From contig CAWFJJ010000030.1 of NCBI GenBank assembly GCA_963816185.1, positions 320,001 through 384,000 of the forward strand: DNA of 64,000 nt. Reading direction: 5' to 3'. Shown piece by piece: positions 1 through 64,000 of this stretch. The notes under the pieces are model-generated. The model worked only from the letters and a program-made list of their open reading frames with translations, searched no databases and was not told the DNA's origin. The stretch is from Thermoanaerobaculia bacterium (GTDB taxonomy: Bacteria > Acidobacteriota > Thermoanaerobaculia > UBA5066). Made by a program: the position numbers and the translations under genes. Numbering within the stretch: position 1 is the first letter of the stretch; each line of letters begins with the position of its first letter.

Positions 1-84
1 CAGGTCAAGGAAGGAGACCGGGTCAAGGTGATGTCCGAGAAGGAGAAGAAGGCCGCCGAGGCGCAGGGACCGGGGACGACGTAG
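1..84 (+). CDS. 3' end of upstream gene, probably MacA/HlyD-type efflux periplasmic adaptor (partial)
   Basis: Frame 1 reads QVKEGDRVKVMSEKEKKAAEAQGPGTT*; the xKEGDRV tail is typical of membrane-fusion proteins, and the gene precedes two MacB-type permeases. Confidence 0.5.
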   Translation, partial: QVKEGDRVKVMSEKEKKAAEAQGPGTT

Positions 85-95
85 CGGGGCGAGGC

Positions 96-1310
96 GTGAC
101 CTTCTCCGAGCTCTTCTCGATCGTCTTCGACGCGCTCCACCTCAACAAGCTGAGGTCGGGGCTGACCCTTCTGGGCGTGATCATCGGCGTCACGACGGTC
201 GTCTCGGTCCTGTCGATCATTACCGGCCTGAACGACTACGTGATGAGCAAGGTGATCAACCTGAACCCGGACGTCATCGTCTTCACGAAGTACGGAATCA
301 TCCGGAGCCGGCAGGAGTTCATCCTGGCACAGAAGCGCAAGCCGATCACGATGCGTGAGATGAAGCTCGTGAAGTCCGAGTGCCTCTCCTGCGGGGCCGT
401 CGGGGCTCAGGGCGATCAGATCGCGAACGTGAAATCGGGCGGCCGGAAGCTCTCCGGCGTACCCGTGACCGGCTACACCGCGAACACGCTCACGCTCCTG
501 AACATCGACCTCGAGGCCGGCCGCTTCTTCACGCCCGCCGAGGAGGACCACTCGGCCGCGGTCGCCGTCATCGGGTACGACGTGAAGGACCAGCTTTTCC
601 CAACGCTCGATCCGCTGGGCCGCACGATCATGCTCAACGGCTACCCCCTGCGCGTCATCGGCCTGCAGAGCAAGCTCGGCAACGTGCTCGGGCAGAACCG
701 CGACAAGGTCGTCCTCGTCCCCCTTTCGTTTCTCCAGAAGGTGATGACGTCGAACCAGGGGATCTCGATCCTCGTCCGCCCGGTCACCGGCATGAAGGGG
801 CTGGATGAGGCCGAGAGCGAGGTCAGGACCATCCTTCGCTCGCTGCGCAGGACCCCGTTCCGCACCGAGGACCCGTTCGGCGTGGTCGGCGCCGAGGCGA
901 TCCAGTCGCTCTGGCGCTCCATCTCGGCGGGAGCGTTCGCGCTGATGGTCCTGATCTCGGGCATCTGCCTCGTCGTCGGCGCGATCGTGATCGCGAACAT
1001 CATGTTCGTATCGGTCGTCGAGCGAACGAAGGAGATCGGCCTGAGGATGGCGCTCGGGGCCCGGCGGCGTGACATCCGCCGGCAGTTCCTCCTCGAGTCG
1101 GCCGTTCTCGCGACGCTCGGCGGAGCCGTCGGCGTTCTCGGGGGCGCGCTGGTGGCTCTGGCTGTGAGCCAGATCTTCCCGGCGGAGGTGAAGCTCCACT
1201 TCGTGCTCCTCGGGCTCGTCACCTCCACGCTCACGGGCGTGCTGGCGGGGCTCGCTCCCGCCTCGGCGGCCTCCAAGCTGACGCCGATCGACGCTCTCCG
1301 GTATGAGTGA
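96..1310 (+). CDS. ABC transporter permease, MacB/FtsX family
   Basis: LRSGLTLLGVIIGV N-terminal TM, large periplasmic loop, NIMFVSVVERTKEIGLRMALGA and PIDALRYE motifs. Confidence 0.93.
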   Translation: MTFSELFSIVFDALHLNKLRSGLTLLGVIIGVTTVVSVLSIITGLNDYVMSKVINLNPDVIVFTKYGIIRSRQEFILAQKRKPITMREMKLVKSECLSCGAVGAQGDQIANVKSGGRKLSGVPVTGYTANTLTLLNIDLEAGRFFTPAEEDHSAAVAVIGYDVKDQLFPTLDPLGRTIMLNGYPLRVIGLQSKLGNVLGQNRDKVVLVPLSFLQKVMTSNQGISILVRPVTGMKGLDEAESEVRTILRSLRRTPFRTEDPFGVVGAEAIQSLWRSISAGAFALMVLISGICLVVGAIVIANIMFVSVVERTKEIGLRMALGARRRDIRRQFLLESAVLATLGGAVGVLGGALVALAVSQIFPAEVKLHFVLLGLVTSTLTGVLAGLAPASAASKLTPIDALRYE

Positions 1311-1319
1311 GGCGGTGCC

Positions 1320-2591
1320 GTGAACTTCCTGATGGCCGTCCTGAGGCGCGGTTTCGGCTCGAACGTCCGGTTCGCGGCGAGCTCCATCCTGGAGCACAAG
1401 CTCCGGTCGGGGCTGACGATCCTCGGGATCGTGGTCGGCGTGACCACGGTCATCGCCATGGTGGCGATCGTGACGGGCTTCAACAACAACGTGATCGGGA
1501 ACTTGCAGGCCTTCGGCGCGAACCGGGTCGAGTTCCAGAAATACGAGGACCGTTTCGGCCCCGGCGGACCTCTGAACGACGAAGAGCGGCGGCGACGGAA
1601 CCTGACGGTGGAGGACGCCGAAGCGCTGCGCAAGGAGGTGCCCGAGGCCAAGGCGGTCTCGACGCTCTGCGCCTACGATGACGCCGAGGTCAAGGTGAAG
1701 AACGGCAATCTCCTGGCCAACAGCCCCTACGTCCTCGCCTCGGACGAGTTCTACCCCGCCGCCACCGCGTACGAGGTCGGCAAGGGCCGCTTCTACACGT
1801 CGACGGAGGTCGCGCACAACGCGCCCGTGGCCGTGCTGGGTTCGGACGTGGAGGAGGCGATCTTCCCGAGCGAGGACCCGATCGGCAAGGACATCACGGT
1901 GAACGGAACCCGGTACCGCGTGGTGGGCATCCTGGCAAAGAAGGGGGCGCAGTTCGGCTACTCGCCCGACAACAAGATCGTCCTGCCGACGGGAACGTTC
2001 GCGCGGCAGTTCGGCTTTCGGCTGAAGCGCGACGGCGTAAGGCTCTGGGTCTTGCCGAGGCGCACTGAGGACCTCGAGAAGGTCATCGACAAGTGCGTCT
2101 CGGTCCTTCGGATGCGCCGGAAAGTGCCCTTCAACAAGCCGAACGACTTCGCCATCATCACGCCCGACCAGCTCATCTCGCAATTCCGGGCCATCACCGG
2201 AGGCGTGACGGGGGCGATGGTCTTCATCGCGCTGATCTCGCTCGTCATCGGGGGCGTCGGCGTGATGAACATCATGCTCGTCTCGGTGACGCAACGGACT
2301 CGGGAGATCGGCATTCGAAAGGCCGTCGGCGCGCTGAAGCGCGACATCGTTCTCCAGTTCCTCGTGGAGGCGATCACGCTCACGAGCGTGGGCGGCGCCA
2401 TCGGTGTGGCCCTGGGAGTCCTCATCTCGGTGGGGGTCAAGGCCCTCGTTCCTTCCCTCCCCACCTCCGTTCCCCTTTGGTCCCCGATTCTGGGCCTGGC
2501 GGTCTCGATGAGCGTCGGGATCTTCTTCGGCGCCTACCCGGCGGTGAAAGCCTCGCGGCTCGACCCGATCGAGGCGCTCCGGTACGAGTAG
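1320..2591 (+). CDS. ABC transporter permease, MacB/FtsX family (paralog)
   Basis: LRSGLTILGIVVGV, MNIMLVSVTQRTREIGIRKAVGA, DPIEALRYE. Confidence 0.93.
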   Translation: MNFLMAVLRRGFGSNVRFAASSILEHKLRSGLTILGIVVGVTTVIAMVAIVTGFNNNVIGNLQAFGANRVEFQKYEDRFGPGGPLNDEERRRRNLTVEDAEALRKEVPEAKAVSTLCAYDDAEVKVKNGNLLANSPYVLASDEFYPAATAYEVGKGRFYTSTEVAHNAPVAVLGSDVEEAIFPSEDPIGKDITVNGTRYRVVGILAKKGAQFGYSPDNKIVLPTGTFARQFGFRLKRDGVRLWVLPRRTEDLEKVIDKCVSVLRMRRKVPFNKPNDFAIITPDQLISQFRAITGGVTGAMVFIALISLVIGGVGVMNIMLVSVTQRTREIGIRKAVGALKRDIVLQFLVEAITLTSVGGAIGVALGVLISVGVKALVPSLPTSVPLWSPILGLAVSMSVGIFFGAYPAVKASRLDPIEALRYE

Positions 2592-2609
2592 AGGCGTCTC
2601 TTCGGCATC

Positions 2610-3644
2610 TCAGGCCACCTTCAGCACGATCTTCCCGAAGGCCGCCCCCGAAGCCATTCGTTCGTAAGCCTTGCGGGCGTCGGCGAGCGGAAACACGCTG
2701 TCGACGACGGGATCGATCCGGCCGGCCTCCACCGCTTTCAGCATCGCCGAGAATTCCGCGTCCGTGCCCATCGTGGACCCGAGGATCGTGAGCTGCTTCC
2801 AGAAGATGATGCGAATCTCCTCCTCGGGATTCGGGCCCGAAGTCGCCCCGCACGTGACGATTCGCCCCTTCTTCGCGGCCGCGGTGAGCGAGTGCCGCCA
2901 CGTGGCCGCGCCGACCGAGTCGACGACGACGTCCACGCCGCGCTTCCCCGTCAGCTCGCGGATCGCCTTGCCGACGTCCGCCGTCCTGTAGTCGATCGTC
3001 TCGTCGGCTCCGAGCTCGCGCGCCTTCTTGAGCTTCTCCTCCGAGGAGGACGTCACGAAGACGCGGGAGGCTCCGCACAGCTTCGCGATCTGCACGGCGA
3101 AAGTCGAGACGCCTCCGCCGACTCCGTGCACGAGCACGGTCTCCCCCGGCCGGAGGGCGGCGCGCGTCACGAGCATGCGCCACGCCGTGAGCCCCACGAG
3201 CGGAAACGCGGCGGCCTTCTCGGGAGAGAGGCGGCTCGGCGCCGGGTAGACGTTCGCCCGCGGCACGGCGATCTTCTCGGCGAACGTGCCGGGGACGTGC
3301 TCGCCGAGGATCCGGAAGCTCACGCACAGGCTGCGCTCGCCGGCAAGGCAGAACTCGCAGGTCCCGCATGAGAGACCGGGCTGCAGGACGACCCGAGACC
3401 CGGGCGCGGGGCCTTTCACGCCGGCTCCGAGCGCCTCGACGACTCCCGTCCCGTCCGCGCCCGGCACGTGCGGAAAAGTCACGGGCACTCCGGGGATGCC
3501 GTTCCTCACGAACACGTCGAGGCCGTTGAGAGCGGCCGCTTCGATCCTCACGAGCACCTCGCCGGCGCCCGGTACGGGGTCGGGCCGCTCGCCGAAGGTG
3601 AGGACGTCGTTGCTGCCGTGCGCGGTCAAGAAGACTGCTTTCAT
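2610..3644 (-). CDS. Zinc-binding alcohol dehydrogenase / quinone oxidoreductase (MDR superfamily)
   Basis: CGTCEFCLAGERSLC structural Zn motif, PHVPGADGTG, VHGVGGGVS nucleotide-binding loop, FGKIVL C-terminus. Confidence 0.9.
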   Translation of the reverse strand: MKAVFLTAHGSNDVLTFGERPDPVPGAGEVLVRIEAAALNGLDVFVRNGIPGVPVTFPHVPGADGTGVVEALGAGVKGPAPGSRVVLQPGLSCGTCEFCLAGERSLCVSFRILGEHVPGTFAEKIAVPRANVYPAPSRLSPEKAAAFPLVGLTAWRMLVTRAALRPGETVLVHGVGGGVSTFAVQIAKLCGASRVFVTSSSEEKLKKARELGADETIDYRTADVGKAIRELTGKRGVDVVVDSVGAATWRHSLTAAAKKGRIVTCGATSGPNPEEEIRIIFWKQLTILGSTMGTDAEFSAMLKAVEAGRIDPVVDSVFPLADARKAYERMASGAAFGKIVLKVA

Positions 3645-3733
3645 CGCTGCCTCCGCTCGGTCGAGATTAGCCGATGGCCGCGTCGGTCATAATGCAAGGC
3701 TCCGGCGCTCTCTCGCGCCCGGAAAGGAGCCGC

Positions 3734-4057
3734 ATGAGGGCCTGGGAAATCCGTCAGAAAAGAGCGCAGAAGCGGGCCCGCGAGCTCGCTCGTAAGGAGA
3801 AGAACAAGCACACGAAGGAGACGTCGACCTTCCGGCTGGTCGTGGCGGGGCGCGGGGGCGAGCCAGCAGTCGTCGAGTCGGTCATCGTGAAGAACCCCGA
3901 CGAGTCCGTCGCCGAGGCGACGTTCGAGGAGATCGAACCGGGCATTACCCTGATCGTCGAGGGCGAGCGCGGCCTCATTCAGCGCGTCGTCGTCGAGGAG
4001 AAGCTGGAGCTCGACGAGCCCGAGCCGATGCGCGAGGTGCGCGTCCGGGTCCTCTAG
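3734..4057 (+). CDS. Small hypothetical protein (basic N-terminal helix, acidic beta-rich C-terminus)
   Basis: ATG at 3734 preceded by AAGGAG; coding-like codon usage; divergent from the dehydrogenase. Confidence 0.65.
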   Translation: MRAWEIRQKRAQKRARELARKEKNKHTKETSTFRLVVAGRGGEPAVVESVIVKNPDESVAEATFEEIEPGITLIVEGERGLIQRVVVEEKLELDEPEPMREVRVRVL

Positions 4058-5229
4058 CCCTTCCGCCGGGGAGCCGCGCGACGACGGCGTCGCCCGCCTC
4101 GGCGGTCGAGAGCTTTCCCCCGAGGTCGCGCGTCGTCTCCCCCGCCGCGACGCACGCGGCCACGGCGCGTTCGACGAGCCCGGCGAGATCCGCGCGGCCG
4201 ACGTGCCCGAGCAGCATCCCGAGGCTCCGGATCGACCCGAACGGGTTCGCGATTTCTCTGCCCGCGAGGTCGGGAGCCGAGCCGTGGACGGGCTCGAAGA
4301 CGGACGTCCTGCCCGGGTGCACGTTCCCGGACGGGGCGAGGCCGAGGCCTCCCTGCAGGGCGGCGCCGAGATCGGAGAGCACGTCGCCGAAGAGGTTGTT
4401 CGTGACGACGACGTCCAGCGAGGCCGGGTCGACCACCATCTCGTGCGCGAGAGCGTCCGCGAACATGTGCCGGCTCTCGCAGGACGGGAACTCCGCCGCC
4501 ACCTCGCGAAACACGCGATGCCACAGGCCGCCGCCGCGCTTCTGGACGTTGTGCTTGTCCGCCATGAGGACACGGGGGCGCCGTCCGAGGCGTCGGGGCT
4601 TCTCGAAGGCCTGTCGCGTACGCGAAAGCCGCGCGGCAGATCCGCTCGACTCCGCGCCGGGTCGTCACGTCCTCCTCGACCGCTTCCTCGCCGGGCGTGC
4701 CGGCTCCCGCGACGCGTCCGCGCCCCGAGTAGGCCCCTTCGGTGTTCTCGCGGAAGAGGACGAAGTCTACGTCGGAGGCGTGCGCCTTTCGAAGCGGGAC
4801 GAGAGAGTCGTCGAGCGCGTGCACGGGACGGATGTTCGCGAAAAGATCGAGCCGGCGGCGCATGCCGAGCAGGATCTCGTCCGCGTGCCGCCCGTCCGGA
4901 ACGCGTGGGTCGCCGAAGGCGCCCGCGAGGACCGCGTCGAAATCGCGCGCGAGCATGTCGAATGCGCCCGCGGGGATCGTTTCTCCGGTCTTCAGGAAGT
5001 GATCAGCACCCCAGGGGAATAAAGAAATTTCTATGGATGGACCCGAGCCAGGGGCGGGGCCTCTCCGACGCCCGAGCGTGCTGTTTGAGCGAAGCGAGTT
5101 CACGCGAGTAGGAGGAGAGGTCCCGCCCCGGGCGAGGGCGCCGTCTGAGCGAAGCACGTCGAGCACTTTCAGAGCCTCGCGCGTCACCTCGGGGCCGATG
5201 CCGTCGCCGGGCACGACCGCGATCCGCAT
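4054..5229 (-). CDS. Isocitrate/isopropylmalate/tartrate dehydrogenase family protein (LeuB-like), frameshifted near 4575-4615 and possibly near 4070
   Basis: GDGIGPEV, RENTEGAY in one frame; DKHNV, NLFGDVLSD, FEPVHGSAPDLAG in the next frame (ORF 3975..4565). Confidence 0.85.
   Translation of the reverse strand: MRIAVVPGDGIGPEVTREALKVLDVLRSDGALARGGTSPPTRVNSLRSNSTLGRRRGPAPGSGPSIEISLFPWGADHFLKTGETIPAGAFDMLARDFDAVLAGAFGDPRVPDGRHADEILLGMRRRLDLFANIRPVHALDDSLVPLRKAHASDVDFVLFRENTEGAYSGRGRVAGAGTPGEEAVEEDVTTRRGVERICRAAFAYATGLREAPTPRTAPPCPHGGQAQRPEARRRPVASRVSRGGGGVPVLREPAHVRGRSRARDGGRPGLAGRRRHEQPLRRRALRSRRRPAGRPRPRPVRERAPGQDVRLRARPRLGSRPRGQRNREPVRVDPEPRDAARARRPRGSRRARRTRRGRVRRGGGDDARPRGKALDRRGGRRRRRAAPRRKG
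5051..5129. repeat. REP-like palindromic element inside the LeuB-like gene
   Basis: GGGGCGGGGCCTCTCC (5051-5066) pairs with GGAGAGGTCCCGCCCC (5114-5129), 15/16; internal GAGCGAAGCGAG. Confidence 0.6.
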
Positions 5230-5242
5230 CGGGCGCCTCGCC

Positions 5243-8053
5243 CTACGCTTCGAGCGCGAGAAGCGCCGCGAGCAGCTCGCCGCCGTCCGGGAAGCGGTCC
5301 GGGCGGTGCCGCGCCAGCGTCCGCATGAGGACCGAGACCTCCCCCTCGCTCAGGAACGGGGCGTACGGGCGCGGGTCGTCGGGGTCGCGCTCGAGCCGCG
5401 CGACGAGAACGTCGTCGCCGACGTATGGCCACCGCCCCGTCGCGAGCGTGTAGAACGCGGCGCCCAGCGAGTACACGTCCGAGGCCGGGCTCGGCATCTC
5501 GCCGCGGAGGACCTCGGGCGGGAAGAAGGCCGGGCTGCCGATGAGCTTGGACGTGCCGCCCGCGTCGGCCTGGGGAAGCGCGAGGCCGAAGTCGAGGATG
5601 CGCAGCGTCTCGTGCTCGTCGAGAATGAGGTTCGCGGGCTTGAGATCCCGGTGCAGGATGCCCTTCGCGTGGGCCGCCGCGATGCCGCGGGTCGCCTGCA
5701 CGAACCAGGTTCTCCAGTTCTTCTGCACTCTCTCCGAGTCCTTCTTGATGAGCTTCTGGAGATTCGGCCCCTCGAGGTACTCCATCGCGAGATACAGGCT
5801 GCCGAACCCCTCGCCGTAGTCGTAGAGCGCGACGACGTTCGGATGCTTGAGAGCGGCGATCGCCTTGGCCTCGCGCTTGAAGTAGCGCATCGCGGTCTCG
5901 TCGCCGCGGAGCTGCCACGGCAGGATCTTCAGCGCCACGAACCGGTCCAGCTTCTTGTCGAGCGCCTTGTGCACGACGCCCATGCCGCCGCGCCCGAGCT
6001 CGGCGAGGATCTCGTAGCGCGACTCGGGAGTCTCGGGAAGGCCGAAACCCATCGTGGGCTTCGCCGGCGCCGGAGACGCCGGCATCGCGATGCGCAGCGG
6101 CGGCGGCTTCGCGGGCGGCGGCGGAGCGGGCCGCGTGAAAGCCGCGTAGGGCCCCGACTTGTGCACCGCCGGCGTCCGGATGAGGGCTGCGGGCATGGGG
6201 TCGTCCGGCTCGACGTCCGAGAACGGCAAGGGCTGCACCGCGGCGCCCTGGAGCACGGAAGGATCGAAAGCCGCGATCCGCCCCAGCTCCACGCCTTCCT
6301 CGGAGTCGTCGGATGCACGGAGCGCCTCGAGCAGCGTCATGTGGAGCGGAAGGTTCTCGCCGTCGACCTTGCCGCGCCCGAGCAGCTCCCGCAGGATGTG
6401 AACGGCGTCCTTGCTTTCGCCGGCGGCCATGTGCGCGCGCGCGAGCTCGTGAAAGACCTCGGCAAGCCCCGGCTCGCTGCGCGGCACTCCGGTGAGGTAT
6501 TCCCACGCCTTCTCGCGGCGCCCTCCCAGCAGCGCGCACCGCGCTGCCTCGAGGCCGCGGCCCGTGCGGAGAAAGAGCTGGGCTGCTTCGTCGAATTTCC
6601 CTCCGGCCTGAAGCGCAGCCGCCGCGGCCGGCAGGCGGCCGGCGCCGCGAAAGAGAGCTGCAGCCCTGTCGTAGTTCTTCAGCTCGGTGAAGAGCGCCGC
6701 CGCCTTCTCGACCTGTCCCGCCGCCGCGTAGGCGTCCGCCGCCGCCTCGCGATTCCCGCCGCGCTGGTAGAGGGGCGCGGCCTTCTCGAGACGCCCCGCC
6801 TCCTTCCAGGCGTCCGCCGCACGGACGAAATCACCTGCCTTCTCGAAGAGGCCCGCGGCGCGCAGCGCCTGCCCGGCCCGGCGCCACGCGTCGGCCGCGG
6901 ACACGAGGTCGCCCCGGCTCTCGGCCTCGCGTGCGAGAAGCTCCTGCGCACCCTTCTCGTCGCCCGCTCGTGCCGCCGCGAGGGCGGCCTTCGTGAGGGC
7001 GCCGCTCCTTTCGAAGGACTGGACCGCTTCGACGGGGCGGCCGCTCTCCACGAAGAGCTCGCCCGCGAGGAGGAATTCCTGCGCGTTCCGGTACGCCTCG
7101 GCGGCTTCGCCGGGTTTTCCCGCGTTGCGGTAGGCGTCCGCGGCCCTCTTCCACAGCGCCGCGCGGACGGGCCCCTGCGGCGTCCCCTCGGCGAGCCGCC
7201 GGCACCCCTCCGCGAGAGACGCGTGGTCACCGAGCGCCTCGGCGATCTCGGCGAGCCGGTCCCAGCGCGACCCCGCTCGCGCCAGCAGAAGCGCCTTCTT
7301 GCCCAGCTCCTCGGCAACACCGGACTCGCCGGCGGCGTCCCACGCGCGGGAGGCTTCCCACACGTAGCCGTCGCCGGCCTCGTCATACAGGCGCGCCGCC
7401 TCCCGAGCTCTTCCGTCGCGTTGCTCGAGCGCGGCCAGCCGGGGCCAGGCCTTTGCCTTCTTGAACATCCGGCGCGCGCGCTTCGTATCGCCTGCCTTCA
7501 GGTATGCCTCGCCGGCGTGGACCCAGTCGCGCGTGTCCTGGAAGACCTGCGCGGACGAAGCCTCGGGATGTCCGGGCTGTCCGAGCCGGATCGCGAAGAG
7601 ACAGACGAGAAGCCCCACGATGTCGATGGCATACCGCAGCGTGGCCGTGCGCCCGAGGAGCTGGAAGAACGGCGAGGCCGCCAAGTCACGCGAGGCGGTG
7701 TCGAGCCAAGGTTGGCGCACGAGGAGAGAGAGAACGTCGACGATCTGGTCGAGATGCGCGGTCACGAGGAAGCCGACGCCCACCACGAGGACGAGAATCG
7801 AGGAGCGCAGCCATTCGCCGATCGCGACTCCGCGCAGGTTCAGGGCCTTCACGATGAGCCGCACCAGGATGAGGACGACGACGACCGCCCCGATCTGGGG
7901 CGCGAAGTAGAAGCGCTCCGCCACGAGCCGCCGGGCGAGGTCGCTCGACTCCGTATTGGTGCGCGCCCAGTCCACGGCGCGCACGAGACCGAGCTGAGCG
8001 GCGAGCGCGAGAACCAACGTCGGAAGGTCGTCTTTCCAGTTTCTGGACGCCAC
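5243..8053 (-). CDS. Membrane-anchored Ser/Thr protein kinase with TPR-like helical repeats and C-terminal kinase domain
   Basis: LGRGGMGVV, VALK, HRDLKPAN, DFGLA, SDVYSLG; N-terminal hydrophobic helices; many AAxLFEKAG-type repeats; Pro-rich linker. Confidence 0.9.
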   Translation of the reverse strand: MASRNWKDDLPTLVLALAAQLGLVRAVDWARTNTESSDLARRLVAERFYFAPQIGAVVVVLILVRLIVKALNLRGVAIGEWLRSSILVLVVGVGFLVTAHLDQIVDVLSLLVRQPWLDTASRDLAASPFFQLLGRTATLRYAIDIVGLLVCLFAIRLGQPGHPEASSAQVFQDTRDWVHAGEAYLKAGDTKRARRMFKKAKAWPRLAALEQRDGRAREAARLYDEAGDGYVWEASRAWDAAGESGVAEELGKKALLLARAGSRWDRLAEIAEALGDHASLAEGCRRLAEGTPQGPVRAALWKRAADAYRNAGKPGEAAEAYRNAQEFLLAGELFVESGRPVEAVQSFERSGALTKAALAAARAGDEKGAQELLAREAESRGDLVSAADAWRRAGQALRAAGLFEKAGDFVRAADAWKEAGRLEKAAPLYQRGGNREAAADAYAAAGQVEKAAALFTELKNYDRAAALFRGAGRLPAAAAALQAGGKFDEAAQLFLRTGRGLEAARCALLGGRREKAWEYLTGVPRSEPGLAEVFHELARAHMAAGESKDAVHILRELLGRGKVDGENLPLHMTLLEALRASDDSEEGVELGRIAAFDPSVLQGAAVQPLPFSDVEPDDPMPAALIRTPAVHKSGPYAAFTRPAPPPPAKPPPLRIAMPASPAPAKPTMGFGLPETPESRYEILAELGRGGMGVVHKALDKKLDRFVALKILPWQLRGDETAMRYFKREAKAIAALKHPNVVALYDYGEGFGSLYLAMEYLEGPNLQKLIKKDSERVQKNWRTWFVQATRGIAAAHAKGILHRDLKPANLILDEHETLRILDFGLALPQADAGGTSKLIGSPAFFPPEVLRGEMPSPASDVYSLGAAFYTLATGRWPYVGDDVLVARLERDPDDPRPYAPFLSEGEVSVLMRTLARHRPDRFPDGGELLAALLALEA

Positions 8054-8130
8054 GGGTACACGATTATGAGCGATTCACGGCCGCGCGCGCCGGACGCGAG
8101 GACTCGGGCCGCGGTACAGTCTCTTTCTCC

Positions 8131-8703
8131 ATGCGACGGCCCGCCTCGATTCTCCTCGCCGTGGGACTCGTGGCGGCCCACTCCGCCTCCGCACAGTCGT
8201 ACTCGGACCCCGGAACGGGCTATGGCGTCGACGCCGGATACGCGCGCGGACGTGACGCCGAGTCGGGCGGCGCCACGGGCGGAGTCCACGCCCGTCTGCG
8301 CCTCACCGGCGGGGTCGGCCTGGACGTGTCGGCCGGATATCGGCGCGACGCCTTCGCGACGGACGGTGTGCGCGCCTTGACGGTCGACGAGATCCCCGTC
8401 GCGGCCTCCCTCCTCGTTTTCTTCCCGTACGCCGGGCGCGTGCAGCCGTACCTTCTCGCGGGCATCGGCTACACGTGGGCGAAACCGAGGGGCTTGGGAC
8501 CGAACGCCGGCACGTCATATCCCGCGGAGAACCTCTTCGCGCTGCACGGCGGCGCAGGAGTGGACGTCAGGACGAGCTTCAGGACGTCCGTGTTCCTCGA
8601 CGGCCGCTTCGTCTTTCTCGACGTGGATGCGGTCAAGGCGCTTGCGAACCAGCCGAAGTCCGACTACGTCCGCGTCGCGGCCGGCTTCAACGTCTACTTC
8701 TAG
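8131..8703 (+). CDS. Small outer-membrane beta-barrel protein (OmpA/OmpW-like)
   Basis: Signal peptide, QPYLLAGIGY, alternating beta pattern, C-terminal Phe (GFNVYF). Confidence 0.85.
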   Translation: MRRPASILLAVGLVAAHSASAQSYSDPGTGYGVDAGYARGRDAESGGATGGVHARLRLTGGVGLDVSAGYRRDAFATDGVRALTVDEIPVAASLLVFFPYAGRVQPYLLAGIGYTWAKPRGLGPNAGTSYPAENLFALHGGAGVDVRTSFRTSVFLDGRFVFLDVDAVKALANQPKSDYVRVAAGFNVYF

Positions 8704-9683
8704 ACGGCGTCGGGGCCGAGGCCGGAAACGAGCCGGCCGAATGTCTCGGGGTCGATGTTGCCGCCCGACAGCACGACGCCCACGCGCTTGCCCGAAAGAT
8801 CCTCCACGCGCCCCGACAGAACGCCGGCGAAGGCCGCGGTCGCCCCCGGCTCGACGACGAGCTTCATGGCCGTGAACAGCAGCGACATGGCGCGCCTGAG
8901 CTCGAGGTCGCTCACGGTGACGACCCGCTCGACCAGGGCGGACACGAGCGCGAACGTGTGGACGCCCGGCTTCGTCGTTTGAAGGCAGTCCGCGATCGTG
9001 GCGGGCACCGGGATGGAGACGGGATGTCCCGCGGCGAGTGACCGGACGAAATCGTCTCCCGCCTCCGGCTCGACACCGAAGACGCGGGCCGAGGGCAGGA
9101 GCGCCTTCACGGCGACCGCGACGCCGGAAAGGAGCCCGCCTCCGCCGAGGGGCGTCAGGACGGCGTCGAGGTCCGGCACGTCCTCGAGAAGCTCGAGCCC
9201 GGCGGTCCCTTGCCCCGCGATGACGGCGACGTCGTCGAACGGCGGCACGAGGACTCGGGCCTCGTTCGCGACGATCTCCGCGGCGATCTTCTCGCGGCTC
9301 TCCTCGGCGCGATCGTAGAGGCGCACTTCGGCGCCGTACCCGCGCGTGGCGGCGAGCTTGAGGGCCGGCGCGTCGCGCGGCATGACGATGACGGCCGAGA
9401 CGCCGAGCTCCCGGGCCGCAAGCGCGACGGCCTGAGCGTGGTTGCCGGAGGAAAACGCCACGACACCACGCCTGCTTTCCTCGGGCGTCAGCAGCGACAG
9501 GCGCGAGAACGCACCGCGCGCCTTGAACGCGCCCACTCGCTGGAACGTCTCGCATTTGAAGTAAAGGCGGCAACCCGCCCGCGCGTCGAGGCGGCGCGAG
9601 GTCATGACCGGGGTGCGGTTCACGTGCCGCGCGATCCGCCGGCGCGCGGCCTCGACGTCGACGAGCGTCACGGGCAAGGTCAC
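8700..9683 (-). CDS. PLP-dependent threonine/serine dehydratase or serine racemase family protein
   Basis: FKCETFQRVGAFKARGA (PLP lysine), SSGNHAQ, GGGGL, SGGN. Confidence 0.92.
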   Translation of the reverse strand: MTLPVTLVDVEAARRRIARHVNRTPVMTSRRLDARAGCRLYFKCETFQRVGAFKARGAFSRLSLLTPEESRRGVVAFSSGNHAQAVALAARELGVSAVIVMPRDAPALKLAATRGYGAEVRLYDRAEESREKIAAEIVANEARVLVPPFDDVAVIAGQGTAGLELLEDVPDLDAVLTPLGGGGLLSGVAVAVKALLPSARVFGVEPEAGDDFVRSLAAGHPVSIPVPATIADCLQTTKPGVHTFALVSALVERVVTVSDLELRRAMSLLFTAMKLVVEPGATAAFAGVLSGRVEDLSGKRVGVVLSGGNIDPETFGRLVSGLGPDAV

Positions 9684-10342
9684 GTCGCCTTCTCCCTTTC
9701 ACGCGGGGCATTCTTCACGCCGCACAGGCGGTCGGCCTCGGAGGTCACGGCGTCGATCGCGACCTCCGCACGCGCGAGGAACGAGTCCTCGCTCTCGCCA
9801 TGGGTGCGCTCGAGCGCGGGCGCGAAGACGACGACGCAGCGCGAGAGCGGGAGCGGGAGGAGAAACCGGTCCCAAGAGCTGAGGAACTTCGGGCGGCTCG
9901 ACGACGACGACGACGGCAGGACGAGCCCGTTCCCCTGCTCGGCGAGCGCGAGGATTCCGCGCTTGCAGCGGCGCGCGGGCCCGCGGGGTCCGTCGGGAGT
10001 GAGCGCGCCGCCGGGAGCGTCCTTCAAGGCCTCGAGGAATTCCAGCGTGGCGAGGTCCCCGGCCTTCGAGGACGATCCGCGCGCGGCCTTGAAGCCCCAG
10101 AACTTCAGGAACGTGGCGATGATCTCGCCGTCACGGCTCTTCGACGCCATCGTGACGTAGCCCTCTCCGCGGTGGGCGAGGATCCCGCCCACCATCCTCT
10201 GGTGCCAGATCGCGTGGAGGGGCTTTTTTCCGCGCGCGCGGACGGCCGCGCGGTGCTCCTCGCCGACGATCGAGAGGCGCAGCGTCAGGCGGTAGACGGA
10301 AATCGCGAGGAAGACGAGAACGCCGAGAAATCGCTGGAGCAC
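9680..10342 (-). CDS. DUF374 / lysophospholipid acyltransferase-like protein
   Basis: WHQR, ASKSRDGE, RGSS, TPDGPRGP, SWDRFLLPLP; GTG start at 10342. Confidence 0.85.
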   Translation of the reverse strand: MLQRFLGVLVFLAISVYRLTLRLSIVGEEHRAAVRARGKKPLHAIWHQRMVGGILAHRGEGYVTMASKSRDGEIIATFLKFWGFKAARGSSSKAGDLATLEFLEALKDAPGGALTPDGPRGPARRCKRGILALAEQGNGLVLPSSSSSSRPKFLSSWDRFLLPLPLSRCVVVFAPALERTHGESEDSFLARAEVAIDAVTSEADRLCGVKNAPREREKAT

Positions 10343-10349
10343 GCCCGGA

Positions 10350-13058
10350 TTATGACGGCGGGTACCACCCGCGGCCCTCGAACCAGTACGTCGTCTGCTT
10401 CGCGAACGGCGACCTCGGGTAACGCCGGTGCAGATGCTCGAAAGCGGCTTTCGACAGCGCCCGCGTCTGGGCGTCCGCGCAGCCCTCGCGCGTCGCGCGC
10501 ACGGCGCGCGCGAGAAACTCGGGCGCGCGCGGGTCATCGGGGTGGCGCTTCGTGAACGCGAGCGCTTCGCGGCAGAACCACGTGGCGGCCGCACCCTCTT
10601 TCACGAACGCGTCGACCTCCTTCGCCGCCTCTTCCCGCTCGGCCGCCGTGAGGAAGGAGGGCGGGGGCACCGGAGGCGGGGGCACCGGGGGCTTCTGAAC
10701 CGGCGCTGAGCACCACCAGGCGATCGAAAAATCGGCATCGAGCACCACGTACGGGCGCATCTGGGAGTCCTCGAGCAGGACGGCGAGGGCCGCGTCGACG
10801 CGCCACTCCGGCCCGCCGAGCCTCGGCGCGCCATTCACGAGCGCCGCCATGCGCTGCGCGACGTCCAGTCGGCCGAGGAGAATCGCGCGCGTAAGGACGA
10901 CCTTGCGAAGTTTCTCCCGGGCAACAGGTTCGAGCGAGGACTCCTCGAAGAACCTGACGAGGCGATCGAGCGGAAACCAGGTGTTCAGGACCGTCTGGCC
11001 CGCTTCGTCGAAGAGGTCCTCCTTCCCTGCAATCTCCCCGTAGAGGTAGGCCGCGCGCCGAGGAGCCGCCAAAATGAACTCCTCGAACGTCGTCGCGTTC
11101 CTGAGCTCGAGGTCGAGGAACAGGTTCGTCGCCGACGACCCTGCGGCCTGCGCCTTCGCGATCGTCTCCGCGACAATCTTCCGCGCTTCGGCGCGCCGAC
11201 CGGCTTTCGTCTCGAGGTCCGCGAGATGGTACGCAAAATGGACGCGGCCGGGCGCGTTCCGGGGGAGTCGCCGGACGGCTTCCGCGATCTCCGCATAGCG
11301 GGGATGATCCGGCGAGATCTTCGCGACGACGGCGGCGAGCCAGTGGTTCGCGCGCGTCCGTGTCCAGCCCTCGAGCGCCCGGTCGAGCCCGGACGGCCCC
11401 TTCGTCTGAAACGCCACGATCCAGCTCGTCAGGTCGTCCTGAGGGTCGGGCACGTAGCGTTCGCCTTGGGGGTCGCCCGGCCCCAGGCCGAGCACCCGGG
11501 CCAGGAGATCACGGTAGTGGACGAAGGAGACCGCGAACTCGGCCTCGTCCTGCGGCTTCAGGACTCGCGCGGCGGCGGAGGCCACATGCGAGTCCGGTTC
11601 GAGATGCAGCTCGACGAACCTGAGGAGGTCCTCCGACCAGCGCCGGAGCTCCGGGGTCTTTGCACCGTCCCGAACTGCGATGAACCGCGCGCGCGCCTCG
11701 GCGAGAAGCCGGAGGTAGTCTGTCTTCTCGCCGGAGCCGAGCGTCGCCTGCCGAAGAACTGCCCGTGCCGCGAGGTAAGGAGCGATCTCGCGCCAGGGAG
11801 AAGACGCATCGTTGGCGATCTCCTCGAAGCCTTTCTGCGCCAGTTCGAGGCGCCCCGCGTAGAAGCTCGCCGACGCGAGCTGGTAGGCGCGGTCGGCGCG
11901 GAGCGGCGCCGGAGCCGAGGCGGGGAGGTATTCCGGGAAAGAAGGTTTCTCGTCGGAGCAGTTCGCGAACACGGTCTCCTGCGCCGCGAGCCAGCCCCGC
12001 GTCTCGGGAGAGTCCTTGCCATACCGTCCGACGTAGCTTTGGAGCGTTTTCGCCGCGCGCTGGAAGGCATCGTCCCCGCAGTTCAAATAGGAGGAGTAGC
12101 CGACCCAGCGATCCTTGGCGACCCCCGGCCCTTTTGCCCCAGTCGCCGCCTCGCGTGTCGCCATCCACGCATCCGCACCGGGCGAGCCCGGTTCCTGCCC
12201 CTTCCAGTAGGCGAGCGCGGCAGCCTGCTCTCCAGGGCCGAGCGGGATGCCGGCGAGGTAGCGGTACGACACGACGAGGTAGGCACGGATCCACGTCGGC
12301 TGGAGGACGCCCAACTCGCCGGCGGCTTCGAAACGCGGTTCCGTCCACCCCACGGCCGAGAAGAGGTACACGCGGCCGAAGGTCCGCACGAAAGGTTCGT
12401 CCGTCGCGAGCCCCGTCGCCGCCCGGCACTCCGTCGCGAAGCCGTCCGCCGTCGCGCGTGCTCGGATCGCGGCGGCGTCGGGCCCCATCTGGAAGAGCAT
12501 CGGGACAACCTCGTCGACACGCAGGGCTTCGAGCCATCGGTCCCCCACGCACCACGACGCGAGCGCCGTGAACGACAGGCCGAGGCGCTGGTCGAGCCGC
12601 CCGCGCAGCTCGGTGAGCACGGCGCGGAAGAATTTGCGCTCGGAAAGAGTCGCGTCGCCGTCGATCTGGACGGCCGAGACACGCGGGAGGCGCGCAGCAG
12701 AGAGCGCAGCCGCGACGACGGCCTCGCGCTGCGAACCCGACAGGGCGGCCCGGCGACCGCGGGAGATTTCGACTCGCACCACGGCCATGACCGGAGTCGT
12801 CTCATCCACGAGGAGAGGCTGACGCCGGCGGACGACGTGCGCCGCGTCCCCCGAAAGCCGGACGGTCGCCGCGAGAAACGCGACGCCCGCGTCCCGTCCC
12901 GCCAGAAAGCGCAGGTCTTCGGGGCGCTCCCAGGCCCAGATTACGGTCCGAGGGAAGTCGCCGAACGGGGAACCTCCGAAGAGAGAACTTCTTAGAAAGA
13001 GAAGAGCGAGCGCCGCGGCGATCATGCTCCGCGGGAGTGCGAACGGGTTGCCAGCCAT
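10350..13058 (-). CDS. Exported protein: DUF3142-like TIM-barrel-type N-terminal domain fused to a large helical-repeat domain
   Basis: WAWERPEDL, QIDGDA, ALASWC, DEVVPMLFQMG in the N-terminal third; TPR-like helices and LHRRYPRSPFAKQTTYWF at the C-terminus; start uncertain (13058 or 13025). Confidence 0.7.
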   Translation of the reverse strand: MAGNPFALPRSMIAAALALLFLRSSLFGGSPFGDFPRTVIWAWERPEDLRFLAGRDAGVAFLAATVRLSGDAAHVVRRRQPLLVDETTPVMAVVRVEISRGRRAALSGSQREAVVAAALSAARLPRVSAVQIDGDATLSERKFFRAVLTELRGRLDQRLGLSFTALASWCVGDRWLEALRVDEVVPMLFQMGPDAAAIRARATADGFATECRAATGLATDEPFVRTFGRVYLFSAVGWTEPRFEAAGELGVLQPTWIRAYLVVSYRYLAGIPLGPGEQAAALAYWKGQEPGSPGADAWMATREAATGAKGPGVAKDRWVGYSSYLNCGDDAFQRAAKTLQSYVGRYGKDSPETRGWLAAQETVFANCSDEKPSFPEYLPASAPAPLRADRAYQLASASFYAGRLELAQKGFEEIANDASSPWREIAPYLAARAVLRQATLGSGEKTDYLRLLAEARARFIAVRDGAKTPELRRWSEDLLRFVELHLEPDSHVASAAARVLKPQDEAEFAVSFVHYRDLLARVLGLGPGDPQGERYVPDPQDDLTSWIVAFQTKGPSGLDRALEGWTRTRANHWLAAVVAKISPDHPRYAEIAEAVRRLPRNAPGRVHFAYHLADLETKAGRRAEARKIVAETIAKAQAAGSSATNLFLDLELRNATTFEEFILAAPRRAAYLYGEIAGKEDLFDEAGQTVLNTWFPLDRLVRFFEESSLEPVAREKLRKVVLTRAILLGRLDVAQRMAALVNGAPRLGGPEWRVDAALAVLLEDSQMRPYVVLDADFSIAWWCSAPVQKPPVPPPPVPPPSFLTAAEREEAAKEVDAFVKEGAAATWFCREALAFTKRHPDDPRAPEFLARAVRATREGCADAQTRALSKAAFEHLHRRYPRSPFAKQTTYWFEGRGWYPPS

Positions 13059-13084
13059 GTCTCCCGCATTCTCTTACCTTTCTA
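12989..13084. repeat. Palindromic mini-element copy 1 (degenerate)
   Basis: TAGAAAGAGAAGAG (12993-13006) vs CTCTTACCTTTCTA (13071-13084), 12/14 complementary; left arm begins TTCTTAGAAAG. Confidence 0.4.
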
Positions 13085-13155
13085 CGCTCTTCTTGCTCCA
13101 TTCCGGATCCGCGCATCCGCCGAGGATCAGCGCCTTGCGGTTATCCTCAGGCGCA

Positions 13156-13782
13156 ATGCGCCTCGTCGCCGACAACCTCTCGCGCTCCTTCGGGCGCCGT
13201 GCCTTCGGGCCGGTCTCGTTCAGCGTCGAGACGGGTCGGGTCCTCGGCATCGCGGGAGAGAACGGGAGCGGAAAGACGACTTTGCTGAAGACCCTCGCAG
13301 GCTTGATTCGGCCAAGCGGAGGGCGCGCGAAGATCTTCTTAGATGATGAAAAGGCAGGGGATGGCCATGAGCCGCGCGATATTCCCTGGCGCATCGGGTG
13401 GGTGGCGCCGGATCTCGCCCTGTACGGAGAGCTGACGGCCGAGGAGAACCTGACCTTTTTCGAAAGGGTCCGCGGCCTCGTGTCGGATCCCGATCGGGTA
13501 CGCGCGCGGCTCGAGGGCGTCGGCCTACCGCTCGAATCCCATTCTCAGAAATCTCTCTCCTCTCTCTCCACGGGCCAACGCCAACGGGTCAAGCTCGCCT
13601 TTGCGACGCTGCACGAGCCCGACCTTCTCCTCCTCGACGAGCCGGGCGCGAATCTCGACGAGGCAGGGCGCTCCATCGTTCAGAAGGTCGTCGCGGGGCA
13701 GCGGATCCGGGGCATCACCGTGATCGCCTCGAACGACCCGCGCGATCTCGCGCTCTCGGATGAGAGAGTGACTCTCTCGTGA
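13156..13782 (+). CDS. ccmA: Heme exporter ATP-binding protein CcmA
   Basis: GENGSGKT Walker A, LSTGQRQR signature, LLLLDEP; overlaps ccmB; ATG at 13156. Confidence 0.85.
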   Translation: MRLVADNLSRSFGRRAFGPVSFSVETGRVLGIAGENGSGKTTLLKTLAGLIRPSGGRAKIFLDDEKAGDGHEPRDIPWRIGWVAPDLALYGELTAEENLTFFERVRGLVSDPDRVRARLEGVGLPLESHSQKSLSSLSTGQRQRVKLAFATLHEPDLLLLDEPGANLDEAGRSIVQKVVAGQRIRGITVIASNDPRDLALSDERVTLS

Positions 13783-14480
13783 GCGCGCCGCGCGCGGCTG
13801 CCGGAACCGTGCCGGCGGCCATCGCCGTGCTCCGGCGGGAGCTCCTCGCGGAGTGGCGGACGCGCGTGGCCGTGAACTCGCTCTTCCTCTTCGCCTTCGC
13901 CGTGCTCGTCCTCGTCGCCTACGCCGTGGGCCCGACGCGCCTCTCGCCGGAAGACAGGCCCACCGTGAACGCCGTCCTCCTCTGGATCGTCCTTTTCTTC
14001 TCGGCGATGACGGGTCTCTCGCGCACGTTCGTTCACGAGGAGGACGCCGGCACCGCCGCGGCCCTGCGGCTGTCGGCGCCTCCATCCGGAGTCCTCCTCG
14101 GAAAGCTGCTCGCGAACGTGGCGCTGCTCGGCGCGGTGACCGCCTTCATCGTGCCTCTCTTCGTCGTCCTCATGGGCTTCGAGATCAAGGATCCGCCGCT
14201 CTTCGTCGTCCTGCTCCTGCTCGGGACATTCGGACTCGCTTCGGCGTCCACGTTCACGGCGGCTCTCGTTTCGAAGGCGAGCGCCAAAGGCGCGCTCTTC
14301 GCCGTGCTGGCGATCCCGCTCCTCCTCCCGCCTCTCGTCGGCGCCGTCCTCGCGACGCGGGTCGCGGCGACGCAGGCGGAATTCTCGGCCGGGCTCGATT
14401 TCGCGCGGCTCCTCGTCGCTTACGACGGCGTCGTCACGACGGCCTCTTTCCTGCTCTTCGACGCCGTCTGGCGCGAGTGA
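13779..14480 (+). CDS. ccmB: Heme exporter permease CcmB
   Basis: Six TM helices, RTFVHEEDAGT...LLGKLLAN, VLAIPLLLP. Confidence 0.9.
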   Translation: MSAPRAAAGTVPAAIAVLRRELLAEWRTRVAVNSLFLFAFAVLVLVAYAVGPTRLSPEDRPTVNAVLLWIVLFFSAMTGLSRTFVHEEDAGTAAALRLSAPPSGVLLGKLLANVALLGAVTAFIVPLFVVLMGFEIKDPPLFVVLLLLGTFGLASASTFTAALVSKASAKGALFAVLAIPLLLPPLVGAVLATRVAATQAEFSAGLDFARLLVAYDGVVTTASFLLFDAVWRE

Positions 14481-14483
14481 TCC

Positions 14484-15737
14484 GTGGCTGAAGCCGGCGC
14501 CCTTCCCGGCCTCCTCGAAGTGGCCACGATGGTCCACCTCGTTCTCGGGATGCTGCGCGCCGTCCTCGGCTCCCGCGGCACCAAGGCGAAGATCGCTTCC
14601 TTTCCGTCGTTCCTCGCGGCGACGACACCGTGGATCTTCCCGGGGACCGTCGCGGTGCTCGCCGTCGTCCTCGCCGACCTTTTCTGGTACGCCGCAGCCG
14701 GCTTTCTCCTGCGCGGCCGTGAAACCGCCCCGCCGGCGCGGCGCCCGACGCCGACGACGACGCTGCGCGTTCTCGGCGTGCGGCGCGAGACCGACGAGAT
14801 CCGGACCTTCCGGCTCGAGCGCCCGCCGGGCTTCGACTTCCAACCCGGGCAGTACCTTACGGTCGTCGTGCCCGTCGAGGGCAAGCTCGTCTCGCGCTGC
14901 TACTCGATCTGCTCTGCGCCGGACGAGACCGGGCACCTCGAGATCTCCGTGCGGCGGCAGGGCCTCGTCTCGGCGGCGCTGCACGAGAGCGTCCGCTCGG
15001 GGGGCGCGATCGCGGCGCGTAAGCCGGCCGGAAAATTCGTCTACCCGGGAGACAGCCAGCGGCCGATCGTCCTGCTCGGCGGCGGAGTCGGGATCACGCC
15101 GCTCCTCGCGATGCTCCGGCACGCGGCCGCCGCCGATCCCGGCCGTGAGGTCACGCTCCTCCTCTCCGTCCGCACGGGCATGCAGATTCCCTTCAAGGCC
15201 GAGCTCGACGACCTAGGCCGGCGCCCCGGACTGCGTGTCGTCGTCACGGCCACGCGGGGCGGCGCCGTGCCTCCCGTCCGTTCGGGCCGGCTGGACCTCG
15301 ACTTCGTGAAGCGCGAGATCCGCGACCCGGCAGCCTGCGTCTTCTGTATGTGCGGCCCCGGGGAGATGATCGAAGGTTTCAAGAAAGGCCTCCCGACGCT
15401 CGGCGTGCCGCCCGGACAGGTGCGAGCCGAGGCGTTCGAGGCAGCCAAGCACGGGCCGGGAGCGCACACGGCGGCCGGGCCCTTCACGCTCGAGCTGACG
15501 GTGAGCGGAAAGACCGTGATTGTCGCCCCCGGGGCGACGCTTCTCGAGGCGGCCGAGGCGGCGGGGGCTGACATCCCCTCGTCCTGCCGCGCCGGCGTCT
15601 GCCAGACCTGCCGGACCAGAGTGGTCTCGGGCGACGTCGACTGCCCCGCCGACTGCACCGACGACGCGGACCGGCGCGACGGCTGGATCTACCCGTGCGT
15701 CGCCTGGCCGAAGTCGAACTGCACGCTCGAAGCCTGA
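14484..15737 (+). CDS. FNR-family FAD/NAD(P)-binding oxidoreductase with C-terminal 2Fe-2S ferredoxin and N-terminal hydrophobic anchor
   Basis: FQPGQY, RCYSICS, GGGVGITP, MCGP, CRAGVCQTC...C; ~75 hydrophobic residues at the N-terminus. Confidence 0.9.
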   Translation: MAEAGALPGLLEVATMVHLVLGMLRAVLGSRGTKAKIASFPSFLAATTPWIFPGTVAVLAVVLADLFWYAAAGFLLRGRETAPPARRPTPTTTLRVLGVRRETDEIRTFRLERPPGFDFQPGQYLTVVVPVEGKLVSRCYSICSAPDETGHLEISVRRQGLVSAALHESVRSGGAIAARKPAGKFVYPGDSQRPIVLLGGGVGITPLLAMLRHAAAADPGREVTLLLSVRTGMQIPFKAELDDLGRRPGLRVVVTATRGGAVPPVRSGRLDLDFVKREIRDPAACVFCMCGPGEMIEGFKKGLPTLGVPPGQVRAEAFEAAKHGPGAHTAAGPFTLELTVSGKTVIVAPGATLLEAAEAAGADIPSSCRAGVCQTCRTRVVSGDVDCPADCTDDADRRDGWIYPCVAWPKSNCTLEA

Positions 15738-15746
15738 TTCGTGATC

Positions 15747-15761
15747 TGAGACACAGTCTCA
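15747..15761. promoter_or_regulatory. Palindrome TGAGAC-N3-GTCTCA, candidate activator (enhancer) site
   Basis: Perfect 6-bp inverted repeat ~100 bp upstream of the candidate sigma54 element; overlaps a CRP/FNR-like CGTGA-N6-ACACA (15740-15755). Confidence 0.4.
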
Positions 15762-15857
15762 ACGTTAGGCTCGGACACTTTGAGATAAAGCCGAGCCGAG
15801 GCTCGGACTGTCCGGTACGTACGCTTCGGCGTCCCATTTGCCCATCGGCTGCATCTC

Positions 15858-15873
15858 GGGAACAGATCTTGCT
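15858..15873 (+). promoter_or_regulatory. Candidate sigma54 (-24/-12) promoter
   Basis: GGGAACAGATCTTGCT fits TGGCAC-N5-TTGCW with exact GG-N10-GC spacing; AAGGAG RBS follows at 15901. Confidence 0.5.
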
Positions 15874-15915
15874 TTTCGGGAGCAGATTCCGGATTTTTGA
15901 AAGGAGTACAGGGGA

Positions 15916-16902
15916 TTGGACTACGTGGCGAACCCGAAGAAGGGTACCCGTCGGATCTCCGCCTCGCCTCCAACATTCCTCGGTCCCTCCTCCGTCGTCC
16001 CGACGCTCACTGCCGCACGCGCCGCCTCCGCGAAGGTGAAGCGCGACGCCTGGCTTCCGATGGCCTCCCTCTCGCACGCCCTCGCCCTCGCATTCCTCGT
16101 GAGCCTCGGCCTCGTCGCCTTCGTGTTCGTGAAGCTGGGCGGATGGCAGTACTACTTCGCTCCGGAGGCGACACGCGGCTACATCCCGGCACACAAGCTC
16201 CTACACCCCGCCGGGCGCGCCGGCGAGATGTTCGGGATCGCGGGCCTCCTCATCATGTGCATGACCCTCGTCTACGCCGCGCGCAAGAAGTTCCGCGGCC
16301 TCTCGAAGATCGGCACGACGAAGACCTGGCTCGAGATCCACATCTTTTGCGGCCTCGTGGGTCCCGTGCTCGTGACGCTCCATACCGCGATGAAGTTCAA
16401 CGGCGTCGTCTCGATCGCGTACTGGTCGATGATCCTCGTCGTCCTGTCCGGCTTCATCGGGCGCTATCTCTACGTGCGGATCCCGAAGACGCTTCGCGGG
16501 ACCGAAATCTCTCTCGAGGAGCTCGACGCGCGCGCCATCGAGCTCAAGGGCCAGCTCGCGGCCGAAGGTCTTGCGACCGTCCTTCTACGCCGGATCGAGG
16601 AGCTCGAGCAAGGTTCACGCTCGGGGGGCTTCATCCTCGGGGACTTCAGGCTCGGACGAGGACTCGCTCAGCTCCACAAGGAGCTCGCTCAGGCCGGTAT
16701 TTCGCCTACGCGCCTCGTCGCCGCCGACCGGCTCATCCGCGAGCGGGTGACGCTTCTCAGGCGCATCGCGACGCTCGACACCTCCAAGAAGCTCTTCCAC
16801 CTCTGGCACGTCTTCCACAAGCCGTTCGTCTACGTGATGCTCGCGATCGCCGCGGTCCATGTCGCGGTCGCGCTGTACTTCGGCTACGCGGGCCACTGGT
16901 GA
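15916..16902 (+). CDS. Inner-membrane protein with conserved His pairs, ferric-reductase-like / putative b-type cytochrome
   Basis: TM helices with WLEIHIFCGLVGPVLVTLH and WHVFHKPF...AAVH; stop overlaps the cytochrome start (GTGA). Confidence 0.75.
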   Translation: MDYVANPKKGTRRISASPPTFLGPSSVVPTLTAARAASAKVKRDAWLPMASLSHALALAFLVSLGLVAFVFVKLGGWQYYFAPEATRGYIPAHKLLHPAGRAGEMFGIAGLLIMCMTLVYAARKKFRGLSKIGTTKTWLEIHIFCGLVGPVLVTLHTAMKFNGVVSIAYWSMILVVLSGFIGRYLYVRIPKTLRGTEISLEELDARAIELKGQLAAEGLATVLLRRIEELEQGSRSGGFILGDFRLGRGLAQLHKELAQAGISPTRLVAADRLIRERVTLLRRIATLDTSKKLFHLWHVFHKPFVYVMLAIAAVHVAVALYFGYAGHW

Positions 16903-19900
16903 GGGCACGCCTCCTCGGGCTCGCGTCGGTCCTCGCTTCGCTCGTGCTGGCGGCACACGCGGACGCGCAGGGCCTCGGGACCCTCGTCTCCCCTGGCAAG
17001 CTCTCGAAGGCGCACGCGAACCTCGAAGGCCTCGACAAGTGCCAGACCTGCCACGAGCCGGGCCGCCAGGTCACCGCCGCCAGGTGTCTCGCCTGCCACA
17101 AGCCCGTCGCCGAGCGCATCAAGGCGAAGAAGGGAGTCCACCGGAACGCCACGGGCGACGACTGCGCGAGCTGCCACGTCGAGCATGCAGGTCTCGACGG
17201 AGACCTCCGTCACTTCACGCCGAAGGGCTTCGACCACACGGGCGAGGCCGGGTTCGCTCTCGACGGCCTCCACGCGCCGCTCGAGTGCAATACCTGCCAC
17301 AAGACACGCTCGTACCTCGGCCTCTCCGCGTCGTGCGCCTCCTGCCACAAAGACGTCCACAACGGGACTCTCGGCGCAACGTGCCAGACGTGCCACGCGA
17401 CGAGCGTCGCCTTCAAGGACACGCGAAAGGGGTTCGACCACTCCCGGACGAAGTACCCGCTGACCGGCGCCCACACGAAGACTCCCTGCGAGAGCTGCCA
17501 CAACGTCAAGGGCGAGTACCGAATCGCGCGCTTCGCCGTCTGCGAGGGCTGCCACAAGAACCCCCACCAGCCGGCGCTCGGGACGTGCACGACGTGTCAC
17601 GTCACGACGAGCTTCAAGGAGCCCGCTGAGGGCCGGAGGTTCGACCACGCGAAGACGGGCTATCCGCTCCGCGGCCGCCACGCGAGCGTCGCCTGCCAGA
17701 CGTGCCACGTGAAGCCGGCGACGGTCGTGCGCCTCAGGTACGCGCGCTGCGCCGACTGCCACCAGGACGTCCACAAGGGCCTCTTCCCCCGCGAGGATTG
17801 CGCGTCCTGCCACACGGAGAGCGGGTTTGCGCCCGCGAAATTCGATCATGGGACGCGCACGAAGTTCCCCCTCGACGGCAAGCACGCGGCCACGCCTTGC
17901 CTTGCCTGCCATAAGCAGGCGGGAGCACAGGTGCGTGCTCCCCGCGCGCAGCGGGTCGTCGACTTCCGCGGCGCGAAGGCGGCGTGCGCCTCCTGCCACA
18001 AAGACGCCCACAAGGGGAAGCTCGGCTCGAGCTGCCAGACCTGTCACGGAACGACCTCCTTCAAGGTTTCGGAGTTCCGGCACCCGCGCCAGCCCGAGTT
18101 CTTCGAGGGCGCGCATGCGGGCGTCGCGTGCGAGAAGTGCCATCTCCCGGAGCCGGCGTCCCGAACCGACCTCGCGAAGGGCGCCGCGGCACCCGCGGCC
18201 GCGCGGCAGTACAGAGGCGTGTCGTTCCAGTGCGCGAGCTGCCACAAGGACCCGCATCTCGGGCAGGTGGGTCCGGACTGCGCGGCGTGCCACAGCCTCG
18301 CGACGAAGGGCTACAAGCCCGACCTCTTCGTCCACACGCGCGCGAAGTTCGCGCTCACGGGCAAACATGAGACGGTCCCTTGCGCGAAGTGCCACGCGAA
18401 GGAGACCGGGACGTTCCCCGCGGGCAAAGGCACGGCGGTCCGCCTCACGGGCCTCTCGACGGAGTGCCGAACCTGCCACAAGGACCCGCACCTCGGGCAG
18501 CTTTCGCCGCGCTGCGAGACGTGCCACGACGCCGCATCGTTCCGGATCGCGAAGTTCACGCATCCCGCGAAGAAGGAGACCGAGGGCTTCTTCGTCGGCA
18601 AGCATGCGGCGATCGCATGCGCCGAGTGCCACCCGAAGGAGACGATGGATTACCCCGCGGGCCGCGGAACCGCCGTTCAATATTCGGTCCCGGTCGATTG
18701 CGCGCACTGCCACGAGGACGCGCACAAGGGCGCCTTGGGGCGCGACTGCGCGTCCTGCCACAACGCGAACCAGTGGCGGACCGCCTCGCGCGCCTTTCAC
18801 AAAACAGCCGCCTTCTCGCTCGAGGGCAAGCACATCTCGGTCCCGTGCGCGTCCTGCCACCTGAAAGGCGTCCTCAAGGGCACGCCCACGGGCTGCTACG
18901 ACTGCCATTGGATCCGCAAGCCCGACGACCGCTTCAAGACGAAGCTCGGGAGCGACTGCCAGACGTGCCACCGGCCGATCGGCTGGACCGCCGTCACGTG
19001 GAGCCACACGTCCGCGACGGGATTCACGCTCGAGACGCCCCACAAGACGCTCGACTGCGAGTCCTGCCACAAGAGTCAGGTCTTCCCGGGGACGCCCCGG
19101 GACTGCTACTCCTGCCATCGGGCGGACTACGAGCGCGTCCAGAACCCGAACCACGTCGCAGGCGGCTTCCCGACGGATTGCACCGGTTGCCACAAACCGA
19201 CTGCCCCGACGTGGCGGGGCGCGACGTTCACCCACGCGACCTTCCCGCTCGCCGGCGTCCACGCGACGCAGGCCTGCGCCTCGTGCCACGTGAACAACAT
19301 CTACAAGGGAACGCCGCGCGACTGTTTCTCCTGCCATCGGACGGACTACCAGAATTCGAAAAACCCGCCCCACGCTGCCGCCGCGTTCCCGACCACGTGC
19401 GACTCGTGCCACAAATTCTCCGATCCGAACTGGCAGGGCGCGGGTTTCAACCACAACTCGGCGACGACGTTCCCGCTGGTCGGGCCGCACGTCACGGCGC
19501 CGTGCGCAAGCTGCCACGTCAACGGCAACTACACGACCGTCCCGACGACCTGCTACGGCTGCCACCAGAAGGACTCGGCGGGCGCCACGACTCCGGTGAA
19601 CCATTCCGGCCTGCCGACGACGTGCGAGAGCTGCCACAAGAACACGGACACGACCTGGCTGCTGGCGACGGCCTTCAACCACTCGACGTACTTCGCGCTG
19701 GCCGGCGCCCACGTCACCGCAGCTTGCGCCCAGTGCCACACGAACGGCAACTTCACGACCCTGCAGTCGACCCCGACGCCTTGCGCGACCTGCCACCAGA
19801 ACGACTACAACACGGCGAAGACGCCCGTGGACCACGTCGCGTCAGGCTTCTCGACCACCTGCGACTCGTGCCACAAGTTCTCCGACACGACGTGGATGCA

Positions 19901-21931
19901 GGCGACGTTCAGCCATACGACCTTCCCGCTGGTCGGCGTGCACGCGACGACGCCCTGCGCGACGTGCCACAACCCCCCGTATGCCCCTTCAGCCAACAAC
20001 TACACGACCGTCCCGACGACCTGCTACGGCTGCCACCTGAAGGACTCGGCGGGCGCCACGACTCCGGTGAACCATTCCGGCCTGCCGACGACGTGCGATT
20101 CCTGCCACAAGAACACGGACGCGACCTGGTCGCTGGCCACGGCCTTCAACCACTCGACGTACTTCGCGCTGGCCGGCGCCCACGTCACCGCAGCTTGCGC
20201 CCAGTGCCACACGAACGGCAACTTCACGACCCTGCAGTCGACCCCGACGCCTTGCGCGACCTGCCACCAGAACGACTACAACACCGCGAAGACGCCCGTG
20301 GACCACGTCGCGTCAGGCTTCCCGACCAACTGCGACTCGTGCCACAAGTTCTCCGACACGACGTGGATGCAGGCGACGTTCAGCCATACGACCTTCCCGC
20401 TGGTCGGCGTGCACGCGACGACCGCCTGCGCGAGCTGCCACGTCAACAACAACTACACGACCGTCGCGACGACCTGCTACGGCTGCCACCAGAAGGACTC
20501 GGCGGGCGCCACGACTCCGGTGAACCATTCCGGCCTGCCGACGACGTGCGATTCCTGCCACAAGAACACGGACGCGACCTGGTCGCTGGCCACGGCATTC
20601 AACCACTCGACGTACTTCGCGCTGGCCGGCGCCCACGTCACGGCGCAATGCGCCCAGTGCCACACGAGCGGCAACTTCGTCAGCGTGCCCAAGAGCCCGT
20701 GCTCGGCGTGCCACCAGAACGACTACAACAACGCGAAAACGCCGGTGAACCACATCGCGTCGAGCTTCCCGACCACCTGCGACTCGTGCCACAAGTTCTC
20801 CGACGCGACGTGGATGCAGGCGACGTTCAGCCATACGACCTTCCCTCTCGTCGGCGTACACGCGACGACCGCCTGCGCGAGCTGCCACGTCAACAACAAC
20901 TACACGACCGTCGCGACAACCTGTTACGGCTGCCACCAGAAGGACTCGGCGGGCGCTACGACTCCGGTGAACCATTCCGGCCTGCCGACGACGTGCGACA
21001 GCTGCCACAAGAACACGGACGCCACCTGGCTCTTGGCCACGGCCTTCAACCACTCGACGTACTTCGCGCTGGCCGGAGCCCACGTCACGGCGGCCTGCAC
21101 CCAGTGCCACACGAGCGGGAACTACGTCAGCGTGCCCAAGAGCCCGTGCTCGGCGTGTCATCAGACGGACTACAACAACGCCAAGACGCCCGTGAACCAC
21201 GTCGCGTCGAGCTTCCCGACCACCTGCGACTCGTGCCACAAGTTCTCCGACGCGACGTGGATGCAGGCGACGTTCAGCCATACGACCTTCCCGCTGGTCG
21301 GCGTGCACGCGACGACGCCCTGCGCGAGCTGCCACGTCGCCAACAACTACTCCACCGTCCCGACGACCTGTTACGGCTGCCACCAGAAGGACTCGGCGGG
21401 CGCCACGACTCCGGTGAACCATTCCGGCTTGCCGACGACGTGCGACAGCTGCCACAAGAACTCGGACACCACCTGGCTGCTGGCGACGGCCTTCAACCAC
21501 TCGGCATACTTCGCGCTCGCTGGCGCCCATGTCACGGCGGCCTGCACCCAGTGCCACAACCCCCGAAGCGCGAAAACTACGTCAGCGTGCCCACGAGCCC
21601 GTGCTCGGCGTGCCACCTCCCCGCCTACCAGACCGCGACGACTCCCGTGAACCACATCGCGGCGGCCTTCCCCACGACCTGCGACACGTGCCACAAGTTC
21701 TCCGACACGACGTGGCTGCAGGGCGTCTTCAACCACACGTACTTCCCGCTGGTCAGCAATCACAACGTGCCGTGCAACCAGTGCCACACCACCGCCGGCA
21801 CCTACGCGGTCTTCAACTGCATCAGCTGCCACACGGCCGCCAAGACAAACGGGGATCACTCGGGCGTCAAGGGCTATGTGTGGGCGTCGACGGCCTGCTA
21901 CTCCTGCCACCCGAACGGACGAGGCGGCTGA
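16899..21931 (+). CDS. Giant exported multiheme c-type cytochrome, 66 CxxCH motifs (~1,680 aa), 1-nt frameshift at C-run 21560-21564
   Basis: Signal peptide ending AHADA|Q; 61 CxxCH counted in frame 15897..21650 from GTG 16899, plus 5 in frame 18380..21931; one extra C restores NPPKRENYVSV. Confidence 0.93.
19460..21740 (+). repeat. Five near-identical tandem hexaheme repeat units inside the cytochrome gene
   Basis: Anchor GACTCGGCGGGCGC at 19572, 20043, 20496, 20943, 21390; periods 471, 453, 447, 447 bp, all in frame; boundaries approximate. Confidence 0.92.
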
Positions 21932-23217
21932 TGCGCCGCCGCCTCGCGATTCTCGCGGCCCTCCTAGTCCTGAGGGCCCCGGCCGCGGCGCAGTCCGCCC
22001 TCGACCTCGGCCGCATCGCCGTGTTCGGCCAGGTCCTGCGGTCGAAGAACGACGACGGGACGACGACGGCCTACAACGAGCTGACCGCTTCGGTCACGCT
22101 CCACACGCCGCCGCGCGACACAGACGGGGTCGAGTTCTCGATCGACGCGCGCGGCTCTGAGTACCCGTCCGTCGCAAACCGCGATCCGCACCTGACCGTC
22201 TATGACGCCTGGGTCGGCGGGCATCTCGCGGGCGGCCACCTGGCCGTGCGGCTCGGTCAGATGTACCTGAACGACCTCGGTGCCCTTGGAGGCGTGGGCG
22301 GTGCCGCGCTCGAAGGCCGAACCGGTAAGGTCCGGTTCGGCCTCTTTGGCGGCCTCGAGCCGAAGGGTTTCGACGCGGGCTACGTCGCGGATGTCAGGAA
22401 GGGCGGTGCGTACGTCGCTTATGACGGGGAGCGCGGCTGGCACGACGCCCTCGGTTTCGTCACGATCCGCGACCAGGGACTCGTTGAGCGGAATGTCCTC
22501 TCGACGACGAACTTCATCCCGGTCGGCAAAGAGTTCTTTCTCTACCAGGCCGCCGAGTACGATCTGACCGGGCCGGGAGGCGTCGGGAGCGGCGGCCTCG
22601 CCTACGTCTTCGCGACGGCCCGCTGGGCCCCTGCCAGGACGTTCGAGATCCAGGGCCAGTACCAGCACGGGCGCTCGATCGACGCGCGCTCGATCACGCA
22701 GGACCAGCTCGCGGGCCGCCCGGTGGACGCGAAGAGCCTTCAAGGTTTTCTCTTCGACTCGATGGGCGGGCGCGCGACCGTGGAGTTTGCCCGCGGCTGG
22801 CGGGTCTGGGGCGGCTACTACCAGGACAAGAACAATCGCGACGACATCGCGTCGAACCGCTGGCAGTTCGGCCTGTCCGCGATGAACGTCCTCGGGTCGG
22901 GGTTCGATGCATTCGCCTCGGACAACCGGACGATCCGCCCGGGAAGCTCCAGCTACGACGCGTGGTACTTCTCTCTCGGGCGCAGCCTCGGCTCCCGTCT
23001 CTACCTGACCGTGGACTACTCGACCTCGCTGTCCGTGCTGCAGCTGACCGATTCGGGGGGCCTCACGGTCGTGAACCGGCCCTCCTCGAGACGCTACAGC
23101 CTCTCGGGAACGTTCAACGTCACTCGCGCGTTCTCCGTCTTCGTGACGGCCGAGCAGCTCGTCGACGACACGTCGAAGGAGAACCGGGGCCTCTTGGGCC
23201 TATCGTTCCGTTTTTGA
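21931..23217 (+). CDS. Outer-membrane beta-barrel protein (putative porin partner of the multiheme cytochrome)
   Basis: Signal peptide MRRRLAILAALLVLRAPAAA|Q, amphipathic aromatic-rich beta strands, C-terminal LGLSFRF; TGATG coupling to the cytochrome. Confidence 0.85.
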   Translation: MRRRLAILAALLVLRAPAAAQSALDLGRIAVFGQVLRSKNDDGTTTAYNELTASVTLHTPPRDTDGVEFSIDARGSEYPSVANRDPHLTVYDAWVGGHLAGGHLAVRLGQMYLNDLGALGGVGGAALEGRTGKVRFGLFGGLEPKGFDAGYVADVRKGGAYVAYDGERGWHDALGFVTIRDQGLVERNVLSTTNFIPVGKEFFLYQAAEYDLTGPGGVGSGGLAYVFATARWAPARTFEIQGQYQHGRSIDARSITQDQLAGRPVDAKSLQGFLFDSMGGRATVEFARGWRVWGGYYQDKNNRDDIASNRWQFGLSAMNVLGSGFDAFASDNRTIRPGSSSYDAWYFSLGRSLGSRLYLTVDYSTSLSVLQLTDSGGLTVVNRPSSRRYSLSGTFNVTRAFSVFVTAEQLVDDTSKENRGLLGLSFRF

Positions 23218-23280
23218 TACGGAGTCTCTGAAGCAAGCAGACTAATGGGGAGCGGGCATCCGGGCGTTATGATCCTCGCC

Positions 23281-23946
23281 GTGAAGACCCTCGGTTTCGC
23301 CGGCAAGTGGTTCCTGGGACTCGGGATGGCTGTGATTTGCTGGGCCGCCTTCCTCTGGGCCCGTCCCGCCCAGAACTTCGTCGGCGAGTCCTCGAGGATC
23401 GTCTTCTTCCACGTGCCGATGGCGTGGGTATCCACGCTCGCTTTCTTCCTCGCCGCCTGGCATTCGGCCGTCTATCTGAAGAACCGCCGGATCGAGAACG
23501 ACGACGCCGCGGCCGGCGCGGCGCGGCTCGGTTTCGTGTTCTGCGTTCTGGCCACGGTCACCGGCTCGATCTTCGCCCGCGTGATGTGGAACTCGTACTG
23601 GAACTGGGACCCCCGCGAGACGTCCATCGTGCTCCTGCTCCTCGTGTACGGCGCGTATCTCGGCCTGAGAGGCGCGCTCGAGGACCCCGAACGTCGCGCG
23701 ACGCTCTCGGCGGCGTACGCGCTCGTGGCGGTCGTGACCGTTCCTTTCCTGACTTTCGCCGTCCCCCGCATGTACCAGTCGCTGCATCCCGACACCGTCC
23801 TCAACGCGCGAGGAAAGGTCGAAATGTCCGCGGACATCCAAACCGTTTTCTTCTCCTCCATGGTGGCTTTCATGATCTTGTTCTTCTGGATGTGGAATCT
23901 CGACCGGCGGGTGTCCCGTATCGTCCGCGAGAGGGCGACGGCGTGA
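23281..23946 (+). CDS. ccmC: Heme exporter / cytochrome c biogenesis protein CcmC
   Basis: FFHVP, WNSYWNWDPRE (WWD motif), SLHP; start taken as GTG 23281, 7 nt after TATGAT (ATG 23245 is the alternative). Confidence 0.92.
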   Translation: MKTLGFAGKWFLGLGMAVICWAAFLWARPAQNFVGESSRIVFFHVPMAWVSTLAFFLAAWHSAVYLKNRRIENDDAAAGAARLGFVFCVLATVTGSIFARVMWNSYWNWDPRETSIVLLLLVYGAYLGLRGALEDPERRATLSAAYALVAVVTVPFLTFAVPRMYQSLHPDTVLNARGKVEMSADIQTVFFSSMVAFMILFFWMWNLDRRVSRIVRERATA

Positions 23947-24071
23947 GCGGGGCTCTCGGGTACGTCGCGGCGGTCAACATCGTGATCTGGGCCGGAATCT
24001 TCGGCTACCTCGTCTATCTCGACCGGAAGGTCCGGGCCGCCTCGGGGCCCGGGCAGGAGAAACCCCGATGA
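23943..24071 (+). CDS. ccmD: CcmD-like small membrane protein
   Basis: 42 aa, YVAAVNIVIWAGIFGYLVYLDRKVR, overlapping ccmC and ccmE. Confidence 0.75.
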   Translation: MSGALGYVAAVNIVIWAGIFGYLVYLDRKVRAASGPGQEKPR

Positions 24072-24466
24072 AACGTGCTTACTGGGCCGGCGCCCTCCTC
24101 GTCGTCGGCTTTCTCGCCCTCGGTCTGTCCACGTTCACGCGCTCGATGACGCCTTACGTCTCCTTCGCCGAGGCGAAGGCCGCGCCGCGCACGGTCCAGG
24201 TGATGGGCGCCCTCGAAAAGGGCACGTCGCGTTACGACACAGCCTCGAAAACGCTCTATTTCACGCTCCTCGACCCGAAATCGCACGAGTCGATTCCCGT
24301 CTCCTACACGGACGTGAAGCCCGCGAATTTCGAGGACGCCGTGTCCATCGTGGCGATCGGCCGGTACGAGGGCGGCGTCTTCGCCGCAGAGAAGCTTCTC
24401 GTCAAGTGCCCGTCCAAGTACCAGGGCGAGGAAATCGAAAAACAGTACGGCGCCAAAAAGGCCTGA
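24068..24466 (+). CDS. ccmE: Heme chaperone CcmE, CxxxY variant
   Basis: N-terminal TM, YTDVKPANF, LLVKCPSKY. Confidence 0.92.
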   Translation: MKRAYWAGALLVVGFLALGLSTFTRSMTPYVSFAEAKAAPRTVQVMGALEKGTSRYDTASKTLYFTLLDPKSHESIPVSYTDVKPANFEDAVSIVAIGRYEGGVFAAEKLLVKCPSKYQGEEIEKQYGAKKA

Positions 24467-24475
24467 GGACACCCC

Positions 24476-26929
24476 ATGAACAATCTCCCCGGAATTCTCG
24501 GCTTCGCGCCGGGCACGCTCGCGATTTGGGCGGCCATGCTCTTCGGCGTCACGTGCATGCTCGCCTACCTGCGTTCGATGCGCAGCACGGGATTCGCAGC
24601 CGGGGATTTTCTTAGAAAGGGTAAGAGGGGCTCCCGTGCGGTCGCAGCAACGGCCGATCCGGGCGACCTATTACCATTCGAAGAAAATTCTCTTTCTCCT
24701 AATCTCTTCTTCGCCCGGCGCCTGTATTACGCCTACGTCTTCTCGGTCCTTCTCGCGTCGTTCCTCCTTCTGACGCGGCTCCTCTCGCACGACTTCCGCA
24801 TCTCATACGTGGCGTCGTACTCGGGGCGCGACCTGCCGTTCTATTACCTCTTCTCGACGTTCTGGGCAGGGCAGGAGGGCTCGTTCCTGCTCTGGCTCTT
24901 CTGGGGCGCGCTCATCGGGCTGTTCGTTCTGAGGTCCGCGAAGGAGCAGGAAGCTCCCGTGATGGTGATCTACGTCGCGTCGTTCCTCGGAATCGTCGCG
25001 ATCCTCGTCAAGCAGTCGCCGTTCCGGTTCCTCGCGCAGATCCCGCCGGACGGCCAGGGCCTGAACCCGCTCCTGCAGGACCCGTGGATGGTCATCCACC
25101 CGCCGGTCATGTTCTCTGGGTTCGCGTCCCTCTCGGTGCCGTTCGCGTTCGCGATCGGCGCGCTCTGGATGAAGCGCTGGGACGGCTGGGTCGTCCGCGC
25201 CATGCCGTGGGCGCTCTTCACGTTCGTCACGCTCGGCACCGCGATCCTGATGGGCGGGTATTGGGCCTACAAGACGCTCGGCTGGGGCGGCTACTGGGGC
25301 TGGGATCCGGTCGAGAACACGTCCCTCGTGCCATGGCTCGCGACGGTCGCGCTCGTGCACGGAATGTTCCTCCAGAAGATGCGCGCCAAGCACCGCAAGA
25401 TCAACATCATTCTCGCGATCCTCGCTTTCTGCTGCATCCTGTACGGCACGTTCCTGACTCGCTCCGGAGTTCTCGCGGACTTCTCCGTTCACTCCTTCAT
25501 CGATCTCGGGATCACCGGGTGGCTCGTCGGGATCATCGTCGTCTTCCTCGTCGGCGGCCTCGCCCTCCTCGCATGGCGCTGGAAGGAGATCCCGGTCGTC
25601 TCCGACCTGGACGCGACGACCGGCAAAGAGAAGGAAGAGCCGTTCCTGTCACGGTCGGTCCTCTTCATCCTCTCCGTGACGCTCTTCTGCGCCTCGGGCC
25701 TCGTCATCCTCCTCGGGACCTCGGCTCCGATCCTGACGCGTGTCCTGGGCAAGCCCTCGCAGGTCGCGACGAGCTTCTACAACGTCACGCACCGGCCGAT
25801 CGCGGGTCTCATGGCCCTGCTTCTCCTTCTCGTGCCGTACCTGTCATGGCGCGGCGAGAACGGAAAGGGCGTCCTGAGAAAGGCCCTCGTCCCGGGCGCC
25901 GTGGGACTCCTCAGCGTCGGAGTCTTCTTCTCGGCGGGCGTGCGCGGGGCGGGCGACCTCCTGATCCTCGCTCTCGCGGTGGCCGGGTTCGTCGCGAACG
26001 CCGAGACCGCGGTCCTCTTCGTGAGGCGCAGGGCCGTCAAGACCATGGGCGGATATCTCGCGCACATCGGCATGTCGATCATGCTCGTGGGCATCCTCAT
26101 CTCGGGCGTCTACGAGAAGAAGACGACGGTGAACCTCTTCAAGAACCAGCCGGTCACCGTCGGGAGCAACACCTTCACGTTCACGCGCACCGTCTTCGTC
26201 ACGGACAGCGGCGAGGTGAAGCGTTTCGAGGAGCTCAACGCGGCCGACCCCTCCGACCGCCGCGCCAAACAGGCGATGGAGGTCGAGGTTTCGTCGCCCG
26301 GGCGCAGCGTCTGGAAGGCCTATCCGAAGCTCTACACGAACACGCGCACGAACCAGATGATGGCGAACCCCGACGTGAAGTCGTCGCCGCTCATGGACCT
26401 CTACGTCTCCCCGCAGGCTTACGACCCGGGGCGATCCGCGCACATCGAGGGCACGACGCTCGCCCTGAGGAAGGGCGAGTCGAAGACCGTCGACGGCGTC
26501 AAGGTGAAGTTCCTCGACTTTTCCGCCGACCGCTCGCAGGTGTCGTCGGACCGGCCGCGAGTCACCGTGACGGGCAATTTCCTCGTGACGACCGCCGAAG
26601 CCTCCGAGGAGAAGACCGCCCGGCTCGTCATGTACTTCGGCGGAGCGTCGGCGGAGTCCGCGACGGAGTCACCGGAGACGCCTCTTCCCGGAAAAGGCCG
26701 CTTGAAGATTCTCAAGGTGTCGCCGAACGAAGGCACATGCGAGATCGAGCTCCTCGGTGTCGCTCCGGGCGGAGACCTCAAGCCGGCGACGGCCGAGACC
26801 TTGTCCGTCGACCTCACGACGAAGCCGCTGATCTCCCTCGTGTGGGGAGGCTTCTACGTGATGATGGCGGGCGGCCTCCTGGCGCTCGTGCGCCGCGCCC
26901 GCGATTCGCGCCAGGCGGCGATCGCCTAG
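24476..26929 (+). CDS. ccmF: Cytochrome c heme lyase CcmF
   Basis: WAGQEGS, GLNPLLQ, IHPP, WGGYWGWDPVEN, SVHSF, KPLISLVW. Confidence 0.95.
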   Translation: MNNLPGILGFAPGTLAIWAAMLFGVTCMLAYLRSMRSTGFAAGDFLRKGKRGSRAVAATADPGDLLPFEENSLSPNLFFARRLYYAYVFSVLLASFLLLTRLLSHDFRISYVASYSGRDLPFYYLFSTFWAGQEGSFLLWLFWGALIGLFVLRSAKEQEAPVMVIYVASFLGIVAILVKQSPFRFLAQIPPDGQGLNPLLQDPWMVIHPPVMFSGFASLSVPFAFAIGALWMKRWDGWVVRAMPWALFTFVTLGTAILMGGYWAYKTLGWGGYWGWDPVENTSLVPWLATVALVHGMFLQKMRAKHRKINIILAILAFCCILYGTFLTRSGVLADFSVHSFIDLGITGWLVGIIVVFLVGGLALLAWRWKEIPVVSDLDATTGKEKEEPFLSRSVLFILSVTLFCASGLVILLGTSAPILTRVLGKPSQVATSFYNVTHRPIAGLMALLLLLVPYLSWRGENGKGVLRKALVPGAVGLLSVGVFFSAGVRGAGDLLILALAVAGFVANAETAVLFVRRRAVKTMGGYLAHIGMSIMLVGILISGVYEKKTTVNLFKNQPVTVGSNTFTFTRTVFVTDSGEVKRFEELNAADPSDRRAKQAMEVEVSSPGRSVWKAYPKLYTNTRTNQMMANPDVKSSPLMDLYVSPQAYDPGRSAHIEGTTLALRKGESKTVDGVKVKFLDFSADRSQVSSDRPRVTVTGNFLVTTAEASEEKTARLVMYFGGASAESATESPETPLPGKGRLKILKVSPNEGTCEIELLGVAPGGDLKPATAETLSVDLTTKPLISLVWGGFYVMMAGGLLALVRRARDSRQAAIA
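24605..24689. repeat. Palindromic mini-element copy 2, in frame inside ccmF
   Basis: ATTTTCTTAGAAAGGGTAA (24606-24624) vs TTACCATTCGAAGAAAAT (24671-24688); AT-rich arms in a GC-rich gene. Confidence 0.55.
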
Positions 26930-26952
26930 ACTCTCCCTCTCGAGGAGAACCC

Positions 26953-29001
26953 ATGAAATCAGTCTCGTCCGCTCTCGCTGTCTTCGCGTTGGCTGCCCTC
27001 GCCGTCCCGCTCGCCGCCCTCGCCCAGCCCGCCGCGCCCGCGAAGCCGAAGGCGCTCGATCCCGCGAACTTCGACACGTCCGTCAAGCCGTGCGAGGACT
27101 TCTACGAGTATGCGAACGGCGCGTGGCTGAAGACTCATCCCATCCCCGCCGACCGCGCGCGCTACGGATCCTTCGACGAGGTCTCGGACCGCAACCGCGA
27201 GGTCCTCAGGAAGATCCTCGAGGAGACCTCGGCGAAGAACGACTGGCCGAAGGGATCGAACGAGCAGAAAGTCGGCGACTTCTACGCCGCCGGGATGGAC
27301 GAGGCCGCGATCGAGAAGGCGGGGACGAAGCCTCTCGCGCCGTTTTTCGCCGCGATCGACAAGCTGAAGGCTCCGGGCGACCTTCCCGCGGTGCTCGCGG
27401 AGCTCCATACCCGGGGCCTCGAGGCCGGATTCAACTTCCGCGTCGCCCAGGACGCCCGGAAGAGCACGCGGTACATCGGCATCCTGAACCAGGGTGGCCT
27501 CGGCCTTCCCGACCGCGACTACTACACGAAGGACGATGCGAAGTCGAAAGGCCTCCGCGAAGCCTACCGGAAGCACGTCGCGAAGATGTTCGAGCTCTCC
27601 GGAGACTCTCCCGAGAAGGCGAAAGAGTCCGCGGACGTCGTGATGGCGCTCGAGACGAAGCTCGCGGAGCCCGCGCTCACGCGCGTCGAGAACCGCGATC
27701 CGCAGAGGACCTACAACAAGAGGACGCTCGCCACGCTCGTCTCCGAGGCGCCGGGCTTCGACTTCCCGCGCTTTTTCACCGACCTCGGCGCGTCCTCCGC
27801 CACCGAGGTGAACGTCAGGCAGCCGCGCTTCTTCGTCGCGTTCGGCGAGCTTGCGCGCACGGTTCCCGCCCAGACGTGGCGGACGTACCTGAGATGGCAC
27901 GTTCTCCGGCAATCCGCGCCTTATCTTGCGAAAGCCTTCGAGGAGGAAGCCTTCGCGTTCAGCGGGAAGACCCTGATGGGCGTTCCGGAGCAGGAGCCGC
28001 GCTGGAGGCGAGTCCAGGCCGCGACGGACCAGGCTCTGGGCGAGGCCCTGGGGCCTCTCTACGTGGCACGCGCCTTCACCCCGCGCGCGAAAGAACGGAT
28101 GCGCGTCCTCGTCGAGAACCTGCGCGCCGCGCTCATGGAGCGGATCGATGCCCTGCCGTGGATGAGCGCCGAGACGAAGAAGCAGGCCCAGCGAAAGCTC
28201 GCCGCCTTCAACGTGAAGATCGGGTATCCCGACAAATGGCGAGACTACTCGTCCCTCCCGATTTCACGCGCGTCGTATCTCGAGAACGTGTGGAACGCCC
28301 GCACCTTCGAGACGAGGCGCAACCTCGCGAAGCTCGGCAAGCCCATCGACCGGACGGAGTGGGGCATGACGCCCCCGACGGTGAACGCCTACTACAACTC
28401 CACGATGAACGAGATCGTCTTCCCAGCGGGGATTCTCCAGCCTCCTTTCTTCTCCGAGGACGCCGACGACGCCGTGAACTACGGCGGGATCGGCGTCGTC
28501 ATCGGCCACGAGATGTCCCACGGCTTCGACGACTCCGGCAGCCAGTACGACGCGGACGGGAACCTCAAGAACTGGTGGACGCCCGCCGACCGGAAGGCTT
28601 ACGACGCCCGCACGGCTCTCGTCGTGAAGCAGTTCGACTCCTACAAGCCGCTCCCCGACCAGGCCATCAACGGCAAGCTCACGCTCGGAGAGAACATCGG
28701 CGACCTTGGCGGCATCAAGATCGCCTACGCGGCGCTCCAGAAGGCGCTCGCAGGGAAGCCGCACACCGCGATCGACGGTTTCACGCCGGAGCAGCGCTTC
28801 TTCCTCTCGTTCGCGACGATCTGGCGAAACCACTCGCGAGACGAGGCCCTTCGTGTCCAGCTCAACACGAACCCGCACAGTCCCGGCAAGTGGCGCGCCA
28901 TAGGCCCCACCTCGAACCTGCCGGAGTTCTACGACGCGTTCGGCTGTGCGGAGGGGGCTCCCATGCGCCGCGCGGAGGCCGAACGGCCGAGCATCTGGTG
29001 A
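26953..29001 (+). CDS. pepO: M13 family metallopeptidase (PepO / neprilysin-like), exported
   Basis: Signal peptide, PCEDFYEYANG, VNAYY, HEMSHGFD, GENIGD, NPHSP; GGAG RBS. Confidence 0.93.
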   Translation: MKSVSSALAVFALAALAVPLAALAQPAAPAKPKALDPANFDTSVKPCEDFYEYANGAWLKTHPIPADRARYGSFDEVSDRNREVLRKILEETSAKNDWPKGSNEQKVGDFYAAGMDEAAIEKAGTKPLAPFFAAIDKLKAPGDLPAVLAELHTRGLEAGFNFRVAQDARKSTRYIGILNQGGLGLPDRDYYTKDDAKSKGLREAYRKHVAKMFELSGDSPEKAKESADVVMALETKLAEPALTRVENRDPQRTYNKRTLATLVSEAPGFDFPRFFTDLGASSATEVNVRQPRFFVAFGELARTVPAQTWRTYLRWHVLRQSAPYLAKAFEEEAFAFSGKTLMGVPEQEPRWRRVQAATDQALGEALGPLYVARAFTPRAKERMRVLVENLRAALMERIDALPWMSAETKKQAQRKLAAFNVKIGYPDKWRDYSSLPISRASYLENVWNARTFETRRNLAKLGKPIDRTEWGMTPPTVNAYYNSTMNEIVFPAGILQPPFFSEDADDAVNYGGIGVVIGHEMSHGFDDSGSQYDADGNLKNWWTPADRKAYDARTALVVKQFDSYKPLPDQAINGKLTLGENIGDLGGIKIAYAALQKALAGKPHTAIDGFTPEQRFFLSFATIWRNHSRDEALRVQLNTNPHSPGKWRAIGPTSNLPEFYDAFGCAEGAPMRRAEAERPSIW

Positions 29002-29047
29002 CGCCGGTCGGCACGCCGGCGCTCATGAGTCCACGCGGCGGTCCGTG

Positions 29048-29500
29048 ATGCGCCGCGTCGCTCTCATCCTCTTCCTCGTCCTCCTCACCGCCTCCGCCTG
29101 TCACCGTGCGCCGCGGGATCCGGTGATGGCATGCCTGACGAGCGCCATCGCGAGCCGCCGAGTCGCGCGACGCCGACGGCGTCATGAGCCGCTGTGGCGG
29201 AAGGCTTCCGCGATGCCGAGGGCGGCGGCAAGGCGGACGCGGCCGCGCTCGTGCGTCGGACGCCTCGCCGCCTACGAGTCGCTCTCGCTCACGCTCTCGG
29301 GCGTCGCGATCGAGCGCGGCCCGGCCGCGGCGCAGGCGAAGTTCAAGGTGCGAATGTCGGGCAGGCCGCGGGCCGTGGGCGGGCTCGAAGGGCTCCTCCC
29401 CCGCTCGTCGAACTGGAGCTTCGACGTGCGCCTCGAGGCGGGAACGGGTGGATGGAAGATCACGTGGGCCTCCTGGACGCGCCTCGAGGACGGGGACTGA
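29048..29500 (+). CDS. Putative lipoprotein, NTF2-like fold; compensating frameshifts at ~29150-29265
   Basis: Lipobox LTASAC, C-terminal GWKITWASW; middle segment reads better in other frames (AEGFRDAEGGGKADAAALVRR). Confidence 0.6.
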   Translation: MRRVALILFLVLLTASACHRAPRDPVMACLTSAIASRRVARRRRRHEPLWRKASAMPRAAARRTRPRSCVGRLAAYESLSLTLSGVAIERGPAAAQAKFKVRMSGRPRAVGGLEGLLPRSSNWSFDVRLEAGTGGWKITWASWTRLEDGD

Positions 29501-29529
29501 TGCCTCCCGCGGTTCGGCCCCTTCCAGAG

Positions 29530-31420
29530 TCACCACCCGATCCCGTAGTCCTCCCCGTGGTCGCTCGACCCGCCCCACATCGTGCCGTGCTCGCGGTCGA
29601 GGTAGATCGCGTTGATGGGGCCGGACGTCTTCGCGTGCGGCTCGAGCTTGTAGCCCATCTTCACGAGCTCGCCGCGCACCCAGGCGGGAAGCGAGGCAGG
29701 AATCATCATGGCGCCCGGGCGCGACTCGTGGGCGCCGAAGGAGCTCCTCATCTGGTAGCTGTTGATGTTTGCGGCCTCGGTGGCTTCCTGGACCGTCATC
29801 CCGAACTCCACGACGTTCAGGAAGAACTGGAGGAGGTTCTGGTCCTGCGAATCGCCGCCCTGGACCGAGAAGACAGAGATACGGCTTGCCGTCCTTGAGC
29901 GCGAGCGTCGGCGTGAGCGTGACGCGCGGGTGCTTGCCGGGCTCGAGCACGTTGAACGGGTTTTCCGCGGGGTCGAGGACGAAGCTCTGCATGCGCTGGC
30001 TCATGCCGATGCCGGTCTTCCCCGCGATGACCGCCGGGAGCCAGCCGCCCGACGGCGTGACGGAGACGACCCATCCCTCCGCGTCCGCCGCCTCGACCGA
30101 CGTCGTGCCGGCGTAGAAGGACTCGAAGAAGGAGATTCTTCGAAAGTGATGCGGCGCGCGCGAGCGCGACGGGCGCGTCGGCGGTGCCTGCGGCCGCGCG
30201 GCTTCGGCCGTCGTCCACCTTTCGAAGAAATCCGAAACGGGTTCTTTTCGCCCTGAAACGGATAGGGGTCCCCGGGCTTCACGTTCGGATCGTTCTTCGC
30301 CCAGTCGATCGCCGCCGCGCGCTGCTTCGCGTATTCCTTCGAGAGAAGTCCCTTCGTCGGCTCGGCGGGCGGGAAGTACGGGTCGCCGTAGTAGAAGTCG
30401 CGGTCCGCGAACGCGAGGTTCATCGCCTGGTAGAGCGCGTGGATGTAGCGCGCGCTGTTGTAGCCCATCGCCTTGAGGTCGATGCCCTCGAGGATGTTCA
30501 GGGCCTGGAGCATCGCGGGCCCCTGCGTCCAGACGTCGAGCTTGTAGACGTCGATGCCCTTGTACGTCGTCTTCACCGGCTCCTCGATGCGGACCTTCCA
30601 GTTCGCGAGGTCCTCGAGCGTGTGGAGGCCGCCGACCTCGCGCGAGCCGCGCACGAACTCCTGCGCGATGTCGCCCTTGTAGAAGCGGTCGTACGCCGCG
30701 AGGATCGCGTCCTTCCGGCTCTTCCCCGAGGCGAGCGCCTGCTTCTCCGCCTCGACGAGCTTGCGGAGCGTCGCGGCGAGATCCGGCTGCCGGAAGATCT
30801 CGCCCGCCTGCGGCGGCTGGTCGCCCGGACGCGGCAGGAGGACGCGCCTCGACTCGGGCCACTTCAGGAGCCAGTCGCGCTGCCTCTGCGCGGTCGAGAC
30901 GTGCTGCTGCTCGACCGGGTAGCCGTCCGCCATGTCGATCGCGGGCGCGAGGACGTCGGCGAGCGAGAGCGTTCCGTACTCGGCGAGCATCACCATGATT
31001 CCGCCCGGCGTTCCGGGCGTCACCGCGGCGAGCGGGCCGTACTCGGGCGGATACGCCATGCCCTTCGACCGGAAGAACTCCGGCGTCGCTCCGGTCGGCG
31101 CGACGCCGAGCGCGTTGATGCCGACGACCTTCCCGGTCTTCGGGTTGTAGATCGAGCGCCTGCGTCTCGCCGCCCCAGGACAGCGTGTCCCACATCGTGC
31201 AGGTGGCGGCGATCATCGCGGCCGCCGCGTCCACGGCGTTGCCGCCTTTCTGGAAGATCATCGCGCCCGCGGTCGCCGCGAGCGGCTTGCCGGTGATCGC
31301 GAGCCACTTCTTCGCGTGAAGAGGCGGCTTGTTCGTGGCCGCCCGGGAAAGCAGCCCGAGAGCGCCCGAGAGGGCGACAACGGCGAAACCGACTCGCAGA
31401 AACCGGCCGAACGCTGTCAT
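29530..31420 (-). CDS. ggt: Gamma-glutamyltransferase, split by at least three frameshifts
   Basis: GGNAVDAA, AVTPGTPGG, LAFADRDFYYGDP, GTTSVEAAD (nucleophile Thr), PGKHPRVTLTP across successive frames. Confidence 0.88.
30134..30232. repeat. Palindromic mini-element copy 3, in the GGT inter-subunit linker
   Basis: TTCTTCGAAAG (30136-30146) perfectly complementary to CTTTCGAAGAA (30219-30229), extendable with indels. Confidence 0.45.
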
Positions 31421-31525
31421 CGAAGCCTCCTCGCCGTTCGCGAGGAGATTATGGGAATGAGAATCAGAGACCGAAGAAAAATCTGCTCAGAAAACAAATC
31501 GGGCTGGCCGCCAACCCGAAGCTCA

Positions 31526-31999
31526 TTAGTGATGCACCTCCGCATGCTCCACGCGCGGCGCGACGGCGGACGCGGAGCCTGTCGGCTGCGAGACTTCCTT
31601 GACGACCTCTCCCGCTTTGTCGGCGATGCGGCGCGCGATGTCCGCCTGCGAGACGATCCCACAGCAGAATCCGTCCTGATCCACGACCACGAGGCGGCGG
31701 ACCCGGTTCTCCTCCATCGTTGTGCAGGCGACGTCCAGCCGGGTTCCCGGCGTGACCGTCACGCACGGGCTCGACATGCAATCGCCCGCGGTCATCTCGC
31801 GAGGGTCCTTCCCGGCGGCGAACACGCGGCAGACGATGTCGCGATCGGTGAGGATCCCGACCGGCTTCTTCGAGTTTTCGCTCTTCAGGACGGGAATCGC
31901 GCCACAGTCGTGATTGACGAGCATCTTCGCGATCTCTTCGAGGGTCGTCTCGGGAGTGGCGGTCACGACGTGTTCGGTCATGATGTCCTTGGTCTTCAT
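31526..31999 (-). CDS. CBS domain pair protein
   Basis: MKTKDIMT, GILTDRDIV, GIVSQADI; GGAGG RBS. Confidence 0.9.
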   Translation of the reverse strand: MKTKDIMTEHVVTATPETTLEEIAKMLVNHDCGAIPVLKSENSKKPVGILTDRDIVCRVFAAGKDPREMTAGDCMSSPCVTVTPGTRLDVACTTMEENRVRRLVVVDQDGFCCGIVSQADIARRIADKAGEVVKEVSQPTGSASAVAPRVEHAEVHH

Positions 32000-32106
32000 G
32001 AAAAAACCTCCACGGGGCTGGCAGACTTCCCCCGTGAAGGCTTTTCGCAGCAAGGAGCAGGCCACGCGCGACGGATCGCGGCGCTTCGCCCGCCAGCCCG
32101 GATTCG

Positions 32107-32866
32107 TCAGAATCCCTTGACGGTCGCGGCCTTCTTGTACATCCAGTACGTGAAGGCCCAGCCGAGAAGGACGACGACGGGCAGCGCCCATTCGTAGCTC
32201 GCGGCCCACGTCGCGTGCTGGGAGAGCATCAGGAAGATCAGGGGCACCGACATGTACGTGTTGTGCTTGCTCCTGAGGCCCGCCATCGCGACAAGGGCCG
32301 GGTCCGGCTTCTCGCCGTTCTTCGTGGCCGTGATGATCTTCTTCTGAGCGGGCCAGATCCGCATCCAGACGTTCGCCGCCATGATCGTCCCGAACATCGC
32401 GCCGAGGTGGATCGCGGTGCCGCGGAATCCGAACCCGCCGACGTGCGAGAAGAAGAGAACGGCGGCCGTCGCGACGACGAGGCCGAGCCAGAAGTGGACC
32501 TCGGTCTTCGCGATCGCCTTCGCGAGCGGATCGTAGACGGCGAAGAAGAGGAGGGCGACGAGGACGGCGATGCCGCCCGTTCCCCACGTCTTCACCGTCG
32601 GGTCTTTGAACACGAGGCCGGTGTTGTAGTAGACGAGGCCGAGAAGCACGAGGCCCGTGATCCACGTCCAGGCCGCGCCCCAGCGGAACGCCCAGAGCGC
32701 GCGGGGCATCAGCTCGGGAATGACTTTTTTCTTCGTGTCCGCGTCCATCGTGGGCGCGAAGTTGCGAGTTCACGAAATTGAAGAACCACAGAAGGCCGAT
32801 CCACAGAACACCCGCGACGACGTGCCCCCACCGGAACAACGACTCGAAAAGGTTCATGCCGTCCAT
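32107..32866 (-). CDS. Urate hydroxylase PuuD-like membrane protein, one frameshift near 32765
   Basis: RWGHVVAGVLWIGLLWFFNFV, FRWGAAWTWITG, GTIMAANVWMRIWPAQKKI, RSKHNTYMSVP. Confidence 0.75.
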
Positions 32867-32895
32867 GACGTCCTCCTTTTGTTTGAGACCGGATC

Positions 32896-33995
32896 TTAGC
32901 AACGCCGGGAGATCGTGCGACGCGCTTGACGGAGAAGGAGCGCACCCCAGACGACGAGGGAGAGCCACACGGCGTTCCACGGCGGCGAATCGGGAGCGCC
33001 TGGAGATTGTTCGGCCCGGTCAGGAGAAAAGCGTACGCGACGCGGAGAGATCGAGTAGCCGGCCGACGCATGGACCGCCCCCCAGAGCGCCGGCACGATG
33101 AAGTACGCCTCACCCGAGCCCGGGATCAGGGTCATGAGCGCGACGGCCGAAAGCTCCATCGCCCGCGTGAGGCCGAGCCGGAGCGGGCCGCTCGCGGTAC
33201 GGGCAGCGCCACGAGGACGGCGACGAAGAGGACGGACGTGACGCTTCGCGGCAGGACCGTCGTCAGGCCGTACGGACGCGGAATTCCGGAATAGCGCAGC
33301 ACGTTTCTCAAGATCCCCTCGGCGCCGCCCGAGAGCCAGGGAAGAAGCTGGGCCTCAAAAACGGCGAGCGAGCCCGCCATGAGGAAGGCCGCTCTCTTGA
33401 CGCCGCCCGCCGCGTATACGAGGAGCATCCACACGGAGAAGAGGCAAAGGTGTTTGATGCAGAGGGCGAGCGTCGCGAGCGCCCACACGGACCCGAGCCG
33501 GGGCGCACCCCGCGCGCGAAGCGTCAGGAGAGCCGCGAAGAGGAGCGGAAGGGCGGCGAGGTTGTCGAACTGGCCGTGATGGCCGACGACGAGGATCGCG
33601 ACGGGGCTCAAGGCGTACACGAGCGCCCCCGCGCCTGCGCTCCTCACCCCGGCCTCGCGGGCGAGCAGCCCGACGAGGACCGCGTTCCGACGTCCGCGAG
33701 CGCCAGGAAGCCGCGCACGACGAAGTGGAGCGGCCACCCGGCGGCGGCGGAGAGTCCGCGCAAGAGCGCGAGAATCAGGAACCAGAGCGGCCCGTAGTTG
33801 TAACGGGAGGTTTCGGCGTAGACGTTTCCGCCGCGGGCGGCGATCTCCGAGACGATTCCCCAGCTCGTCTGGTCGTAGTTCCCGTACAGGCCCCAGGCGA
33901 GCCACAGCCGGAGCGCGAGGCCGGCGAGGATTCCCGCCCCGACCAGGACCGCGGGGGGAGGGGCGAGGCCACGGCCCTCCCCCGGCTTCCGTCAC
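32896..33995 (-). CDS. GT-C fold membrane glycosyltransferase-like protein, multiple frameshifts
   Basis: Fragments GNYD...[37 protein letters not shown] across frames. Confidence 0.6.
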
Positions 33996-35064
33996 GCCCC
34001 GACAGCCTTCGCGACTTGCTCGGCGAGCCTGAGAAACGCCTTCGACACGGTCGACTCCGGCTCGGCCACCATGATCGGCGTGCCCGCGTCGCCCCCGGCG
34101 ACGACCCGGGGGTCGATCGGGATCTCGCCGAGGAACGGAACGCTCGAGCGCCTCGGCCGTCCGCCGCCCGCCCCCGTGCTTGAAGATCTCGTCGCGGTGG
34201 CCGCACTTCGGGCACACGTAGTAGCTCATGTTCTCGATGATGCCGAGCACGGGCACGTTCACCTTCTGGAACATCGCCAGCCCCTTGCGCGCGTCGATGA
34301 GCGAGACGTCCTGCGGCGTCGTGACGATGACGGCGCCCGAGAGCTGCGATCTTCTGCGTGAGCGTCAGCTGCGCGTCGCCGGTGCCGGGAGGCAGGTCGA
34401 CGAGCGAGGAAGTCCAGCTTTCCCCAGGCGACGTCCTGCAGAAACTGCTCGACGGCCTTCATGACCATCGGGCCGCGCCAGATCACCGGCTGGTCGACGT
34501 CCATCAGGAAGCCGAGCGACATGACCCTCACGCCGTAGCGCTCGATCGGGACGATCTTGTCCTCCTCGTTCACGAACGGCTTCTCGTGATCCCCATCATC
34601 ATCTGCTGCGACGGGCCGTAGATGTCCGAGTCCATGAGACCGACCTCGTAGCCGAGCTTGCTGAGCGCGAGCGCGAGGTTCGCGGTGACCGTCGATTTGC
34701 CGACGCCGCCCTTGCCCGAGGCGACCGCGACCTTGAACCGGACGTCCTTGAGGATCTCGCCGGCGGGCGGCGCGCGGCCGGGCCTCGCCGGCGCGCTGGG
34801 GCGGCGCGGCCTGCACGTCGAGCTGATCGTGACGGACGTGGACGCCCGGCGAGCGAGCGCAGCTTCTCGGTCGCGTCGCGCTGGATCTCTTCGGCGGCCG
34901 CGCGGCGATTCCGTCATGATCTCGAGACGGAACGAGACGTTGCCGCCGCCGACCTCGAGGTCCTTGACGAAGCCGAACGAGACGATGTCGCGCGAGAAGC
35001 CGGGGTACTTGACCTGCCGGAGCGCGTCGAGGACGGTCTGTTCGTTGAGCGTGGTCGTAGACAA
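33992..35064 (-). CDS. mrp: Mrp/ApbC (NBP35) Fe-S cluster carrier ATPase, multiple frameshifts
   Basis: [60 protein letters not shown]. Confidence 0.88.
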
Positions 35065-35132
35065 TCTTGCTTCCCTCTCGAAGAGACAGGATCTCACAAA
35101 CCTGCTGCGCCTCGGCGCACCGTCGGGGCGCT

Positions 35133-35219
35133 TTTCTTAGAAGGGCGAATGCGGGCACGGCGACCGGAAGCGCTGAGGCGGCACCCAGAGCAACAGCGTC
35201 ACTAACCCCTTCTAAGAAA
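35133..35219. repeat. Palindromic mini-element copy 4 (intergenic, perfect 13-bp arms)
   Basis: TTTCTTAGAAGGG (35133-35145) / CCCTTCTAAGAAA (35207-35219). Confidence 0.65.
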
Positions 35220-35236
35220 TCCTCGGTCCCTTCTTC

Positions 35237-36715
35237 TCAGGGCTTGATGAAGAGCATCCAGGGGACGCCGATCGCGAGGAGCGCCACGAGGTAGATGAGC
35301 CCGAAGATCGCACCGAGCCGCCAGAAGTCCTTCCGCGCCACGAATCCGCTTCCGAAGTAGACCGGAGACGGGCCGGTCGCATACGGGGTCAGGATGCCCA
35401 TGATCCCGAGCGAGTAGCACAGGAGCAGCGCGAAGAGACGCGGGTCGACGCCCGGAACCGCGATCCCCGCGGCCAAAAGGACGGGCAGGACCGCGGTCAC
35501 GTGCGCCGTGATGCTCGCGAACATGTAGTGGATGACGAAGAAGAGCACCGTCAGGAGGACCATGACGGCGAGGGGCGAGAAGCCTGCGAGAGGAGCGGCC
35601 GCCTTCTTCGCGAACCACGTGATGAACCCCACGCGGTTCAGGCCGTCCGCGAGCGCGACGAGGGTCGCGAACCACACGAGGACGTTCCACGCGGACTTGT
35701 TGGCGAGCACGTCGTCCCACGTGACGACGCCCAGGACGACCATGAGCGCGATCGCGGCGAGCGCCACGGTTGTCGCGTCGATGAACTTGCCGCCGAAGAT
35801 CCAGAGGGCGAGCGCGCCGACGGCGAGAAGCCCCATCACGACCTGGTTGCGAGAGACGCGGCCCATCGTCCCGAGCTCGCGCCCGGCCCAGGCCGGGACC
35901 TCCGCGCTTTCCTTCACCTCGGGCGGATAGATCTTCGAAACGAGCCAGGGCACGAGGAGGACGAGGAGAACGCCGACGGGAAGGAAGCCGATGAGCCAGG
36001 CAGACCACGAGATGTCGACGTGCGCCGTCTTCCTCACGATGTCGAGCGCGAGGAGGTTCGGCGCGAGTCCGGTCAGGAAAAGCGAGCTCGTGACGCACGT
36101 CGTCGCGAGCGCCGTCCACATGAGCGGCCCGCCGAGGCGCCGCGACGTCTCGCCGGGCTCCGAGCCGTAGAGCCCCGGAATGTTCCGGATGACCGGGAAG
36201 ATCGTCCCGCCCGAGCGCGCCGTGTTCGAGGGCGTGAACGGCGCGAGCATGACATCGGACAGCGCGACGGCGTAGCTCAGGCCGAGGGAGCGCCGCCCCA
36301 TCTTCTTCACGAGAGAGAGCGCGAGCCGCCGGCCGAGGCCGGACTTCTCGTAGCCGAGCGCGAACATGAACGCTCCGAAGATCAGCCAGACGGTCGAGTT
36401 CGAGAAGCCGGAGAGCGCCCACTTCAGAGAGTCGGCGGGCTTCGCCTCGACGAGGGAGAGCACCGCCGCGAGCGCGACGCCCGTCACGCCCACCGCGGCC
36501 GCCGGGATCGGCTCGAGCACGAGCCCGACCACGACCGCGCAGAAGAGGGCGAAGAAGTACCACGCCGCCGGCTTCAGGCCGGCCGGGACGGGGAGCACGG
36601 CGACGATCGCTCCGAACAGGACGGCCAGAAGGCCCTTCCAGAGCGCCGGGTGCGCGTGAAAGTCGATGTGGAGGAACGAGGGCGGAGCTTTGACGGCTTG
36701 TGCATGCGCTTTCAT
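35237..36715 (-). CDS. DASS family anion transporter (CitT/TtdT-like)
   Basis: WALSGFSN, PSNTARSGG, HYMFASITAH, TPYATGPSPVYFGSG. Confidence 0.93.
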   Translation of the reverse strand: MKAHAQAVKAPPSFLHIDFHAHPALWKGLLAVLFGAIVAVLPVPAGLKPAAWYFFALFCAVVVGLVLEPIPAAAVGVTGVALAAVLSLVEAKPADSLKWALSGFSNSTVWLIFGAFMFALGYEKSGLGRRLALSLVKKMGRRSLGLSYAVALSDVMLAPFTPSNTARSGGTIFPVIRNIPGLYGSEPGETSRRLGGPLMWTALATTCVTSSLFLTGLAPNLLALDIVRKTAHVDISWSAWLIGFLPVGVLLVLLVPWLVSKIYPPEVKESAEVPAWAGRELGTMGRVSRNQVVMGLLAVGALALWIFGGKFIDATTVALAAIALMVVLGVVTWDDVLANKSAWNVLVWFATLVALADGLNRVGFITWFAKKAAAPLAGFSPLAVMVLLTVLFFVIHYMFASITAHVTAVLPVLLAAGIAVPGVDPRLFALLLCYSLGIMGILTPYATGPSPVYFGSGFVARKDFWRLGAIFGLIYLVALLAIGVPWMLFIKP

Positions 36716-36820
36716 CGGAATCTCCCCTTTTCATGTTCGTGCCCGGCGGCCCGCCATGCCTTGATGCAAGTGACTCAATGGCACAAGCTGGGGAGCGGTC
36801 CTCAAAGGGCGTGAATCCCG

Positions 36821-37537
36821 TCAGGCGCGGAGCGCGACGATCTCGCGCCGGACGCTCTCCATCAGGTCCCGGCGCGCATGCACGGAGAGCCCGGCGGTCG
36901 GGATCGGATGCCCTGCGCGCACCCGGACGGGGCCGCGCCGCACGATCATTCCCTGCGCTCCGAGGACGGCACGGGCTCCGGAGACCCCCACAGGCACGAT
37001 CGGCACGCCGGACCTCAGCGCGGTCAGGAAACCGGACTTCTTGAAGGGGCCGAGGCTGCCGTCGCGGGACCGCGTGCCCTCGGGGAAGACCAGGATGGAC
37101 TTGCCCGTCGCGAGGCGGAGGTCGAGCTCCGAAAGGACGTCCCGTGCCTTGTCGGTCCGCCTTCGGTCCACGGGCACGAAGCCGGCCAGCCACATCGACC
37201 AGCCCATGAACGGCACCCAGAAAAGCGACCGTTTCGCGAGAAAGCGCACGTCCTGAGGGATCACGAGGAGCAGGAGAAGAATGTCGATTCCCGATTCATG
37301 GTTCGACATGTAGATCGCCTGAGGCAGCGCCGCCGCCTCCCCCGAGACCTCGATCGTCGCGGGAACCCCGGTCAGGAACAGGATTGCCCGTGCCCAGGCA
37401 CGCGCCCAGAAAAGATAGGTCCGTCCCCGGGGCGGGATCCAGGCCGTCAGGATCGCCAGAGATCCGAACACGGCCGTCGAAAGCGCGATCGCGAGCCAGC
37501 TCCAGAGGGACACGCCGAGGTCTCTGAGGAGCTGCAT
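36821..37537 (-). CDS. plsC: 1-acyl-sn-glycerol-3-phosphate acyltransferase
   Basis: NHESGID, FLAK, FPEGTRS, PFKKSGF, VPV. Confidence 0.88.
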   Translation of the reverse strand: MQLLRDLGVSLWSWLAIALSTAVFGSLAILTAWIPPRGRTYLFWARAWARAILFLTGVPATIEVSGEAAALPQAIYMSNHESGIDILLLLLVIPQDVRFLAKRSLFWVPFMGWSMWLAGFVPVDRRRTDKARDVLSELDLRLATGKSILVFPEGTRSRDGSLGPFKKSGFLTALRSGVPIVPVGVSGARAVLGAQGMIVRRGPVRVRAGHPIPTAGLSVHARRDLMESVRREIVALRA

Positions 37538-37582
37538 GCCGAGAGAGTCTAGCGATCCTGGGCGGGCCCGTAGAATGGGCTC

Positions 37583-38419
37583 GTGGCCCAGTTCGACTCC
37601 ACCACGCAGTACGTCGCGATTCTGAGGCAGCCGCTCTGGAAGATGGCGCGCGTGCGCCGGTGGATCCAGAACGTGTCGTTTCACCTCGGAGGCGTCGCGG
37701 TCATGACGGTCCAGCTCGCCCGCGAGGCCCGGGGCCGTTGGGAGACGTCCGAGATCGTCCGTCAGATGGACGCGCTCGGCGTCCAGTCGATCTCCATCAC
37801 GAACCTGACGGCGCTCTTCACCGGCATGGTCCTCGCTCTCCAGACGTCGTACGCGCTCGCGCAGTTCGGCGGGAAGCTCTTCGTCGGCCGTGTCGTCGTC
37901 CTGTCGATCTGCCGCGAGCTGGGGCCGACGCTCACCGCTCTCATGGTCGCGGCACGCGTCGGCGCGGGAATCACGGCGGAGCTCGGCACGATGTCGGTCA
38001 CCGAGCAGGTGGACGCCATGCGGGCGCTCGGCGCTTCGCCGATCCGGAAGCTCGTTCTGCCGCGCGTGGTGGCCGTGACGCTCATGCTGCCGGTCCTCAC
38101 GCTTCTCGCCGACTTTCTCGGAATGGTGGGCGGCCTGTTCATCGCGGTCGTGGAGGTGAAGATCGGGGCCTCGTTCTACCTCTCGACGGTCCAGCAGTCC
38201 GTACACCTCAACGACGTGATGCACGGTCTCTGCAAGACCCCGTTCTTCGGATTCGAAATCGCGATGATCGGCTGCTACAACGGCTTGAACGCGTCGGGCG
38301 GAGCGGACGGGGTCGGGCGCGCCACGACGATCGCCGTCGTCGTCGCGTCGATCGTGGTCCTCATGTCCGATTTCTTCCTCACGAAGCTCTTCCTCGTGCT
38401 GCCGCTGGGGCTGAAGTGA
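37583..38419 (+). CDS. mlaE: MlaE family ABC permease
   Basis: RELGPTLTALMVAARVGAGITAELGTM, EQVDAM, GADGVGRATT. Confidence 0.92.
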   Translation: MAQFDSTTQYVAILRQPLWKMARVRRWIQNVSFHLGGVAVMTVQLAREARGRWETSEIVRQMDALGVQSISITNLTALFTGMVLALQTSYALAQFGGKLFVGRVVVLSICRELGPTLTALMVAARVGAGITAELGTMSVTEQVDAMRALGASPIRKLVLPRVVAVTLMLPVLTLLADFLGMVGGLFIAVVEVKIGASFYLSTVQQSVHLNDVMHGLCKTPFFGFEIAMIGCYNGLNASGGADGVGRATTIAVVVASIVVLMSDFFLTKLFLVLPLGLK

Positions 38420-39243
38420 CGATCAGCGAGACCGCGGTCGCGAGGTTCGCGCAGGCCGACCGGCCCGACGCCGGGCCGATCATCGAATTCAAGCGCGTTC
38501 TCAAGACGTACAGCTCGCACCGCGTTCTCGACGAAGTCGATCTCACCGTCCAGCGCGGAGAGGTCCTCGTGATCCTGGGGGGTTCCGGGACCGGGAAATC
38601 CGTCTCGCTCCGGCACATGAACGGCCTCGAGCAGCCCGATTCGGGAGAGGTCTGGGTGGACGGCGTGGAGATCTCGCGGCTCCCCGAGGAGAAGCTCGTC
38701 GCAGTGCGCAAGAAGGTCGGCATGCTCTTCCAGGGCGGTGCGCTGTTCGACTCGATGACGGTCTTCGAGAACATCGCGTTCGCGCTGCGCGAGCACACGC
38801 GCTGGACGGAGGAGCAGATCACATCCCGCGTCGGGGAGGTGCTGGGGTTCGTGAACCTCGGGCGCGACGTGGAACGGTTTCTTCCGTCCTCGCTCTCGGG
38901 GGGGATGAAAAAGCGCGTCTCGCTCGCCCGCACCATCGCACTCAAACCCGAAATCCTCCTCTACGACGAGCCCACGACCGGGCTCGACCCCGTGACGTCG
39001 ATGACGATCAACCGCCTCATCGTCGACCTGAACGAGCGCCTCGCGACGACGTCCGTCGTCGTGACTCACGACATCGTCTCGACGCTTTTCGTGGCCGACC
39101 GCATCGCGTTCCTGAGAAACGGCCGTTTCGACTTCATCGGGACGCCGGAGGAAGCGCGTGCCTCGGAGATCCCCGACCTGCACGCCTTCCTCGTCGCCGG
39201 GAAATCGCCGGAAACGAGCGCGCCGAAGGGGGGGCCGCCTTGA
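38416..39243 (+). CDS. mlaF: MlaF family ABC ATPase
   Basis: GGSGTGKS, FQGGALFDSMTV, LSGGMKKR, YDEPTTGLDP. Confidence 0.92.
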   Translation: MTISETAVARFAQADRPDAGPIIEFKRVLKTYSSHRVLDEVDLTVQRGEVLVILGGSGTGKSVSLRHMNGLEQPDSGEVWVDGVEISRLPEEKLVAVRKKVGMLFQGGALFDSMTVFENIAFALREHTRWTEEQITSRVGEVLGFVNLGRDVERFLPSSLSGGMKKRVSLARTIALKPEILLYDEPTTGLDPVTSMTINRLIVDLNERLATTSVVVTHDIVSTLFVADRIAFLRNGRFDFIGTPEEARASEIPDLHAFLVAGKSPETSAPKGGPP

Positions 39244-40415
39244 GAGCCGACATCAGGACCAAGACACGCGTCGGGGTCATCCTCTTCGCCGCCTTCGTGC
39301 TGCTCGCGGGAGCCATCCTCTTCATCGGAGGCACGAAGGGGTTCTTCGTGAGCCGCACGTCCTACTTCGCCCGCTTCCCGAACACGCAGGGCATCGTGGC
39401 CGGAAACCAGGTGCGCCTCGCGGGTGTGATCGTGGGTGCCGTGCGCGGCATCGAGGTGCCCCGCGTGCCCGGCCAGGACGTCACGATTCACTTCGACATC
39501 GAACGCAAGTACCAGCATCTCGTCAAGACCGACAGCCGCGCCGAGATCAAGACGATCGGGCTCCTCGGCGACAAGTACCTCGACGTGACGCCGGGCTCCG
39601 CCGACAAGCCCGACCTCCAGCCCGACCACGAGATCATCGCGTTCCGCGGGGCCGAGCTCGAGAAGATCCTCGCCGGCTCGGGAGACCTCGTCGACAACGT
39701 GGTCGCGATCTCGAAGTCGCTCAAGAACATCCTGGGCCGCACCGAGAAGGGCGAGGGCTTCCTCGGGGAGATCACCTCGGAGTCGGAGAACGGCGAGGCT
39801 CTCTCGCGCTCTCTTCGCCAGACTCTCGACAGCCTGAACGGCCTGATGGCGGACGTGCGTCACGGCAAGGGCCTCGTCGGGCGACTCCTGAACGACGAGA
39901 AGACGGCCGACACCGTCCTCGGCGAGCTCGGCTCGGCGTCGGCTTCGCTCCACCGGATCCTCGCGAGCGTCGAGAAGGGAACGGAAACGGGCGAGGGCCT
40001 CGTGCCCGCGCTCCTTTCCGACCCCGAGGGGAAGAGGAAGTTCTTCGCCATGGTCGATTCGCTCCAGGTCACCGCAGAAGGTCTCGCGTCCTTCTCGAAA
40101 GACCTCAAGGCGGGGAACGGCCTCCTCGGCCAGCTCGTCTCCGACGGCGAGTTCTCGAAGGAGTTTCTCGCCGACCTCAAGAACCTCTCGTCCCACCTCG
40201 CGAACGTGGCCGCGAAGCTCGACTCCACGCAGGGGACGGCCGGAAAGCTCATCGCGGATCCGGCCGTCGCGAACGCGATCGACGACATCCTCGTGGGGAT
40301 CAACCGGAGCAAGCTGCTGCGCTGGCTCGTCCGCGACCGGCAGAAATCCGGCATTCGGAAGCGGTACGACGAAGCGCAGAAGCACCTCGCGGCTACGCCC
40401 CAGCCAACCCCGTGA
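39240..40415 (+). CDS. mlaD: MlaD/MCE domain protein with long helical extension
   Basis: N-terminal TM, VRLAGVIVG, TIGLLGDKYL, repeated GxGLxGxL helical segments. Confidence 0.9.
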   Translation: MRADIRTKTRVGVILFAAFVLLAGAILFIGGTKGFFVSRTSYFARFPNTQGIVAGNQVRLAGVIVGAVRGIEVPRVPGQDVTIHFDIERKYQHLVKTDSRAEIKTIGLLGDKYLDVTPGSADKPDLQPDHEIIAFRGAELEKILAGSGDLVDNVVAISKSLKNILGRTEKGEGFLGEITSESENGEALSRSLRQTLDSLNGLMADVRHGKGLVGRLLNDEKTADTVLGELGSASASLHRILASVEKGTETGEGLVPALLSDPEGKRKFFAMVDSLQVTAEGLASFSKDLKAGNGLLGQLVSDGEFSKEFLADLKNLSSHLANVAAKLDSTQGTAGKLIADPAVANAIDDILVGINRSKLLRWLVRDRQKSGIRKRYDEAQKHLAATPQPTP

Positions 40416-41437
40416 GCTTGGTTCTCGTCGCCGGAGGAGCCGGACTCCTCGGATCCGCCCTCGTCCGGAGGCTTCTCGGCACCGGCGAGGGGGTCGTCCT
40501 GCTGGACACGTTCGACGATGCCGGAGAGGGCCGCATGAAAAAGGAAGCGCGCATCGCCGGGTTCTCGCGTCACCCGCGCGCAGCCGTCGTGCGGGGCGAC
40601 GCGACCGATCCCGCGTTCCTCACGAGCGTGCTGGCCGAGCACCGGCCCTCGTCGATCGTGAACGCGACGCTCCTTCCGCCGGACGGCCCCGGGTTGGGCC
40701 CGCTCCTCGAGAGCGCCCGCGGCGCAGGGATCGGAATCTTCGTCCATCTTTCGGACGGCAGGCTCTACGGGCCGCGCGACGAGGCGGGGCGGCGCGCAAG
40801 AGAGGACGAAGCGACAGAGCCCGGCGACGACCTCGATCTCGGCGCGAAAGCGGCCGAAGAGGAAGCCCTTCTCGCTTCCGGCATGCCCTTCGTCAACCTC
40901 CGGGTGTTCTCCGCCGTCGGACCGGGCGGCGGGCCGGTGAGGTTCCCCCAAGACGCGCTGGAGGCGCTCTTCGGCGGCGAAAAGGTCGTCCTTCCGGACG
41001 ACGCGCCACGGGATTTCGTGCACACCGAGGACGTCGTCCGAGGAATCCTGTTCGCGATCGCGCGGAGGCCGCTCGGCGAGACCGTGAATCTCGGGTCGGG
41101 ACTCGCCGTCCGTCCCTCTGAAATCGTCCAGGCGCTCGCGCTGCGCGCGGCCCGCGAGGCGCGCATCTCGATCTCCGGAGAATCGCCGCGTCCGCCGCGC
41201 ATCGCGGATCTCGAGAAAGCCTGGCAGACGCTCGGCTACGCCCCGCAGCTCGGGATCGGCGACATCGCCTGGGAGATCGTGCGCGCGCGCCAGTACCCCG
41301 AAGAGGCCGGCCGCGGCGTGCGCCCCGCAGAGACGTCCCGGGCGCCCGCGGAGGCCCTGAGACCCGTCTCACGCCGCGAGCTCTTCGGGTTCTTCCGCAG
41401 GCCGTTCGACGCCGCCACGAAAAGGCGCGACCGCTAG
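40412..41437 (+). CDS. NAD-dependent epimerase/dehydratase-like protein with degenerate active site
   Basis: GGAGLLG, NLRVFSAVGP, RDFVHTEDV, NLGSG; YxxxK replaced by DLGAK. Confidence 0.8.
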   Translation: MSLVLVAGGAGLLGSALVRRLLGTGEGVVLLDTFDDAGEGRMKKEARIAGFSRHPRAAVVRGDATDPAFLTSVLAEHRPSSIVNATLLPPDGPGLGPLLESARGAGIGIFVHLSDGRLYGPRDEAGRRAREDEATEPGDDLDLGAKAAEEEALLASGMPFVNLRVFSAVGPGGGPVRFPQDALEALFGGEKVVLPDDAPRDFVHTEDVVRGILFAIARRPLGETVNLGSGLAVRPSEIVQALALRAAREARISISGESPRPPRIADLEKAWQTLGYAPQLGIGDIAWEIVRARQYPEEAGRGVRPAETSRAPAEALRPVSRRELFGFFRRPFDAATKRRDR

Positions 41438-41492
41438 CTCGCCCGCGGGCTCCGCCCACGCCGGAGAAAGGCGGGCGAGCGAACGATCATTT

Positions 41493-41519
41493 CGGGGGAA
41501 CCCCGATCGGGTTCCCCCG
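41493..41519. terminator. Strong hairpin between convergent genes (terminator or REP-like)
   Basis: CGGGGGAACCC-CGATC-GGGTTCCCCCG perfect 11-bp stem; no clear U-tract. Confidence 0.4.
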
Positions 41520-41577
41520 TTCCCCCTCCTCTGACGCGAAAGACATAGATCTCCTGGACAGCCTCTTAGCTTCCCGA

Positions 41578-42486
41578 TCAGTCGCAGATCCGGAGGTTCG
41601 AGTCGGCGAACTTGCTCGCGACCTCCGGGGCGTGCGCATGTCCCGAGCAGCAGAACCGGGCGACGTCGTCCTTGTGAATGCGGCCTCCTGCCTTCGCGCA
41701 GTAGTCCGCGAAGACGACGATCCCGGTCGCGTTCGGCTTGCTGAAATCGACGTTGCGCCTCCACGAATAGTCCGCAAGCCGGTTCAGGGCCCGGTTCCAC
41801 TCCGCGACGCAGTTCCCGTCGTTCCCCGTGATGGCGTCGAGCGGGCCGGCCTGGCAGGCCATCCCGTGCGGATGGCTCGAGCAACACTGGTCGTGGAGCC
41901 AGCTTCCGCTGTTGATCGAGCAGCTCCCGAAGCTGCAAAGCGCAGCGATGGGAATGCCGAACTGCGCGCCTCCGCAGCCCGCGCCGAGTGCGCCGAAGCA
42001 GAACTCTGTCTTTCGCTTGAAGACAACCGGGACCGTCGGGAGAGTCTGAGGCACGGGCGTCTTCTCGAGGACGAACGGCGTCGGCACGATCACGGTTCCC
42101 CTGCCGCCAGGCACCGCCGGCCCCTGAGGGAGCGGCTGGACCGTGATGGAGCCCGAGCAGGTCGGACCGCCGGCGGCGAGCCGGAGCGTCAGCGCCGCGT
42201 GGGAGCCGCTCGGGACGACCGATGCCTCGGCGCCCCGCCCGAGATGGCTCGCAGTCACGAGGATCGCGCTCGACGGCACCTGGGCGAACGCCGCCTCGCC
42301 GGCCGCATTCGTGAGCGCGGTCCCGATCGCCGCGCGGTTCGAGAGCGATCCGAGGCAGACCCGGGCGCCGGAGACGGGGGCGTTCCCGTCCAGGACCGTC
42401 ACCGCGAGCGCCCCCGCGGCGGCGCGGGCTCCCAGAAGGATGGCCAGACTGGAAGCGGCACCAACCGACACTCGCCTACGCGTCAT
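41578..42486 (-). CDS. Secreted protein: Ig/carboxypeptidase-regulatory-like domain, Pro-rich linker, Cys-rich C-terminal domain
   Basis: Signal peptide, PVSGARV...TNAAGEAAF, C-terminal domain with many Cys including WLHDQCC. Confidence 0.75.
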   Translation of the reverse strand: MTRRRVSVGAASSLAILLGARAAAGALAVTVLDGNAPVSGARVCLGSLSNRAAIGTALTNAAGEAAFAQVPSSAILVTASHLGRGAEASVVPSGSHAALTLRLAAGGPTCSGSITVQPLPQGPAVPGGRGTVIVPTPFVLEKTPVPQTLPTVPVVFKRKTEFCFGALGAGCGGAQFGIPIAALCSFGSCSINSGSWLHDQCCSSHPHGMACQAGPLDAITGNDGNCVAEWNRALNRLADYSWRRNVDFSKPNATGIVVFADYCAKAGGRIHKDDVARFCCSGHAHAPEVASKFADSNLRICD

Positions 42487-42605
42487 GTCTCATCTCCCCA
42501 AGGTAAGCGCATTCCGGCTCCCTCGTGGCTCGCGCCGCGGCGCGCGAGGGTCCGTCGCTGATCCGATCCCTTCTCTCCACCGGCCGCGTGCGCACGCGCT
42601 GACGA

Positions 42606-43229
42606 TCAGCGCCGGAGCGTGAACGTGCTGGCGGGCAGCGCTTCGCCGCCGCCGAGCACGATCCACGTGTACGTCGTCCCAGGGCGGAGCTTCGCACGCT
42701 CCGCTTCGGGAAATGCGACGGGCTTCCCCGGGTCAGACGGGACGCTCGTCCAGACGTAGCGCCTTTCTGCGTCGAAGACGCTCACGCGCACGCTCGCGGC
42801 GCCGCTCCGCGGGAACCGGAATTCGGCCGGCGGGGCCGCGATTTCACCCGAAGGGGAGAAGGCGCCGGGCGACGCAACGCCGCCGCGCAGCACGTCGGCC
42901 CCCCGGCGCGGGAGGAACATGACGAGCGCGACGGCCAGGCACACGGCGGCCGCCGTCGCAAGGGCAGTCATGGAGCCGAACACCGGGCGCCTCGGCACGG
43001 GCGCTCCGGCGAATTTCGTCCACGCAGCCCGGGCCCGGCGCGCTTCGTCTCCGAAAAGACCCGGCGGCCGCGCGTCGAACTGCTCGAGCGCGGCCAGCTC
43101 CGCGCTGCAGTCGGCGCACGTCGCCGCGTGGGCGAGCACCTCGGCCGACGCCTCGCTTTTCGGAGAGGCGTGGGCGCGGTAGAGGGACTCGGCGTCGGGA
43201 TGCGGCCCGCGCGGTTTCGGTGGGATCAA
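42606..43229 (-). CDS. Membrane-spanning zinc-finger anti-sigma factor
   Basis: HPD...HAATCADC (HxxxCxxC), one TM, periplasmic beta domain; TTG start overlaps the sigma stop. Confidence 0.8.
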   Translation of the reverse strand: MIPPKPRGPHPDAESLYRAHASPKSEASAEVLAHAATCADCSAELAALEQFDARPPGLFGDEARRARAAWTKFAGAPVPRRPVFGSMTALATAAAVCLAVALVMFLPRRGADVLRGGVASPGAFSPSGEIAAPPAEFRFPRSGAASVRVSVFDAERRYVWTSVPSDPGKPVAFPEAERAKLRPGTTYTWIVLGGGEALPASTFTLRR

Positions 43230-43735
43230 GAGAGCACCTCGCGCAGCCGCCGCCTCGCGTTCCAGACCTGCACCTTCACGGTGCCGGACGACAGCGAGAG
43301 GCGCTCGGCGATCTCGTCGTACGGCAGCTCCTCCTGCACGCGCAAGAGGAAGCAGGCACGCATCCGGGCCGGCAGGGCCGCGAGGCCGTCGCGGACGCGG
43401 TCGAGCTTCTCTTTCTCGACGACTTCGCGCTCGGGAGACGGGGCCGCGCCCTCGAGGTCGCGGTTCTCGAGAGCCTCGGCCCGCGAATCGTCGTTCCGAC
43501 GCCACGCGTCGCGGGCCACGTTCCGGGCGACGCTGTAGACCCAGGGAGCGAAAAGTGTAATGTCTCGCACCTTCCCTCTCCCCCGGTAGACGTTCAGGAG
43601 CGCCGTCTGGCATAGATCGTCGGCGTCTTCGACAGCGAAGCCGAGGGAGCGGAAGTATCGGAAGAGCCTCGGGTGGTACTCGAGAAAGACCTCGCGGAAG
43701 TCGCCGAGCGTCGCGGCCGGACTCTCGGTGCTCAT
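43226..43735 (-). CDS. ECF sigma-70 family RNA polymerase sigma factor
   Basis: DADDLCQ, FAPWVYSVARN, LPARMRACFLLR, YDEIAERLSLSSGTVK. Confidence 0.92.
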   Translation of the reverse strand: MSTESPAATLGDFREVFLEYHPRLFRYFRSLGFAVEDADDLCQTALLNVYRGRGKVRDITLFAPWVYSVARNVARDAWRRNDDSRAEALENRDLEGAAPSPEREVVEKEKLDRVRDGLAALPARMRACFLLRVQEELPYDEIAERLSLSSGTVKVQVWNARRRLREVLS

Positions 43736-46700
43736 CGTCCGTCTCCGAACAGCTCGAAAGCGGCCCAGTGCCAGGGGCGCGCGAACTCCGCGCCCGCCTC
43801 GCCCGAGATGAGGGCGCGCTGGGCGCTCCGGAGAGCGTCGTCCTTGCGCTGCCCGCGCGCGAGGCCGCGGTAGAAGCGGGTCATCAGCTCCTTCGTCGAA
43901 CGGTCCGACACGGACCATAGTGAAGCCGCTACCGTCCGTGCACCGGCGATCTGGAAAGCGCGCGTAAGACCCACGAGCCCTTCCCCGCCGCCGCCCGAGC
44001 CGAGCCCGGTTTCGCAGCCTGACAGCGTGACGAGGTCCGCGTCGAGGCGCATCGAATCCACGATGTCCCACGCGGAAAGCAGTCCCGCCGTGCCCGCGCT
44101 CGGTTCGCCCGTGTCATCGGGCGCAAGGGCGAGGGCCGACTCCATCGGGAAACGGAAATCCACGAGGGCGTGCGTCGCGAAGTGGACGTATCGAACGAAG
44201 CGGCCGAGCCGGTGCGCGCGCTCGCGCGTGGCCGTCTTTCCCGTGAAGACGACCTTCGGCCCCATCCAGAGGCCGGCGATCGCCTTTGCCTCTTCTCGGG
44301 CGCCCGGGAGCGGTGCGAGGCCCTTTCGATAGCGCGCGAGCGGCGCGCTCTCGGCTCCGCGGACCACGTCGCCGAACGCCGTCCCGGCAGAGGCCTGATC
44401 GGCCGCCTCGGGAAGCGCCGGATCCGCAAAGACGACGAGCCGGGCGGGCCCCCTCGTGCCGGCCGCGTGCCGCATCTCGGCGAACGCCGTGGCCGAAGGC
44501 GCGACGACGTAAGGCAAGCGCTCGGCGAGCCACGAGCCGTCACCCCCGGGGGCGACGATCGCGCCGAAAGGCAGAGTCAGGAGCGGCCCGTCGGGGGCGA
44601 GGAGAAGCCGTTCGGCGCGCGCGAGCGAAGCCGCGGCCGGCCCCAGGAGCAGCGCGCCGAGCTGCCCGGCCTGTACGCGGGCTCGGGCCGCCTCGGGCTC
44701 GCCGGAGACGAGGAGACTGCGGTAGATCTCGACTTCGCGCCGAAGAGAGTCGGCCCCCTCCGCGATCGTCCGGACTTCCAGGCTCTTCTTGTCTTCGCCG
44801 GAGCCGGGAGACACGACGAACAGCAGAGTTCGCGAAGGCTCGACCGCCCAGGCGAGAAAGAGCGTCCCTGGGTCGAGGACCGCGCGGATGCCCGCGAGGT
44901 CGAGCGGCTGCGGATGGAGCGCGCGCGCGAGGAGAGGATCCGACGCCGCGAGCAGCGAGACGAGCCCGGCGCGGTCGGTCCGAAGATCGCGGAGCTTCGC
45001 TTCCGCCGCCTCGAGCTTCGCCGCGTCCTTCTCGGGATCGAGAGAGGCGAGAGACTTCTCCGCCTCCGCCTCGGCGGCAGCCAATTCTCCACGCCGCTTC
45101 GCGAGCGCCTCGGGAAGGCGGCCGGCGATCGAGTCCCGCGTCTTGAGCATCGACAGCAGGCGTCGCGCGCGCGAACGCTCGAGGACGTGGAGCGCATCGG
45201 CCTCGCGCCCGCGGGCCAGGAGGAAGTCGATGTAGTCCCGGTAGACGTCGGCGGTCCACGTTGCGAACGCGGCGGCGCCGTCGTACGCGACGCCGAGCCG
45301 GTCGGCCTGCTCCTCGAGGGCGGAAAGGCCGCTCTCGAATGATCGCTCGGCTCCCGCGTCGTCCCCGCTCTCGGCGAGGACCTTCGCGAGGACGTCCCAC
45401 GCGGAGGCCTCGGCCGAGGATCCCGGCACGATCCTCCGGTGAAACTCGGCGGATTCCCTCGCGAGCGGCAGGGCCTCGGCCGCCTTCCCCTGTGCGAGCA
45501 GCGCCTCCGCCAGCGACCGGCGTGCTCCGGCCGTCGGGAGGGCGCGCGGGGCGAGCCGCGCGCCGATTGTGAGCGCTGACTTCAGATGCTCTTCTGCCGC
45601 GGGCCACTCCCCGACGCTCGACTCGATCTCGGCCACTCGCACGAGATTGGAGGCCTCGAGGAGGGAGCCCGGAGCCAGCTTTCTCGCCCCGTCGAGGGCG
45701 CGCCGACCCAGCGCCCTCGCCTCGTCGGGCCGCCCTCCGAGAAGCGTCACGCGCGCGAGGTCCGACAGGGACGCCACGACGTCGCGACCCTCCGGCGCGA
45801 GCGTCTCGCGGATCGCGAGGGCCTTGCGGTGGCGCTCCTCGACCAGCGCGAAGTCGCCGCGCTCGAGCGCCACGTTTCCGAGGTTCGCCGTGATGCCGGC
45901 GACGTTCATCGAGCCCGGTGCCGCCCGTTCGAAGCGGACTGCGGCCTGTCCATAGGCCTCTTCGGCCCCGCCGAGGTCGCCTCGCTGCTTGAGGATGACG
46001 CCGAGGCTGTTCCATATCGCTGCCGCCAAGGCGCCCTCTGGATCGCGCTCGAGGACGATCGCGAGTGCGCGGCGCTGGTCGGCCTCCGCGGCGGCGAAGT
46101 CACCCCTCATCCTCGCGATCGTGCCGAGGCCGTTGTAGCAGGACTCGGCGATGTCGCCTTTCGGCGCGAGTCGCGAGGCGATCGCGAGGGCCCTCGTGAG
46201 ACGGTGGCGGGCCTCGTCGAGGTCGTCGCGACGCGTCGCAAGCCCGCCAATGCTCAGGAGGATGCGGGCGTGCTCGAGGGACCCTGGCGCACTCTTCTCG
46301 ATCATCGCGAGCGCGTTCCGGACGAGCTCTTCGCCTTCCTTCTCCTGCCCCTTGAAGTTGCCGAGGAAGAGGCCGAGCGCGGCGAGCGCCAGCGCCTGCG
46401 GCGGCCCGCCAGCGTCCGTCCGCGCGCGGATCGCGAGGGCCTCGCGGAGCGCCTCCTCGGCGCCCTTGCCGTCCTGGAGGAAGATGAGCGTGCGGGCCTC
46501 GGAGCGCAAGACGAGGGCGCGGAGCCGGTCGTCCTTGGTCCGGAGGCTCGCCTCGCGAGCGGCCTCCCATTCGATCTTCGCGTCGGCGTAGCGGGCCTTG
46601 GCCGAAAGTTCGGCGGCGCGCTCGAGCGTCTGCCAGAGCGCCATATCTCCCTCAACGTCTGGCCGCGTCCTCAACCGCCACTCGCCGCCGCCGAGCCGCA

Positions 46701-46983
46701 CGACGGCCCTCTTCCCGGAGCGCGTATAGGCGACCGTGATCGGACCCCGCGGAACCTGCGCGAGCTCGAGGTCGTCGACTTCCCATGGGGCGAGGAACGC
46801 GCCGGATGCCGCGGTCGACGACTTCGTCGCAGCGCGTCGCCACGAGACGAGACGATCGCCGGGTTTCAGGTGTGCCTTCGCGGCCTCGCCGCCGGGCCTC
46901 GCCTCGACCACCACGACGTCCGCCCTGCCGGCCGAGCCGAAGGCCAGAACGGCGGCGGCAGCGAGGAGGCGTGGACGGGTCAT
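43732..46983 (-). CDS. Exported PDZ-like + TPR + CHAT (caspase-like) protease
   Basis: Signal peptide, AKAHLKPGDRLV PDZ-like segment, TPR array, CHAT motifs PDGPL, HFATHA, LSGCETG, SLWSVSD, WAAF. Confidence 0.92.
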   Translation of the reverse strand: MTRPRLLAAAAVLAFGSAGRADVVVVEARPGGEAAKAHLKPGDRLVSWRRAATKSSTAASGAFLAPWEVDDLELAQVPRGPITVAYTRSGKRAVVRLGGGEWRLRTRPDVEGDMALWQTLERAAELSAKARYADAKIEWEAAREASLRTKDDRLRALVLRSEARTLIFLQDGKGAEEALREALAIRARTDAGGPPQALALAALGLFLGNFKGQEKEGEELVRNALAMIEKSAPGSLEHARILLSIGGLATRRDDLDEARHRLTRALAIASRLAPKGDIAESCYNGLGTIARMRGDFAAAEADQRRALAIVLERDPEGALAAAIWNSLGVILKQRGDLGGAEEAYGQAAVRFERAAPGSMNVAGITANLGNVALERGDFALVEERHRKALAIRETLAPEGRDVVASLSDLARVTLLGGRPDEARALGRRALDGARKLAPGSLLEASNLVRVAEIESSVGEWPAAEEHLKSALTIGARLAPRALPTAGARRSLAEALLAQGKAAEALPLARESAEFHRRIVPGSSAEASAWDVLAKVLAESGDDAGAERSFESGLSALEEQADRLGVAYDGAAAFATWTADVYRDYIDFLLARGREADALHVLERSRARRLLSMLKTRDSIAGRLPEALAKRRGELAAAEAEAEKSLASLDPEKDAAKLEAAEAKLRDLRTDRAGLVSLLAASDPLLARALHPQPLDLAGIRAVLDPGTLFLAWAVEPSRTLLFVVSPGSGEDKKSLEVRTIAEGADSLRREVEIYRSLLVSGEPEAARARVQAGQLGALLLGPAAASLARAERLLLAPDGPLLTLPFGAIVAPGGDGSWLAERLPYVVAPSATAFAEMRHAAGTRGPARLVVFADPALPEAADQASAGTAFGDVVRGAESAPLARYRKGLAPLPGAREEAKAIAGLWMGPKVVFTGKTATRERAHRLGRFVRYVHFATHALVDFRFPMESALALAPDDTGEPSAGTAGLLSAWDIVDSMRLDADLVTLSGCETGLGSGGGGEGLVGLTRAFQIAGARTVAASLWSVSDRSTKELMTRFYRGLARGQRKDDALRSAQRALISGEAGAEFARPWHWAAFELFGDGR

Positions 46984-47040
46984 CGATAGATCCTGCCCGG
47001 GGATCTTAGTGCGGCCCGAAAACGCGACGGGCCGGCCCCG

Positions 47041-47092
47041 AAAAAGACGAAAAGTCTCTATGCCGCTGGCTCGCGCCTGTCGTCTTTCCCGT
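47041..47092 (+). promoter_or_regulatory. Conserved bipartite upstream motif copy 1 (ECF-promoter-like)
   Basis: AAAAAGACGAAAAGTCTCTATGCCGC-N14-CGTCTTTCCCGT, repeated at 48789. Confidence 0.65.
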
Positions 47093-47135
47093 ACGAATTC
47101 GGTGCAGACAAGAGGCGCCGCGAGGAGGAGAAGGT

Positions 47136-48746
47136 ATGCGAACAGAAGCACGGAGACTGGTAATCGCCTTCGGCGCGGGCGCCATCCTCGGCGGGTGTCT
47201 CCTAAGCGGGTTTGCCCGCGCGCAGGAGCAGCCCCTCCCCCCTCGAGTGGGTCACGAGGAGACCCTAAATGCCCGGGCGACGCTCGCGGGTCGGCCCGTG
47301 TCGCGTTCGCCCGAGCCTCTCAGTCTCATGTCTCCTCAGGACCGGCGACAAGCCGTAGACGCGTACTGGGGAGAAGGGCTATCGACGGCGGACAAGCTCG
47401 TGTTATTCGACAAGTTCTGGCGGTACGCAGACGGGAAGTTCGCCGCGTTCCAGGGAATCGACGTGGACTGGGCCGCTCTTCGAGACCGTTATCGGGCGGA
47501 AATCGCGGCGGGCGTCAGCCGGGGCCGGTTCGCCGGAATCATGAATCACCTGTCCCTCGCGCTCCGTGACAGCCACACGGTGGCGCTCGACGTTCCCGTC
47601 AACCTCTTCACCGTGTCCCAGCCTGGGGTGCCGCTGCTCGCGCTCAGCGCCTGGACCTATGACACCTCCGGCACTTGCGAGACCGCGCTGGCGGACGGGT
47701 CGGCCCTGGTGTACTCGGCGGTCCCCGGACATCCTCTCGGACTCGAGCCGGGCGACCGGATCCTCGGCTACGACGGAAGGCCGTGGCGGGAGCTGTATCA
47801 GGAGCTGTTGAGCGAAGAGCTGCCGCTGTGGCCCCTGTGGTGGGGGTCGTCCCCCAGCTCCTTCGACCATTCGTTCGTGATGGCCGCCGCCATGAACTGG
47901 CACCTTTTCGACACCATGGACATCGCGAAGCACGGCAGCGGCCAGGTCGTTCACGTGCCGACGAGCCTCATGCCGGGCGTGATCTGGCACGGGTTCTGTT
48001 CGGAACAGATGAACATCCCGGGTGTCCCGAAGCCCGCGGACTTTTTCAACCTCGATTTCGTCAGCTCGGGCATCGTCGCAGGTACACACATCGGCTACAT
48101 CTACGTCTGGGGCTGGGTTGGAAACGCGGAGCAGGATTTCGCGCAGGCGGTGAATAACCTCACACAAGTCGAGCACGTCGACGGGCTCATCCTCGACTTC
48201 CGATTCAACGAAGGCGGATATATCAACGCGCCATTCCACGGTCTCGCCGAGCTGTTCGCACATCCGGCGCCGACGATGGGCTACGACGACCGAAAGTACC
48301 CGGCCGACCACCTCAAGATGAAACGCCTTTCGCCGCCGAGCGCGTTCAACATGGACTTCACCCCTGACGGCAGCCGCGTCAAGGCGTCCTACGGCGGCCC
48401 GATCGCTGTGCTGGTTGGCCCTGGTGCCGTCAGTGCCGGAGACTTGAGCTCGTTTTGGGCGACGTTCCTTCCGCGCGTCCGCACATTCGGGAAGCCCACA
48501 TCGGCGGCATTCACGATTCCGACCCAACCCGCACTCGGGACGAGCCTCGATCTGAACCCGGACTGGGATACGAAGGTCGGCGAAGCAAACGCATTCGCCG
48601 TCGGCGCGCCGCACGACTATCTGACCCACCGCGAATTCCCGGTCGATGAACTCGTCTGGCTGAAGCCCGACGACGTCGCTGTGGGGAAGGATACGGTCGT
48701 GGAGGCGGCGCTGAGCTGGATTCGTCAGCAAGTCGGGGGCAAGTAG
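47136..48746 (+). CDS. Exported S41 family peptidase (tricorn-C1/PDZ-like plus catalytic domain)
   Basis: Signal peptide, VDWAALRDRY, LRDSHT, IGYIYV, LILDFRFNEGG, AVSAGD. Confidence 0.85.
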   Translation: MRTEARRLVIAFGAGAILGGCLLSGFARAQEQPLPPRVGHEETLNARATLAGRPVSRSPEPLSLMSPQDRRQAVDAYWGEGLSTADKLVLFDKFWRYADGKFAAFQGIDVDWAALRDRYRAEIAAGVSRGRFAGIMNHLSLALRDSHTVALDVPVNLFTVSQPGVPLLALSAWTYDTSGTCETALADGSALVYSAVPGHPLGLEPGDRILGYDGRPWRELYQELLSEELPLWPLWWGSSPSSFDHSFVMAAAMNWHLFDTMDIAKHGSGQVVHVPTSLMPGVIWHGFCSEQMNIPGVPKPADFFNLDFVSSGIVAGTHIGYIYVWGWVGNAEQDFAQAVNNLTQVEHVDGLILDFRFNEGGYINAPFHGLAELFAHPAPTMGYDDRKYPADHLKMKRLSPPSAFNMDFTPDGSRVKASYGGPIAVLVGPGAVSAGDLSSFWATFLPRVRTFGKPTSAAFTIPTQPALGTSLDLNPDWDTKVGEANAFAVGAPHDYLTHREFPVDELVWLKPDDVAVGKDTVVEAALSWIRQQVGGK

Positions 48747-48788
48747 CGGACAAGCCCGGTCTCCGAGACCACGGCGAACTGGTCCAGC

Positions 48789-48840
48789 AAAAAGACGAAA
48801 AGCCTCTATGCCGCCCGCCCGTCTCGCCCGTCTTTCCCGT
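48789..48840 (+). promoter_or_regulatory. Conserved bipartite upstream motif copy 2 (ECF-promoter-like)
   Basis: AAAAAGACGAAAAGCCTCTATGCCGC-N14-CGTCTTTCCCGT; 25/26 and 12/12 identical to copy 1, spacer unrelated. Confidence 0.65.
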
Positions 48841-48854
48841 TGAAGGGGGCTTCC

Positions 48855-50612
48855 ATGTCTCTGTCTAACCGCTCCAACGCGTCCTGGGTCCGTGCGATCT
48901 GCTTGGGGTTCGCCGTGCTCTCGCTGGTCGCAGGCGCCGCGCAGGCCCAGGTCGTCTCCGAGTTCAGCGCCGGAATCACCGCCCCTGCGGCCCCTACCGG
49001 CATCACCGCCGGGCCCGACGGCAACCTGTGGTTCACGGAATTCAACGGCAACCGGATCGGACGGATTACCACGGCCGGAGTCGTCACCGAGTTCAGCGCC
49101 GGCATCACCGTCGGTGCGGCCCCTGACGGCATCAGCGCCGGGCCCGATGGCAACCTGTGGTTCACGGAATTCAACGTCGACCGGATCGGGCGGATCACCA
49201 CGGCCGGAGTCGTCACCGAGTTCAGCGCCGGCATCACCATCCCTGCGGGCCCTCGCAGCATCACGGCCGGCCCTGATGGCAACCTGTGGTTCACGGAAGC
49301 TGACGACCGGATCGGGCGGATTACCACGGCCGGAGTCGTCACCGAGTTCAGCGCCGGCATCACCGCCCTTGCCCACCCTTACGGCATCACCGCCGGGCCC
49401 GATGGCAACCTCTGGTTCACGGAATTCGACGGCAACCGGATCGGGCGGATTACCACGGCCGGAGTCGTCACCGAGTTCAGCGCCGGCATCACCGCCCTTG
49501 CGGACCCTCGCGGCATCACCGCCGGGCCCGACGGCAACCTGTGGTTCGCGGAATTCAACATCAACGCCAACCGGATCGGGCGGATTACCACGGCCGGAGT
49601 CGTCACCGAGTTCAGCGCCGGCATCACCGCCCCTGCGGGCCCTGTCGAAATCATCGCCGGCCCCGATGGCAACCTTTGGTTCACGGAAGCTGCCGACCGG
49701 ATTGGGCGGATTACGACGGGTGTCACCGTCGCCCCGCCGACGATCGTGAAGTCGTTCGGTGCGGCGAGCATTCCTCTGAACGGCTCGACCTCGCTCAGCT
49801 TCACGATCAACAACCCGAATGCCTCCACGGCGTTGACCGGCATCGGCTTCACCGACACGCTGCCGGCCGGCCTCGTGATCTCGACCCCGAACGGGCTCAC
49901 GGGTAGCTGCGGTGGGGGCACGATCACGGCAACGGCCGGATCGGGTGCCGTCAGCTTGACGGGAGCGACGCTCGCAGCGAGCGCTCAGTGCAACTTCAGC
50001 GCGAACGTGACCGGCACCACGCCGGGAACGAAGAACAACGTCACCAGCGCGGTGACCTCGGTCGAAGGCGGGGCGGGCGGTACGGCCTCGGCGAGTGTGA
50101 CCGTTGCCGCGGCAACAGCCCCGCCGGCAATCGTGAAGTCGTTCGGTGCGGCCAGCATCCCTCTGAACGGATCGACTTCTCTCAGCTTCACGATCGACAA
50201 CCCCAACACTTCCACATCGTTGACGGGCGTCGGGTTCACCGATACGTTGCCGGCTGGCCTCGTGGTCTCGACTCCCAGCGGGCTCACGGGTACCTGCGGC
50301 GGAGGCACGATTACGGCGACGGCCGGCTCGAATGCCGTCAGCCTGACAGGAGCGACGCTCGCAGGGAGCGCCTCGTGCACCTTCAGCGCGAACGTGACCG
50401 GTGACGCGCTGGGAACGCAGACTAATGTCACCGGCGCGGTGACCTCGGTCGAGGGCGGCACGGGCGGCACGGCCAGGGCGGGTGTTACGGTGGTTGCGGG
50501 CGGGCCCGCGGCGCCGACGAACGTTCCCGCGTTGAAGCCATGGGCGCTGGCGCTGCTCGGGCTGCTCCTGGCCGTCGTCGCCGGCATTGCCTTGCGCCAC
50601 AAGATCGGTTAG
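48855..50612 (+). CDS. Surface protein: six Vgb/NHL-like propeller repeats, two Ig-like repeats, IPTL-CTERM-like sorting signal
   Basis: Six ITAGPDGNLWFTE-type repeats, two IVKSFGAASIPLNGSTSLSFTI domains, C-terminal VPALKPWALALLGLLL...R. Confidence 0.88.
   Translation: MSLSNRSNASWVRAICLGFAVLSLVAGAAQAQVVSEFSAGITAPAAPTGITAGPDGNLWFTEFNGNRIGRITTAGVVTEFSAGITVGAAPDGISAGPDGNLWFTEFNVDRIGRITTAGVVTEFSAGITIPAGPRSITAGPDGNLWFTEADDRIGRITTAGVVTEFSAGITALAHPYGITAGPDGNLWFTEFDGNRIGRITTAGVVTEFSAGITALADPRGITAGPDGNLWFAEFNINANRIGRITTAGVVTEFSAGITAPAGPVEIIAGPDGNLWFTEAADRIGRITTGVTVAPPTIVKSFGAASIPLNGSTSLSFTINNPNASTALTGIGFTDTLPAGLVISTPNGLTGSCGGGTITATAGSGAVSLTGATLAASAQCNFSANVTGTTPGTKNNVTSAVTSVEGGAGGTASASVTVAAATAPPAIVKSFGAASIPLNGSTSLSFTIDNPNTSTSLTGVGFTDTLPAGLVVSTPSGLTGTCGGGTITATAGSNAVSLTGATLAGSASCTFSANVTGDALGTQTNVTGAVTSVEGGTGGTARAGVTVVAGGPAAPTNVPALKPWALALLGLLLAVVAGIALRHKIG
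48952..49725 (+). repeat. Six tandem ~123-129 bp propeller-blade repeats
   Basis: GAGTTCAGCGCCGG and GGCAACCT.TGGTTC recur six times nearly unchanged. Confidence 0.9.
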
Positions 50613-50677
50613 GCAAACGCGGGGATTTACGAAATCGCGGTATGCCGCACTTTCGGCTCGCAAGAAAGGAAGAACCC

Positions 50678-51127
50678 ATGAACCAGCATCGCATTAAGGG
50701 ACTTTGTATCGGCGCCGTGCTCCCGCTCCTCCTGTGCGCCGCCAGCGCCCTCGCATCGCCGAAGTCCGAGATCAAAGGCGCGGCGATCCTCGATCACCCT
50801 TGCGGCAAGGTCGCCGTCAAGCATATGGGTCTTGTTCACGCCGGCAAGATGGACGCGGCCGTCAAGCTCGGCACCAAAGAGATGCAGGAGCAATGGAAGA
50901 CGATGTCCGCCGCGGACAAGACGATGATGTCGGGAATGATGAAGGAAATGTCACAGAGCGAGGAGCAATACTCGGCCGACATCAAATCCAGCGGCCTCCT
51001 CCTCGTCGATGGCCCCGCCGCCACCCTGACCGTAAAGAAGACAACCAAAGACAAGAACGGCACCAGCACCTCGACCATGAGGGAGGAGTTCAAGCTCGAC
51101 GGCGGCCGATGGCTGATGAGTCCTTAG
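50678..51127 (+). CDS. Small secreted Met-rich protein, possibly NTF2-like
   Basis: AAGGA RBS, signal peptide ending ASALA, FKLDGGRWLM C-terminus. Confidence 0.7.
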   Translation: MNQHRIKGLCIGAVLPLLLCAASALASPKSEIKGAAILDHPCGKVAVKHMGLVHAGKMDAAVKLGTKEMQEQWKTMSAADKTMMSGMMKEMSQSEEQYSADIKSSGLLLVDGPAATLTVKKTTKDKNGTSTSTMREEFKLDGGRWLMSP

Positions 51128-51232
51128 GTCGCGCTGAACGGTTGGAGACGGCAATCTACGCCCACGCCCGAACGCTGGCAGAAGAAATAGCACGCTCGGT
51201 GGAACTCGTTTCGAACAATCGGGAGACATCAC

Positions 51233-51781
51233 ATGAGCTACCTTCTTCGGCATGGAACGTTGTGGATCCTTGCGATCGGCCTTTGGTATTCCGGCGGGGC
51301 CATCGCCGGTGTCGCGAGCGTGCGGGCGAACCGTCCGATCTCCGAGGGTGTCGACGCCAAGGGCACGCTCGTCTACAGTAGCCGTGCGGGCGCGCTGAGT
51401 GCGACGCTCAGGTACGCGTGGCTCGTGAAGGGACCCGATTCGGTGGATCCGGGTAAGACGGTTCGCCGCCTGATTCTTTCGGCCGCAGATATTAGAGCGG
51501 CGTTGCAAACTTGCAAGACGATGATGTGCGCCGGCGGCCAGGTAACCGAAGGAATGACCGTGGACTTCGACGCCGGTCCGCGCCTGGGCTACTGGATCGC
51601 GCTGAATGGCCAGAAAGTTCAGTACTCGGGGACGGTGACGCCCGACGCCTTTGCGGCGCGCGTCAACGTCGCCCGTCATCTTGCAGGCAGGCTTGCGATC
51701 GACGACATCGCGGTCGGCGGGCCGAAGGTCGACGTCGAGTTCGACGTCAGGCTGTTGAAGGAATTCAAGCCGGAGCACTGA
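51233..51781 (+). CDS. Secreted hypothetical protein
   Basis: GGGAG RBS, signal peptide, one Cys pair (CKTMMC), beta-rich. Confidence 0.7.
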   Translation: MSYLLRHGTLWILAIGLWYSGGAIAGVASVRANRPISEGVDAKGTLVYSSRAGALSATLRYAWLVKGPDSVDPGKTVRRLILSAADIRAALQTCKTMMCAGGQVTEGMTVDFDAGPRLGYWIALNGQKVQYSGTVTPDAFAARVNVARHLAGRLAIDDIAVGGPKVDVEFDVRLLKEFKPEH

Positions 51782-51893
51782 TCTGCCGAAAATGTGCCCG
51801 GAGCAGCAGAGCTGCACGTCGCCCTTGTGAAGGCGACTTCTCGACAGGGTAGAATCGCCGGCCCGGGATCCCACCTTCGGAGGCTTCTCCCCG

Positions 51894-53192
51894 ATGAACA
51901 TCTGCATGGTCGGAACGGGCTACGTCGGCCTCGTGACCGGCGCCTGCCTCGCCGACTTCGGCATGGACGTGACGTGCGTGGACAAGGACGAGACGAAGAT
52001 CGCTCTGCTCAAGACGGGCGTCTCGCCGATCTACGAGCCGGGCCTCGAAGAGCTGATCCACAAGAACGAGAAAGCCGGCCGCCTGCGCTTCTCCACGAAC
52101 ATCGTCGAGGCCATCGAGCGCAGCCTCGTCATCTTCATCGCCGTCGGGACGCCTCCCCATGAAGACGGCTCGCCGGACCTTTCGTACATCTTCCGGGTCG
52201 CGGAGTCGATCGCGACGCACATGAACGGTTACAAGGTCGTCGTCACGAAGTCCACGGTGCCCACCGGGACGGGCGCGCAGATCGAGGAGATCCTCCGCAC
52301 GAAGAACGGCCGGCACAAGTTCTCCGTCGTCTCGAACCCGGAGTTTCTGCGCGAAGGGTCGGCCATCGAGGACTTCATGCACCCCGACCGGGTCGTCATC
52401 GGCTCGCGAGACGAGGAGGCGATCGCGATCGTCAAGGACGTCTACTCTCCGCTCTCGATCGGCGGCGTGCCCTTCGTCGTGACCGACGTCGAGTCGGCGG
52501 AGCTCATCAAGTACGCCTCGAACGGCTTCCTCGCCCTCAAGATCTCCTTCATCAACGAGGTCGCGGCCATGTGCGAGAGGATGGGCGCCGACGTGAAGGA
52601 CGTGGCCCGAGGCATGGGCCTCGACAAGCGCATCGCCCCGCATTTCCTGAACCCCGGGCCGGGCTACGGCGGGTCGTGCTTCCCGAAGGACTCCTCCGCC
52701 GTCGTCGACCTCGCGCGGAAGAACGGCTACAAATTCGAGATCATGGAGGCCGTCCTGTCCGTCAACGACCACGTCAAGGCGCGCATGGTGGAGAAGGTTG
52801 CGGGCGTGTGCCCGGACCTGAAAGGCCGGCGCGTCGCCATGCTCGGGATCGCCTTCAAGCCCGAGACCGACGACATCCGCGAAAGCGCGTGCCTGAGGCT
52901 CGCGTACGACCTCCAGGCGCGCGGCGCCGACGTCGTGGCCTACGACCCTGCCGCGATGGACAACGCGCGGAAGGAGATGCCCTCGCTCAAGCTCGCCGAC
53001 GACGTCTATTCGTGCGCCGCCGGAGCCGACGTCCTCATCCTAGCGACCGACTGGAACCAGTTCCGCAAACTCGACCTCGACCGGCTCGAGAAGACGATGA
53101 AGGCGAAGAACTTCGTCGACCTGCGCAACCTCTACGAGCCGAAGGAGATGAGGAAGGCCGGCTGGAATTACGTAGGGCTCGGCCGCGGCTGA
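51894..53192 (+). CDS. ugd: UDP-glucose 6-dehydrogenase
   Basis: GTGYVG, KSTVP, NPEFLREG, GYGGSCFPKD, FKPETDDIRES. Confidence 0.95.
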   Translation: MNICMVGTGYVGLVTGACLADFGMDVTCVDKDETKIALLKTGVSPIYEPGLEELIHKNEKAGRLRFSTNIVEAIERSLVIFIAVGTPPHEDGSPDLSYIFRVAESIATHMNGYKVVVTKSTVPTGTGAQIEEILRTKNGRHKFSVVSNPEFLREGSAIEDFMHPDRVVIGSRDEEAIAIVKDVYSPLSIGGVPFVVTDVESAELIKYASNGFLALKISFINEVAAMCERMGADVKDVARGMGLDKRIAPHFLNPGPGYGGSCFPKDSSAVVDLARKNGYKFEIMEAVLSVNDHVKARMVEKVAGVCPDLKGRRVAMLGIAFKPETDDIRESACLRLAYDLQARGADVVAYDPAAMDNARKEMPSLKLADDVYSCAAGADVLILATDWNQFRKLDLDRLEKTMKAKNFVDLRNLYEPKEMRKAGWNYVGLGRG

Positions 53193-53254
53193 AGCGCGTG
53201 CATCATGGCCGCCGGACGACGCGGATGGCACCCTCGCCGCATCGGAGGTGGCTC

Positions 53255-53497
53255 ATGGCCATGAAGATTCAGGACACCTGCATCAACTGCGGCTCGTGCG
53301 AGCCGGATTGCCCGAACAAGGCGATCAGCGCGGGCGATCCGACCTACACGGTCGACGTGACGCGCTGCACCGAGTGCGTCGGCGCGTTCGACGCGCCGAA
53401 GTGCATCGAGATCTGCCCCATCGAGGGCTGCATCGTGACCGAGCCGGCCGAGCCGCGCGAGGTTCTCGAGGCCCGCTACACGCAGCTGCACGCCTGA
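53255..53497 (+). CDS. 2[4Fe-4S] ferredoxin, YfhL type
   Basis: [12 protein letters not shown] and CTECVG...CIEICP; GGAGG RBS. Confidence 0.92.
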
Positions 53498-53546
53498 GGC
53501 GGCGCGCGCCGGAGCAGGCGCGTTCCTCCCTTACAATCGCGGTTTC

Positions 53547-54503
53547 ATGCGCGTCGTCGTCACCGGAGCCGCAGGGTTCCTCGGGAGCCATCTGACCGAT
53601 CGCCTCCTCGGCGACGGGCACGAGGTCGTCGGGCTCGACAATCTCATCACGGGCGACGAACGGAACATCGCCCACCTCTTCGGGAACAGGAAGTTCCGCT
53701 TCGTCCTGCACGACGTCACGGAGTACATCTTTCTCGACGGGCCCGTGGACGCGATCCTCCACTTCGCGTCCCCCGCCTCACCCATCGACTATCTCCAGAT
53801 CCCGATCCAGACGCTGAAGGTCGGCGCGCTCGGCACGCACAAGGCGCTCGGGCTCGCTCGCGCGAAGAAGGCCCGCTTCCTCCTCGCGTCCACGTCCGAG
53901 GTCTACGGCGACCCGCTCGTCCATCCGCAGCCCGAGACCTACTGGGGAAACGTGAATCCCGTCGGCCCGCGCGGGTGCTACGACGAGGCGAAGCGCTTCG
54001 CCGAGGCGATGACGATCGCGTACCGGAACTTCCACGGCGTCGACACGCGCATCGTGCGGATCTTCAACACCTACGGCCCGCGCATGCGCCCGAACGACGG
54101 CCGTATCGTTCCGTCGCTCATCGGCCAGGCTCTTCGCGGTGAGCCGCTGACGGTGTTCGGCGACGGATCGCAGACGCGGTCGTTCTGCTACGTCCCGGAT
54201 CTCGTCGAGGGGATCACCCGGCTCCTCCTGTCCGACTACAAGGACCCGCTGAACCTCGGCAACCCCGCCGAGATGACGGTCCTGGAGTTCGCCGAGACGA
54301 TCCGGCGTCTCACCTTCACGAAGGCGCCCATCGTCCACAGGCCGCTGCCCGTGGACGACCCGAAGCAGCGCCGCCCCGACATCGCTCTCGCGAAGAAGAT
54401 CCTCGGCTGGGAGCCGAAGGTCGGTCTCGAGGAGGGCCTGAAAAGCACCGTCGCGTATTTCGCGTCTCGCGACCGGCCGGGCCCGCCCGCTTCTTCGTCG
54501 TAG
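53547..54503 (+). CDS. UDP-glucuronate decarboxylase (UDP-xylose synthase) family
   Basis: [38 protein letters not shown]. Confidence 0.92.
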
Positions 54504-54517
54504 AATCCTTCTCAAGC

Positions 54518-55648
54518 GTGACTTTCACCCTTCCTCAGGTCCTCGTGCTCTTCTGCGCGCTTGGCGCGGTGTCGTTCGGCGTGCTTGCGCTGCTGCTTCT
54601 GCGCTGGAACCAGGCCCGTACGGAGCTCGTGCTCTATGCGACCCTCGCGTTCGCGATCGCGTTCTGGCTCGCGACTCCGCTCCTCACTCCGGTTCCGGTC
54701 CCCGTCTCCCGCGAGATCCTGGGGCGCCTCGTCCGCGCGCTTTCCTTCATCCTTCCCGCCGTCGGCTTTCTCTTCCTGCTCCGCTTTCTGAACCTCCCGC
54801 TGAGGCCCGCCCTGAGGGCTCTTCTGGCCCTTCCGCTCGCCGGCACGCTCCTCGCGCTCTTTCTGCCGGCCGCGAGCCCGCTCGTCGGGGGATTGTCCGT
54901 CCTCTCGGTCGGACTCGTCTCGATCGGGTTTCTGATCATCTTCGCCCGGAAGGAGAACCGGCGACGCGACACGACGCTCGTCTTCGTCGCCACGGCCTTC
55001 CTGCTCGCGGGGGCGACGCTCGAGACGGGCTCGCGCTGGGTCGCGGGTCCCGGGGCGTTCTCTGGCGCCTTCTTCGGGTTCGCGTTCCTCGTCTTCACCG
55101 CGCTCCTCCTTCCGACGGTGGCCGACGAAGAACGCCGCCTGTTCGCGCGGGCGACCACGGACGCTCTCACCGGGCTGCTCACACGTTCCCTTTTCCTGGG
55201 ACGCGCCGCCGAGGAGCTCGTGCGCGCGGAGCGGACGCGGCGCTCGGCGGCGCTCGTCGCGATCGCGGTCGACGGGTTCGAGGCTTTCGAGAAGGAGCAG
55301 GGGCGCGACGCCGCGGACGAGATTCTCGCCACTTTCGGGCAGGCGATCGGGCGGACGATCCGCGGGATCGACCTCGCCGCCCGCCGCCCGCGCTCCGAGT
55401 TTCTCGTGCTCCTCGTCGAGGCCGACGAGACGAACGCGACGATCGCAGTGGAGCGCATCCGGAACGGCTTCCCCGGCGCCCCAGGCCGCATCTTGACGCT
55501 CTCGGCCGGAATCGCCGTCCACGGCCGGCGGGACAAGACGCGCTGCGATGCGCTCCTCGAGCGCGCCGAACGGACTCTGGCCCGCGCGCGCGCCGCCGGC
55601 GGGAACCGGATCCTGCTCGAAGAGCCGCCGGCCGCTCCGGCCGCCTAG
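54518..55648 (+). CDS. Membrane protein with degenerate GGDEF domain
   Basis: Multiple TM helices, TDALTGL, AADEIL, TLSAGIA; GGDEF position reads ARRPRSEF. Confidence 0.8.
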   Translation: MTFTLPQVLVLFCALGAVSFGVLALLLLRWNQARTELVLYATLAFAIAFWLATPLLTPVPVPVSREILGRLVRALSFILPAVGFLFLLRFLNLPLRPALRALLALPLAGTLLALFLPAASPLVGGLSVLSVGLVSIGFLIIFARKENRRRDTTLVFVATAFLLAGATLETGSRWVAGPGAFSGAFFGFAFLVFTALLLPTVADEERRLFARATTDALTGLLTRSLFLGRAAEELVRAERTRRSAALVAIAVDGFEAFEKEQGRDAADEILATFGQAIGRTIRGIDLAARRPRSEFLVLLVEADETNATIAVERIRNGFPGAPGRILTLSAGIAVHGRRDKTRCDALLERAERTLARARAAGGNRILLEEPPAAPAA

Positions 55649-57087
55649 AAACTGTAGAAGAGGCTTGCCGCGAGCTGCCGCGAGGCGCGGCCGACGTCGA
55701 ACCCGAAGTCGATCGAAAGCGACCGGGCGACGGTCACGCCGAGACCGCCCGTGAAGCGGTCGTCCGCGCGCCCGCCGTCGAACACCGCGGCGACGCTCTC
55801 CGAGAAGGGCGGGTCCGTGATCGGAAACGGGGTGCCCGAGGCGTCTTTAGCCGCGAGGCTCGCCGTGACGCCGTGAGCGGGCTCGCGGTGATAGCCGACC
55901 CGGAACGCGAGGCGGCCGTCGTTCCCGCCTGCCACGTACTCGAGCCCGATACGCGGCACCCAGACGTTCGGCGCCGGAGAGACGTCGGCGAGGACGTCCG
56001 AGACAAAGAACCCCGGCGACGGGCCGACGAACCCCATGTACGAGACGATGGGAAGCGAACGGTCGAAGATGTCGCCGTAGGCGACCCACTGGACCTCAGC
56101 CGCGATGGTCAGGCCGGGCATGGGGTGAGACGCGAGACCGATCGCGGCGTCCCGCGGCACGCGGAACTTGAACGGCCGCGACGTCTGGGAGGCCAGCGCC
56201 GCGGGCACGTCGCCGCCGATCACGAGCGTTCCGTCATTGCGCGGCGAGGACCGGTAGTCCGCTCCGAGCGTCAGGACGCCGTCGGGGAGGAGGTCGGCGT
56301 GGATCCCCACGAGGAAGCCCGGCTTCGTGCCCGAGACGCCGTCCACGCGCATCGTAACGGTGCGGATCTCCTCTGCCGTGGGCGACAGGAAGAAGCGGCT
56401 CGTGATGCGGTGCGGGCCGTTCGCGTCGCCGCCCAGATCGAATGACGGGCGATTCAGTGTGACGGCGCCGCCCACGCGCAGGCGATCCGTCACGCGGTAC
56501 GCCAGGGACAGCCCGAGCAGCCGGTTCCTCAGGCTCACCGAGCCGAACTCGCGATACGAGTAGGGGAAGTCCTGGTGCGTGACGCTTCCGGAACGGTTGT
56601 CGTGCAGCTCAAAGTACTGATAACCGCCGCCCCCGGCCTCGCCCTCGAATCGCAGGTTCTCGGCGTACGTGACGGCCGCGACGAGGCGGCGCGTGAGGGG
56701 CACAACGACACCCGCGAAATCGACCGACGCGGCGCGCGTGTCGCGATCCACGTTCGAGGTCTCGACCGGCGAATAGGGCGTGGCCAACGGGCCCGTCGCC
56801 GTGGAGCGCGCCGTCACGAGGCCCAGGGTCTCGTCCGTGCGCTTTCCGGAGACCGCAAATTCGATCGAAGAGATGAGGCCGAGCCCGGCGGGATTCGCGA
56901 GCGCGGCCGTCGCGTCGTCGGCGATGGCCGTGAACGCTCCGCCCATGGCGAGCGACTTGCCGCCCGGGTTCGTGAGGTTGAAGCTGACCTTCGAGAGGAG
57001 CGCCGAATCGGTCTGGGCGCGGGCGGACGAAGGGATGACTCCCAGGAAGAGCAGCAGCGCCGCGTTCCGGAATCGTCTCTTCCTCAT
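55645..57087 (-). CDS. FadL/TodX-like outer-membrane beta-barrel
   Basis: Signal peptide, NPGGKSLAMGGAFTAIADDATAALANPAGL plug motif, C-terminal FYSF. Confidence 0.82.
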   Translation of the reverse strand: MRKRRFRNAALLLFLGVIPSSARAQTDSALLSKVSFNLTNPGGKSLAMGGAFTAIADDATAALANPAGLGLISSIEFAVSGKRTDETLGLVTARSTATGPLATPYSPVETSNVDRDTRAASVDFAGVVVPLTRRLVAAVTYAENLRFEGEAGGGGYQYFELHDNRSGSVTHQDFPYSYREFGSVSLRNRLLGLSLAYRVTDRLRVGGAVTLNRPSFDLGGDANGPHRITSRFFLSPTAEEIRTVTMRVDGVSGTKPGFLVGIHADLLPDGVLTLGADYRSSPRNDGTLVIGGDVPAALASQTSRPFKFRVPRDAAIGLASHPMPGLTIAAEVQWVAYGDIFDRSLPIVSYMGFVGPSPGFFVSDVLADVSPAPNVWVPRIGLEYVAGGNDGRLAFRVGYHREPAHGVTASLAAKDASGTPFPITDPPFSESVAAVFDGGRADDRFTGGLGVTVARSLSIDFGFDVGRASRQLAASLFYSF

Positions 57088-58574
57088 GGTGCCTCTCCCC
57101 TCGTCAGAAGGTCGGCGAGCGCGCCGGGCGTCTCGAAGGGCTCGGAAAGTAACACCGTCGCGCCTCCCGCCACCGAAACGACGCGCTCGACGGTTCGCCC
57201 GCTCGGGCCCGGCCCGGCGAGAACGACGCGGTAGCGACCGGGCGCGAGATCGGTCACGAGGAGGGGGGTCGTGGCGTTCGCGGGCAGGGCGACGGAGTTC
57301 CCGGTGCGCGCGTCGACGATCGAGACGACCCGAGCGAACGGCAGCGCGACGACCTGCAGGCGCCCCGGCGCGAGAGCGACTGCCGGCGGCGTCATGGGCG
57401 GCGCCGTCGGCGCGGTCCGGGCGGCGTGGGCCGCGGTCGAACCGGCCGGCGGAGTCCGCCTGTCCGCAGAGCGCGGCGAGGAGCGGCCGCGGGCCGCCCA
57501 CCATGAGGCCGCGAGCACGAGGACGATTCCCGCTGCCGCGAACCACAGGAGCAGGCGTGCCTCGTGAAGAGAAGGCTTGGCCACGGGAAGCGTCGCCGAG
57601 CCGGGACGCCGCCCCACGCCCACGAGCTCCGTGCCGCTCGTCTGTTCGGACGCCGCCGCGTCTCCTGTCACCTGGTCGATCCCGGGGGGCAGCCGCACGC
57701 CACCGGCTTCCCGAAGCGCGGCGACGAGGCGGTCCACGATCTCGCGCCAGGTCCCGGGCCGGCTCTCGCGCCGCTTCTCGAGCATCTGCCCCACGAGGCG
57801 GACGAGCGAGACGGGGAGCGAGGGCGCGTCGGAGGGAGCCGCGACGGGCGGCGGAACCGCGTTGAGGTGCGCGGCGATGTACTCGACGGGGGCCTTGCCC
57901 TCGAACGGCCTGTGCCCCGAGAGCACCTGATAGAAGATGACGCCGAGGCTGTAGACGTCGCTGCGCCAGTCGAGCGGCGCGCCGTGCCCGAGCGACCCCA
58001 GCTGCTCCGGCGACCCGTACGCGACCTTGCCGAGGAAGAACCCCGTGGCGGTCAGGGACTCGAGGCCCGTGCCCTTCTCGAACAGCTTCGCGACTCCGAA
58101 ATCGAGGAGCTTCACGAGCCGGTCGCTGCCGCGCTCGATGACGAGGATGTTGTCCGGAGACAAGTCGCGGTGAACGATCCCGCGTGAGGAGAGGTACTCG
58201 AGCCCGTGCGCGGCCTGTACGAGGAGCGGCACGGTCTCCGTCCACGGCCGGCCTGCGAAGGACGTCAGCGGCGTGCCGTCGAGGTACTCCATCGCGAGCC
58301 AGGGCGTCCCGTCCTCTTCTCCGATCTCGAAGAACGCGACGACGTTGACGTGAAGGAGGCTCTTGAGGATCGCGGCCTCGCGGTCGAAGCGTACGCGCGC
58401 CTCGGCGAGGTGCGCGCGCGACTCGTCGCCCGGTCCCTCCGCCTCGCGGATGACCTTCAGGGCGACCATGCGCTCGTCGCGCTCGTCGACGGCCTGGTAC
58501 ACGATGCCCATGCCGCCGCGGCCGATCCGCTTCAGGATGCGGTAATGGGCGATGCGCTCGACGGCGCCGGCCAA
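57084..58574 (-). CDS. Ser/Thr protein kinase with TM helix and PEGA-like extracytoplasmic domain
   Basis: IGRGGMGIVY, VALK, HRDLSPDN, DFGVAK, SPEQ, SDVYSLG; C-terminal LAPGRYRVVL. Confidence 0.92.
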   Translation of the reverse strand: MAGAVERIAHYRILKRIGRGGMGIVYQAVDERDERMVALKVIREAEGPGDESRAHLAEARVRFDREAAILKSLLHVNVVAFFEIGEEDGTPWLAMEYLDGTPLTSFAGRPWTETVPLLVQAAHGLEYLSSRGIVHRDLSPDNILVIERGSDRLVKLLDFGVAKLFEKGTGLESLTATGFFLGKVAYGSPEQLGSLGHGAPLDWRSDVYSLGVIFYQVLSGHRPFEGKAPVEYIAAHLNAVPPPVAAPSDAPSLPVSLVRLVGQMLEKRRESRPGTWREIVDRLVAALREAGGVRLPPGIDQVTGDAAASEQTSGTELVGVGRRPGSATLPVAKPSLHEARLLLWFAAAGIVLVLAASWWAARGRSSPRSADRRTPPAGSTAAHAARTAPTAPPMTPPAVALAPGRLQVVALPFARVVSIVDARTGNSVALPANATTPLLVTDLAPGRYRVVLAGPGPSGRTVERVVSVAGGATVLLSEPFETPGALADLLTRGEAP

Positions 58575-58578
58575 CCCG

Positions 58579-61500
58579 TCACCGTCCCGTGCCGGCCGCC
58601 GCCGGACGCAGGAAGATGTTGGCCGGGTCGCCCGACGCGAGGTCGATCTTCGAGGCGAAGGCGAGGAAGACGCCGCCGCCGCCCACCTGCCGTACGACGA
58701 CGCGCACGTCGGTGAGCTCCGAGAGGTTCAGACCCAGGATGTTGTGGAAGAGGTCGTCCGAGAAGTAGCCGAATTGCGGGAGAGTCTTCGTGACCGAGGC
58801 GATCGGCACGAACGACCCCGGCAGATAGGCGGCGATGACGACGTCGCAGTAGTCGCCCCCGACCTCGTTCAGGATGAGGTTCGTGCGGTATGCCGACGAG
58901 CTCTCGGCGCCGTCGAACTCGACCGTTCCGAGATTCGACTGGTACGACGAGTAACCATGCTGGTACGAGTAGCCCTCCATGCCGGTCTTGAAGTCCCCGA
59001 CTCCCTGCACCGGGTCCACGGTATAGGCCTCGGTCTGCACGTCGACGCCTGCCCAGCTCGCATCGCCGTTCGGCGTGGCCTGAATTCGTATCGCGCCATA
59101 CGTGTTCTGGCCCGGAAGGATTCCGAGATCTGGCTGCTCCTCGAGCACGTCCTCGAAGTGCGCGACTGTCCCTGGGCTGAGGAAGACCGTCGATTGCCGG
59201 ATCACGCCGGTGCCGTTCGTCTCGAGGTACTCGAGTGTCACCTTCCGCTGGTCCGCCGCCGTTGTGCCGGTGTTCGTCAGCGTCACGCGCGTACGCCAGA
59301 AGGGTCTATCGCCGTTCTCCAGGGGCGCGCCCGCCGAATGGACCGTCGGGAAAAAGAGCGGAGCGGGACCACCCGCAAACGGCAAAGATGCCAGGGCGCG
59401 ACGGGACGCCGTCGAGCTCGAGCCTGGCACGTACGAGGGATTCAAAGCCTGAATGGACACGCCCACGTGGAGCGAAGAGTCCTGCGTGCGGTTGTCGATG
59501 ACCGTCGCCATCGCGACGACCGACCCTTTGGTGGCCCCGAGCGCGTCGGTCCCGCTCGTCTTCCAGGTGATGGTCGCGTATGCGTAGGCTCCCGGAAGCG
59601 GAGTGCCGTCGAAGAGCGCGTCGGCGTCGTTGATCTGCACGGTCGCGTTCGCCGGTACGGTCGTCTCGAACTGCACGACCGCGCCATTCCGCGTCACGGG
59701 ATGGCCCGCAACGTCGAAGAGCGCCACCGTGACGGTCGTGTCGTAGCCGGACGTCTCGAGGAGAAGAAGGTTCGAGCGGCGGTTCGCATCGTGCGCGAGG
59801 CCGGACACGACATGGATCGGGTCGCTTTGCTTGACGCCTTCACCCGGGACCGTCGGCCTCAGCTCGAAGCCGTATTGTCCGACGGCGGGCGTCGTGCCGG
59901 CGAGCGCGCGGCGCGAGTCGTTTCTTGCCGCGACGGTCGCCGGCAGAGGCCGGTTGTTGACGAGCACGGTGGCGGTCACGGTGGACGCGGAGGAGCGCAC
60001 TTCGGCGGTGAAGGCGCCCTCGACGCCGAGAAGAGTTCCCACGACGTTGCGGTACCGGCGCGTCTCGCCCGCCGCGAGATTCAGGTCGAAGCGGCGCACC
60101 AGCGAGGTGCCCGGCGCGCCGACCGGGTTGAAGAGGAGCGAGACGGCCACGGGATTGACGGCGTCGGTGTTCGTGAGCCAGAGGTCTGCCGCGAACCGTC
60201 CCGACATTCCGCGCGTCGACGGCGTTCGGGAACGCCGAATATAGAAGGCGCGTACGCGCGGCCGCGGCGGGCGCCGCGCCGGGGCCCGGGACGGCCGGGG
60301 GAACGGGCGGACCGTCGTCGGTCACGAGAAGCGTCTCCGGGCTGTCCGCAAACCCGACGGTGGCGAGCGCGATCGCGCCGACCTCGGTTCCGGTGCCCGA
60401 GCGACGTTTCGCCCGATCCACGGTGATCTGCACCGTACGCGACTCGTTCGCCGCGAGAGGGCGATCCCAGGGCTGTCCGTCCAGCGAAGCCACTGCGATC
60501 CACGGTGCCCGGATCGTCGCGACGAAGGACGCCGCCTGATTGGAGGGGTTCAGGATCGAGCGCAACATAGGATCGCCGCTCTTGTCGACGTCGGCGGCCG
60601 GGTCGCTCCATACGACCTTCGTCGCGGAGGGCGCAGCCGTGATCATGCAGTCGAGGGGAACCGTCAGCGTCGAGTCGCCCGCGGTGAGCTGAACCGTCGC
60701 GTGCACGGGGCGCTGAAGAGCCGTGACGTAGAGAGAGGTCGCGCCGACTGTCTGCTCGGCGTTCGGAGCGAGCGTGAAGGAGTCCGGCGCGACCACGAAG
60801 CCGCTGTCGTCCGGTTTCGCGCGCACGAGGATCGGGTCGTTTCCGCCGTTCCGCACGACGAACGACGTCGTCGGGCGTGTACCGGCCTGAGGGACGAGCA
60901 CCGCGATCGGCTCCGGCTCGGACACGAGCTGGAGAGCGGTCGAGAGGACGCCGCCGACCGTTACGCGAACCGCGGGTGACCATGGGCCGACAGATCCGCA
61001 CGCGGCCTCGGCCCTCACCTGGTAAACGTAGTCGCCGGGTCCTCCGGTGAACGAGGACGCCGCTCCCGCGACGATCCACTCGCTCGCGTTGGCGGACGCG
61101 CCGGAGGTCTGCCGGATGCGGAATTTGAGCCCCGTCAGCCCGCCGCCCGGACCCGGGCCCGTACCGAGCGCGTCCCACGTGACCACCCACGTGGAGAAAG
61201 CCGGCGGGTTCGGGGGACTCACGCTGAGCTCACCAACGCTGGGAGGGACGCTGCAGTCGGTGTTGACCGGGACCGCGACGACGTTCGACACGACCGCCGC
61301 CGCCGCCGCCGTGGGACAGGATGACTTGACGACGATGCGGTGGTACAGGATCGTCGCGCCCGCAGAACCCGGGGTAAGCGTGATCGCCGAACGCTGCGTG
61401 GTCGTCTGGTCGAGGCCCGATGTGAATCCCGCGTCCAGGGCGCGCTCGACGACGTAGTAGTTGAGGCTCGAGGCGGCCGGGTCGGTGAAAACGTTCGTCC

Positions 61501-61666
61501 AGGAAAGCGCGTACGGCTCGCCGGCCTGGATCTCGGCGGGACCGGTCAGGACGGGCACCGCAACCGGACAGGTCACCCCGCGCGCGGCAGGCGCCCACAC
61601 ACCCGCCAAGGCGGCAAACAACGCCGCCCCGACGATCGAGGGTGAAAGCCGCGACCTCGTACCCAT
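58579..61666 (-). CDS. Large secreted beta-sandwich protein (FN3/Ig-like domains), 1-nt frameshift near 60200
   Basis: Signal peptide, YVYQVRA...GPWS FN3-like; removing one G from GTCGGGACGG joins NV to GRFAADLWLTN (ORF 58579..60207). Confidence 0.8.
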
Positions 61667-61687
61667 CCTTCTCTAGAATCCCTCTCT

Positions 61688-62542
61688 ATGCGCTCTTGGG
61701 AGTGTCACGGCACGCGTTCCATCCCACGCGCGTCCGGGTCCGTCGGGGCGATCGCGGTGGCGCTCGTCGTCTTCGCGGGCCCGCTCCAAGCGCAAGCGAT
61801 TCTACCCCCCGACGCCGCCGTGAAGGCTTATCAAGCGGGTCAGGCGGCCGCACAACGGAAAGACTGGCCGCTCGTGGTGCGGAAGATGAACGATGCCCTC
61901 GCGACCGGCCACACGCAGGCCCGAACGCACTTCGGCACGACGCGGAATTTCGTGGATCTCTACGACCCGTACTACTGGCTCGGCGTCGCCCACATGGAGC
62001 TCGGGGAGCTCCTGGAGGCCAAGCGCAACCTCCTCCTGTCCCGGAGCGAAGGGGTCATCGAGGGATTCCCGGAGTCCGCAGATCTCGTCGGGAGGCTCGG
62101 CCAGCTCGAACGCCGCGAAGCCCAGCAGTCAGCCGCCCGGGCCACGCCGACCGCCGGACCGACGCCGGAGCCGACGGCTCCGGCAGCTCCTTCCGCCGTT
62201 CCGACGGCGGCAGGTCTCTCTCTCGACGACGCGACGCCGACGCCGACCGTCGCCGCCGGAGCCGATCCCGAGCGCGTCCTGACCCTTTTCTCGGCGGGCG
62301 ACTTCGCCGGGGCCGAGGCCGCCATCGAGAGCCTGCGCCGGGCGCGCCCTCTCGCCCGCGAGGCGGATCTCCTCGCGACGCTCGTCCTCGGCACCCGCTA
62401 CGTCCTCGAAGGCCGCGCCGACCCGTTGCTCCTTTCGCGCGCGAGAAAGGCCTTCTCATCCTGGCGAAAGCGGGGCGGCGACCGCCGCTCGGAGGAGGCT
62501 CTTCTTTCTCCGTCCCTCCTCGCAATGCTGAACGGAACCTGA
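61688..62542 (+). CDS. Secreted TPR-like protein with Pro/Thr linker
   Basis: Hydrophobic signal-like segment, YDPYYWLGVAHMELGE, PTPEPT linker. Confidence 0.7.
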   Translation: MRSWECHGTRSIPRASGSVGAIAVALVVFAGPLQAQAILPPDAAVKAYQAGQAAAQRKDWPLVVRKMNDALATGHTQARTHFGTTRNFVDLYDPYYWLGVAHMELGELLEAKRNLLLSRSEGVIEGFPESADLVGRLGQLERREAQQSAARATPTAGPTPEPTAPAAPSAVPTAAGLSLDDATPTPTVAAGADPERVLTLFSAGDFAGAEAAIESLRRARPLAREADLLATLVLGTRYVLEGRADPLLLSRARKAFSSWRKRGGDRRSEEALLSPSLLAMLNGT

Positions 62543-62546
62543 CCCC

Positions 62547-63770
62547 TCAGCGAGACCTCACGACCCACGTGCCGGCCGCGAGATCCTGGAAGGCGCGCTT
62601 CTCCTTCTCGAAGAACGCCCATACCCAGCCGAGGCCGAGCGGAAGGCCCGCGAGCACGAGGACGACTGCGCGGATGAGGGCGGCTTTCCAGCCGATACCA
62701 CGCCCTCCGATCTCGCCGCGCTTGACGACCGTGAGGCCGAGCAGGGACTTGCCCGGCGTGCGTCCGCGCCACGCCCAGCCGCCCACGACGTAAAGCGCGT
62801 TCGCGAGCACGGCGAGCAGGATCGAAAGGGCCGTGACGCCGCGAAACGCCCAGTCGGGGGCCGCATCGCGCGTCTGAAGCTCCGTGCGGAAATAGTCGAT
62901 GAGGAAAACCGGCGCGAACAGGAGAAGATTGATGGCGGTCAGGATGACGGCGTCGACGAGCGCCGCGAGAAGACGCGCAAACGGATTCGCGGCGTTCCGA
63001 GGCCCCTCGTTGAACGCCGGAGCGCGCCTTTCGCGAAAAGCCGCCACGCGCTCGAGCGAGGCGGGGCGAGGAGGAGGCGCCTGGGACGCGCTCATCTGGA
63101 TCGAGATGTCCTCGAGCGGTCGCGGGGCGATCGCCGAGACGAACGGGGCCGCGGGTTCGGGAGCGGGAATGGAGCCGGGCGGCGGCGCGACGGTCGAGAC
63201 GTCGTCGGGCGGCCGAAGCGCCGCGGGGAACGCTTCCCGGAAACCTGAGCCCGCTCGCGGCGCGCCGGCTTTCTTGTCCACGTCCCGGAACAGCTCCGAG
63301 GCTGACATTCCGTCCGGCCCGAACGCCGAAGGTGCCGGGGCCGCCGCGCCCGGATCCGTGGCACCGGGAACCGGGTCGAAGGTGACCCCGGAAGGAGGCT
63401 TCGACGCCGCGGCAGGCGCCTGGGGCGGCAGCGCGTCGGCCCCGAGGAGCGCGGTGCGCTCCGAGGGCACGCTCGGCGGAACGATGCGCAGGTCGATGAC
63501 CGCCGCGCCGAGCTGGACGCGGTCGCCGTTCTGGAGCCGCGTTTCGCGCGAGATTCTCTTCCCTCCCACGTACGTGCCGTTCGAGGAGTTGAGGTCCTTG
63601 ACGACGGCTTCGCCGCGATTCAGGGTGAGCAGCGCGTGCGACCGCGAGACGGACTCGTGCTCGAGGCGCACGGTCGACGTCCGGCTGCGGCCGAGCGTCG
63701 CCTCGCCGTCCAGAAGGTCGATCTCACGGCCCTCCGCCGAGAGCACATACCGGAAGACATCGTTCGTCAC
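62547..63770 (-). CDS. FHA domain + Pro-rich linker + RDD domain protein
   Basis: LGRS, VSRSHA, DLNSSNGTYV (FHA); RLLAALVD, GRTPGK, QDLAAGTWVV (RDD). Confidence 0.92.
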   Translation of the reverse strand: MTNDVFRYVLSAEGREIDLLDGEATLGRSRTSTVRLEHESVSRSHALLTLNRGEAVVKDLNSSNGTYVGGKRISRETRLQNGDRVQLGAAVIDLRIVPPSVPSERTALLGADALPPQAPAAASKPPSGVTFDPVPGATDPGAAAPAPSAFGPDGMSASELFRDVDKKAGAPRAGSGFREAFPAALRPPDDVSTVAPPPGSIPAPEPAAPFVSAIAPRPLEDISIQMSASQAPPPRPASLERVAAFRERRAPAFNEGPRNAANPFARLLAALVDAVILTAINLLLFAPVFLIDYFRTELQTRDAAPDWAFRGVTALSILLAVLANALYVVGGWAWRGRTPGKSLLGLTVVKRGEIGGRGIGWKAALIRAVVLVLAGLPLGLGWVWAFFEKEKRAFQDLAAGTWVVRSR

Positions 63771-64000
63771 CGTGATGGAAATTGTACCCGGCCCCGGAGC
63801 GCATCGGCCGTCGGAGTTCCGCCCCAGGCCCTGAGGGCCGCCGGAGAGCCCGAAAATACGACGCGGCCCCCCGCCGGGCCGCCGCCGGGCCCGAGCTCGA
63901 TCAGGCTGTCGGCGCGGGCGAGGAAGCCCGTGTGGTGCTCCACGGCCACGATCGAATGTCCCGCCCGAAGGAGCCTCCGGAAGACCGCGAGCAGCACGTC
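63767..64000 (-). CDS. uvrA: Excinuclease ABC subunit A, C-terminal end (partial)
   Basis: GHSIVAVEHH...ADSLIELGPGGGPAGGRVVFSGSP. Confidence 0.8.
   Translation of the reverse strand, partial: DVLLAVFRRLLRAGHSIVAVEHHTGFLARADSLIELGPGGGPAGGRVVFSGSPAALRAWGGTPTADALRGRVQFPSR

Follow-up and report, generated by a model that had tools for sequence, protein, structure and literature searches.

A cytochrome-barrel gene set with a candidate cytoplasmic electron input, inserted into the cytochrome c maturation operon of an acidobacterium

Several described systems resemble parts of the locus reported here. Ferric-reductase-domain proteins of the NOX/MsrQ type carry out the same transmembrane electron transfer as is proposed below for its inner-membrane protein, and the quinol dehydrogenases CymA, ImcH and CbcL provide the model for a menaquinol-fed reading of that protein. 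FNR/2Fe-2S reductases (PaaE/phthalate dioxygenase reductase class) normally oxidise NAD(P)H, and porin-cytochrome systems like PioAB/MtoAB take electrons into the cell. TonB-dependent receptors have a barrel similar to the one described here, whose lumen is occupied by a plug domain some 150 residues long; to our knowledge, every known barrel of 22-strand size has a plug or a partner inside it.

In the window (the whole 64,000-nucleotide stretch of DNA that was analysed), open reading frames and Pfam matches place four co-oriented genes on the plus strand between ccmAB (13024-14480) and ccmC-ccmF (23245-26929), the two halves of a split System I cytochrome c maturation operon, in agreement with a preliminary description of the locus. 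The features are as follows:

13024-13782, plus strand: ccmA (PF00005, 97.7 bits; likelier start ATG 13156)
13779-14480, plus strand: ccmB (PF03379, 78.9 bits)
14484-15737, plus strand: reductase, 417 aa (PF00970, PF00175 and PF00111 above Pfam cut-offs)
15916-16902, plus strand: membrane protein, candidate di-heme cytochrome b (His pattern, sub-threshold Pfam matches)
16899-21650, plus strand: giant multiheme cytochrome c, frame-0 part (PF14522, CXXCH motifs)
19464-21754, plus strand: tandem array within the cytochrome gene (Tandem Repeats Finder)
21562-21574, plus strand: frameshift site in the cytochrome gene (alignment with relatives, bridging contigs)
21575-21931, plus strand: cytochrome C-terminal 5-heme domain, other frame (alignment A4, PF14522)
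21931-23217, plus strand: outer-membrane 22-strand beta-barrel, 428 aa (AF2 model)
23245-23946, plus strand: ccmC (PF01578)
about 23946-24071, plus strand: small ccmD-like ORF (translation only)
24068-24466, plus strand: ccmE (PF03100)
24476-26929, plus strand: ccmF (PF01578 and PF16327)

The four genes may encode a four-component, envelope-spanning electron-export system with the order NAD(P)H, FAD/2Fe-2S, heme b, heme wire, barrel, a proposal for which we see the chances as evenly balanced. The host is a soil acidobacterium with a genome rich in cytochromes (24 stop-to-stop ORFs with at least 4 CXXCH motifs). None of the RNA runs contained the stretch.

Gene linkage was followed in two separate locus samples, of which one (73 loci) was seeded on the barrel and the other (80 metagenome loci) on the membrane protein. 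The cytochrome C-terminal domain was found directly upstream of the barrel (within 1.5 kb) in 69 of the 73 barrel-seeded loci; among the four exceptions, two have no upstream DNA and one carries the set in another order. At the membrane-protein-seeded loci, the reductase adjoins directly upstream in 40/40 evaluable cases and a heme-rich ORF adjoins in 58/59, while the barrel lies downstream in 11 of the 16 loci whose downstream DNA extends over at least 7 kb. The synteny check thus upheld the cytochrome-barrel pair as part of a conserved set, but placed the membrane protein beside the cytochrome at only 22 of 44 evaluable barrel-seeded loci, for which reason the input module appears exchangeable and may in places be quinol-fed. 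Some of the other barrel-seeded loci carry a Ni_hydr_CYTB protein instead, and some nothing recognisable. Overall, the linkage supports a conserved functional set of four genes, apparently widespread but patchy in Acidobacteriota.

The reductase consists of one or more N-terminal hydrophobic segments followed by FAD_binding_6 (PF00970, 45.8 bits), NAD_binding_1 (PF00175, 49 bits) and a C-terminal plant-type 2Fe-2S ferredoxin domain (PF00111, 58.4 bits), and its translation contains the motifs RCYS, GGVGITP and CxxxxCxxC...C. The best NCBIfam models were PaaE and NADH oxidoreductase, both under their cut-offs. Of 22 homologous loci, 14 gave alignments that include the N-terminal hydrophobic region and begin no later than query residue 11. 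The protein would be a membrane-anchored reductase of the NAD(P)H type, with NAD(P)H as its likely donor.

The membrane protein has five helices and, on the cytoplasmic side, a coiled-coil insert some 100 residues long. It measures 328 aa from TTG 15916 or 280 aa from ATG 16060, and the former is the most likely start because AAGGAG precedes it by 9 nt and homologues conserve residues before ATG 16060. In 34 aligned homologues, H94/H108 and H253/H267 (each pair 14 residues apart, on two helices) are invariant, as is H250; these five were found in 34/34 sequences, and one more His in at least 90%. The protein had been called His-rich, which applies only mildly (about 11 His in 280 residues, counted by eye). 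Searches against Pfam and NCBIfam at default thresholds gave no match, so that the family lacks a model, and Foldseek and VIA-align comparisons of the predicted structure returned only generic helical matches and no solved or named relative. Sub-threshold Pfam matches were consistent across members and fell on three two-heme membrane families, DUF4405 (28/34), Ferric_reduct (27/34) and Ni_hydr_CYTB (23/34). Since solved or named relatives are lacking, the heme b reading is based on the His pattern and these matches, according to which the protein is probably a di-heme cytochrome b. The family comprises 4096 representative clusters at E ≤ 1e-3.

A cytoplasmic feed through a dedicated inner-membrane partner, as envisaged in the preliminary description, is favoured by locus L018, in which the membrane domain forms the C-terminal part of a natural fusion with a Fer4 and Pyr_redox flavoprotein (hhalign probability 99.6, E 1.9e-23). 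Database proteins also join Fer2 to the membrane domain (P0253, P0386) and the membrane domain to cytochrome c7 (P0370); they preserve the order of the genes and may have arisen as artefacts of read-through. Within the same architecture, the membrane protein might be fed by menaquinol and not by NAD(P)H, leaving the reductase with another purpose. Such a route would fit the weak Ni_hydr_CYTB matches, the two close relatives L002 and L025, in which a true Ni_hydr_CYTB protein (45-46 bits, cut-off 30.1) directly upstream of the cytochrome replaces both reductase and membrane protein, and the ubiquinone cofactor recently reported for MsrQ (PMC12525009). It is quite unlikely, however, given that the reductase adjoins the membrane protein at every evaluable locus seeded on the latter and retains its membrane anchor, and that the membrane domain of L018 is joined to a flavoprotein of another kind.

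Electrons could also flow inwards, as in the PioAB/MtoAB-type systems, with Fe(II), reduced humics or a partner cell as their source, and c7-type hemes give no sign of direction. Reduction of NAD(P)+ from such donors would, however, be uphill, the set encodes no energy-coupling component, and reductases built like this one normally work in the oxidising direction. Inward flow is therefore considered very unlikely.

The cytochrome gene opens with a GTG that overlaps the stop of the membrane gene (GTGA, 16899-16902). Its frame-0 part encodes a Sec signal peptide (AHA/DA) and c7-type triheme modules; the signal peptide is unremarkable and the translation contains no lipobox. PF14522 (Cytochrome_C7) matched with 238 bits in 17 stretches, and PF02085, PF14537 and PF22113 matched as well. 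The tandem array consists of 5.0 copies of a 447-nt unit (149 aa, about 6 CXXCH; 89% matches, score 3202), and heme spacings recur as 16/24/34/17/26/32. The C-terminal 5-heme domain (118 aa, ending in ACYSCHPNGR; PF14522, 29.7 bits) is represented in alignment A4 (46 sequences) by 26 invariant columns, including the five CXXCH, H27, H54 and H95. All Cys residues lie within CXXCH motifs (122 = 2x61 and 10 = 2x5), and the 134 His would suffice for bis-His ligation of each heme. Across loci, the N-terminal 334 aa are 40-83% and the C-terminal 123 aa 41-84% identical, and the number of hemes varies between 21 and at least 134, the ends being conserved and the repeats in the middle variable. With 66 to at least 134 hemes, such a wire greatly exceeds the width of the periplasm and fits poorly with a simple bridge from inner to outer membrane.

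The preliminary description of a 66-heme cytochrome was correct as to the number of motifs (frame 0 has 61 CXXCH and the C-terminal piece has 5), but had overlooked a frameshift at 21562-21574, so that the gene is not a single open frame. Frame 0 runs from 16899 to a premature stop at 21648-21650, and the C-terminal domain resumes in a different frame at about 21560 and continues to 21931. Because the cytochrome is split over two frames, both the 66-heme product and the TGATG coupling hold only upon read-through of the frameshift; of the translational coupling claimed for the last three genes, the GTGA overlap stands, and the TGATG sequence (21929-21933, domain stop over barrel ATG) is present. 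The site lies in the linker after the 61st CXXCH and is 10 nt shorter than in L003, L005, L007, L011 and L018, while the linker of a sixth aligned relative, L004, is even shorter and in frame. Contigs that bridge the site in three soil runs from a single study (X1-X3) have 1+1+7+1 additional letters there; being only about 97% alike, they stem from a neighbouring strain with a genome different from this one.

If the frameshift were real, the product would be missing exactly the domain that is proposed to contact the barrel, and the gene might be a pseudogene remnant in this genome, with translation of the barrel uncoupled. The missing 10 nt, seen relative to five of the six aligned relatives and to the contigs of all three runs, speak for such a loss, and a gap of this size is atypical of a one-base homopolymer error. 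On the other side, a gamma-glutamyltranspeptidase gene in the window is likewise split over frames, a ParA/Mrp-like gene looks truncated, many relatives from long-read MAGs are frameshifted in this GC-rich repeat gene, the bridging contigs represent the neighbouring strain, and the remaining parts are all intact and under evident constraint. Decay of the gene is thus possible, but on the unlikely side.

The barrel carries a signal peptide (AAA/QS) and ends in ...SFRF. Its identification as a beta-barrel is borne out by an AF2 model with 22 strands and no plug domain (mean pLDDT 85.8). The best VIA-align matches were barrels of TonB-dependent receptors (2hdf, Z 17.8, rmsd 4.8, 346 aligned), from which the present one differs in the absence of the plug domain; Occ porins were also among the structural matches. 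With 22 strands and an unplugged lumen of this type, the model is not that of a barrel too narrow for a heme chain. All 345 homologues are unnamed or 'hypothetical', and searches of Pfam and NCBIfam yielded no model and no solved or named relative. The designation as non-Mtr also held upon profile comparison, in which no member of the barrel alignment matched Pfam MtrB_PioB and NCBIfam returned nothing. Judged from the model, the protein represents a new 22-strand family, most like the barrels of TonB-dependent receptors and not MtrB/PioB. Conservation is highest in two loops (residues 107-124 and 248-266), which by strand order would be external loops 3 and 7. In specific porins, for example those of the Occ family, loops 3 and 7 narrow the channel.

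These features bear on the notion that the cytochrome is wholly periplasmic, as an electron store or terminal reductase, and the barrel a wide porin admitting soluble acceptors or shuttles (chelated Fe(III), quinone-like humics, flavins). Conserved loops at the constricting positions and the Occ matches would suit a porin, the cytochrome has an ordinary signal peptide of the Sec type without a lipobox, and 66 to at least 134 hemes are more than bridging needs. We nevertheless judge it unlikely, since a plugless 22-strand barrel would form a very large open pore, and the 69/73 adjacency, the stop/start overlap and the conserved C-terminal domain suggest a stoichiometric partner, not a general porin.

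The idea that the set travels with its own maturation machinery was not sustained: the barrel is followed by ccmC in only 12 of the 73 barrel-seeded loci, and barrel identity is at least 77% in all 12. Three genomes from this genus have ccmC directly after ccmB (at most 75 nt apart); this uninterrupted operon identifies the nesting as a local event, an insertion of the set into the ccm operon within the genus. Neither the reductase nor this membrane protein occurs at that place in the closest ccm-nested relatives. The position inside the ccm operon could indicate that reductase and membrane protein are maturation helpers, keeping heme iron or apocytochrome thiols reduced during attachment of 66 hemes. 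This is highly improbable, as the nested relatives do without both genes and 17 barrel-seeded loci carry both beside the cytochrome with no ccm gene within the locus. Taken together, the observations of the preliminary description were confirmed in part, and its interpretation was supported in part.

In the proposed export system, a membrane-tethered flavoprotein on the cytoplasmic side would pass electrons from NAD(P)H via FAD to its 2Fe-2S cluster and deliver them, one at a time, to two b-type hemes held between the His pairs, one near each membrane face, by which the membrane protein would move them over the inner membrane. The conserved N-terminal part of the c7-type heme wire (66 hemes here) would accept them in the periplasm, the tandem-repeat region would form its middle, of a length differing between lineages, and the C-terminal 5-heme domain would dock in or at the plugless 22-strand barrel. 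From there, electrons would reach surface acceptors such as Fe(III)/Mn(IV) minerals or humic matter, and the cytochrome might conceivably pass through the barrel to the exterior. Insertion into the ccm operon would in this genus co-express the set with the heme-attachment machinery. As electrons would exit and the protons of NAD(P)H stay inside, the system would act as a redox-balancing electron sink and not as a proton-pumping respiratory chain. If true, it would constitute a previously undescribed route for electrons from the cell interior to the surface.

The genome that carries the window (G000) comprised 5.09 Mb in 30 contigs and was 94.9% complete and 3.4% contaminated. The genes considered here were arranged in the following order:

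13024–14480, + strand: ccmA, followed by ccmB
14484–15737, + strand: 417-aa reductase
15916–16902, + strand: membrane protein
16899–21931, + strand: giant multiheme cytochrome, frameshifted
21931–23217, + strand: 428-aa exported protein, the predicted barrel
23245–26929, + strand: ccmC, a ccmD-like ORF, ccmE and ccmF

CcmA, CcmB, CcmC, CcmE and CcmF of a System I cytochrome maturation pathway were recognised in this one operon by PF00005, PF03379, PF01578, PF03100 and PF01578 plus PF16327, respectively. The stop codon of ccmB was separated by 3 nt from the GTG start of the reductase gene, the TGA of the membrane protein gene overlapped the GTG of the cytochrome gene (GTGA), and the TGA of the cytochrome gene overlapped the ATG of the barrel gene (TGATG), which was followed by ccmC after 27 nt. 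The sole sizeable gap in the set comprised the 178 nt upstream of the membrane protein gene, whose start is most likely TTG 15916, preceded 9 nt upstream by AAGGAG. In this gap, immediately ahead of the ribosome-binding site, lay a weak terminator-like hairpin (15875–15898) of 7 pairs, including 3 G-C pairs, and after it TTTTT. Between positions 12800 and 27200, a promoter scan returned no sigma-70-like sites, and 13 terminator-like sites were counted (8.5 ± 2.5 in shuffled sequences). No RNA dataset was listed as containing the stretch, and it was matched by DNA contigs of soil runs only (word share 0.35–0.48).

The preliminary description was largely right about the gene order, the co-orientation and the GTGA and TGATG overlaps, but overlooked a frameshift in the cytochrome gene. 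Frame 0 of this gene stops at 21650, and the conserved last 118–123 residues are encoded in another frame. The distance from the His codon of motif 61 to the next conserved AAC-TAC was 17 nt in the window and 27 nt in five of the six relatives aligned (loci L003, L005, L007, L011 and L018); the linker of the sixth (L004) was shorter, yet in frame. Contigs of three soil runs from one study (~97% alike to the window) bridged positions 21562–21574 with 1+1+7+1 = 10 extra letters. The cytochrome was intact in one ORF in close relatives (66 motifs in L011, 72 in L005 and 63 in L018), and frameshifts in this GC-rich, repetitive gene were common among relatives from long-read metagenome-assembled genomes. 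The frameshift in the window is either an assembly error or a real strain-specific lesion. Elsewhere in the window, a gamma-glutamyltranspeptidase gene (28862–31420, − strand) was split, with profile positions 74–315 in ORF 30001–31059 and 327–417 in the frame of 28862–31420, which suggests further frameshifts in the assembly. An Mrp/ParA-type iron-sulfur carrier ORF (34570–35097, − strand) covered positions 2–56 of the ParA profile only and then stopped, probably through another frameshift or because the gene is truncated. Moreover, 200-nt contigs of two of the soil runs (X1 and X2) joined position 21546 back to 21100, a 447-nt step equal to one repeat unit of the cytochrome gene; these joins hint at strain differences in repeat number, or else represent a repeat artefact of the contig graph.

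With both frames combined, the cytochrome contained 66 CXXCH motifs (61 in frame 0 and 5 in the C-terminal piece), which accounted for all of its 132 Cys residues, alongside 134 His residues, a pattern far from chance. It carried a Sec signal peptide and lacked a lipobox. Matches above the gathering scores to PF14522 (Cytochrome_C7; 238.1 bits, 17 stretches) and PF02085 (144 bits), together with the capacity for bis-His ligation, placed it among the cytochrome c7/class III multiheme proteins, and a search of PDB sequences gave one marginal match. Positions 19464–21754 formed a tandem array of 5.0 copies of a 447-nt unit (89% identity). The two ends of the protein were conserved, with 40–83% identity across the family in the first 334 aa and 41–84% in the last 123 aa, and the last 118 residues contained 26 invariant columns in an alignment of 46 sequences. 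The number of hemes ranged across relatives from 21 (L049 and L056) to at least 134 (L020). The latter value derives from a 3302-aa ORF with 134 CXXCH motifs (L020:1-9906), which is open at the left end of the locus and lies directly upstream of its own barrel gene; it is presumably among the most heme-rich single ORFs described.

The linkage of the four genes was assessed in two samples of relatives. The first was seeded with the barrel and comprised 73 loci from species-representative genomes, whose record names were nearly all Thermoanaerobaculia/Thermoanaerobaculales, Vicinamibacterales, Holophagae, Aminicenantes or unclassified Acidobacteriota; four loci were named otherwise (two 'uncultured bacterium', one Methanoregulaceae and one Eubacteriales). 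The C-terminal domain of the cytochrome was encoded at most 1.5 kb upstream of the barrel on the same strand in 69/73 loci, the exceptions being two without upstream DNA (L032 and L040), one with a different order of the set (L060) and one with no such domain within 10 kb upstream (L062). The membrane protein adjoined the cytochrome in 22 of the 44 loci in which the cytochrome N-terminus and enough upstream DNA were present, and reductase and membrane protein were both adjacent in 17/42. The input in the remaining loci was a Ni_hydr_CYTB protein (L002 and L025), a flavoprotein fusion (L018) or nothing recognisable. The second sample, seeded with the membrane protein, comprised the best 80 of 569 confirmed metagenome matches. 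Here, 40 loci extended at least 1.4 kb upstream, and all of them had the reductase as the upstream neighbour. Downstream, 59 loci extended at least 600 nt, 58 of them with a heme-rich ORF next to the membrane protein, and 16 extended at least 7 kb, 11 of them with the barrel further along. The adjacency counts from both samples indicate that reductase, membrane protein and cytochrome form one tight module, and cytochrome and barrel another; the window holds both. A variant of the first module without the barrel (L086:10475-16214) encoded, downstream of a 23-heme cytochrome, NHL-repeat beta-propellers, a 4-heme cytochrome and a SurA-like PPIase chaperone, and also carried a 730-aa protein without a Pfam match; judged by their heme-ORF patterns, L088 and L089 look alike. 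Outside the window, five ORFs with 10, 4, 6, 11 and 5 CXXCH motifs lay within 9 kb (G000:C1:529092-538144) and may represent a second electron-transfer gene cluster of the same genome.

The reductase contained FAD_binding_6, NAD_binding_1 and C-terminal Fer2 domains, all above the Pfam cut-offs, and thus the full domain set of the PaaE/phthalate dioxygenase reductase class. The nearest NCBIfam models were of the PaaE and NADH-oxidoreductase types, with no equivalog cut-off reached (PaaE, 160.5 vs 420.8). By its domains, it is assigned to the ferredoxin-NADP reductase-type 2Fe-2S class, but to no named enzyme. Its N-terminus comprised one or two hydrophobic segments followed by a positively charged stretch, and the hydrophobic region aligned in 14/22 homologous loci.

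The membrane protein had no Pfam or NCBIfam match at default thresholds. All of its 327 homologues were annotated as 'hypothetical protein', except one fragment with the source name cytochrome b561, and a search of 1.84 billion representatives with its profile retrieved 4096 clusters at E ≤ 1e-3, 730 of them at E ≤ 1e-30. Five His residues were invariant in 34 aligned members: one helix carries H94 and H108, and the last helix carries H250, H253 and H267. The pairs H94/H108 and H253/H267 are each spaced by 14 residues, as is typical of NOX, cytochrome b and b561 proteins with bis-heme ligation. Two-heme membrane cytochromes b (the Ferric_reduct, Ni_hydr_CYTB and DUF4405 group) have two such pairs, 13–14 residues apart, on two transmembrane helices, and the pairs of the window protein fall on two helices of the AF2 model (87–113 and 216–273). 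In single-member Pfam scans of the 34 members, DUF4405 (28/34), Ferric_reduct (27/34) and Ni_hydr_CYTB (23/34) recurred below their gathering scores, with a best E of ~1e-3; the window protein reached 15.9 bits vs 26.7, 14.4 vs 28 and 12.2 vs 30.1, respectively. The AF2 model (pLDDT 78) consisted of helices, the fourth and fifth of which were separated by a long insert. A Foldseek search against the PDB gave no match at E ≤ 0.001, with cytochrome b561 and Dcytb at E ~2 only, VIA-align in wide mode returned generic helical bundles only (best Z 8.6), and a search of PDB sequences with the profile gave noise only. The conserved His pairs suggest that the protein binds heme b, and the positive-inside rule would place the coiled-coil insert and the H94/H253 pair on the cytoplasmic side and the H108/H267 pair on the periplasmic side.

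Flavoprotein and membrane protein were joined in one locus: L018:2508-4805 encodes a 765-aa Fer4 and Pyr_redox flavoprotein whose C-terminal part is homologous to the membrane protein (hhalign probability 99.6%, E 1.9e-23), directly upstream of a 63-heme cytochrome and a barrel. Longer, fused forms of the membrane protein were not found in a set of 5.8 billion proteins, which is weak evidence; those that appear in the representative library may be read-through artefacts. In L034, L046, L051 and L054, the cytochrome is preceded by a 320-aa protein, whose reading as a divergent copy of the membrane protein was rejected (hhalign probability 0.2 for L054, the one tested). In L008, an ORF between membrane protein and cytochrome (224-2038) was seen by eye to join a FAD-binding-like stretch to an FdnI/cytochrome-b-like membrane part, and was followed by a 333-aa coiled-coil protein.

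The barrel protein had a signal peptide and ended in ...SFRF. Its AF2 model (pLDDT 85.8) showed 22 strands over residues 27–427, without a plug. In VIA-align comparisons with 48,161 PDB representatives, TonB-dependent-receptor barrels ranked first (Cir 2hdf, Z 17.8, rmsd 4.8, 346 residues aligned; FyuA 4epa and FptA 1xkw, Z 17.3; 327–350 aligned overall), followed by the ushers PapC and FimD and the Occ porins (Z 15.6–16.5). MtrB was absent among the best 50 matches. Foldseek retrieved ushers, AlgE and Occ porins at TM 0.35–0.49, and a search of PDB sequences with the barrel profile gave noise only. All 345 sequence homologues were unnamed or 'hypothetical'. The Pfam MtrB_PioB family and the NCBIfam MtrB/PioB model gave no match: MtrB_PioB was not found at E ≤ 10 among 31 homologues, nor was any NCBIfam family at E ≤ 0.01. 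MtrB is a 26-strand barrel that sheathes a decaheme cytochrome, and the AF2 model has 22 strands, not 26. The likeness to TonB-dependent receptors concerns structure only (22 strands). The barrel begins at residue 27, right after the signal peptide, matches neither Plug nor TonB_dep_Rec in Pfam, and differs from these receptors in the absence of a plug and a TonB box region, in its short loops (428 aa) and in an identity of 8–10%, so that the model points to a common fold, not to family membership. The barrel and membrane protein families are both new to annotation: neither is covered by a Pfam or NCBIfam model, and neither has a relative of solved structure.

Within the phylum, the barrel profile was found in 14 of 401 evenly drawn genomes, the window's genome included, corresponding to 13/227 genera. 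It was not found in the other three genomes of the window's genus, in which ccmA-ccmB-ccmC-ccmE-ccmF formed one run with the ccmB and ccmC matches at most 75 nt apart. Among the 73 barrel-seeded loci, ccmC directly followed the barrel in 12, all with a barrel identity of at least 77%. Cytochrome and barrel alone lay between ccmB and ccmC in L005 and L011, and a Ni_hydr_CYTB protein preceded the cytochrome in L002 and L025, the latter with extra DNA between this protein and ccmB. The ccm nesting is a local insertion, and the comparison within the genus together with the varied contents identifies the ccmB-ccmC interval as a variable insertion site in the clade. The proposal that the conduit travels with its own maturation machinery does not hold in general, given the uninterrupted ccm genes of the three same-genus genomes and the 12/73 loci with ccmC after the barrel. 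A plausible benefit of the insertion would be joint expression with the machinery for heme attachment. Divergently from ccmA, the window encodes a 902-aa protein (10350–13058, − strand) without a Pfam family and with a weak match to the pilus-related NCBIfam model PA5441 (E 1.5e-5, below cut-off). Other large genes in the window encode a 1139-aa TPR-CHAT protein (43732–47151, − strand), a 936-aa TPR-Ser/Thr kinase (5243–8053, − strand) and a second kinase (57084–58574).

Judged by its sequence, the set would work like a porin-cytochrome conduit, but falls outside the MtrB/PioB and MtrA/DmsE families and the Geobacter Pcc layout. As in MtrCAB, PioAB and MtoAB, the gene of an exported multiheme cytochrome lies directly beside that of a large outer-membrane barrel, and a barrel-insulated heme chain is proposed; the set differs in its 22-strand barrel without an MtrB_PioB match in either database. 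The MtrA/DmsE model TIGR03508 scored 74.6 bits against a cut-off of 192.2. Whereas MtrCAB uses a decaheme cytochrome and a separate surface decaheme, a single giant cytochrome (21 to at least 134 hemes) is encoded here, and its input would be a flavoprotein with a b-type membrane protein instead of the quinol-oxidising CymA. Geobacter Pcc (OmaB/OmbB/OmcB) and Ext are likewise non-Mtr porin-cytochrome clusters with exchangeable parts, and NHL-repeat and SurA-like genes, as carried by the L086 variant, occur near Geobacter-type clusters. In Pcc, the porin gene is flanked by genes for a periplasmic octaheme and a separate lipoprotein cytochrome; operon and window contained one multiheme gene, and the window no lipoprotein cytochrome.

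The concatenated c7-type triheme modules (PF14522, 17 stretches) are shared with the c7 polymers of the GSU1996 type, from which the cytochrome differs in its at least 5-fold higher heme number, its phylum and its genetic coupling to a barrel and an inner-membrane input module. Long single-chain heme wires, such as one with 27 hemes, have been predicted in Desulfuromonadia (PMC11492766). The predicted input resembles NOX and MsrQ-Fre, in which a cytoplasmic NAD(P)H-flavin domain feeds a membrane protein whose two b hemes are ligated by His and which reduces an acceptor outside the cytoplasm. MsrQ-like proteins with NAD-binding domains have been described as transmembrane electron-transfer devices (PMC8238504). 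The predicted input differs from such modules as follows: the membrane protein has five helices and a coiled-coil insert of ~100 residues and does not reach the cut-off of Ferric_reduct; the reductase, to which a 2Fe-2S domain is added, forms a polypeptide of its own; and the acceptor would be a multiheme cytochrome c, not oxygen, MsrP or a flavinylated protein.

Syntenic porin and multiheme cytochrome clusters (EET1–EET4), proposed to mediate extracellular electron transfer, have been described in peat Acidobacteriota and Verrucomicrobiota (bioRxiv 10.64898/2026.05.27.727921). They resemble the set as porin-cytochrome clusters of uncultured Acidobacteriota, but, in the available text, contain 8–13-heme cytochromes resembling OmcE, MtrC, MtrA or OwcA in Terriglobia such as Bryobacterales, and neither a giant cytochrome nor a reductase/b-type input is mentioned there, supplements aside. 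As far as described in that text, these clusters are not the set of the window. The literature searched, bioRxiv supplements and subscription journals aside, contained no prior description of the operon, the barrel family or the membrane protein family, and that searched for DUF4405 contained no mention of it.

The interpretation of the set as a complete conduit from the cytoplasm to the surface was supported in part. Of the proposed route, the data show which domains are present, that the His pairs are conserved and the genes linked, the L018 fusion, the fold and size of the barrel, the constant ends and variable middle of the heme wire, and the insertion. The membrane protein would bind heme b, NAD(P)H would serve as the electron donor, electrons would flow outward, and the C-terminal domain of the cytochrome may dock in or at the barrel. 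A plugless 22-strand barrel would need a filler, and the C-terminal 5-heme domain (~118 residues) is proposed for this role because it is the only constantly co-encoded, translationally coupled candidate and approximates the plug of TonB-dependent receptors in size. Complex prediction for the barrel, this domain and four hemes gave scores of 0.00 and 0.01, obtained without controls.

Polymers of c7 domains extend by ~1 nm per heme (GSU1996: 12 hemes, 12 nm). Assuming this value, members with 21–23 hemes would be about long enough to span the envelope from inner membrane to cell surface, and the 66- and 134-heme forms would be much longer. The excess length must then either fold back in the periplasm, as electron storage, or lie outside the cell, and it is the basis of both the periplasmic reading and the nanowire reading. 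That all parts combine into a single-polypeptide nanowire, with the C-terminal domain held in the barrel, the repeat body beyond the cell and NAD(P)H as the source of power via a split NOX-like module, appears rather unlikely at present. In such a nanowire, gain and loss of repeats would tune the wire to anything between 21 and more than 134 hemes, a length of at least tens of nanometres, and the split NOX-like input would bypass the quinone pool. If true, this would amount to a one-operon circuit from the cytoplasm to minerals in a phylum that ranks among the most abundant in soil.

Acidobacteriota belong to the most abundant bacteria of soils, and their disposal of electrons without oxygen is poorly known. 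The operon is a concrete, conserved and testable candidate for such anoxic electron disposal, and the versions of relatives with 21–23 hemes would be practical starting points for expression and structure work. What it would contribute to extracellular electron transfer is a sheath in the outer membrane that is new in family and in size, one heme wire that evolves in length through tandem repeats, and an input possibly supplied by NAD(P)H rather than quinol. If the NAD(P)H input is true, electron export would serve redox balancing in a fermentation-like metabolism, and the system would matter for the cycling of iron, manganese and humics, and for the suppression of methane, in soils and sediments.

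What the first reader, a model, noticed from the sequence alone, without database searches (positions are those of the whole stretch)
16899..21931. Single-polypeptide cytochrome with 66 heme motifs built from 22 triheme modules
Seen: 66 CxxCH in ~1,680 aa (~25 aa per heme). The repeating unit is FxH...FxLxGxH..CxxCH...CxxCH..H...CxxCH, giving three extra His per three hemes. Established: polymers of c7-type triheme domains (e.g. Geobacter GSU1996, 12 hemes) form elongated heme chains. Inference: nearly all hemes are bis-His, and an extended chain could exceed the width of the periplasm, acting as a one-gene nanowire. The N-terminal half is Lys/Arg-rich while the C-terminal half is Thr/Ser/Asn/Ala-rich and nearly uncharged, suggesting two different compartments or partners.
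Basis: partly seen in the sequence, partly recalled or inferred. Interest (0 to 1): 0.85.

Follow-up and report, generated by a model that had tools for sequence, protein, structure and literature searches.

The report
Giant 66-heme cytochrome wire gene
One bacterial gene encodes a protein with 66 heme groups in a row, a member of a widespread but untested family that probably carries electrons from inside the cell, across its envelope, to acceptors outside.

Summary
Read through one frame break, the gene 16899-21931 gives 1,677 aa. It has 66 CxxCH, 132 Cys (all in motifs) and 68 further His, arranged as 22 triheme modules, with a basic N-terminal part and a nearly uncharged Thr/Ser/Asn-rich C-terminal part.

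It is not unique. Of the 120 best homologs, 30 carry 66 or more motifs (maximum 97). Papers already report such proteins with over 100 motifs.

The break is most likely an assembly error, and probably lies in the A-run 21573-21577 rather than the C-run.

The gene sits inside a ccmABCDEF operon. Upstream lie a membrane-anchored FAD/NAD/2Fe-2S reductase and an unnamed five-helix protein with two invariant H-x13-H pairs, a likely diheme cytochrome b. Downstream lies an outer-membrane barrel.

Across 79 related loci from several phyla:
- cytochrome b homolog in 51
- Fe-S flavoprotein in 53
- barrel homolog in 68

In other phyla the cytochrome is two genes: a charged 20- or 23-heme protein and an uncharged 13-54-heme protein.

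Best reading: a cell-envelope-spanning electron conduit fed from cytoplasmic NAD(P)H. All of this is genomic inference.

The parts
12823..13779 (+). ccmA-like ABC ATPase (stop-to-stop frame; true start is inside)
   Evidence: Pfam ABC_tran 2e-27. NCBIfam TIGR01189 ccmA is the best hit at 2.1e-32, but below its cut-off.
13764..14480 (+). ccmB, heme exporter permease
   Evidence: Pfam CcmB 5.1e-22, 78.8 bits against cut-off 24.9.
14484..15737 (+). Membrane-anchored FAD/NAD(P)H reductase with a C-terminal 2Fe-2S ferredoxin domain (417 aa)
   Evidence: Pfam FAD_binding_6, NAD_binding_1 and Fer2, all above cut-off. About 80 hydrophobic N-terminal residues are seen in the translation. Orthologs lie in L008, L018 and L043.
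16060..16902 (+). 'memb328': unnamed five-helix membrane protein, predicted diheme cytochrome b. ATG at 16060 fits the homologs; TTG at 15916 is the alternative start.
   Evidence: No Pfam or NCBIfam family. Alignment of 33 homologs: H94, H108, H250, H253 and H267 are invariant, giving two H-x13-H pairs. AF2 model pLDDT 85.6, all-helical. 19 of 33 members give weak DUF4405 hits.
16899..16970 (+). Signal peptide of the cytochrome (24 aa, ends A-H-A-D-A-Q; no Cys, so no lipobox)
   Evidence: Read directly from the translation. The N-terminus is conserved in homologs.
16899..21572 (+). 66-heme cytochrome, frame-0 part (61 CxxCH)
   Evidence: The database holds this frame as a 1,583-aa protein that runs to the out-of-frame stop at 21650 (P0004).
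16971..18479 (+). Modules 1-7 (21 hemes), colinear with the separate charged 20-heme cytochrome of other phyla
   Evidence: blastp: L017 20-heme protein residues 26-528 against window residues 30-527, 34.7% identity, E 3e-110. Charge profile.
19464..21754 (+). Tandem array of 447-nt units (two modules, six hemes each), 5.0 copies
   Evidence: TRF: 89% matches. Pairwise unit identity 83.7-93.1%; no exact repeat of 150 nt or more.
21558..21580 (+). Frame break: one base too few. Most likely site is the A-run 21573-21577; the C-run 21560-21564 is the alternative.
   Evidence: and direct reading of codons.
21563..21931 (+). Cytochrome, second-frame part (5 CxxCH) with the family's conserved C-terminal cap ending ...C-Y-S-C-H-P-N-G-R-G-G
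   Evidence: The same ending occurs in most of the 120 listed homologs. Alignment A6 has 26 invariant columns.
21934..23217 (+). Outer-membrane beta-barrel protein (427 aa; signal peptide; ends F-R-F)
   Evidence: No Pfam or NCBIfam family. Nearest named Atlas clusters are OM beta-barrels, score 0.92, a lead only. Orthologs lie directly after the cytochrome in 9 loci. Homologous to the C-terminal ~340 aa of the OM protein of the other phyla (hhalign 98.6%, E 1.1e-15).
23245..23946 (+). ccmC
   Evidence: Pfam Cytochrom_C_asm 2.9e-27. TIGR01191 1.5e-32, below cut-off.
23943..24071 (+). ccmD (42 aa)
   Evidence: TIGR04391 CcmD family, 34.4 bits against cut-off 24.
24068..24466 (+). ccmE, Cys-type (C-P-S-K-Y)
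   Evidence: NCBIfam CcmE models, best 3.2e-12, below cut-off. Motif read.
24476..26929 (+). ccmF heme lyase (817 aa)
   Evidence: Pfam Cytochrom_C_asm and CcmF_C, above cut-off.

Best explanation
The gene encodes a secreted rod-like c-type cytochrome. It is built from 22 c7/c3-type triheme modules, with essentially all 66 hemes bis-His ligated. It acts as the wire of an envelope-spanning electron conduit.

Proposed path:
1. A membrane-anchored cytoplasmic flavoprotein with an Fe-S cluster oxidises NAD(P)H. Here it is an FNR-type FAD/NAD/2Fe-2S protein; in most relatives it is a TM-2x[4Fe-4S]-FAD/NAD protein.
2. It hands electrons to a five-helix diheme cytochrome b ('memb328'), which carries them across the inner membrane without the quinone pool.
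3. The basic N-terminal third of the cytochrome (about 21 hemes) takes them across the periplasm.
4. The uncharged Thr/Ser/Asn-rich remainder (about 45 hemes) carries them to, through or beyond the outer membrane with the help of the barrel protein encoded next.
5. The acceptor is extracellular: metal oxides, humics or other cells.

What is shown: motif counts, module architecture, composition, family size, gene order and its conservation, the invariant His pattern of memb328, and homology of the OM proteins.

What is inferred: heme ligation, the b hemes, NAD(P)H as donor, direction of flow, localisation of the two halves, and how the outer membrane is crossed.

The frame break is taken to be an assembly error.
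For: Cytochrome:
- 66 CxxCH against 0.8 expected.
- PF14522 Cytochrome_C7, 17 stretches.
- 22 modules with conserved spare His.
- Sec signal peptide.

Maturation context:
- The gene lies between ccmB and ccmC of a complete ccmABCDEF set.
- Junctions on the cytochrome's side are tight: GTGA overlap with memb328, 2 nt to the barrel gene, 27 nt on to ccmC.

Partners across the 79 loci picked by the cytochrome alone (counts):
- memb328 homolog in 51 of 79.
- Fer4+Pyr_redox_3 flavoprotein in 50 of 79.
- FNR-type flavoprotein in 3 of 79.
- memb328 together with a flavoprotein in 49 of 79.
- OM protein directly downstream in 68 of 79 (59 of the long type, 9 of the window type). The two types are homologous (hhalign 98.6%, E 1.1e-15).
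- Two unrelated flavoprotein types sit beside the same membrane protein, which points to a shared job.

memb328:
- H94/H108 and H253/H267 are invariant in 33 sequences.
- All-helical model, pLDDT 85.6.
- Weak hits only to diheme-b families: DUF4405 19 of 33, Ferric_reduct 5 of 33, Ni_hydr_CYTB 3 of 33.
- DUF4405 was shown to bind heme b, with four central His (PMC11334425, passages).

Two compartments:
- In L017, L058 and L075 a charged 20-heme protein and uncharged 46- (or 31+22+10-) heme proteins are separate genes. They are colinear with window residues 30-527 and 514-1677.
- The first protein has 20 or 23 motifs in 39 of 44 two-part loci. The second varies from 13 to 54.
- MtrA's 10 hemes span 104 A (PMC4245776, passage). 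At that pitch 20-23 hemes would span about 21-24 nm, near the periplasm width I recall.

Break as artefact:
- The second frame stays open for 122 codons and keeps the conserved cap.
- At least three conserved genes elsewhere in the window are also broken.
- Other database homologs have out-of-frame tails at different places.
Against: - No experiment of any kind bears on this protein, and I saw no expression data.
- Fold searches gave nothing significant for either model, so neither 'c7 polymer' nor 'FRD/DUF4405 fold' is shown structurally.
- The window's own memb328 scores only 15.9 bits on DUF4405, against a cut-off of 26.7.
- The closest relatives (L001, L003, L005, L006, L007) have ccmB directly before the cytochrome, with no memb328 or flavoprotein within 10 kb. 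The inner-membrane module is therefore not obligatory next to the gene.
- The barrel domain is only about 340 aa. As I recall it, that is much smaller than MtrB, and I doubt it could sheath a triheme rod. How, or whether, the chain crosses the outer membrane is open.
- Exporting electrons from NAD(P)H without quinones would not conserve energy by itself.
- The break could be a true mutation, making this copy a pseudogene.
- The 178-322 nt gap and a hairpin plus T-run at 15875-15893 separate the reductase gene from memb328.
Confidence: 0.55

Rival explanations
1. Periplasmic electron store (capacitor). The protein stays in the periplasm and buffers up to 66 electrons when acceptors are scarce. 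The barrel serves another purpose, such as passage of a soluble acceptor or shuttle.
For: Storage is one of the two roles proposed in print for very large multiheme cytochromes (PMC11492766 section 5; PMC11495043 passage). The barrel domain looks too small to hold the chain (inference). The whole chain is one Sec-exported polypeptide, with no recognisable secretion signal for the outer membrane.
Against: The sharp change to a nearly uncharged Thr/Ser/Asn-rich composition is conserved, and in other phyla that part is a separate protein. A purely periplasmic store does not explain this. The OM protein gene follows the last cytochrome gene in 68 of 79 loci. The two roles do not exclude each other.
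Confidence: 0.2
2. Electron uptake. The same hardware runs inward, taking electrons from Fe(II), reduced humics, cathodes or partner cells to reduce NAD(P)+ or ferredoxin.
For: Bis-His multiheme chains and diheme b proteins are reversible in principle (general knowledge). Nothing or 51 fixes the direction.
Against: Moving electrons inward against an inside-negative membrane potential onto NAD(P)+ is uphill for most environmental donors (inference). Named relatives come from groups reported as iron reducers or anode-associated (passages). No carbon-fixation or oxidase partner is in the cluster.
Confidence: 0.1
3. Dead or artefactual gene. The repeat array is over-expanded by misassembly, or the frame break marks a decaying pseudogene.
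For: The sequence does contain a frame break. It also contains a tandem array with 53 repeated 100-mers.
Against: - No two units are closer than 93.1% identity, and no exact repeat reaches 150 nt.
- Unit differences lean synonymous in three of five comparisons: 18:7, 7:4 and 10:6. The other two are 5:5 and 2:4.
- Ortholog L001 has 66 motifs in one intact frame, and six further loci total 66.
- The reading frame after the break is open and conserved.
- Other conserved genes in the window are broken too, pointing to sequence errors.
Confidence: 0.07
4. Catalytic multiheme reductase, acting on nitrite, sulfite or a metal ion at a special heme.
For: The only phmmer hit in the PDB is an octaheme nitrite reductase (8rv0, E 1.7e-4). 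Foldseek's top, non-significant rows are NrfA-type enzymes.
Against: There are no CxxCK or other variant motifs, every module carries its spare His, and Met is nearly absent. No heme with an open or unusual ligand is evident. The matches cover motif-rich stretches only and are not significant structurally (E of 1 or more).
Confidence: 0.03

Closest known systems
GSU1996 of Geobacter sulfurreducens (dodecaheme 'nanowire' made of four c7-type triheme domains; PDB 3OV0)
   Same: A single polypeptide of tandem triheme modules of about 75 aa. Both hit Pfam Cytochrome_C7. 3ov0 is the second-best PDB hit of the module profile (E 5e-7, 6 stretches). Per PMC11492766 (passages) it is the only experimentally characterised wire of this kind.
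   Different: - 12 hemes against 66.
- No significant pairwise sequence hit.
- Foldseek places its hexaheme fragment 3oue only at rank 13, E 4.
- HmcA, OmcA, MtrC and OcwA score about the same with the module profile.
- The order of spare His and motifs in the module differs from the c7 pattern as I recall it.
- As I recall, one heme per GSU1996 domain is His-Met, whereas Met is nearly absent here.
Porin-cytochrome conduits: MtrCAB of Shewanella and Pcc (OmaB/OmbB/OmcB) of Geobacter
   Same: A periplasmic multiheme cytochrome gene lies next to a gene for an outer-membrane beta-barrel. In split relatives there is a periplasm-type plus surface-type cytochrome pair. This logic is described in PMC4245776 (passages).
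   Different: - No sequence-family membership. NCBIfam decaheme models score far below cut-off (73.6 against 192 bits), and the barrel has no Pfam family.
- Heme numbers are 5-6 times larger.
- In the window the two cytochromes are fused.
- Entry is not via a quinol dehydrogenase (CymA, ImcH, CbcL; recalled) but apparently via a flavoprotein plus diheme b.
Giant multiheme cytochromes reported from genome and MAG surveys
   Same: The same kind of object: secreted proteins with tens to over 100 CxxCH.
- Up to 87 in Desulfuromonadia (PMC11492766 section 5).
- 112 in a Paludibaculum MAG, and many in Saprospiraceae (PMC11495043 passage).
- 3-116 in peat (10.64898/2026.05.27.727921 section 8).
- 33-49 in Ignavibacteria and Burkholderiales (PMC7399161 passages).
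All are speculated to serve extracellular electron transfer or storage.
   Different: In the parts I read, those papers give counts and localisation predictions. They do not give the module architecture, the fixed-plus-variable two-part design, or the conserved inner-membrane partners. Their supplementary tables, which may list members of this family, were not opened.
Diheme transmembrane cytochromes b with flavoprotein donors: NOX/FRE ferric reductases, MsrQ-Fre, and DUF4405/PepSY-like flavinylation-associated cytochromes
   Same: Two His pairs sit on two helices with 13-residue spacing, placed to hold one heme near each membrane face. An FNR-type or other NAD(P)H flavoprotein acts as partner. 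Weak hits go only to these families. DUF4405 binds heme b (PMC11334425 passages).
   Different: - Five predicted helices plus a cytoplasmic helical insert of about 100 aa, not six helices.
- Scores are below every family cut-off.
- No Foldseek match at E of 0.001 or better.
- The partner on the outside is a giant c-type cytochrome, not a flavinylated protein, MsrP or oxygen.
HmcA, the 16-heme high-molecular-weight cytochrome of Desulfovibrio
   Same: Best PDB hit of the module profile (1z1n, E 4.5e-7). It is a tandem of c3/c7-type units. It is the largest heme count in a solved single chain, according to bioRxiv 2025.05.29.656830 (passage).
   Different: 16 hemes in a compact arrangement tied to the Hmc membrane complex (recalled). 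NCBIfam HmcA scores 35.9 bits against a cut-off of 400.

Membership tests
Pfam PF14522 Cytochrome_C7 (c7 and related cytochromes c) | Profile score above the curated gathering cut-off | tested here: met
   238.2 bits against 24.8, E 4.5e-72, 17 stretches. The second-frame tail also scores 29.8 bits.
GSU1996-type c7 polymer | Tandem triheme domains of about 75 aa along one chain | tested here: met
   22 modules of 68-82 aa with 3 CxxCH each.
GSU1996-type c7 polymer | Specific sequence kinship to GSU1996, beyond shared heme motifs | tested here: not met
   phmmer of the 1,554-aa protein against the PDB does not find 3ov0 at E of 0.001 or better. The module profile finds it at 5e-7, level with HmcA, OmcA, the nine-heme cytochrome and OcwA.
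GSU1996-type c7 polymer | Same domain fold and an extended heme chain | tested here: inconclusive
   AF2 model of residues 306-1070: pLDDT 74.9, pTM 0.32. Foldseek against the PDB: 0 matches at E of 0.001 or better; 3oue at rank 13, E 4.
Bis-His multiheme electron-transfer cytochrome (no catalytic heme) | One spare conserved His per heme; no variant motif | tested here: met
   68 non-motif His for 66 motifs, and no CxxCK, CxxxCH or CxxxxCH. 24 non-motif His are at least 90% conserved in a stretch with 30 motifs. The ligation itself is inferred.
MtrA/DmsE decaheme family | NCBIfam TIGR03508 above cut-off | tested here: not met
   73.6 bits against a cut-off of 192.2.
Porin-cytochrome (Mtr/Pcc-like) system | Multiheme cytochrome gene adjacent to an outer-membrane barrel gene, conserved across genomes | tested here: met
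   The barrel gene starts 2 nt after the cytochrome stop. A homologous OM protein lies directly downstream in 68 of 79 loci.
Porin-cytochrome (Mtr/Pcc-like) system | Cytochrome inserted in, or bound to, the barrel | not testable with these tools
   The one complex job gave no verdict (see Tried and rejected). No structure exists.
DUF4405 / ferric-reductase-like diheme cytochrome b superfamily (for memb328) | Four conserved His on two transmembrane helices, spaced to bind two b hemes | tested here: met
   H94/H108 and H253/H267 are invariant in 33 sequences, each pair H-x13-H, within helices 87-109 and 216-276 of the model.
DUF4405 / ferric-reductase-like diheme cytochrome b superfamily (for memb328) | Profile score above the family cut-off, or a significant fold match | tested here: not met
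   Window protein: DUF4405 15.9 bits (cut-off 26.7) and Ferric_reduct 14.4 bits (cut-off 28). 19 of 33 members hit DUF4405 at E of 0.1 or better, best 1.4e-5. Foldseek against the PDB: best E 0.11.
System I cytochrome c maturation operon (ccmABCDEF) | All six genes present around the cytochrome | tested here: met
   Pfam CcmB, Cytochrom_C_asm (twice) and CcmF_C are above cut-off. CcmD TIGR04391 is above cut-off. CcmA, CcmC and CcmE models are the best hits but below their cut-offs.

The most novel reading that the evidence does not exclude
The window shows one form of an undescribed, cross-phylum electron-export pathway that bypasses the quinone pool. The path runs from a membrane-anchored NAD(P)H flavoprotein with Fe-S clusters, to a new family of five-helix diheme cytochromes b, to a fixed-length (20-23 heme) basic periplasmic wire, to a variable-length (13-54 heme) uncharged extracellular wire, with a dedicated outer-membrane barrel family. 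Where the two wires are separate proteins, the gene boundary cuts one triheme module (counts 2 mod 3 then 1 mod 3 in 36 of 44 loci). The proteins may therefore dock by completing that module in trans. In the Thermoanaerobaculia-type form seen here the two wires are fused into a single 66-heme chain, about 65-70 nm long if straight.
Probability: 0.3. Interest if true: 0.8.

Novelty: new variant of a known kind. Interest (0 to 1): 0.55.

Why it matters
According to a 2025 preprint (passage), the largest heme count in a solved single chain is 16. Proteins like this one are known only as motif counts in surveys.

If the reading is right, soil and sediment Acidobacteriota, Ignavibacteria, Bacteroidota and others share a dedicated route for dumping cytoplasmic reducing power onto outside acceptors. 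Its inner-membrane entry differs from the Shewanella and Geobacter models. That bears on iron and humic reduction and on methane suppression in soils and peat.

The fixed-plus-variable two-part design gives a testable idea of how a cell measures out a periplasm-spanning wire and then extends it outside.

The family also offers ready-made natural protein wires of graded length (13 to over 90 hemes) for bioelectronics.

Tried and rejected
- Complex prediction of the barrel (residues 22-427, alignment A5) with the last 121 aa of the cytochrome (alignment A6) and 4 hemes gave no verdict: scores 0.06 and 0.01 against a mark of 0.32, controls not run. It says nothing either way. Only the C-terminal cap was tried, not the module 7-10 region.
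- Foldseek of the memb328 model against the PDB: 0 matches at E of 0.001 or better; the top hits are unrelated helical bundles.
- Foldseek of the cytochrome model: 0 matches at E of 0.001 or better.
- ESM Atlas: both memb328 and the barrel fall in unnamed clusters. No structure search was possible.
- Pfam and NCBIfam give no family for memb328 or the barrel, nor for the long OM proteins of L017 and L075.
- The promoter scan found 0 sigma-70-like sites in 12000-27500. Terminator-like sites were 15 against 8.7 expected, none convincing inside the cluster except the hairpin at 15875-15893.
- A programmed frameshift was rejected. Relatives read straight through the site, other homologs are broken at different places, and I recognised no known slippery motif at the site.
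- In-frame stop recoding in the GGT gene was rejected. The TGA at 29530-29532 is the gene's true end, and the TGA at 30001-30003 belongs to a wrong frame after a frame change.
- Literature searches for 'giant cytochrome', 'giant multiheme', 'largest multiheme' and 'mega-cytochrome' found 0 papers.
- I found no description of the flavoprotein + memb328 + giant cytochrome + barrel cluster in searches, or in the passages read. This is not proof of absence.
- Not checked: the collections metagenome contigs and viral contigs (closed); supplementary tables of PMC11495043, PMC7399161 and the Flieder preprint; read-level support for the assembly.

Full report
WHAT IS IN THE SEQUENCE

The window is GC-rich, 64-73%. 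A GTG at 16899 overlaps the stop of the upstream ORF as GTGA and opens a frame with a Sec-type signal peptide. That frame runs to 21650, but its last 30 residues are out-of-frame noise. The conserved continuation lies in another frame and ends at 21931.

Reading through with XX at the break gives 1,677 aa. The protein has 66 CxxCH, 132 Cys (none outside a motif), 134 His and 6 Met. Shuffles of the same residues gave 0.8 motifs on average and never more than 5 in 1,000 trials. There are no variant motifs (CxxCK, CxxxCH, CxxxxCH).

Motif spacing has period three. Cutting after each third motif gives 22 modules of 68-82 aa, which align on F-x-H, L-x-G-x-H, CxxCH, CxxCH, H, CxxCH. Eighteen modules have exactly three spare His. 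Modules 1, 2, 8 and 9 have 2, 5, 4 and 2.

Modules 1-9 carry 5-13 Lys+Arg each. Modules 12-22 carry 2-3 Lys+Arg and 2-4 Asp+Glu, and are 38-48% Ser/Thr/Asn/Ala.

THE BREAK AND THE REPEATS

Between the CH codons at 21552-21557 and the N-Y codons at 21575-21580 there are 17 bases.

The frame-0 reading, however, continues sensibly through Ser-Ala (21567-21572). This matches the S-A-N-N-Y/F found at this spot in orthologs L001 and L002 and in the window's own module 14. The missing base is thus more likely in the A-run 21573-21577, where relatives read AAC AAC.

I take the break to be a sequence error, for three reasons:
- The second frame stays open for 122 codons and keeps the family's C-terminal cap.
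- Homologs in the database show out-of-frame tails at other positions (P0006, P0007, P0013, P0029, P0036, P0061).
- At least three conserved genes elsewhere in the window are broken. An Mrp/NUBPL-type ATPase lies in pieces at 34573-35136 and 33995-34225. A gamma-glutamyltranspeptidase is spread over three frames. An isocitrate/isopropylmalate dehydrogenase retains only profile positions 169-348.

A true mutation cannot be excluded without reads.

The C-terminal half contains five 447-nt units, each of two modules (TRF, 89% matches). The units are 83.7-93.1% identical to one another, and no exact repeat reaches 150 nt.

Codon differences between units, synonymous to nonsynonymous, were 18:7, 5:5, 7:4, 10:6 and 2:4 in the five comparisons made. 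This is mixed, but leans towards conservation of the protein. Over-expansion by misassembly is unlikely.

FAMILY

Pfam places the protein in Cytochrome_C7 (PF14522, 17 stretches, 238 bits). It also gives overlapping hits to c3-type families and to the MtrC/MtrF domain II/IV model.

A protein search found 1,327 relatives at E of 0.001 or better among 8,000 candidates scored. In the 120 listed, CxxCH counts run from 41 to 97, with a median of 57. Thirty of the 120 have 66 or more. Named entries are Thermoanaerobaculia, Holophagales, other Acidobacteriota and Ignavibacteriaceae.

A genome scan returned 79 loci:
- The closest, at 58-79% identity, are labelled Thermoanaerobaculia or Acidobacteriota.
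- More distant ones are labelled Terriglobia, Ignavibacteria, Bacteroidota, Calditrichaceae, Zixiibacteriota, Gemmatimonadota, Betaproteobacteria and others.

Specific kinship to the Geobacter dodecaheme GSU1996 was not shown:
- phmmer of the whole protein finds only an octaheme nitrite reductase in the PDB (E 1.7e-4).
- A profile of the 21 intact modules finds HmcA (4.5e-7) and GSU1996 (5e-7). OmcA, the nine-heme cytochrome, OcwA and MtrC follow closely.
- An AlphaFold2 model of residues 306-1070 reached pLDDT 74.9 and pTM 0.32. Foldseek gave no match at E of 0.001 or better.

I could not inspect coordinates, so 'extended or compact' remains untested.

SURROUNDINGS

The gene sits in a run of same-strand genes:

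| Gene | Coordinates |
|---|---|
| ccmA | 12823-13779 |
| ccmB | 13764-14480 |
| FAD/NAD/2Fe-2S reductase, hydrophobic N-terminus | 14484-15737 |
| unnamed membrane protein 'memb328' | 16060-16902 |
| the cytochrome | 16899-21931 |
| 427-aa protein, signal peptide, ends F-R-F | 21934-23217 |
| ccmC | 23245-23946 |
| ccmD | 23943-24071 |
| ccmE | 24068-24466 |
| ccmF | 24476-26929 |

The cytochrome and its partners are thus inserted into the operon that attaches heme to c-type cytochromes. The closest relatives share the order ccmB - cytochrome - barrel - ccmC/E/F (L001-L003, L005-L008).

THE MEMBRANE PROTEIN

memb328 has no Pfam or NCBIfam family. Homologs lie in 51 of the 79 loci. A profile search finds at least 1,175 relatives. 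Almost all are called hypothetical and lack a Pfam domain.

In an alignment of 33 homologs, His94, His108, His250, His253 and His267 are invariant. This gives two H-x13-H pairs. The AlphaFold2 model (pLDDT 85.6, pTM 0.74) is all-helical, and the pairs sit in helices 87-109 and 216-276.

By the positive-inside rule (my reading), one His of each pair lies near the cytoplasmic face and one near the periplasmic face. That is the arrangement that holds two b hemes across a membrane.

Single-sequence Pfam scans of the 33 members give weak hits only to diheme-b families: DUF4405 in 19, Ferric_reduct in 5 and Ni_hydr_CYTB in 3. The window's own scores are below cut-off. DUF4405 proteins were shown to bind heme b, with four central His (PMC11334425, passages). 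Foldseek found no significant structural neighbour.

THE CONSERVED CLUSTER

In loci labelled Ignavibacteria or Bacteroidota (L017, L058), the order is:
1. memb328 homolog
2. a small TPR protein
3. a 443-aa protein with an N-terminal helix, two 4Fe-4S motifs and a Pyr_redox_3 FAD/NAD domain
4. a 20-heme cytochrome
5. a 46-heme cytochrome
6. a 545-592-aa protein ending R-Y or R-F

Loci labelled Acidobacteriaceae, Calditrichaceae and Betaproteobacteria have the same parts in other orders.

Counts over all 79 loci:

| Component | Loci (of 79) |
|---|---|
| memb328 homolog | 51 |
| 4Fe-4S flavoprotein | 50 |
| FNR-type reductase | 3 |
| memb328 plus either flavoprotein | 49 |
| long OM protein | 59 |
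| window-type barrel | 9 |

The two OM types are homologous over about 332 aligned columns (hhalign 98.6%, E 1.1e-15). An OM protein of one family therefore follows the cytochrome genes in 68 of 79 loci.

Several loci are cut by contig ends, so these numbers are lower bounds.

Two unrelated NAD(P)H-type flavoproteins alternate beside the same membrane protein. This argues that their shared task is to feed it electrons.

Against a strict requirement: five close relatives (L001, L003, L005-L007) have neither gene within 10 kb.

FUSED HERE, SPLIT ELSEWHERE

The 20-heme protein of L017 aligns colinearly with window residues 30-527 (34.7% identity, E 3e-110). The 46-heme protein aligns with residues 514-1677 (38.8%). 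The window protein is therefore a fusion of the two.

The 20-heme proteins are 20-35% charged and net basic. The following proteins are 7-17% charged and 31-43% Ser/Thr/Asn/Gln. This mirrors the two parts of the window protein.

Counting motifs per locus, 44 loci show exactly two parts:
- The first has 20 or 23 motifs in 39 of them.
- The second varies from 13 to 54.
- In 36 of the 44 the counts are 2 mod 3 and then 1 mod 3.

The gene boundary falls inside a module. The mature second protein starts with the P-H spare histidine and the third motif of what is module 7 in the window (output, read by eye).

Seven of the 79 loci total 66 motifs: L001 in one frame; L017, L053, L058 and L060 as 20+46; and L049 and L067 in more pieces. 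I treat the shared number as possibly coincidental.

HOW IT MOST LIKELY WORKS

The proposed sequence is as follows:
1. A cytoplasmic flavoprotein oxidises NAD(P)H.
2. Its Fe-S cluster reduces the inner heme of memb328.
3. The outer heme reduces the first module of the cytochrome.
4. The basic part of about 21 hemes crosses the periplasm.
5. The uncharged part continues to or beyond the outer membrane with the barrel protein.

MtrA's ten hemes span 104 A (PMC4245776, passage). At that pitch, 20-23 hemes give about 21-24 nm, near the periplasm width I recall. Sixty-six hemes give about 65-70 nm if straight.

The constancy of the first part and the variability of the second fit a fixed gap plus a free end.

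All of this is inference from sequence. The donor, the direction, the localisation and the way through the outer membrane are untested. The barrel domain of about 340 aa looks too small to enclose a triheme rod.

Rivals are a periplasmic electron store, inward electron uptake, a dead or misassembled gene, and a catalytic reductase. They are weighed in their own sections.

WHAT IS KNOWN

Very large multiheme cytochromes are already reported:
- Up to 87 motifs in Desulfuromonadia, with GSU1996 named as the only characterised c7-type wire (PMC11492766, section 5 and passages).
- 112 motifs in a Paludibaculum MAG and many in Saprospiraceae, with extracellular transfer or capacitor roles suggested (PMC11495043, passages).
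- 3-116 motifs in peat (preprint 10.64898/2026.05.27.727921, sections 8-9).
- 33-49 motifs in Ignavibacteria and Burkholderiales from anodes (PMC7399161, passages).
- A 2025 preprint states that the largest solved single chain has 16 hemes (passage).

None of the text I read describes the module architecture, the two-part design or the inner-membrane partners found here. Six searches turned up no such description. Supplementary tables were not opened, and subscription journals are not covered.

VERDICT

The protein is a new member of a known but uncharacterised kind. Its conserved partners suggest a variant of the porin-cytochrome theme with a different, quinone-independent entry. That is the part worth testing.

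Noticed in passing
window 24068-24466: CcmE has C-P-S-K-Y where the heme-binding H-x-x-x-Y of canonical CcmE sits. As I recall, this Cys-type variant is known from archaea and Desulfovibrio-like bacteria.
   Followed up: no
window 24476-26929: CcmF is 817 aa, but Pfam models cover only up to about residue 573. A C-terminal extension of about 240 aa is unexplained.
   Followed up: no
window 33995-35136, 29533-31212, 3978-4664: Three conserved genes are broken by frame changes: an Mrp/NUBPL-type ATPase, a gamma-glutamyltranspeptidase and an isocitrate/isopropylmalate dehydrogenase. The contig appears to carry scattered indel errors.
   Followed up: partly
window 15738-16059: There is an unusually long gap between the reductase gene and memb328. 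It holds a hairpin plus T-run at 15875-15893 (+) and a perfect palindrome at 15791-15806. It could be an internal terminator or a regulatory site.
   Followed up: no
L017 10001-14976; L075 3580-10322; 44 two-part loci: Where the cytochrome is split into two genes, motif counts are 2 mod 3 and then 1 mod 3 in 36 of 44 loci. The gene boundary therefore cuts one triheme module, which may be completed in trans.
   Followed up: partly
L002 7451-9745; L044 18079-20433: The flavoprotein and the memb328 homolog read as a single ORF of 765 and 785 aa. This is either a genuine fusion or a frame error in those assemblies.
   Followed up: no
L031 14856-17390 and about 24 other Terriglobia-type loci: The OM protein after the cytochromes carries an N-terminal AMIN domain (Pfam 1.7e-11). 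As I recall, this domain is known from secretins and amidases. A 280-aa protein of no family lies between it and memb328.
   Followed up: no
L018 6359-7651: This ORF joins an FNR-like FAD-binding segment to a C-terminal multi-helix part rich in His, read by eye as cytochrome-b-like. It lies upstream of the reductase and the cytochrome, and may be an alternative membrane partner in that lineage.
   Followed up: no
window 43735-47319, 5246-8074, 57087-58727, 62550-63998, 48747-50609: Other notable genes are a CHAT protease-TPR protein (1,195 aa), two Ser/Thr kinases (one with TPR repeats), an FHA+RDD protein, and a Vgb_lyase-propeller protein with two DUF7933 domains.
   Followed up: no

What the first reader, a model, noticed from the sequence alone, without database searches (positions are those of the whole stretch)
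42606..46983. Exported caspase-like TPR-CHAT protease + ECF sigma + zinc anti-sigma: CRISPR-independent proteolytic signalling module
Seen: three genes joined by 4-nt overlaps. The CHAT protein has a signal peptide, a PDZ-like segment, TPRs and an intact His/Cys dyad (HFATHA, LSGCETG). The anti-sigma has HxxxCxxC, a TM helix, then an exposed DVLRGG linker and a small beta domain. Established: in type III-E CRISPR the TPR-CHAT protease Csx29 cleaves Csx30, which binds an ECF-like sigma; classical ECF activation uses DegS/PrsW-type site-1 proteases. Inference: a ligand-gated periplasmic caspase-like enzyme serves as the dedicated site-1 protease, possibly cutting at LR|GG. This would be a receptor-protease-sigma relay with no cas genes in the window.
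Basis: partly seen in the sequence, partly recalled or inferred. Interest (0 to 1): 0.78.

Follow-up and report, generated by a model that had tools for sequence, protein, structure and literature searches.

The report
Split periplasmic caspase-like protease, sigma, anti-sigma module
Three overlapping genes encode an exported caspase-like (TPR-CHAT) protease, an ECF sigma factor and its membrane anti-sigma factor, whose outer part carries a conserved arginine linker and small Ig-like domain that travels with this protease family, so it looks like a two-protein version of the one-protein DdvA anti-sigma system.

Summary
On the minus strand, CHAT (43732-46983), an ECF sigma (43226-43735) and a zinc-motif anti-sigma (42606-43229) are joined by ATGA and TTGA overlaps. 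The His/Cys dyad, signal-peptide-like N-terminus, PDZ-like domain, TPRs, HxxxCxxC, TM helix and beta ectodomain are all present. Only R-G of "LRG" is invariant.

The closest known system is not type III-E Csx29/Csx30 but Myxococcus DdvA-DdvS, where the periplasmic TPR-CHAT is fused to the anti-sigma. Here it is a separate exported protein, in Acidobacteriota (Thermoanaerobaculia).

Sigma/anti-sigma pairs lie beside CHAT genes in 19 of 73 related loci. They belong to three anti-sigma families and track CHAT clades.

The anti-sigma ectodomain (disordered linker with an invariant Arg, then an Ig-like domain) recurs beside CHAT paralogs. It occurs as a secreted FecR-like protein, and in 7 of 20 cases it is fused in frame to PDZ-TPR-CHAT.

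This supports CHAT acting on the ectodomain, most likely as the site-1 protease. Cleavage is untested, and the complex prediction gave only weak support. I class it as a new variant of a known kind, of moderate to high interest.

The parts
43732..46983 (-). Gene for the exported PDZ-like/TPR/CHAT protein (1083 aa)
   Evidence: ORF and start codon. Pfam CHAT E 2.2e-65 and TPR_12 E 1.9e-45. AF2 model pLDDT 86.8, pTM 0.84. Foldseek hits to separase, DdvA and Csx29.
46921..46983 (-). Signal-peptide-like N-terminus (residues 1-21, MTRPRLLAAAAVLAFGSAGRA)
   Evidence: Hydropathy maximum 2.74 at residue 6, preceded by two Arg. 37 of 42 relatives are alike. Helix 3-16 in the model. No SignalP run.
46660..46917 (-). 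PDZ-like beta domain (residues 23-108)
   Evidence: Strands 23-108 in the AF2 model. Conserved GVVVE..PGD..SW block. PDZ_6 hits in relatives. No Pfam PDZ hit for this copy.
44914..46653 (-). TPR superhelix (residues ~111-690)
   Evidence: Pfam TPR_12 and TPR_10. Helical repeats in the model.
43735..44886 (-). CHAT caspase-like domain (residues ~700-1083)
   Evidence: Pfam CHAT at 772-1081. Mixed alpha/beta fold in the model.
44170..44172 (-). Codon of the putative catalytic His938 (in HFATHA)
   Evidence: Translation. Invariant in A2. 86 of 87 rows.
44014..44016 (-). Codon of the putative catalytic Cys990 (in LSGCETG)
   Evidence: Translation. Invariant in A2. 87 of 87 rows.
43226..43735 (-). 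ECF sigma factor gene (169 aa); ATGA overlap with the CHAT stop
   Evidence: Sequence. Pfam r2 and r4_2. TIGR02937 94.3 bits against cutoff 42.9. PDB sequence relatives are SigE, SigH, SigW and RpoE.
42606..43229 (-). Single-pass anti-sigma gene (207 aa, TTG start; TTGA overlap with the sigma stop)
   Evidence: Sequence. Family of 31 proteins. Model.
43107..43130 (-). HxxxCxxC motif (H34, C38, C41) in the cytoplasmic three-helix domain
   Evidence: Invariant in 38 of 38 sequences. Helices 13-21, 26-53 and 61-73. H10 is nearly invariant and is a possible fourth ligand (inference).
42915..42971 (-). Transmembrane helix (residues 87-105)
   Evidence: Hydropathy 2.43 at residue 88; 38 of 38 relatives have one such segment. 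Helix 87-105 in the model.
42879..42896 (-). DVLRGG linker motif (residues 112-117); R115 is the proposed P1 residue
   Evidence: R115 and G116 are invariant. The Arg is invariant across 32 modules from anti-sigmas and CHAT-adjacent proteins. It lies in a segment with pLDDT below 50.
42609..42866 (-). Ig/FN3-like ectodomain (residues ~122-207) with the LRPGxxYxWxV signature
   Evidence: Beta strands with pLDDT 83-96. Weak FN3/Ig Foldseek hits, E about 1e-3. hhalign to the CHAT-adjacent module: probability 83%, E 8.7e-6.

Best explanation
This is an envelope signalling module of an Acidobacteriota (Thermoanaerobaculia-like) chromosome, and I read it as a two-protein version of DdvA-DdvS.

What the sequence and models show:
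- An exported PDZ-like/TPR/CHAT protein with an intact His/Cys dyad.
- An ECF sigma.
- A single-pass anti-sigma with a cytoplasmic HxxxCxxC three-helix domain, one TM helix, a disordered periplasmic linker with an invariant Arg-Gly, and an Ig-like domain.
- All three are translationally coupled.

What the comparison shows:
- The 'Arg-linker plus Ig-like domain' is a module that accompanies this CHAT family. It appears as the ectodomain of three different ZAS anti-sigma families, as a secreted FecR-like protein encoded just upstream of CHAT, and as an N-terminal in-frame fusion to PDZ-TPR-CHAT.

What I infer:
- The CHAT protein docks on the Ig-like domain.
- When a signal is sensed through its TPR or PDZ parts, it cuts the linker at or next to the invariant Arg. 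This is site-1 cleavage.
- The shortened anti-sigma becomes a substrate for an RseP-type site-2 protease encoded elsewhere.
- The sigma is then released and probably raises transcription of its own operon, including CHAT.

The signal and the regulon are unknown.
For: Fold: Foldseek places the CHAT model with human separase (E 1.5e-15), DdvA (8rw5 E 5.7e-15; 8rot_A E 3.2e-14, TMq 0.41/TMt 0.48) and Csx29 (8eey_B E 1.8e-14).

Precedent: for DdvA the authors propose that the periplasmic TPR-CHAT clips its own linker as a site-1 protease before RseP acts. They showed that DdvA lacking its TPR-CHAT is degraded in an RseP-dependent way (PMC11506125, passages read).

Linkage:
- 14 of 73 CHAT loci hold a close relative of this sigma (E<1e-20). 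13 of them also hold this anti-sigma family.
- In 9 of these 14 loci the last CHAT gene is followed by the sigma on the same strand, within 0-547 nt.
- Five more loci carry a second sigma/zf-HC2 pair next to CHAT, and L035 a third.
- On the CHAT tree, a clade of 21 rows (SH-aLRT 92) holds 19 rows from sigma loci.
- The label 'this anti-sigma family' on 20 rows needs 3 changes, against a shuffled mean of 18.2 (0 of 500 shuffles as low). The second family forms one clade with support 100.

Module:
- R115 and G116 are invariant in 38 anti-sigmas.
- The Arg is invariant in a joint alignment of 12 anti-sigma ectodomains and 20 CHAT-adjacent modules.
- hhalign of the two families gives probability 83%, E 8.7e-6 over 72 columns.
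- An iterated HMM finds the module in 40 of 73 loci.
- 7 of 20 FecR-like copies are fused in frame to PDZ-TPR-CHAT.
- In an independent library, 8 of 39 full-profile hits carry PDZ, TPR or CHAT after the module, and 2 of them are full-length with CHAT.
- The Arg lies in a segment predicted disordered (pLDDT below 50), which fits a linear motif.
- All 7 extra anti-sigmas also have Arg followed by G, S or A before their beta domain.

Dyad: His kept in 86 of 87 rows and Cys in 87 of 87.

Complex prediction, CHAT 192-1083 with anti-sigma 106-207, gave weak support:
- Score 0.40 (runs 0.40, 0.08, 0.52); best control 0.00.
- The mark was reached by 116 of 157 solved complexes and 2 of 215 mismatched pairs. 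At 0.60 or under it was reached by only 18 of those 157 and by both mismatches that passed.
- The runs agree in at least 57% of contacts, and the partner's pLDDT is at least 73.
- My own alignments were used, so these counts hold only roughly.
Against: - No cleavage, binding or activity data exist for this system or, by the authors' own account, for DdvA's CHAT.
- Linkage is not obligate. In L009, L019 and L028, opposite-strand genes (Sortilin/BNR-like, M23) lie between CHAT and sigma. In L021 the pair is about 5 kb away. The two L066 CHATs inside the clade have no pair within the 1.8 kb available downstream.
- 33 of 73 loci show no module. About a third of those have almost no upstream flank.
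- The loci were fetched through CHAT, so the reverse frequency (CHAT given this anti-sigma) rests only on these loci and on four contig-length coincidences.
- The Ig-like profile also hits thousands of generic multi-repeat Ig proteins (6876 at E<=1e-3). The hhalign match may therefore partly reflect a common fold, and the shared Arg is the more specific feature.
- An acidic residue at P4 (DxxR) holds for this anti-sigma family only, not for the FecR-like copies, which read AVRIR.
- One of the three complex runs scored 0.08.
- A ZAS-type anti-sigma could be inactivated from the cytoplasm by thiol oxidation, without proteolysis.
- CHAT is the first gene of the operon, which is also what an output gene would look like.
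- No ECF-type promoter motif was found.
Confidence: 0.45

Rival explanations
1. Tether or pseudosubstrate model. The Arg-linker/Ig module binds the CHAT protein without being the productive substrate, much as securin binds separase. The anti-sigma would then hold CHAT at the membrane and keep it inactive, or CHAT would shield the anti-sigma as RseB shields RseA. A signal would release CHAT to cut other periplasmic targets, and a different site-1 protease would remove the anti-sigma.
For: - The evidence for co-occurrence and fusion is equally well explained by binding as by cleavage.
- The weak complex support (score 0.40, best control 0.00, with the caveats given above) speaks only to proximity.
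- In separase, the inhibitor securin occupies the active site (stated in PMC11506125).
- An S41 peptidase gene sits divergently next to the operon (47136-48746; Pfam Peptidase_S41 E 1.6e-14).
Against: - The S41 gene is not conserved in the 73 loci.
- The invariant Arg followed by a small residue, in a disordered linker, is what a scissile site looks like.
- The dyad is kept in essentially all paralogs, so catalysis is under selection, although this does not identify the substrate.
Confidence: 0.2
2. Output model. CHAT is simply a member of the sigma's regulon, co-transcribed with its regulator. It acts on unrelated envelope proteins, for example in stress or turnover, and the anti-sigma senses its signal by other means.
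For: - CHAT is the first gene of a translationally coupled operon.
- ECF sigmas commonly autoregulate their operons (established knowledge, not tested here).
- Most CHAT paralogs have no sigma nearby: 54 of 73 loci.
Against: - It does not explain why the anti-sigma ectodomain resembles the module encoded beside, or fused to, sigma-less CHAT paralogs.
- It does not explain why three different anti-sigma families next to CHAT all carry an Arg-linker plus a beta domain.
- Gene order differs between families: sigma, anti-sigma, CHAT in L044 and L052, against CHAT, sigma, anti-sigma here. This argues for a partnership rather than one fixed transcription unit.
Confidence: 0.15
3. Redox-only model. 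The anti-sigma is a classical zinc (ZAS) switch that releases the sigma on cytoplasmic thiol oxidation, and the periplasmic parts and CHAT are irrelevant to sigma control.
For: - HxxxCxxC is invariant, together with a nearly invariant H10.
- The three-helix N-terminal domain appears in the model.
- The DdvA authors also consider targeting of the zinc site by reactive oxygen species (passage).
Against: - Many membrane ZAS anti-sigmas are not redox sensors (established knowledge, recalled).
- A conserved TM helix, linker motif and ectodomain, all under strong conservation, would be unnecessary for a purely cytoplasmic switch.
Confidence: 0.1

Closest known systems
DdvA-DdvS of Myxococcus xanthus, a transmembrane ZAS anti-sigma fused to a periplasmic TPR-CHAT (PMC11506125; PMC6061681)
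   Same: - An ECF sigma, a single-pass zinc-motif anti-sigma and a periplasmic TPR-CHAT with a His/Cys dyad.
- Foldseek matches the window's CHAT model to DdvA (8rw5 E 5.7e-15; 8rot_A TMq 0.41/TMt 0.48).
- The same proposed logic: CHAT clips a flexible juxtamembrane linker, and RseP then acts.
   Different: - Here the TPR-CHAT is a separate exported protein with its own signal peptide and a PDZ-like domain.
- The anti-sigma ectodomain is a small Ig-like domain.
- There is no sequence-level similarity: phmmer of the CHAT domain and of the anti-sigma against PDB sequences found nothing relevant.
- The phylum differs. The authors' Table S7 lists Myxococcota and one Comamonas, and has 0 mentions of Acidobacteria.
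- No CBASS or CRISPR genes are nearby.
- DdvA lacks a three-helix motif in its active site; whether this protein has that motif was not tested.
Type III-E craspase: Cas7-11 with Csx29 (TPR-CHAT), Csx30 and an ECF-like sigma
   Same: - A TPR-CHAT protease whose cleavage of a partner is thought to free an ECF-type sigma.
- A fold match to Csx29 (8eey_B E 1.8e-14).
   Different: - That system is cytoplasmic and gated by RNA through Cas7-11.
- Here the protease is exported, no cas genes are present, the anti-sigma is a membrane ZAS protein unrelated to Csx30 (no PDB sequence hit), and the activating signal is unknown.
Separase with securin and cohesin (eukaryotes)
   Same: - The best fold matches (9hn0_B E 1.5e-15).
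- Separase cuts after Arg in an unstructured ExxR motif (stated in PMC11506125).
- This anti-sigma family has [D/E]xxR-G in 10 of 12 locus copies, and D112 is nearly invariant.
   Different: - A different cellular setting and different substrates.
- The acidic P4 residue is not shared by the FecR-like copies of the module.
- The resemblance is a lead, not a demonstration of specificity.
Classical regulated intramembrane proteolysis of anti-sigma factors (DegS/RseP on RseA; Prc/RseP on FecR-like proteins)
   Same: - A periplasmic protease with a PDZ-type domain acting as a signal-gated site-1 enzyme.
- A single-pass anti-sigma and an ECF sigma of the SigE/RpoE/SigW sequence neighbourhood.
   Different: - The candidate site-1 enzyme is a clan CD cysteine protease with a long TPR array, not a serine protease.
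- It is encoded in the same operon as its presumed substrate.
- The site-2 protease is not in the window.

Membership tests
ECF (group 4) sigma-70 factors | Only the sigma2 and sigma4 domains are present, and the protein matches ECF family models above the curated cutoff | tested here: met
   Pfam Sigma70_r2 E 2e-12 and r4_2 E 4.6e-14. TIGR02937 scores 94.3 bits against a cutoff of 42.9.
ZAS (zinc-binding) anti-sigma factors | An HxxxCxxC motif in an N-terminal helical anti-sigma domain | tested here: met
   H34, C38 and C41 are invariant in 38 of 38 sequences. The model has three N-terminal helices.
ZAS (zinc-binding) anti-sigma factors | A match to the Pfam zf-HC2 model (PF13490) | tested here: not met
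   No hit at E<=0.01 or at E<=10 for any of 28 family members. The other two CHAT-linked anti-sigma families do match.
ZAS (zinc-binding) anti-sigma factors | Binds zinc and its cognate sigma | not testable with these tools
CHAT / clan CD caspase-like peptidases | A CHAT domain above the Pfam cutoff with the His and Cys dyad in place | tested here: met
   CHAT scores 221.4 bits against a cutoff of 24. H938 and C990 are present, in 86 of 87 and 87 of 87 rows.
CHAT / clan CD caspase-like peptidases | Proteolytic activity | not testable with these tools
   Needs enzyme assays.
DdvA-type TPR-CHAT anti-sigma factors | ZAS domain, TM helix and TPR-CHAT in one polypeptide | tested here: not met
   Here these are two genes: a 207-aa anti-sigma and a 1083-aa exported CHAT protein.
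DdvA-type TPR-CHAT anti-sigma factors | A periplasmic TPR-CHAT of the separase/craspase architecture | tested here: met
   Foldseek hits to DdvA, separase and Csx29. Signal-peptide-like N-terminus.
DdvA-type TPR-CHAT anti-sigma factors | Dimeric arrangement with an incomplete active site lacking a three-helix motif | not tested
   No residue-level structural superposition was available, and no homodimer job was run.
DdvA-type TPR-CHAT anti-sigma factors | Controls a CBASS/CRISPR-Cas island. This holds for DdvA itself but only for a subset of its relatives, according to the paper. | tested here: not met
   No cas, CBASS or PADLOC families were found in the window ORFs scanned.
Type III-E craspase (Csx29-Csx30) | Association with Cas7-11 and a Csx30 substrate; cytoplasmic location | tested here: not met
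   No cas genes. The anti-sigma has no PDB sequence relative. The protease has an export signal.
Regulated intramembrane proteolysis cascades | A site-2 (RseP-type) protease acting after site-1 cleavage | not testable with these tools
   No RseP-like Pfam family appeared among the scanned ORFs of the window. The rest of the genome was not available.

The most novel reading that the evidence does not exclude
Acidobacterial PDZ-TPR-CHAT proteins may form a large family of periplasmic caspase-like signalling proteases that recognise one dedicated cleavable 'handle': a disordered linker with an invariant Arg followed by a small Ig-like domain. Evolution has attached this handle to different outputs: at least three unrelated ZAS anti-sigma families, secreted FecR-like proteins encoded with TPR Ser/Thr kinases, and the protease itself as a self-fusion, which would imply autoprocessing. 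On this reading the window's trio is one instance of a modular, protease-gated, transmembrane signalling principle. It would parallel separase-cohesin and craspase-Csx30, but in the periplasm and independent of CRISPR.
Probability: 0.3. Interest if true: 0.8.

Novelty: new variant of a known kind. Interest (0 to 1): 0.62.

Why it matters
DdvA-DdvS is so far the only studied link between a periplasmic TPR-CHAT and an ECF sigma. Its proposed self-cleavage could not be tested because the signal is unknown and protease and substrate are one chain.

A natural split version separates enzyme and substrate into two proteins and points to a candidate scissile site, the invariant Arg-Gly in a disordered linker. 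The site-1 hypothesis then becomes directly testable in vitro and in a reporter strain.

The recurrence of the same Arg-linker/Ig module beside or fused to hundreds of CHAT paralogs suggests a general substrate-recognition rule for a large, uncharacterised protease family in Acidobacteriota. It also suggests a link from these proteases to both ECF sigma and Ser/Thr-kinase signalling.

In the searches I ran, only the two DdvA papers linked CHAT with ECF or anti-sigma, and they describe the fused form.

Tried and rejected
- **Family look-ups for the anti-sigma.** Pfam and NCBIfam gave no family. PDB sequence search gave only a chance-level hit (1kb0, E 3.8).
- **ESM Atlas.** The ectodomain gave only unnamed clusters scoring below 0.9, which are leads and not evidence.
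- **PDB sequence searches for CHAT.** The whole protein and its profile were swamped by TPR proteins. The CHAT domain alone found nothing at E<=10, so the relation to DdvA, separase and Csx29 rests on fold only.
- **Promoters.** I read 15 upstream regions by eye and ran a consensus scan of 41400-47400 (0 promoter-like sites, 2 terminator-like sites against 2.2 expected). No shared ECF-type motif emerged. L009, L019 and L028 have a TTGACA-N17-TGAGAT-like site before sigma, by my reading. Autoregulation therefore stays an assumption.
- **Long plus-strand ORFs between CHAT and sigma in L009, L019 and L028.** I rejected these as antisense artefacts. The minus-strand frames are better conserved (71.7% against 66.8% identity; bit scores about 1610 against 959-1043) and carry Sortilin/BNR/M23 domains.
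- **Recurrent 'neighbour families' B, D, E, F, G and J.** These were alternative frames of kinase genes and were dropped.
- **Flanking genes as conserved partners.** Neither the downstream 302-aa Cys-rich protein (41578-42486) nor the S41 peptidase is conserved in the 73 loci. The ORF 39863-41368(-) appears to be an alternative frame: its only matches, in L001, overlap an epimerase gene on the opposite strand there.
- **Separase-like ExxR specificity as a general rule.** Rejected, because the acidic P4 residue is confined to this anti-sigma family.
- **Not checked.** No second genome-contig scan was allowed. Signal peptide and lipobox predictors were unavailable.


Full report
**Observation.**
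- CHAT runs 43732-46983 (1083 aa, ATG at 46983).
- Sigma runs 43226-43735 (169 aa).
- Anti-sigma runs 42606-43229 (207 aa, TTG start).
- The junctions are ATGA and TTGA, each a 4-nt overlap.

Pfam gives CHAT (E 2.2e-65, residues 772-1081) and TPR_12 (E 1.9e-45, 8 stretches) for the first protein, and Sigma70_r2/r4_2 for the second. NCBIfam's ECF model scores 94.3 bits against a cutoff of 42.9. HFATHA and LSGC are read as claimed.

The anti-sigma has no Pfam or NCBIfam family. It does have an invariant H34-x3-C38-x2-C41, one TM segment and a beta ectodomain.

Among 44 window ORFs scanned with Pfam and 9 with PADLOC there is no cas, CBASS or other defence family. The only PADLOC hit was a generic TPR model on the CHAT protein (E 6.7e-6). 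The neighbourhood is ordinary chromosome: transporters, dehydrogenases, cytochrome c maturation, a 1953-aa multihaem cytochrome, and kinases.

**Structure and topology.**
The AF2 model of the CHAT protein is confident (pLDDT 86.8, pTM 0.84). It shows:
- an N-terminal helix (3-16) that reads as a signal peptide (MTRPRLLAAAAVLAFGSAGRA|DV);
- a beta domain (23-108);
- a long TPR superhelix (about 111-690);
- the CHAT domain.

37 of 42 relatives have a comparable hydrophobic N-terminus, and several have lipobox-like cysteines (hydropathy scan only). The PDZ nature of the beta domain is backed by PDZ_6 hits in relatives (E 1.8e-7), but not for this copy.

Foldseek against the PDB puts the model with human separase (E 1.5e-15), the DdvA anti-sigma (8rw5 E 5.7e-15; 8rot_A E 3.2e-14, TMq 0.41/TMt 0.48) and Csx29 of the craspase (E 1.8e-14). 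At sequence level the CHAT domain finds no PDB chain at E<=10.

The anti-sigma model (pLDDT 80) has three N-terminal helices, a TM helix at 87-105, a low-confidence stretch at 106-121 that holds DVLRGG (112-117), and a well-predicted beta domain at 125-205. That beta domain has only weak FN3/Ig-type matches (E about 1e-3).

**Closest known system.**
Full-text searches returned only the two DdvA papers as linking CHAT with ECF or anti-sigma.

In PMC11506125 I read the abstract and passages and searched two supplementary files. The paper describes the following.
- DdvA is a ZAS anti-sigma whose periplasmic domain is a TPR-CHAT.
- The authors propose that CHAT clips the linker to the TM helix, an S1P-like role, before RseP acts.
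- They state that CHAT activity could not be validated because the signal is unknown.
- Their search was for fused DdvA-like proteins only. It found them in Myxococcota and one Comamonas, and their tables have 0 mentions of Acidobacteria.

The window therefore encodes the same set of parts, but split into two proteins and in another phylum.

**Neighbourhood survey.**
A scan of one genome per species with the CHAT alignment found at least 561 relatives, and 73 loci were kept. Nearly all are from Thermoanaerobaculia or other Acidobacteriota MAGs. The closest is 50% identical.

*This sigma family.*
- Close relatives of the window's sigma (E<1e-20) occur in 14 of the 73 loci, and this anti-sigma family in 13.
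- In L001, L002, L004, L023 and L035 the sigma starts 0-77 nt after the CHAT stop.
- In L011, L026, L045 and L053 one to three tandem CHAT genes are followed by a cold-shock gene (CSD E 1.2e-29 in L026) and then by sigma and anti-sigma.
- In L009, L019 and L028, opposite-strand genes have come between.

*Other families.*
- Five further loci (L044, L052, L057, L062, L065) carry a second, distantly related sigma/zf-HC2 pair next to CHAT. In L044 and L052 the order is sigma, anti-sigma, CHAT.
- L035 has a third kind.
- In total, 19 of 73 loci have a sigma/anti-sigma pair.

*Tree.*
- On a maximum-likelihood tree of 87 CHAT rows (the last 520 residues of each; quick search, SH-aLRT only), the window groups with L001 (support 100) inside a clade of 21 rows (support 92). 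19 of those rows come from sigma loci.
- The label 'this anti-sigma family' needs 3 changes, against a shuffled mean of 18.2 (0 of 500 shuffles as low).
- The second family is one clade with support 100.
- Labels are per locus and relatives share labels, so this shows clustering, not independent events.

**The ectodomain is a CHAT-associated module.**
In the other large CHAT clades, the gene just upstream of CHAT encodes a secreted protein of about 290 aa. Alignment A4 holds 20 sequences. Five partial matches were left out: L022, L033, L050, L056 and L072. The protein consists of:
- a signal peptide;
- a FecR-like part (Pfam FecR in 2 of 20, best E 0.0026);
- a linker reading A-V-R-I-R-[AGST] with an invariant Arg;
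- an Ig-like domain with the signature LxPGxxYxWxV;
- a helical tail.

In 7 of the 20 (L005, L012, L014, L034, L060, L067, L070) this protein runs, with no stop codon and no second signal peptide, straight into PDZ-TPR-CHAT. A TPR Ser/Thr kinase gene lies beside it in 23 loci.

Several results tie this module to the anti-sigma ectodomain.
- Profile-profile comparison of the anti-sigma family with this family aligns anti-sigma 120-196 to the Ig-like domain: probability 83%, E 8.7e-6, 72 columns.
- In a joint alignment of 12 anti-sigma ectodomains and 20 of these modules, five columns are invariant. One of them is the linker Arg, R115 of the window's anti-sigma.
- All seven anti-sigmas of the other two families also show Arg followed by G, S or A before their beta domain: VLRGG, VFRSE, AVRAS, VLRGS, VVRGS, VYRGT and DDVLRGGG.
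- An HMM of the module, iterated on the locus ORFs, finds it in 40 of 73 loci. Of the 33 without it, about a third have almost no upstream flank.

Against 1.84 billion representative proteins, the module profile has 6876 hits at E<=1e-3. The top ones are giant multi-repeat Ig proteins that match only from about profile position 12 onward, that is without the Arg linker. The Ig-like part therefore belongs to a very large fold family. From the 150 hits listed, I picked 39 single-stretch hits that cover the whole profile. Eight of them carry PDZ, TPR or CHAT after the module, and two (P0241, P0270) are full-length with CHAT. This confirms the fusions independently of my ORF reading.

**Mechanism.**

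*Shown:*
- an exported CHAT protein with its dyad kept in 86 of 87 (His) and 87 of 87 (Cys) relatives;
- a ZAS-type single-pass anti-sigma;
- an invariant Arg-Gly in a segment predicted disordered;
- evolutionary coupling between CHAT clades and carriers of the Arg-linker/Ig module, including gene fusions.

*Inferred:*
- CHAT docks on the Ig-like domain and cuts at or next to the Arg, which is site 1;
- an RseP-type enzyme encoded elsewhere then cuts within the membrane;
- the sigma is released.

Complex prediction on CHAT 192-1083 with anti-sigma 106-207 gave weak support.
- Score 0.40 (runs 0.40, 0.08, 0.52), with a best control of 0.00.
- The mark was reached by 116 of 157 solved complexes and 2 of 215 mismatches. 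At 0.60 or below it was reached by only 18 of those 157 and by both mismatches that passed.
- Run agreement was at least 57% of contacts, and the partner's pLDDT was at least 73.
- My own alignments were used, and no interface was reported.

In this anti-sigma family, an acidic residue sits four positions before the Arg: D112 is nearly invariant, and [D/E]xxR-G occurs in 10 of 12 locus copies. This recalls separase's ExxR as quoted in PMC11506125. The FecR-like copies lack it, so only 'Arg plus a small residue' is general.

I put the full site-1 model at 0.45. The rivals are a tether or pseudosubstrate role of the module (0.2), CHAT as a mere output of the sigma (0.15), and a purely cytoplasmic zinc/redox switch (0.1).

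**What speaks against it.**
- There is no biochemical evidence anywhere for this system.
- Linkage is not obligate: L009, L019, L028, L021 and L066 are exceptions.
- The survey was anchored on CHAT. The collections that would allow a survey from the anti-sigma side were closed or capped. Only four contig-length coincidences between anti-sigma and CHAT hits hint at that direction.
- The hhalign probability is moderate, and the Ig fold is common.
- One complex run scored 0.08.
- No ECF promoter motif was found.

**Verdict.**
The finding is a split, Acidobacterial variant of the DdvA-type TPR-CHAT, anti-sigma and ECF sigma system. It comes with a candidate recognition and cleavage module that recurs across the CHAT family. 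I class it as a new variant of a known kind, with interest 0.62.

Noticed in passing
L003, L015, L018, L071 and 19 other loci (e.g. L015:897-3041 kinase, 3041-3946 FecR-like/Ig protein, 3999-7283 CHAT): The gene order TPR Ser/Thr kinase, then a secreted FecR-like/Arg-linker/Ig protein, then CHAT recurs. The kinase is a neighbour in 23 of 73 loci. This suggests that CHAT paralogs are also tied to kinase signalling.
   Followed up: partly
L005:4999-9249, L014:5209-9264, L067:5179-9096, L070:5188-9234; P0241, P0270: In these proteins the FecR-like/Arg-linker/Ig protein is fused in frame to PDZ-TPR-CHAT, with one signal peptide at the far N-terminus. They are candidates for self-processing.
   Followed up: partly
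L026:2588-12611; also L006, L011, L053, L038, L041: Two or three CHAT paralogs lie in tandem; there are three in L026 and L006. The family has at least 561 members among species-representative genomes.
   Followed up: no
L026:12730-12933 and the same position in L011, L045, L053 (degraded in L036): A cold-shock-domain gene (CSD E 1.2e-29), followed by a GC-rich hairpin with a T run, sits between the last CHAT gene and the sigma gene.
   Followed up: yes
L065:3905-5581: Sigma70_r2/r4_2 and zf-HC2 fall in one stop-free frame of 559 codons, which may be a sigma/anti-sigma fusion or overlapping genes in the same frame. L065 has sigma/anti-sigma pairs on both sides of a frameshifted CHAT gene.
   Followed up: no
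L009:9290-12895(-), L019:9882-13274(-), L028:3658-8097(-): Opposite-strand genes (Sortilin/BNR-like, peptidase M23) are inserted between CHAT and sigma/anti-sigma. The nearest relatives, L004 and L023, have the genes adjacent.
   Followed up: partly
window 29533-31212 (-): The gamma-glutamyltranspeptidase gene is split over two ORFs. Pfam profile positions 39-315 and 414-507 are matched, the middle is missing, and the tail of the first ORF reads as an Arg-rich off-frame sequence. This is a likely frameshift or assembly error.
   Followed up: partly
window 15789-21647 (+), with 13764-14477, 23218-23943, 24467-26926: A 1953-aa multihaem cytochrome (Cytochrome_C7, MtrC/MtrF-like domains) lies among CcmB/CcmC/CcmF-type maturation genes.
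   Followed up: no
window 48840-50609 (+): A secreted protein combines Virginiamycin-B-lyase-family beta-propeller repeats, DUF7933 and an IPTL-CTERM sorting motif.
   Followed up: no
window 47136-48746 (+) and 41578-42486 (-): The operon is flanked by a divergent S41 (Tricorn_C1 + Peptidase_S41) protease gene and, downstream, by a 302-aa Cys-rich secreted protein with sub-threshold CarboxypepD_reg similarity. Neither is conserved in the 73 loci.
   Followed up: partly
L042 (CAZJBN010000063.1) and L013 (JAZDDE010000130.1): The record titles name Bifidobacteriaceae and Gemmatimonadota, but the loci carry the Acidobacteria-type CHAT arrangement. In L042 this includes the kinase and the FecR-like neighbour. 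Possible binning or labelling errors.
   Followed up: no
L032:8675-9361 (-): A convergent 229-codon ORF right after a CHAT gene matches the module HMM (E 3e-12) and weakly matches the anti-sigma HMM (E 5.7e-5). It has no sigma nearby and no Pfam family.
   Followed up: no
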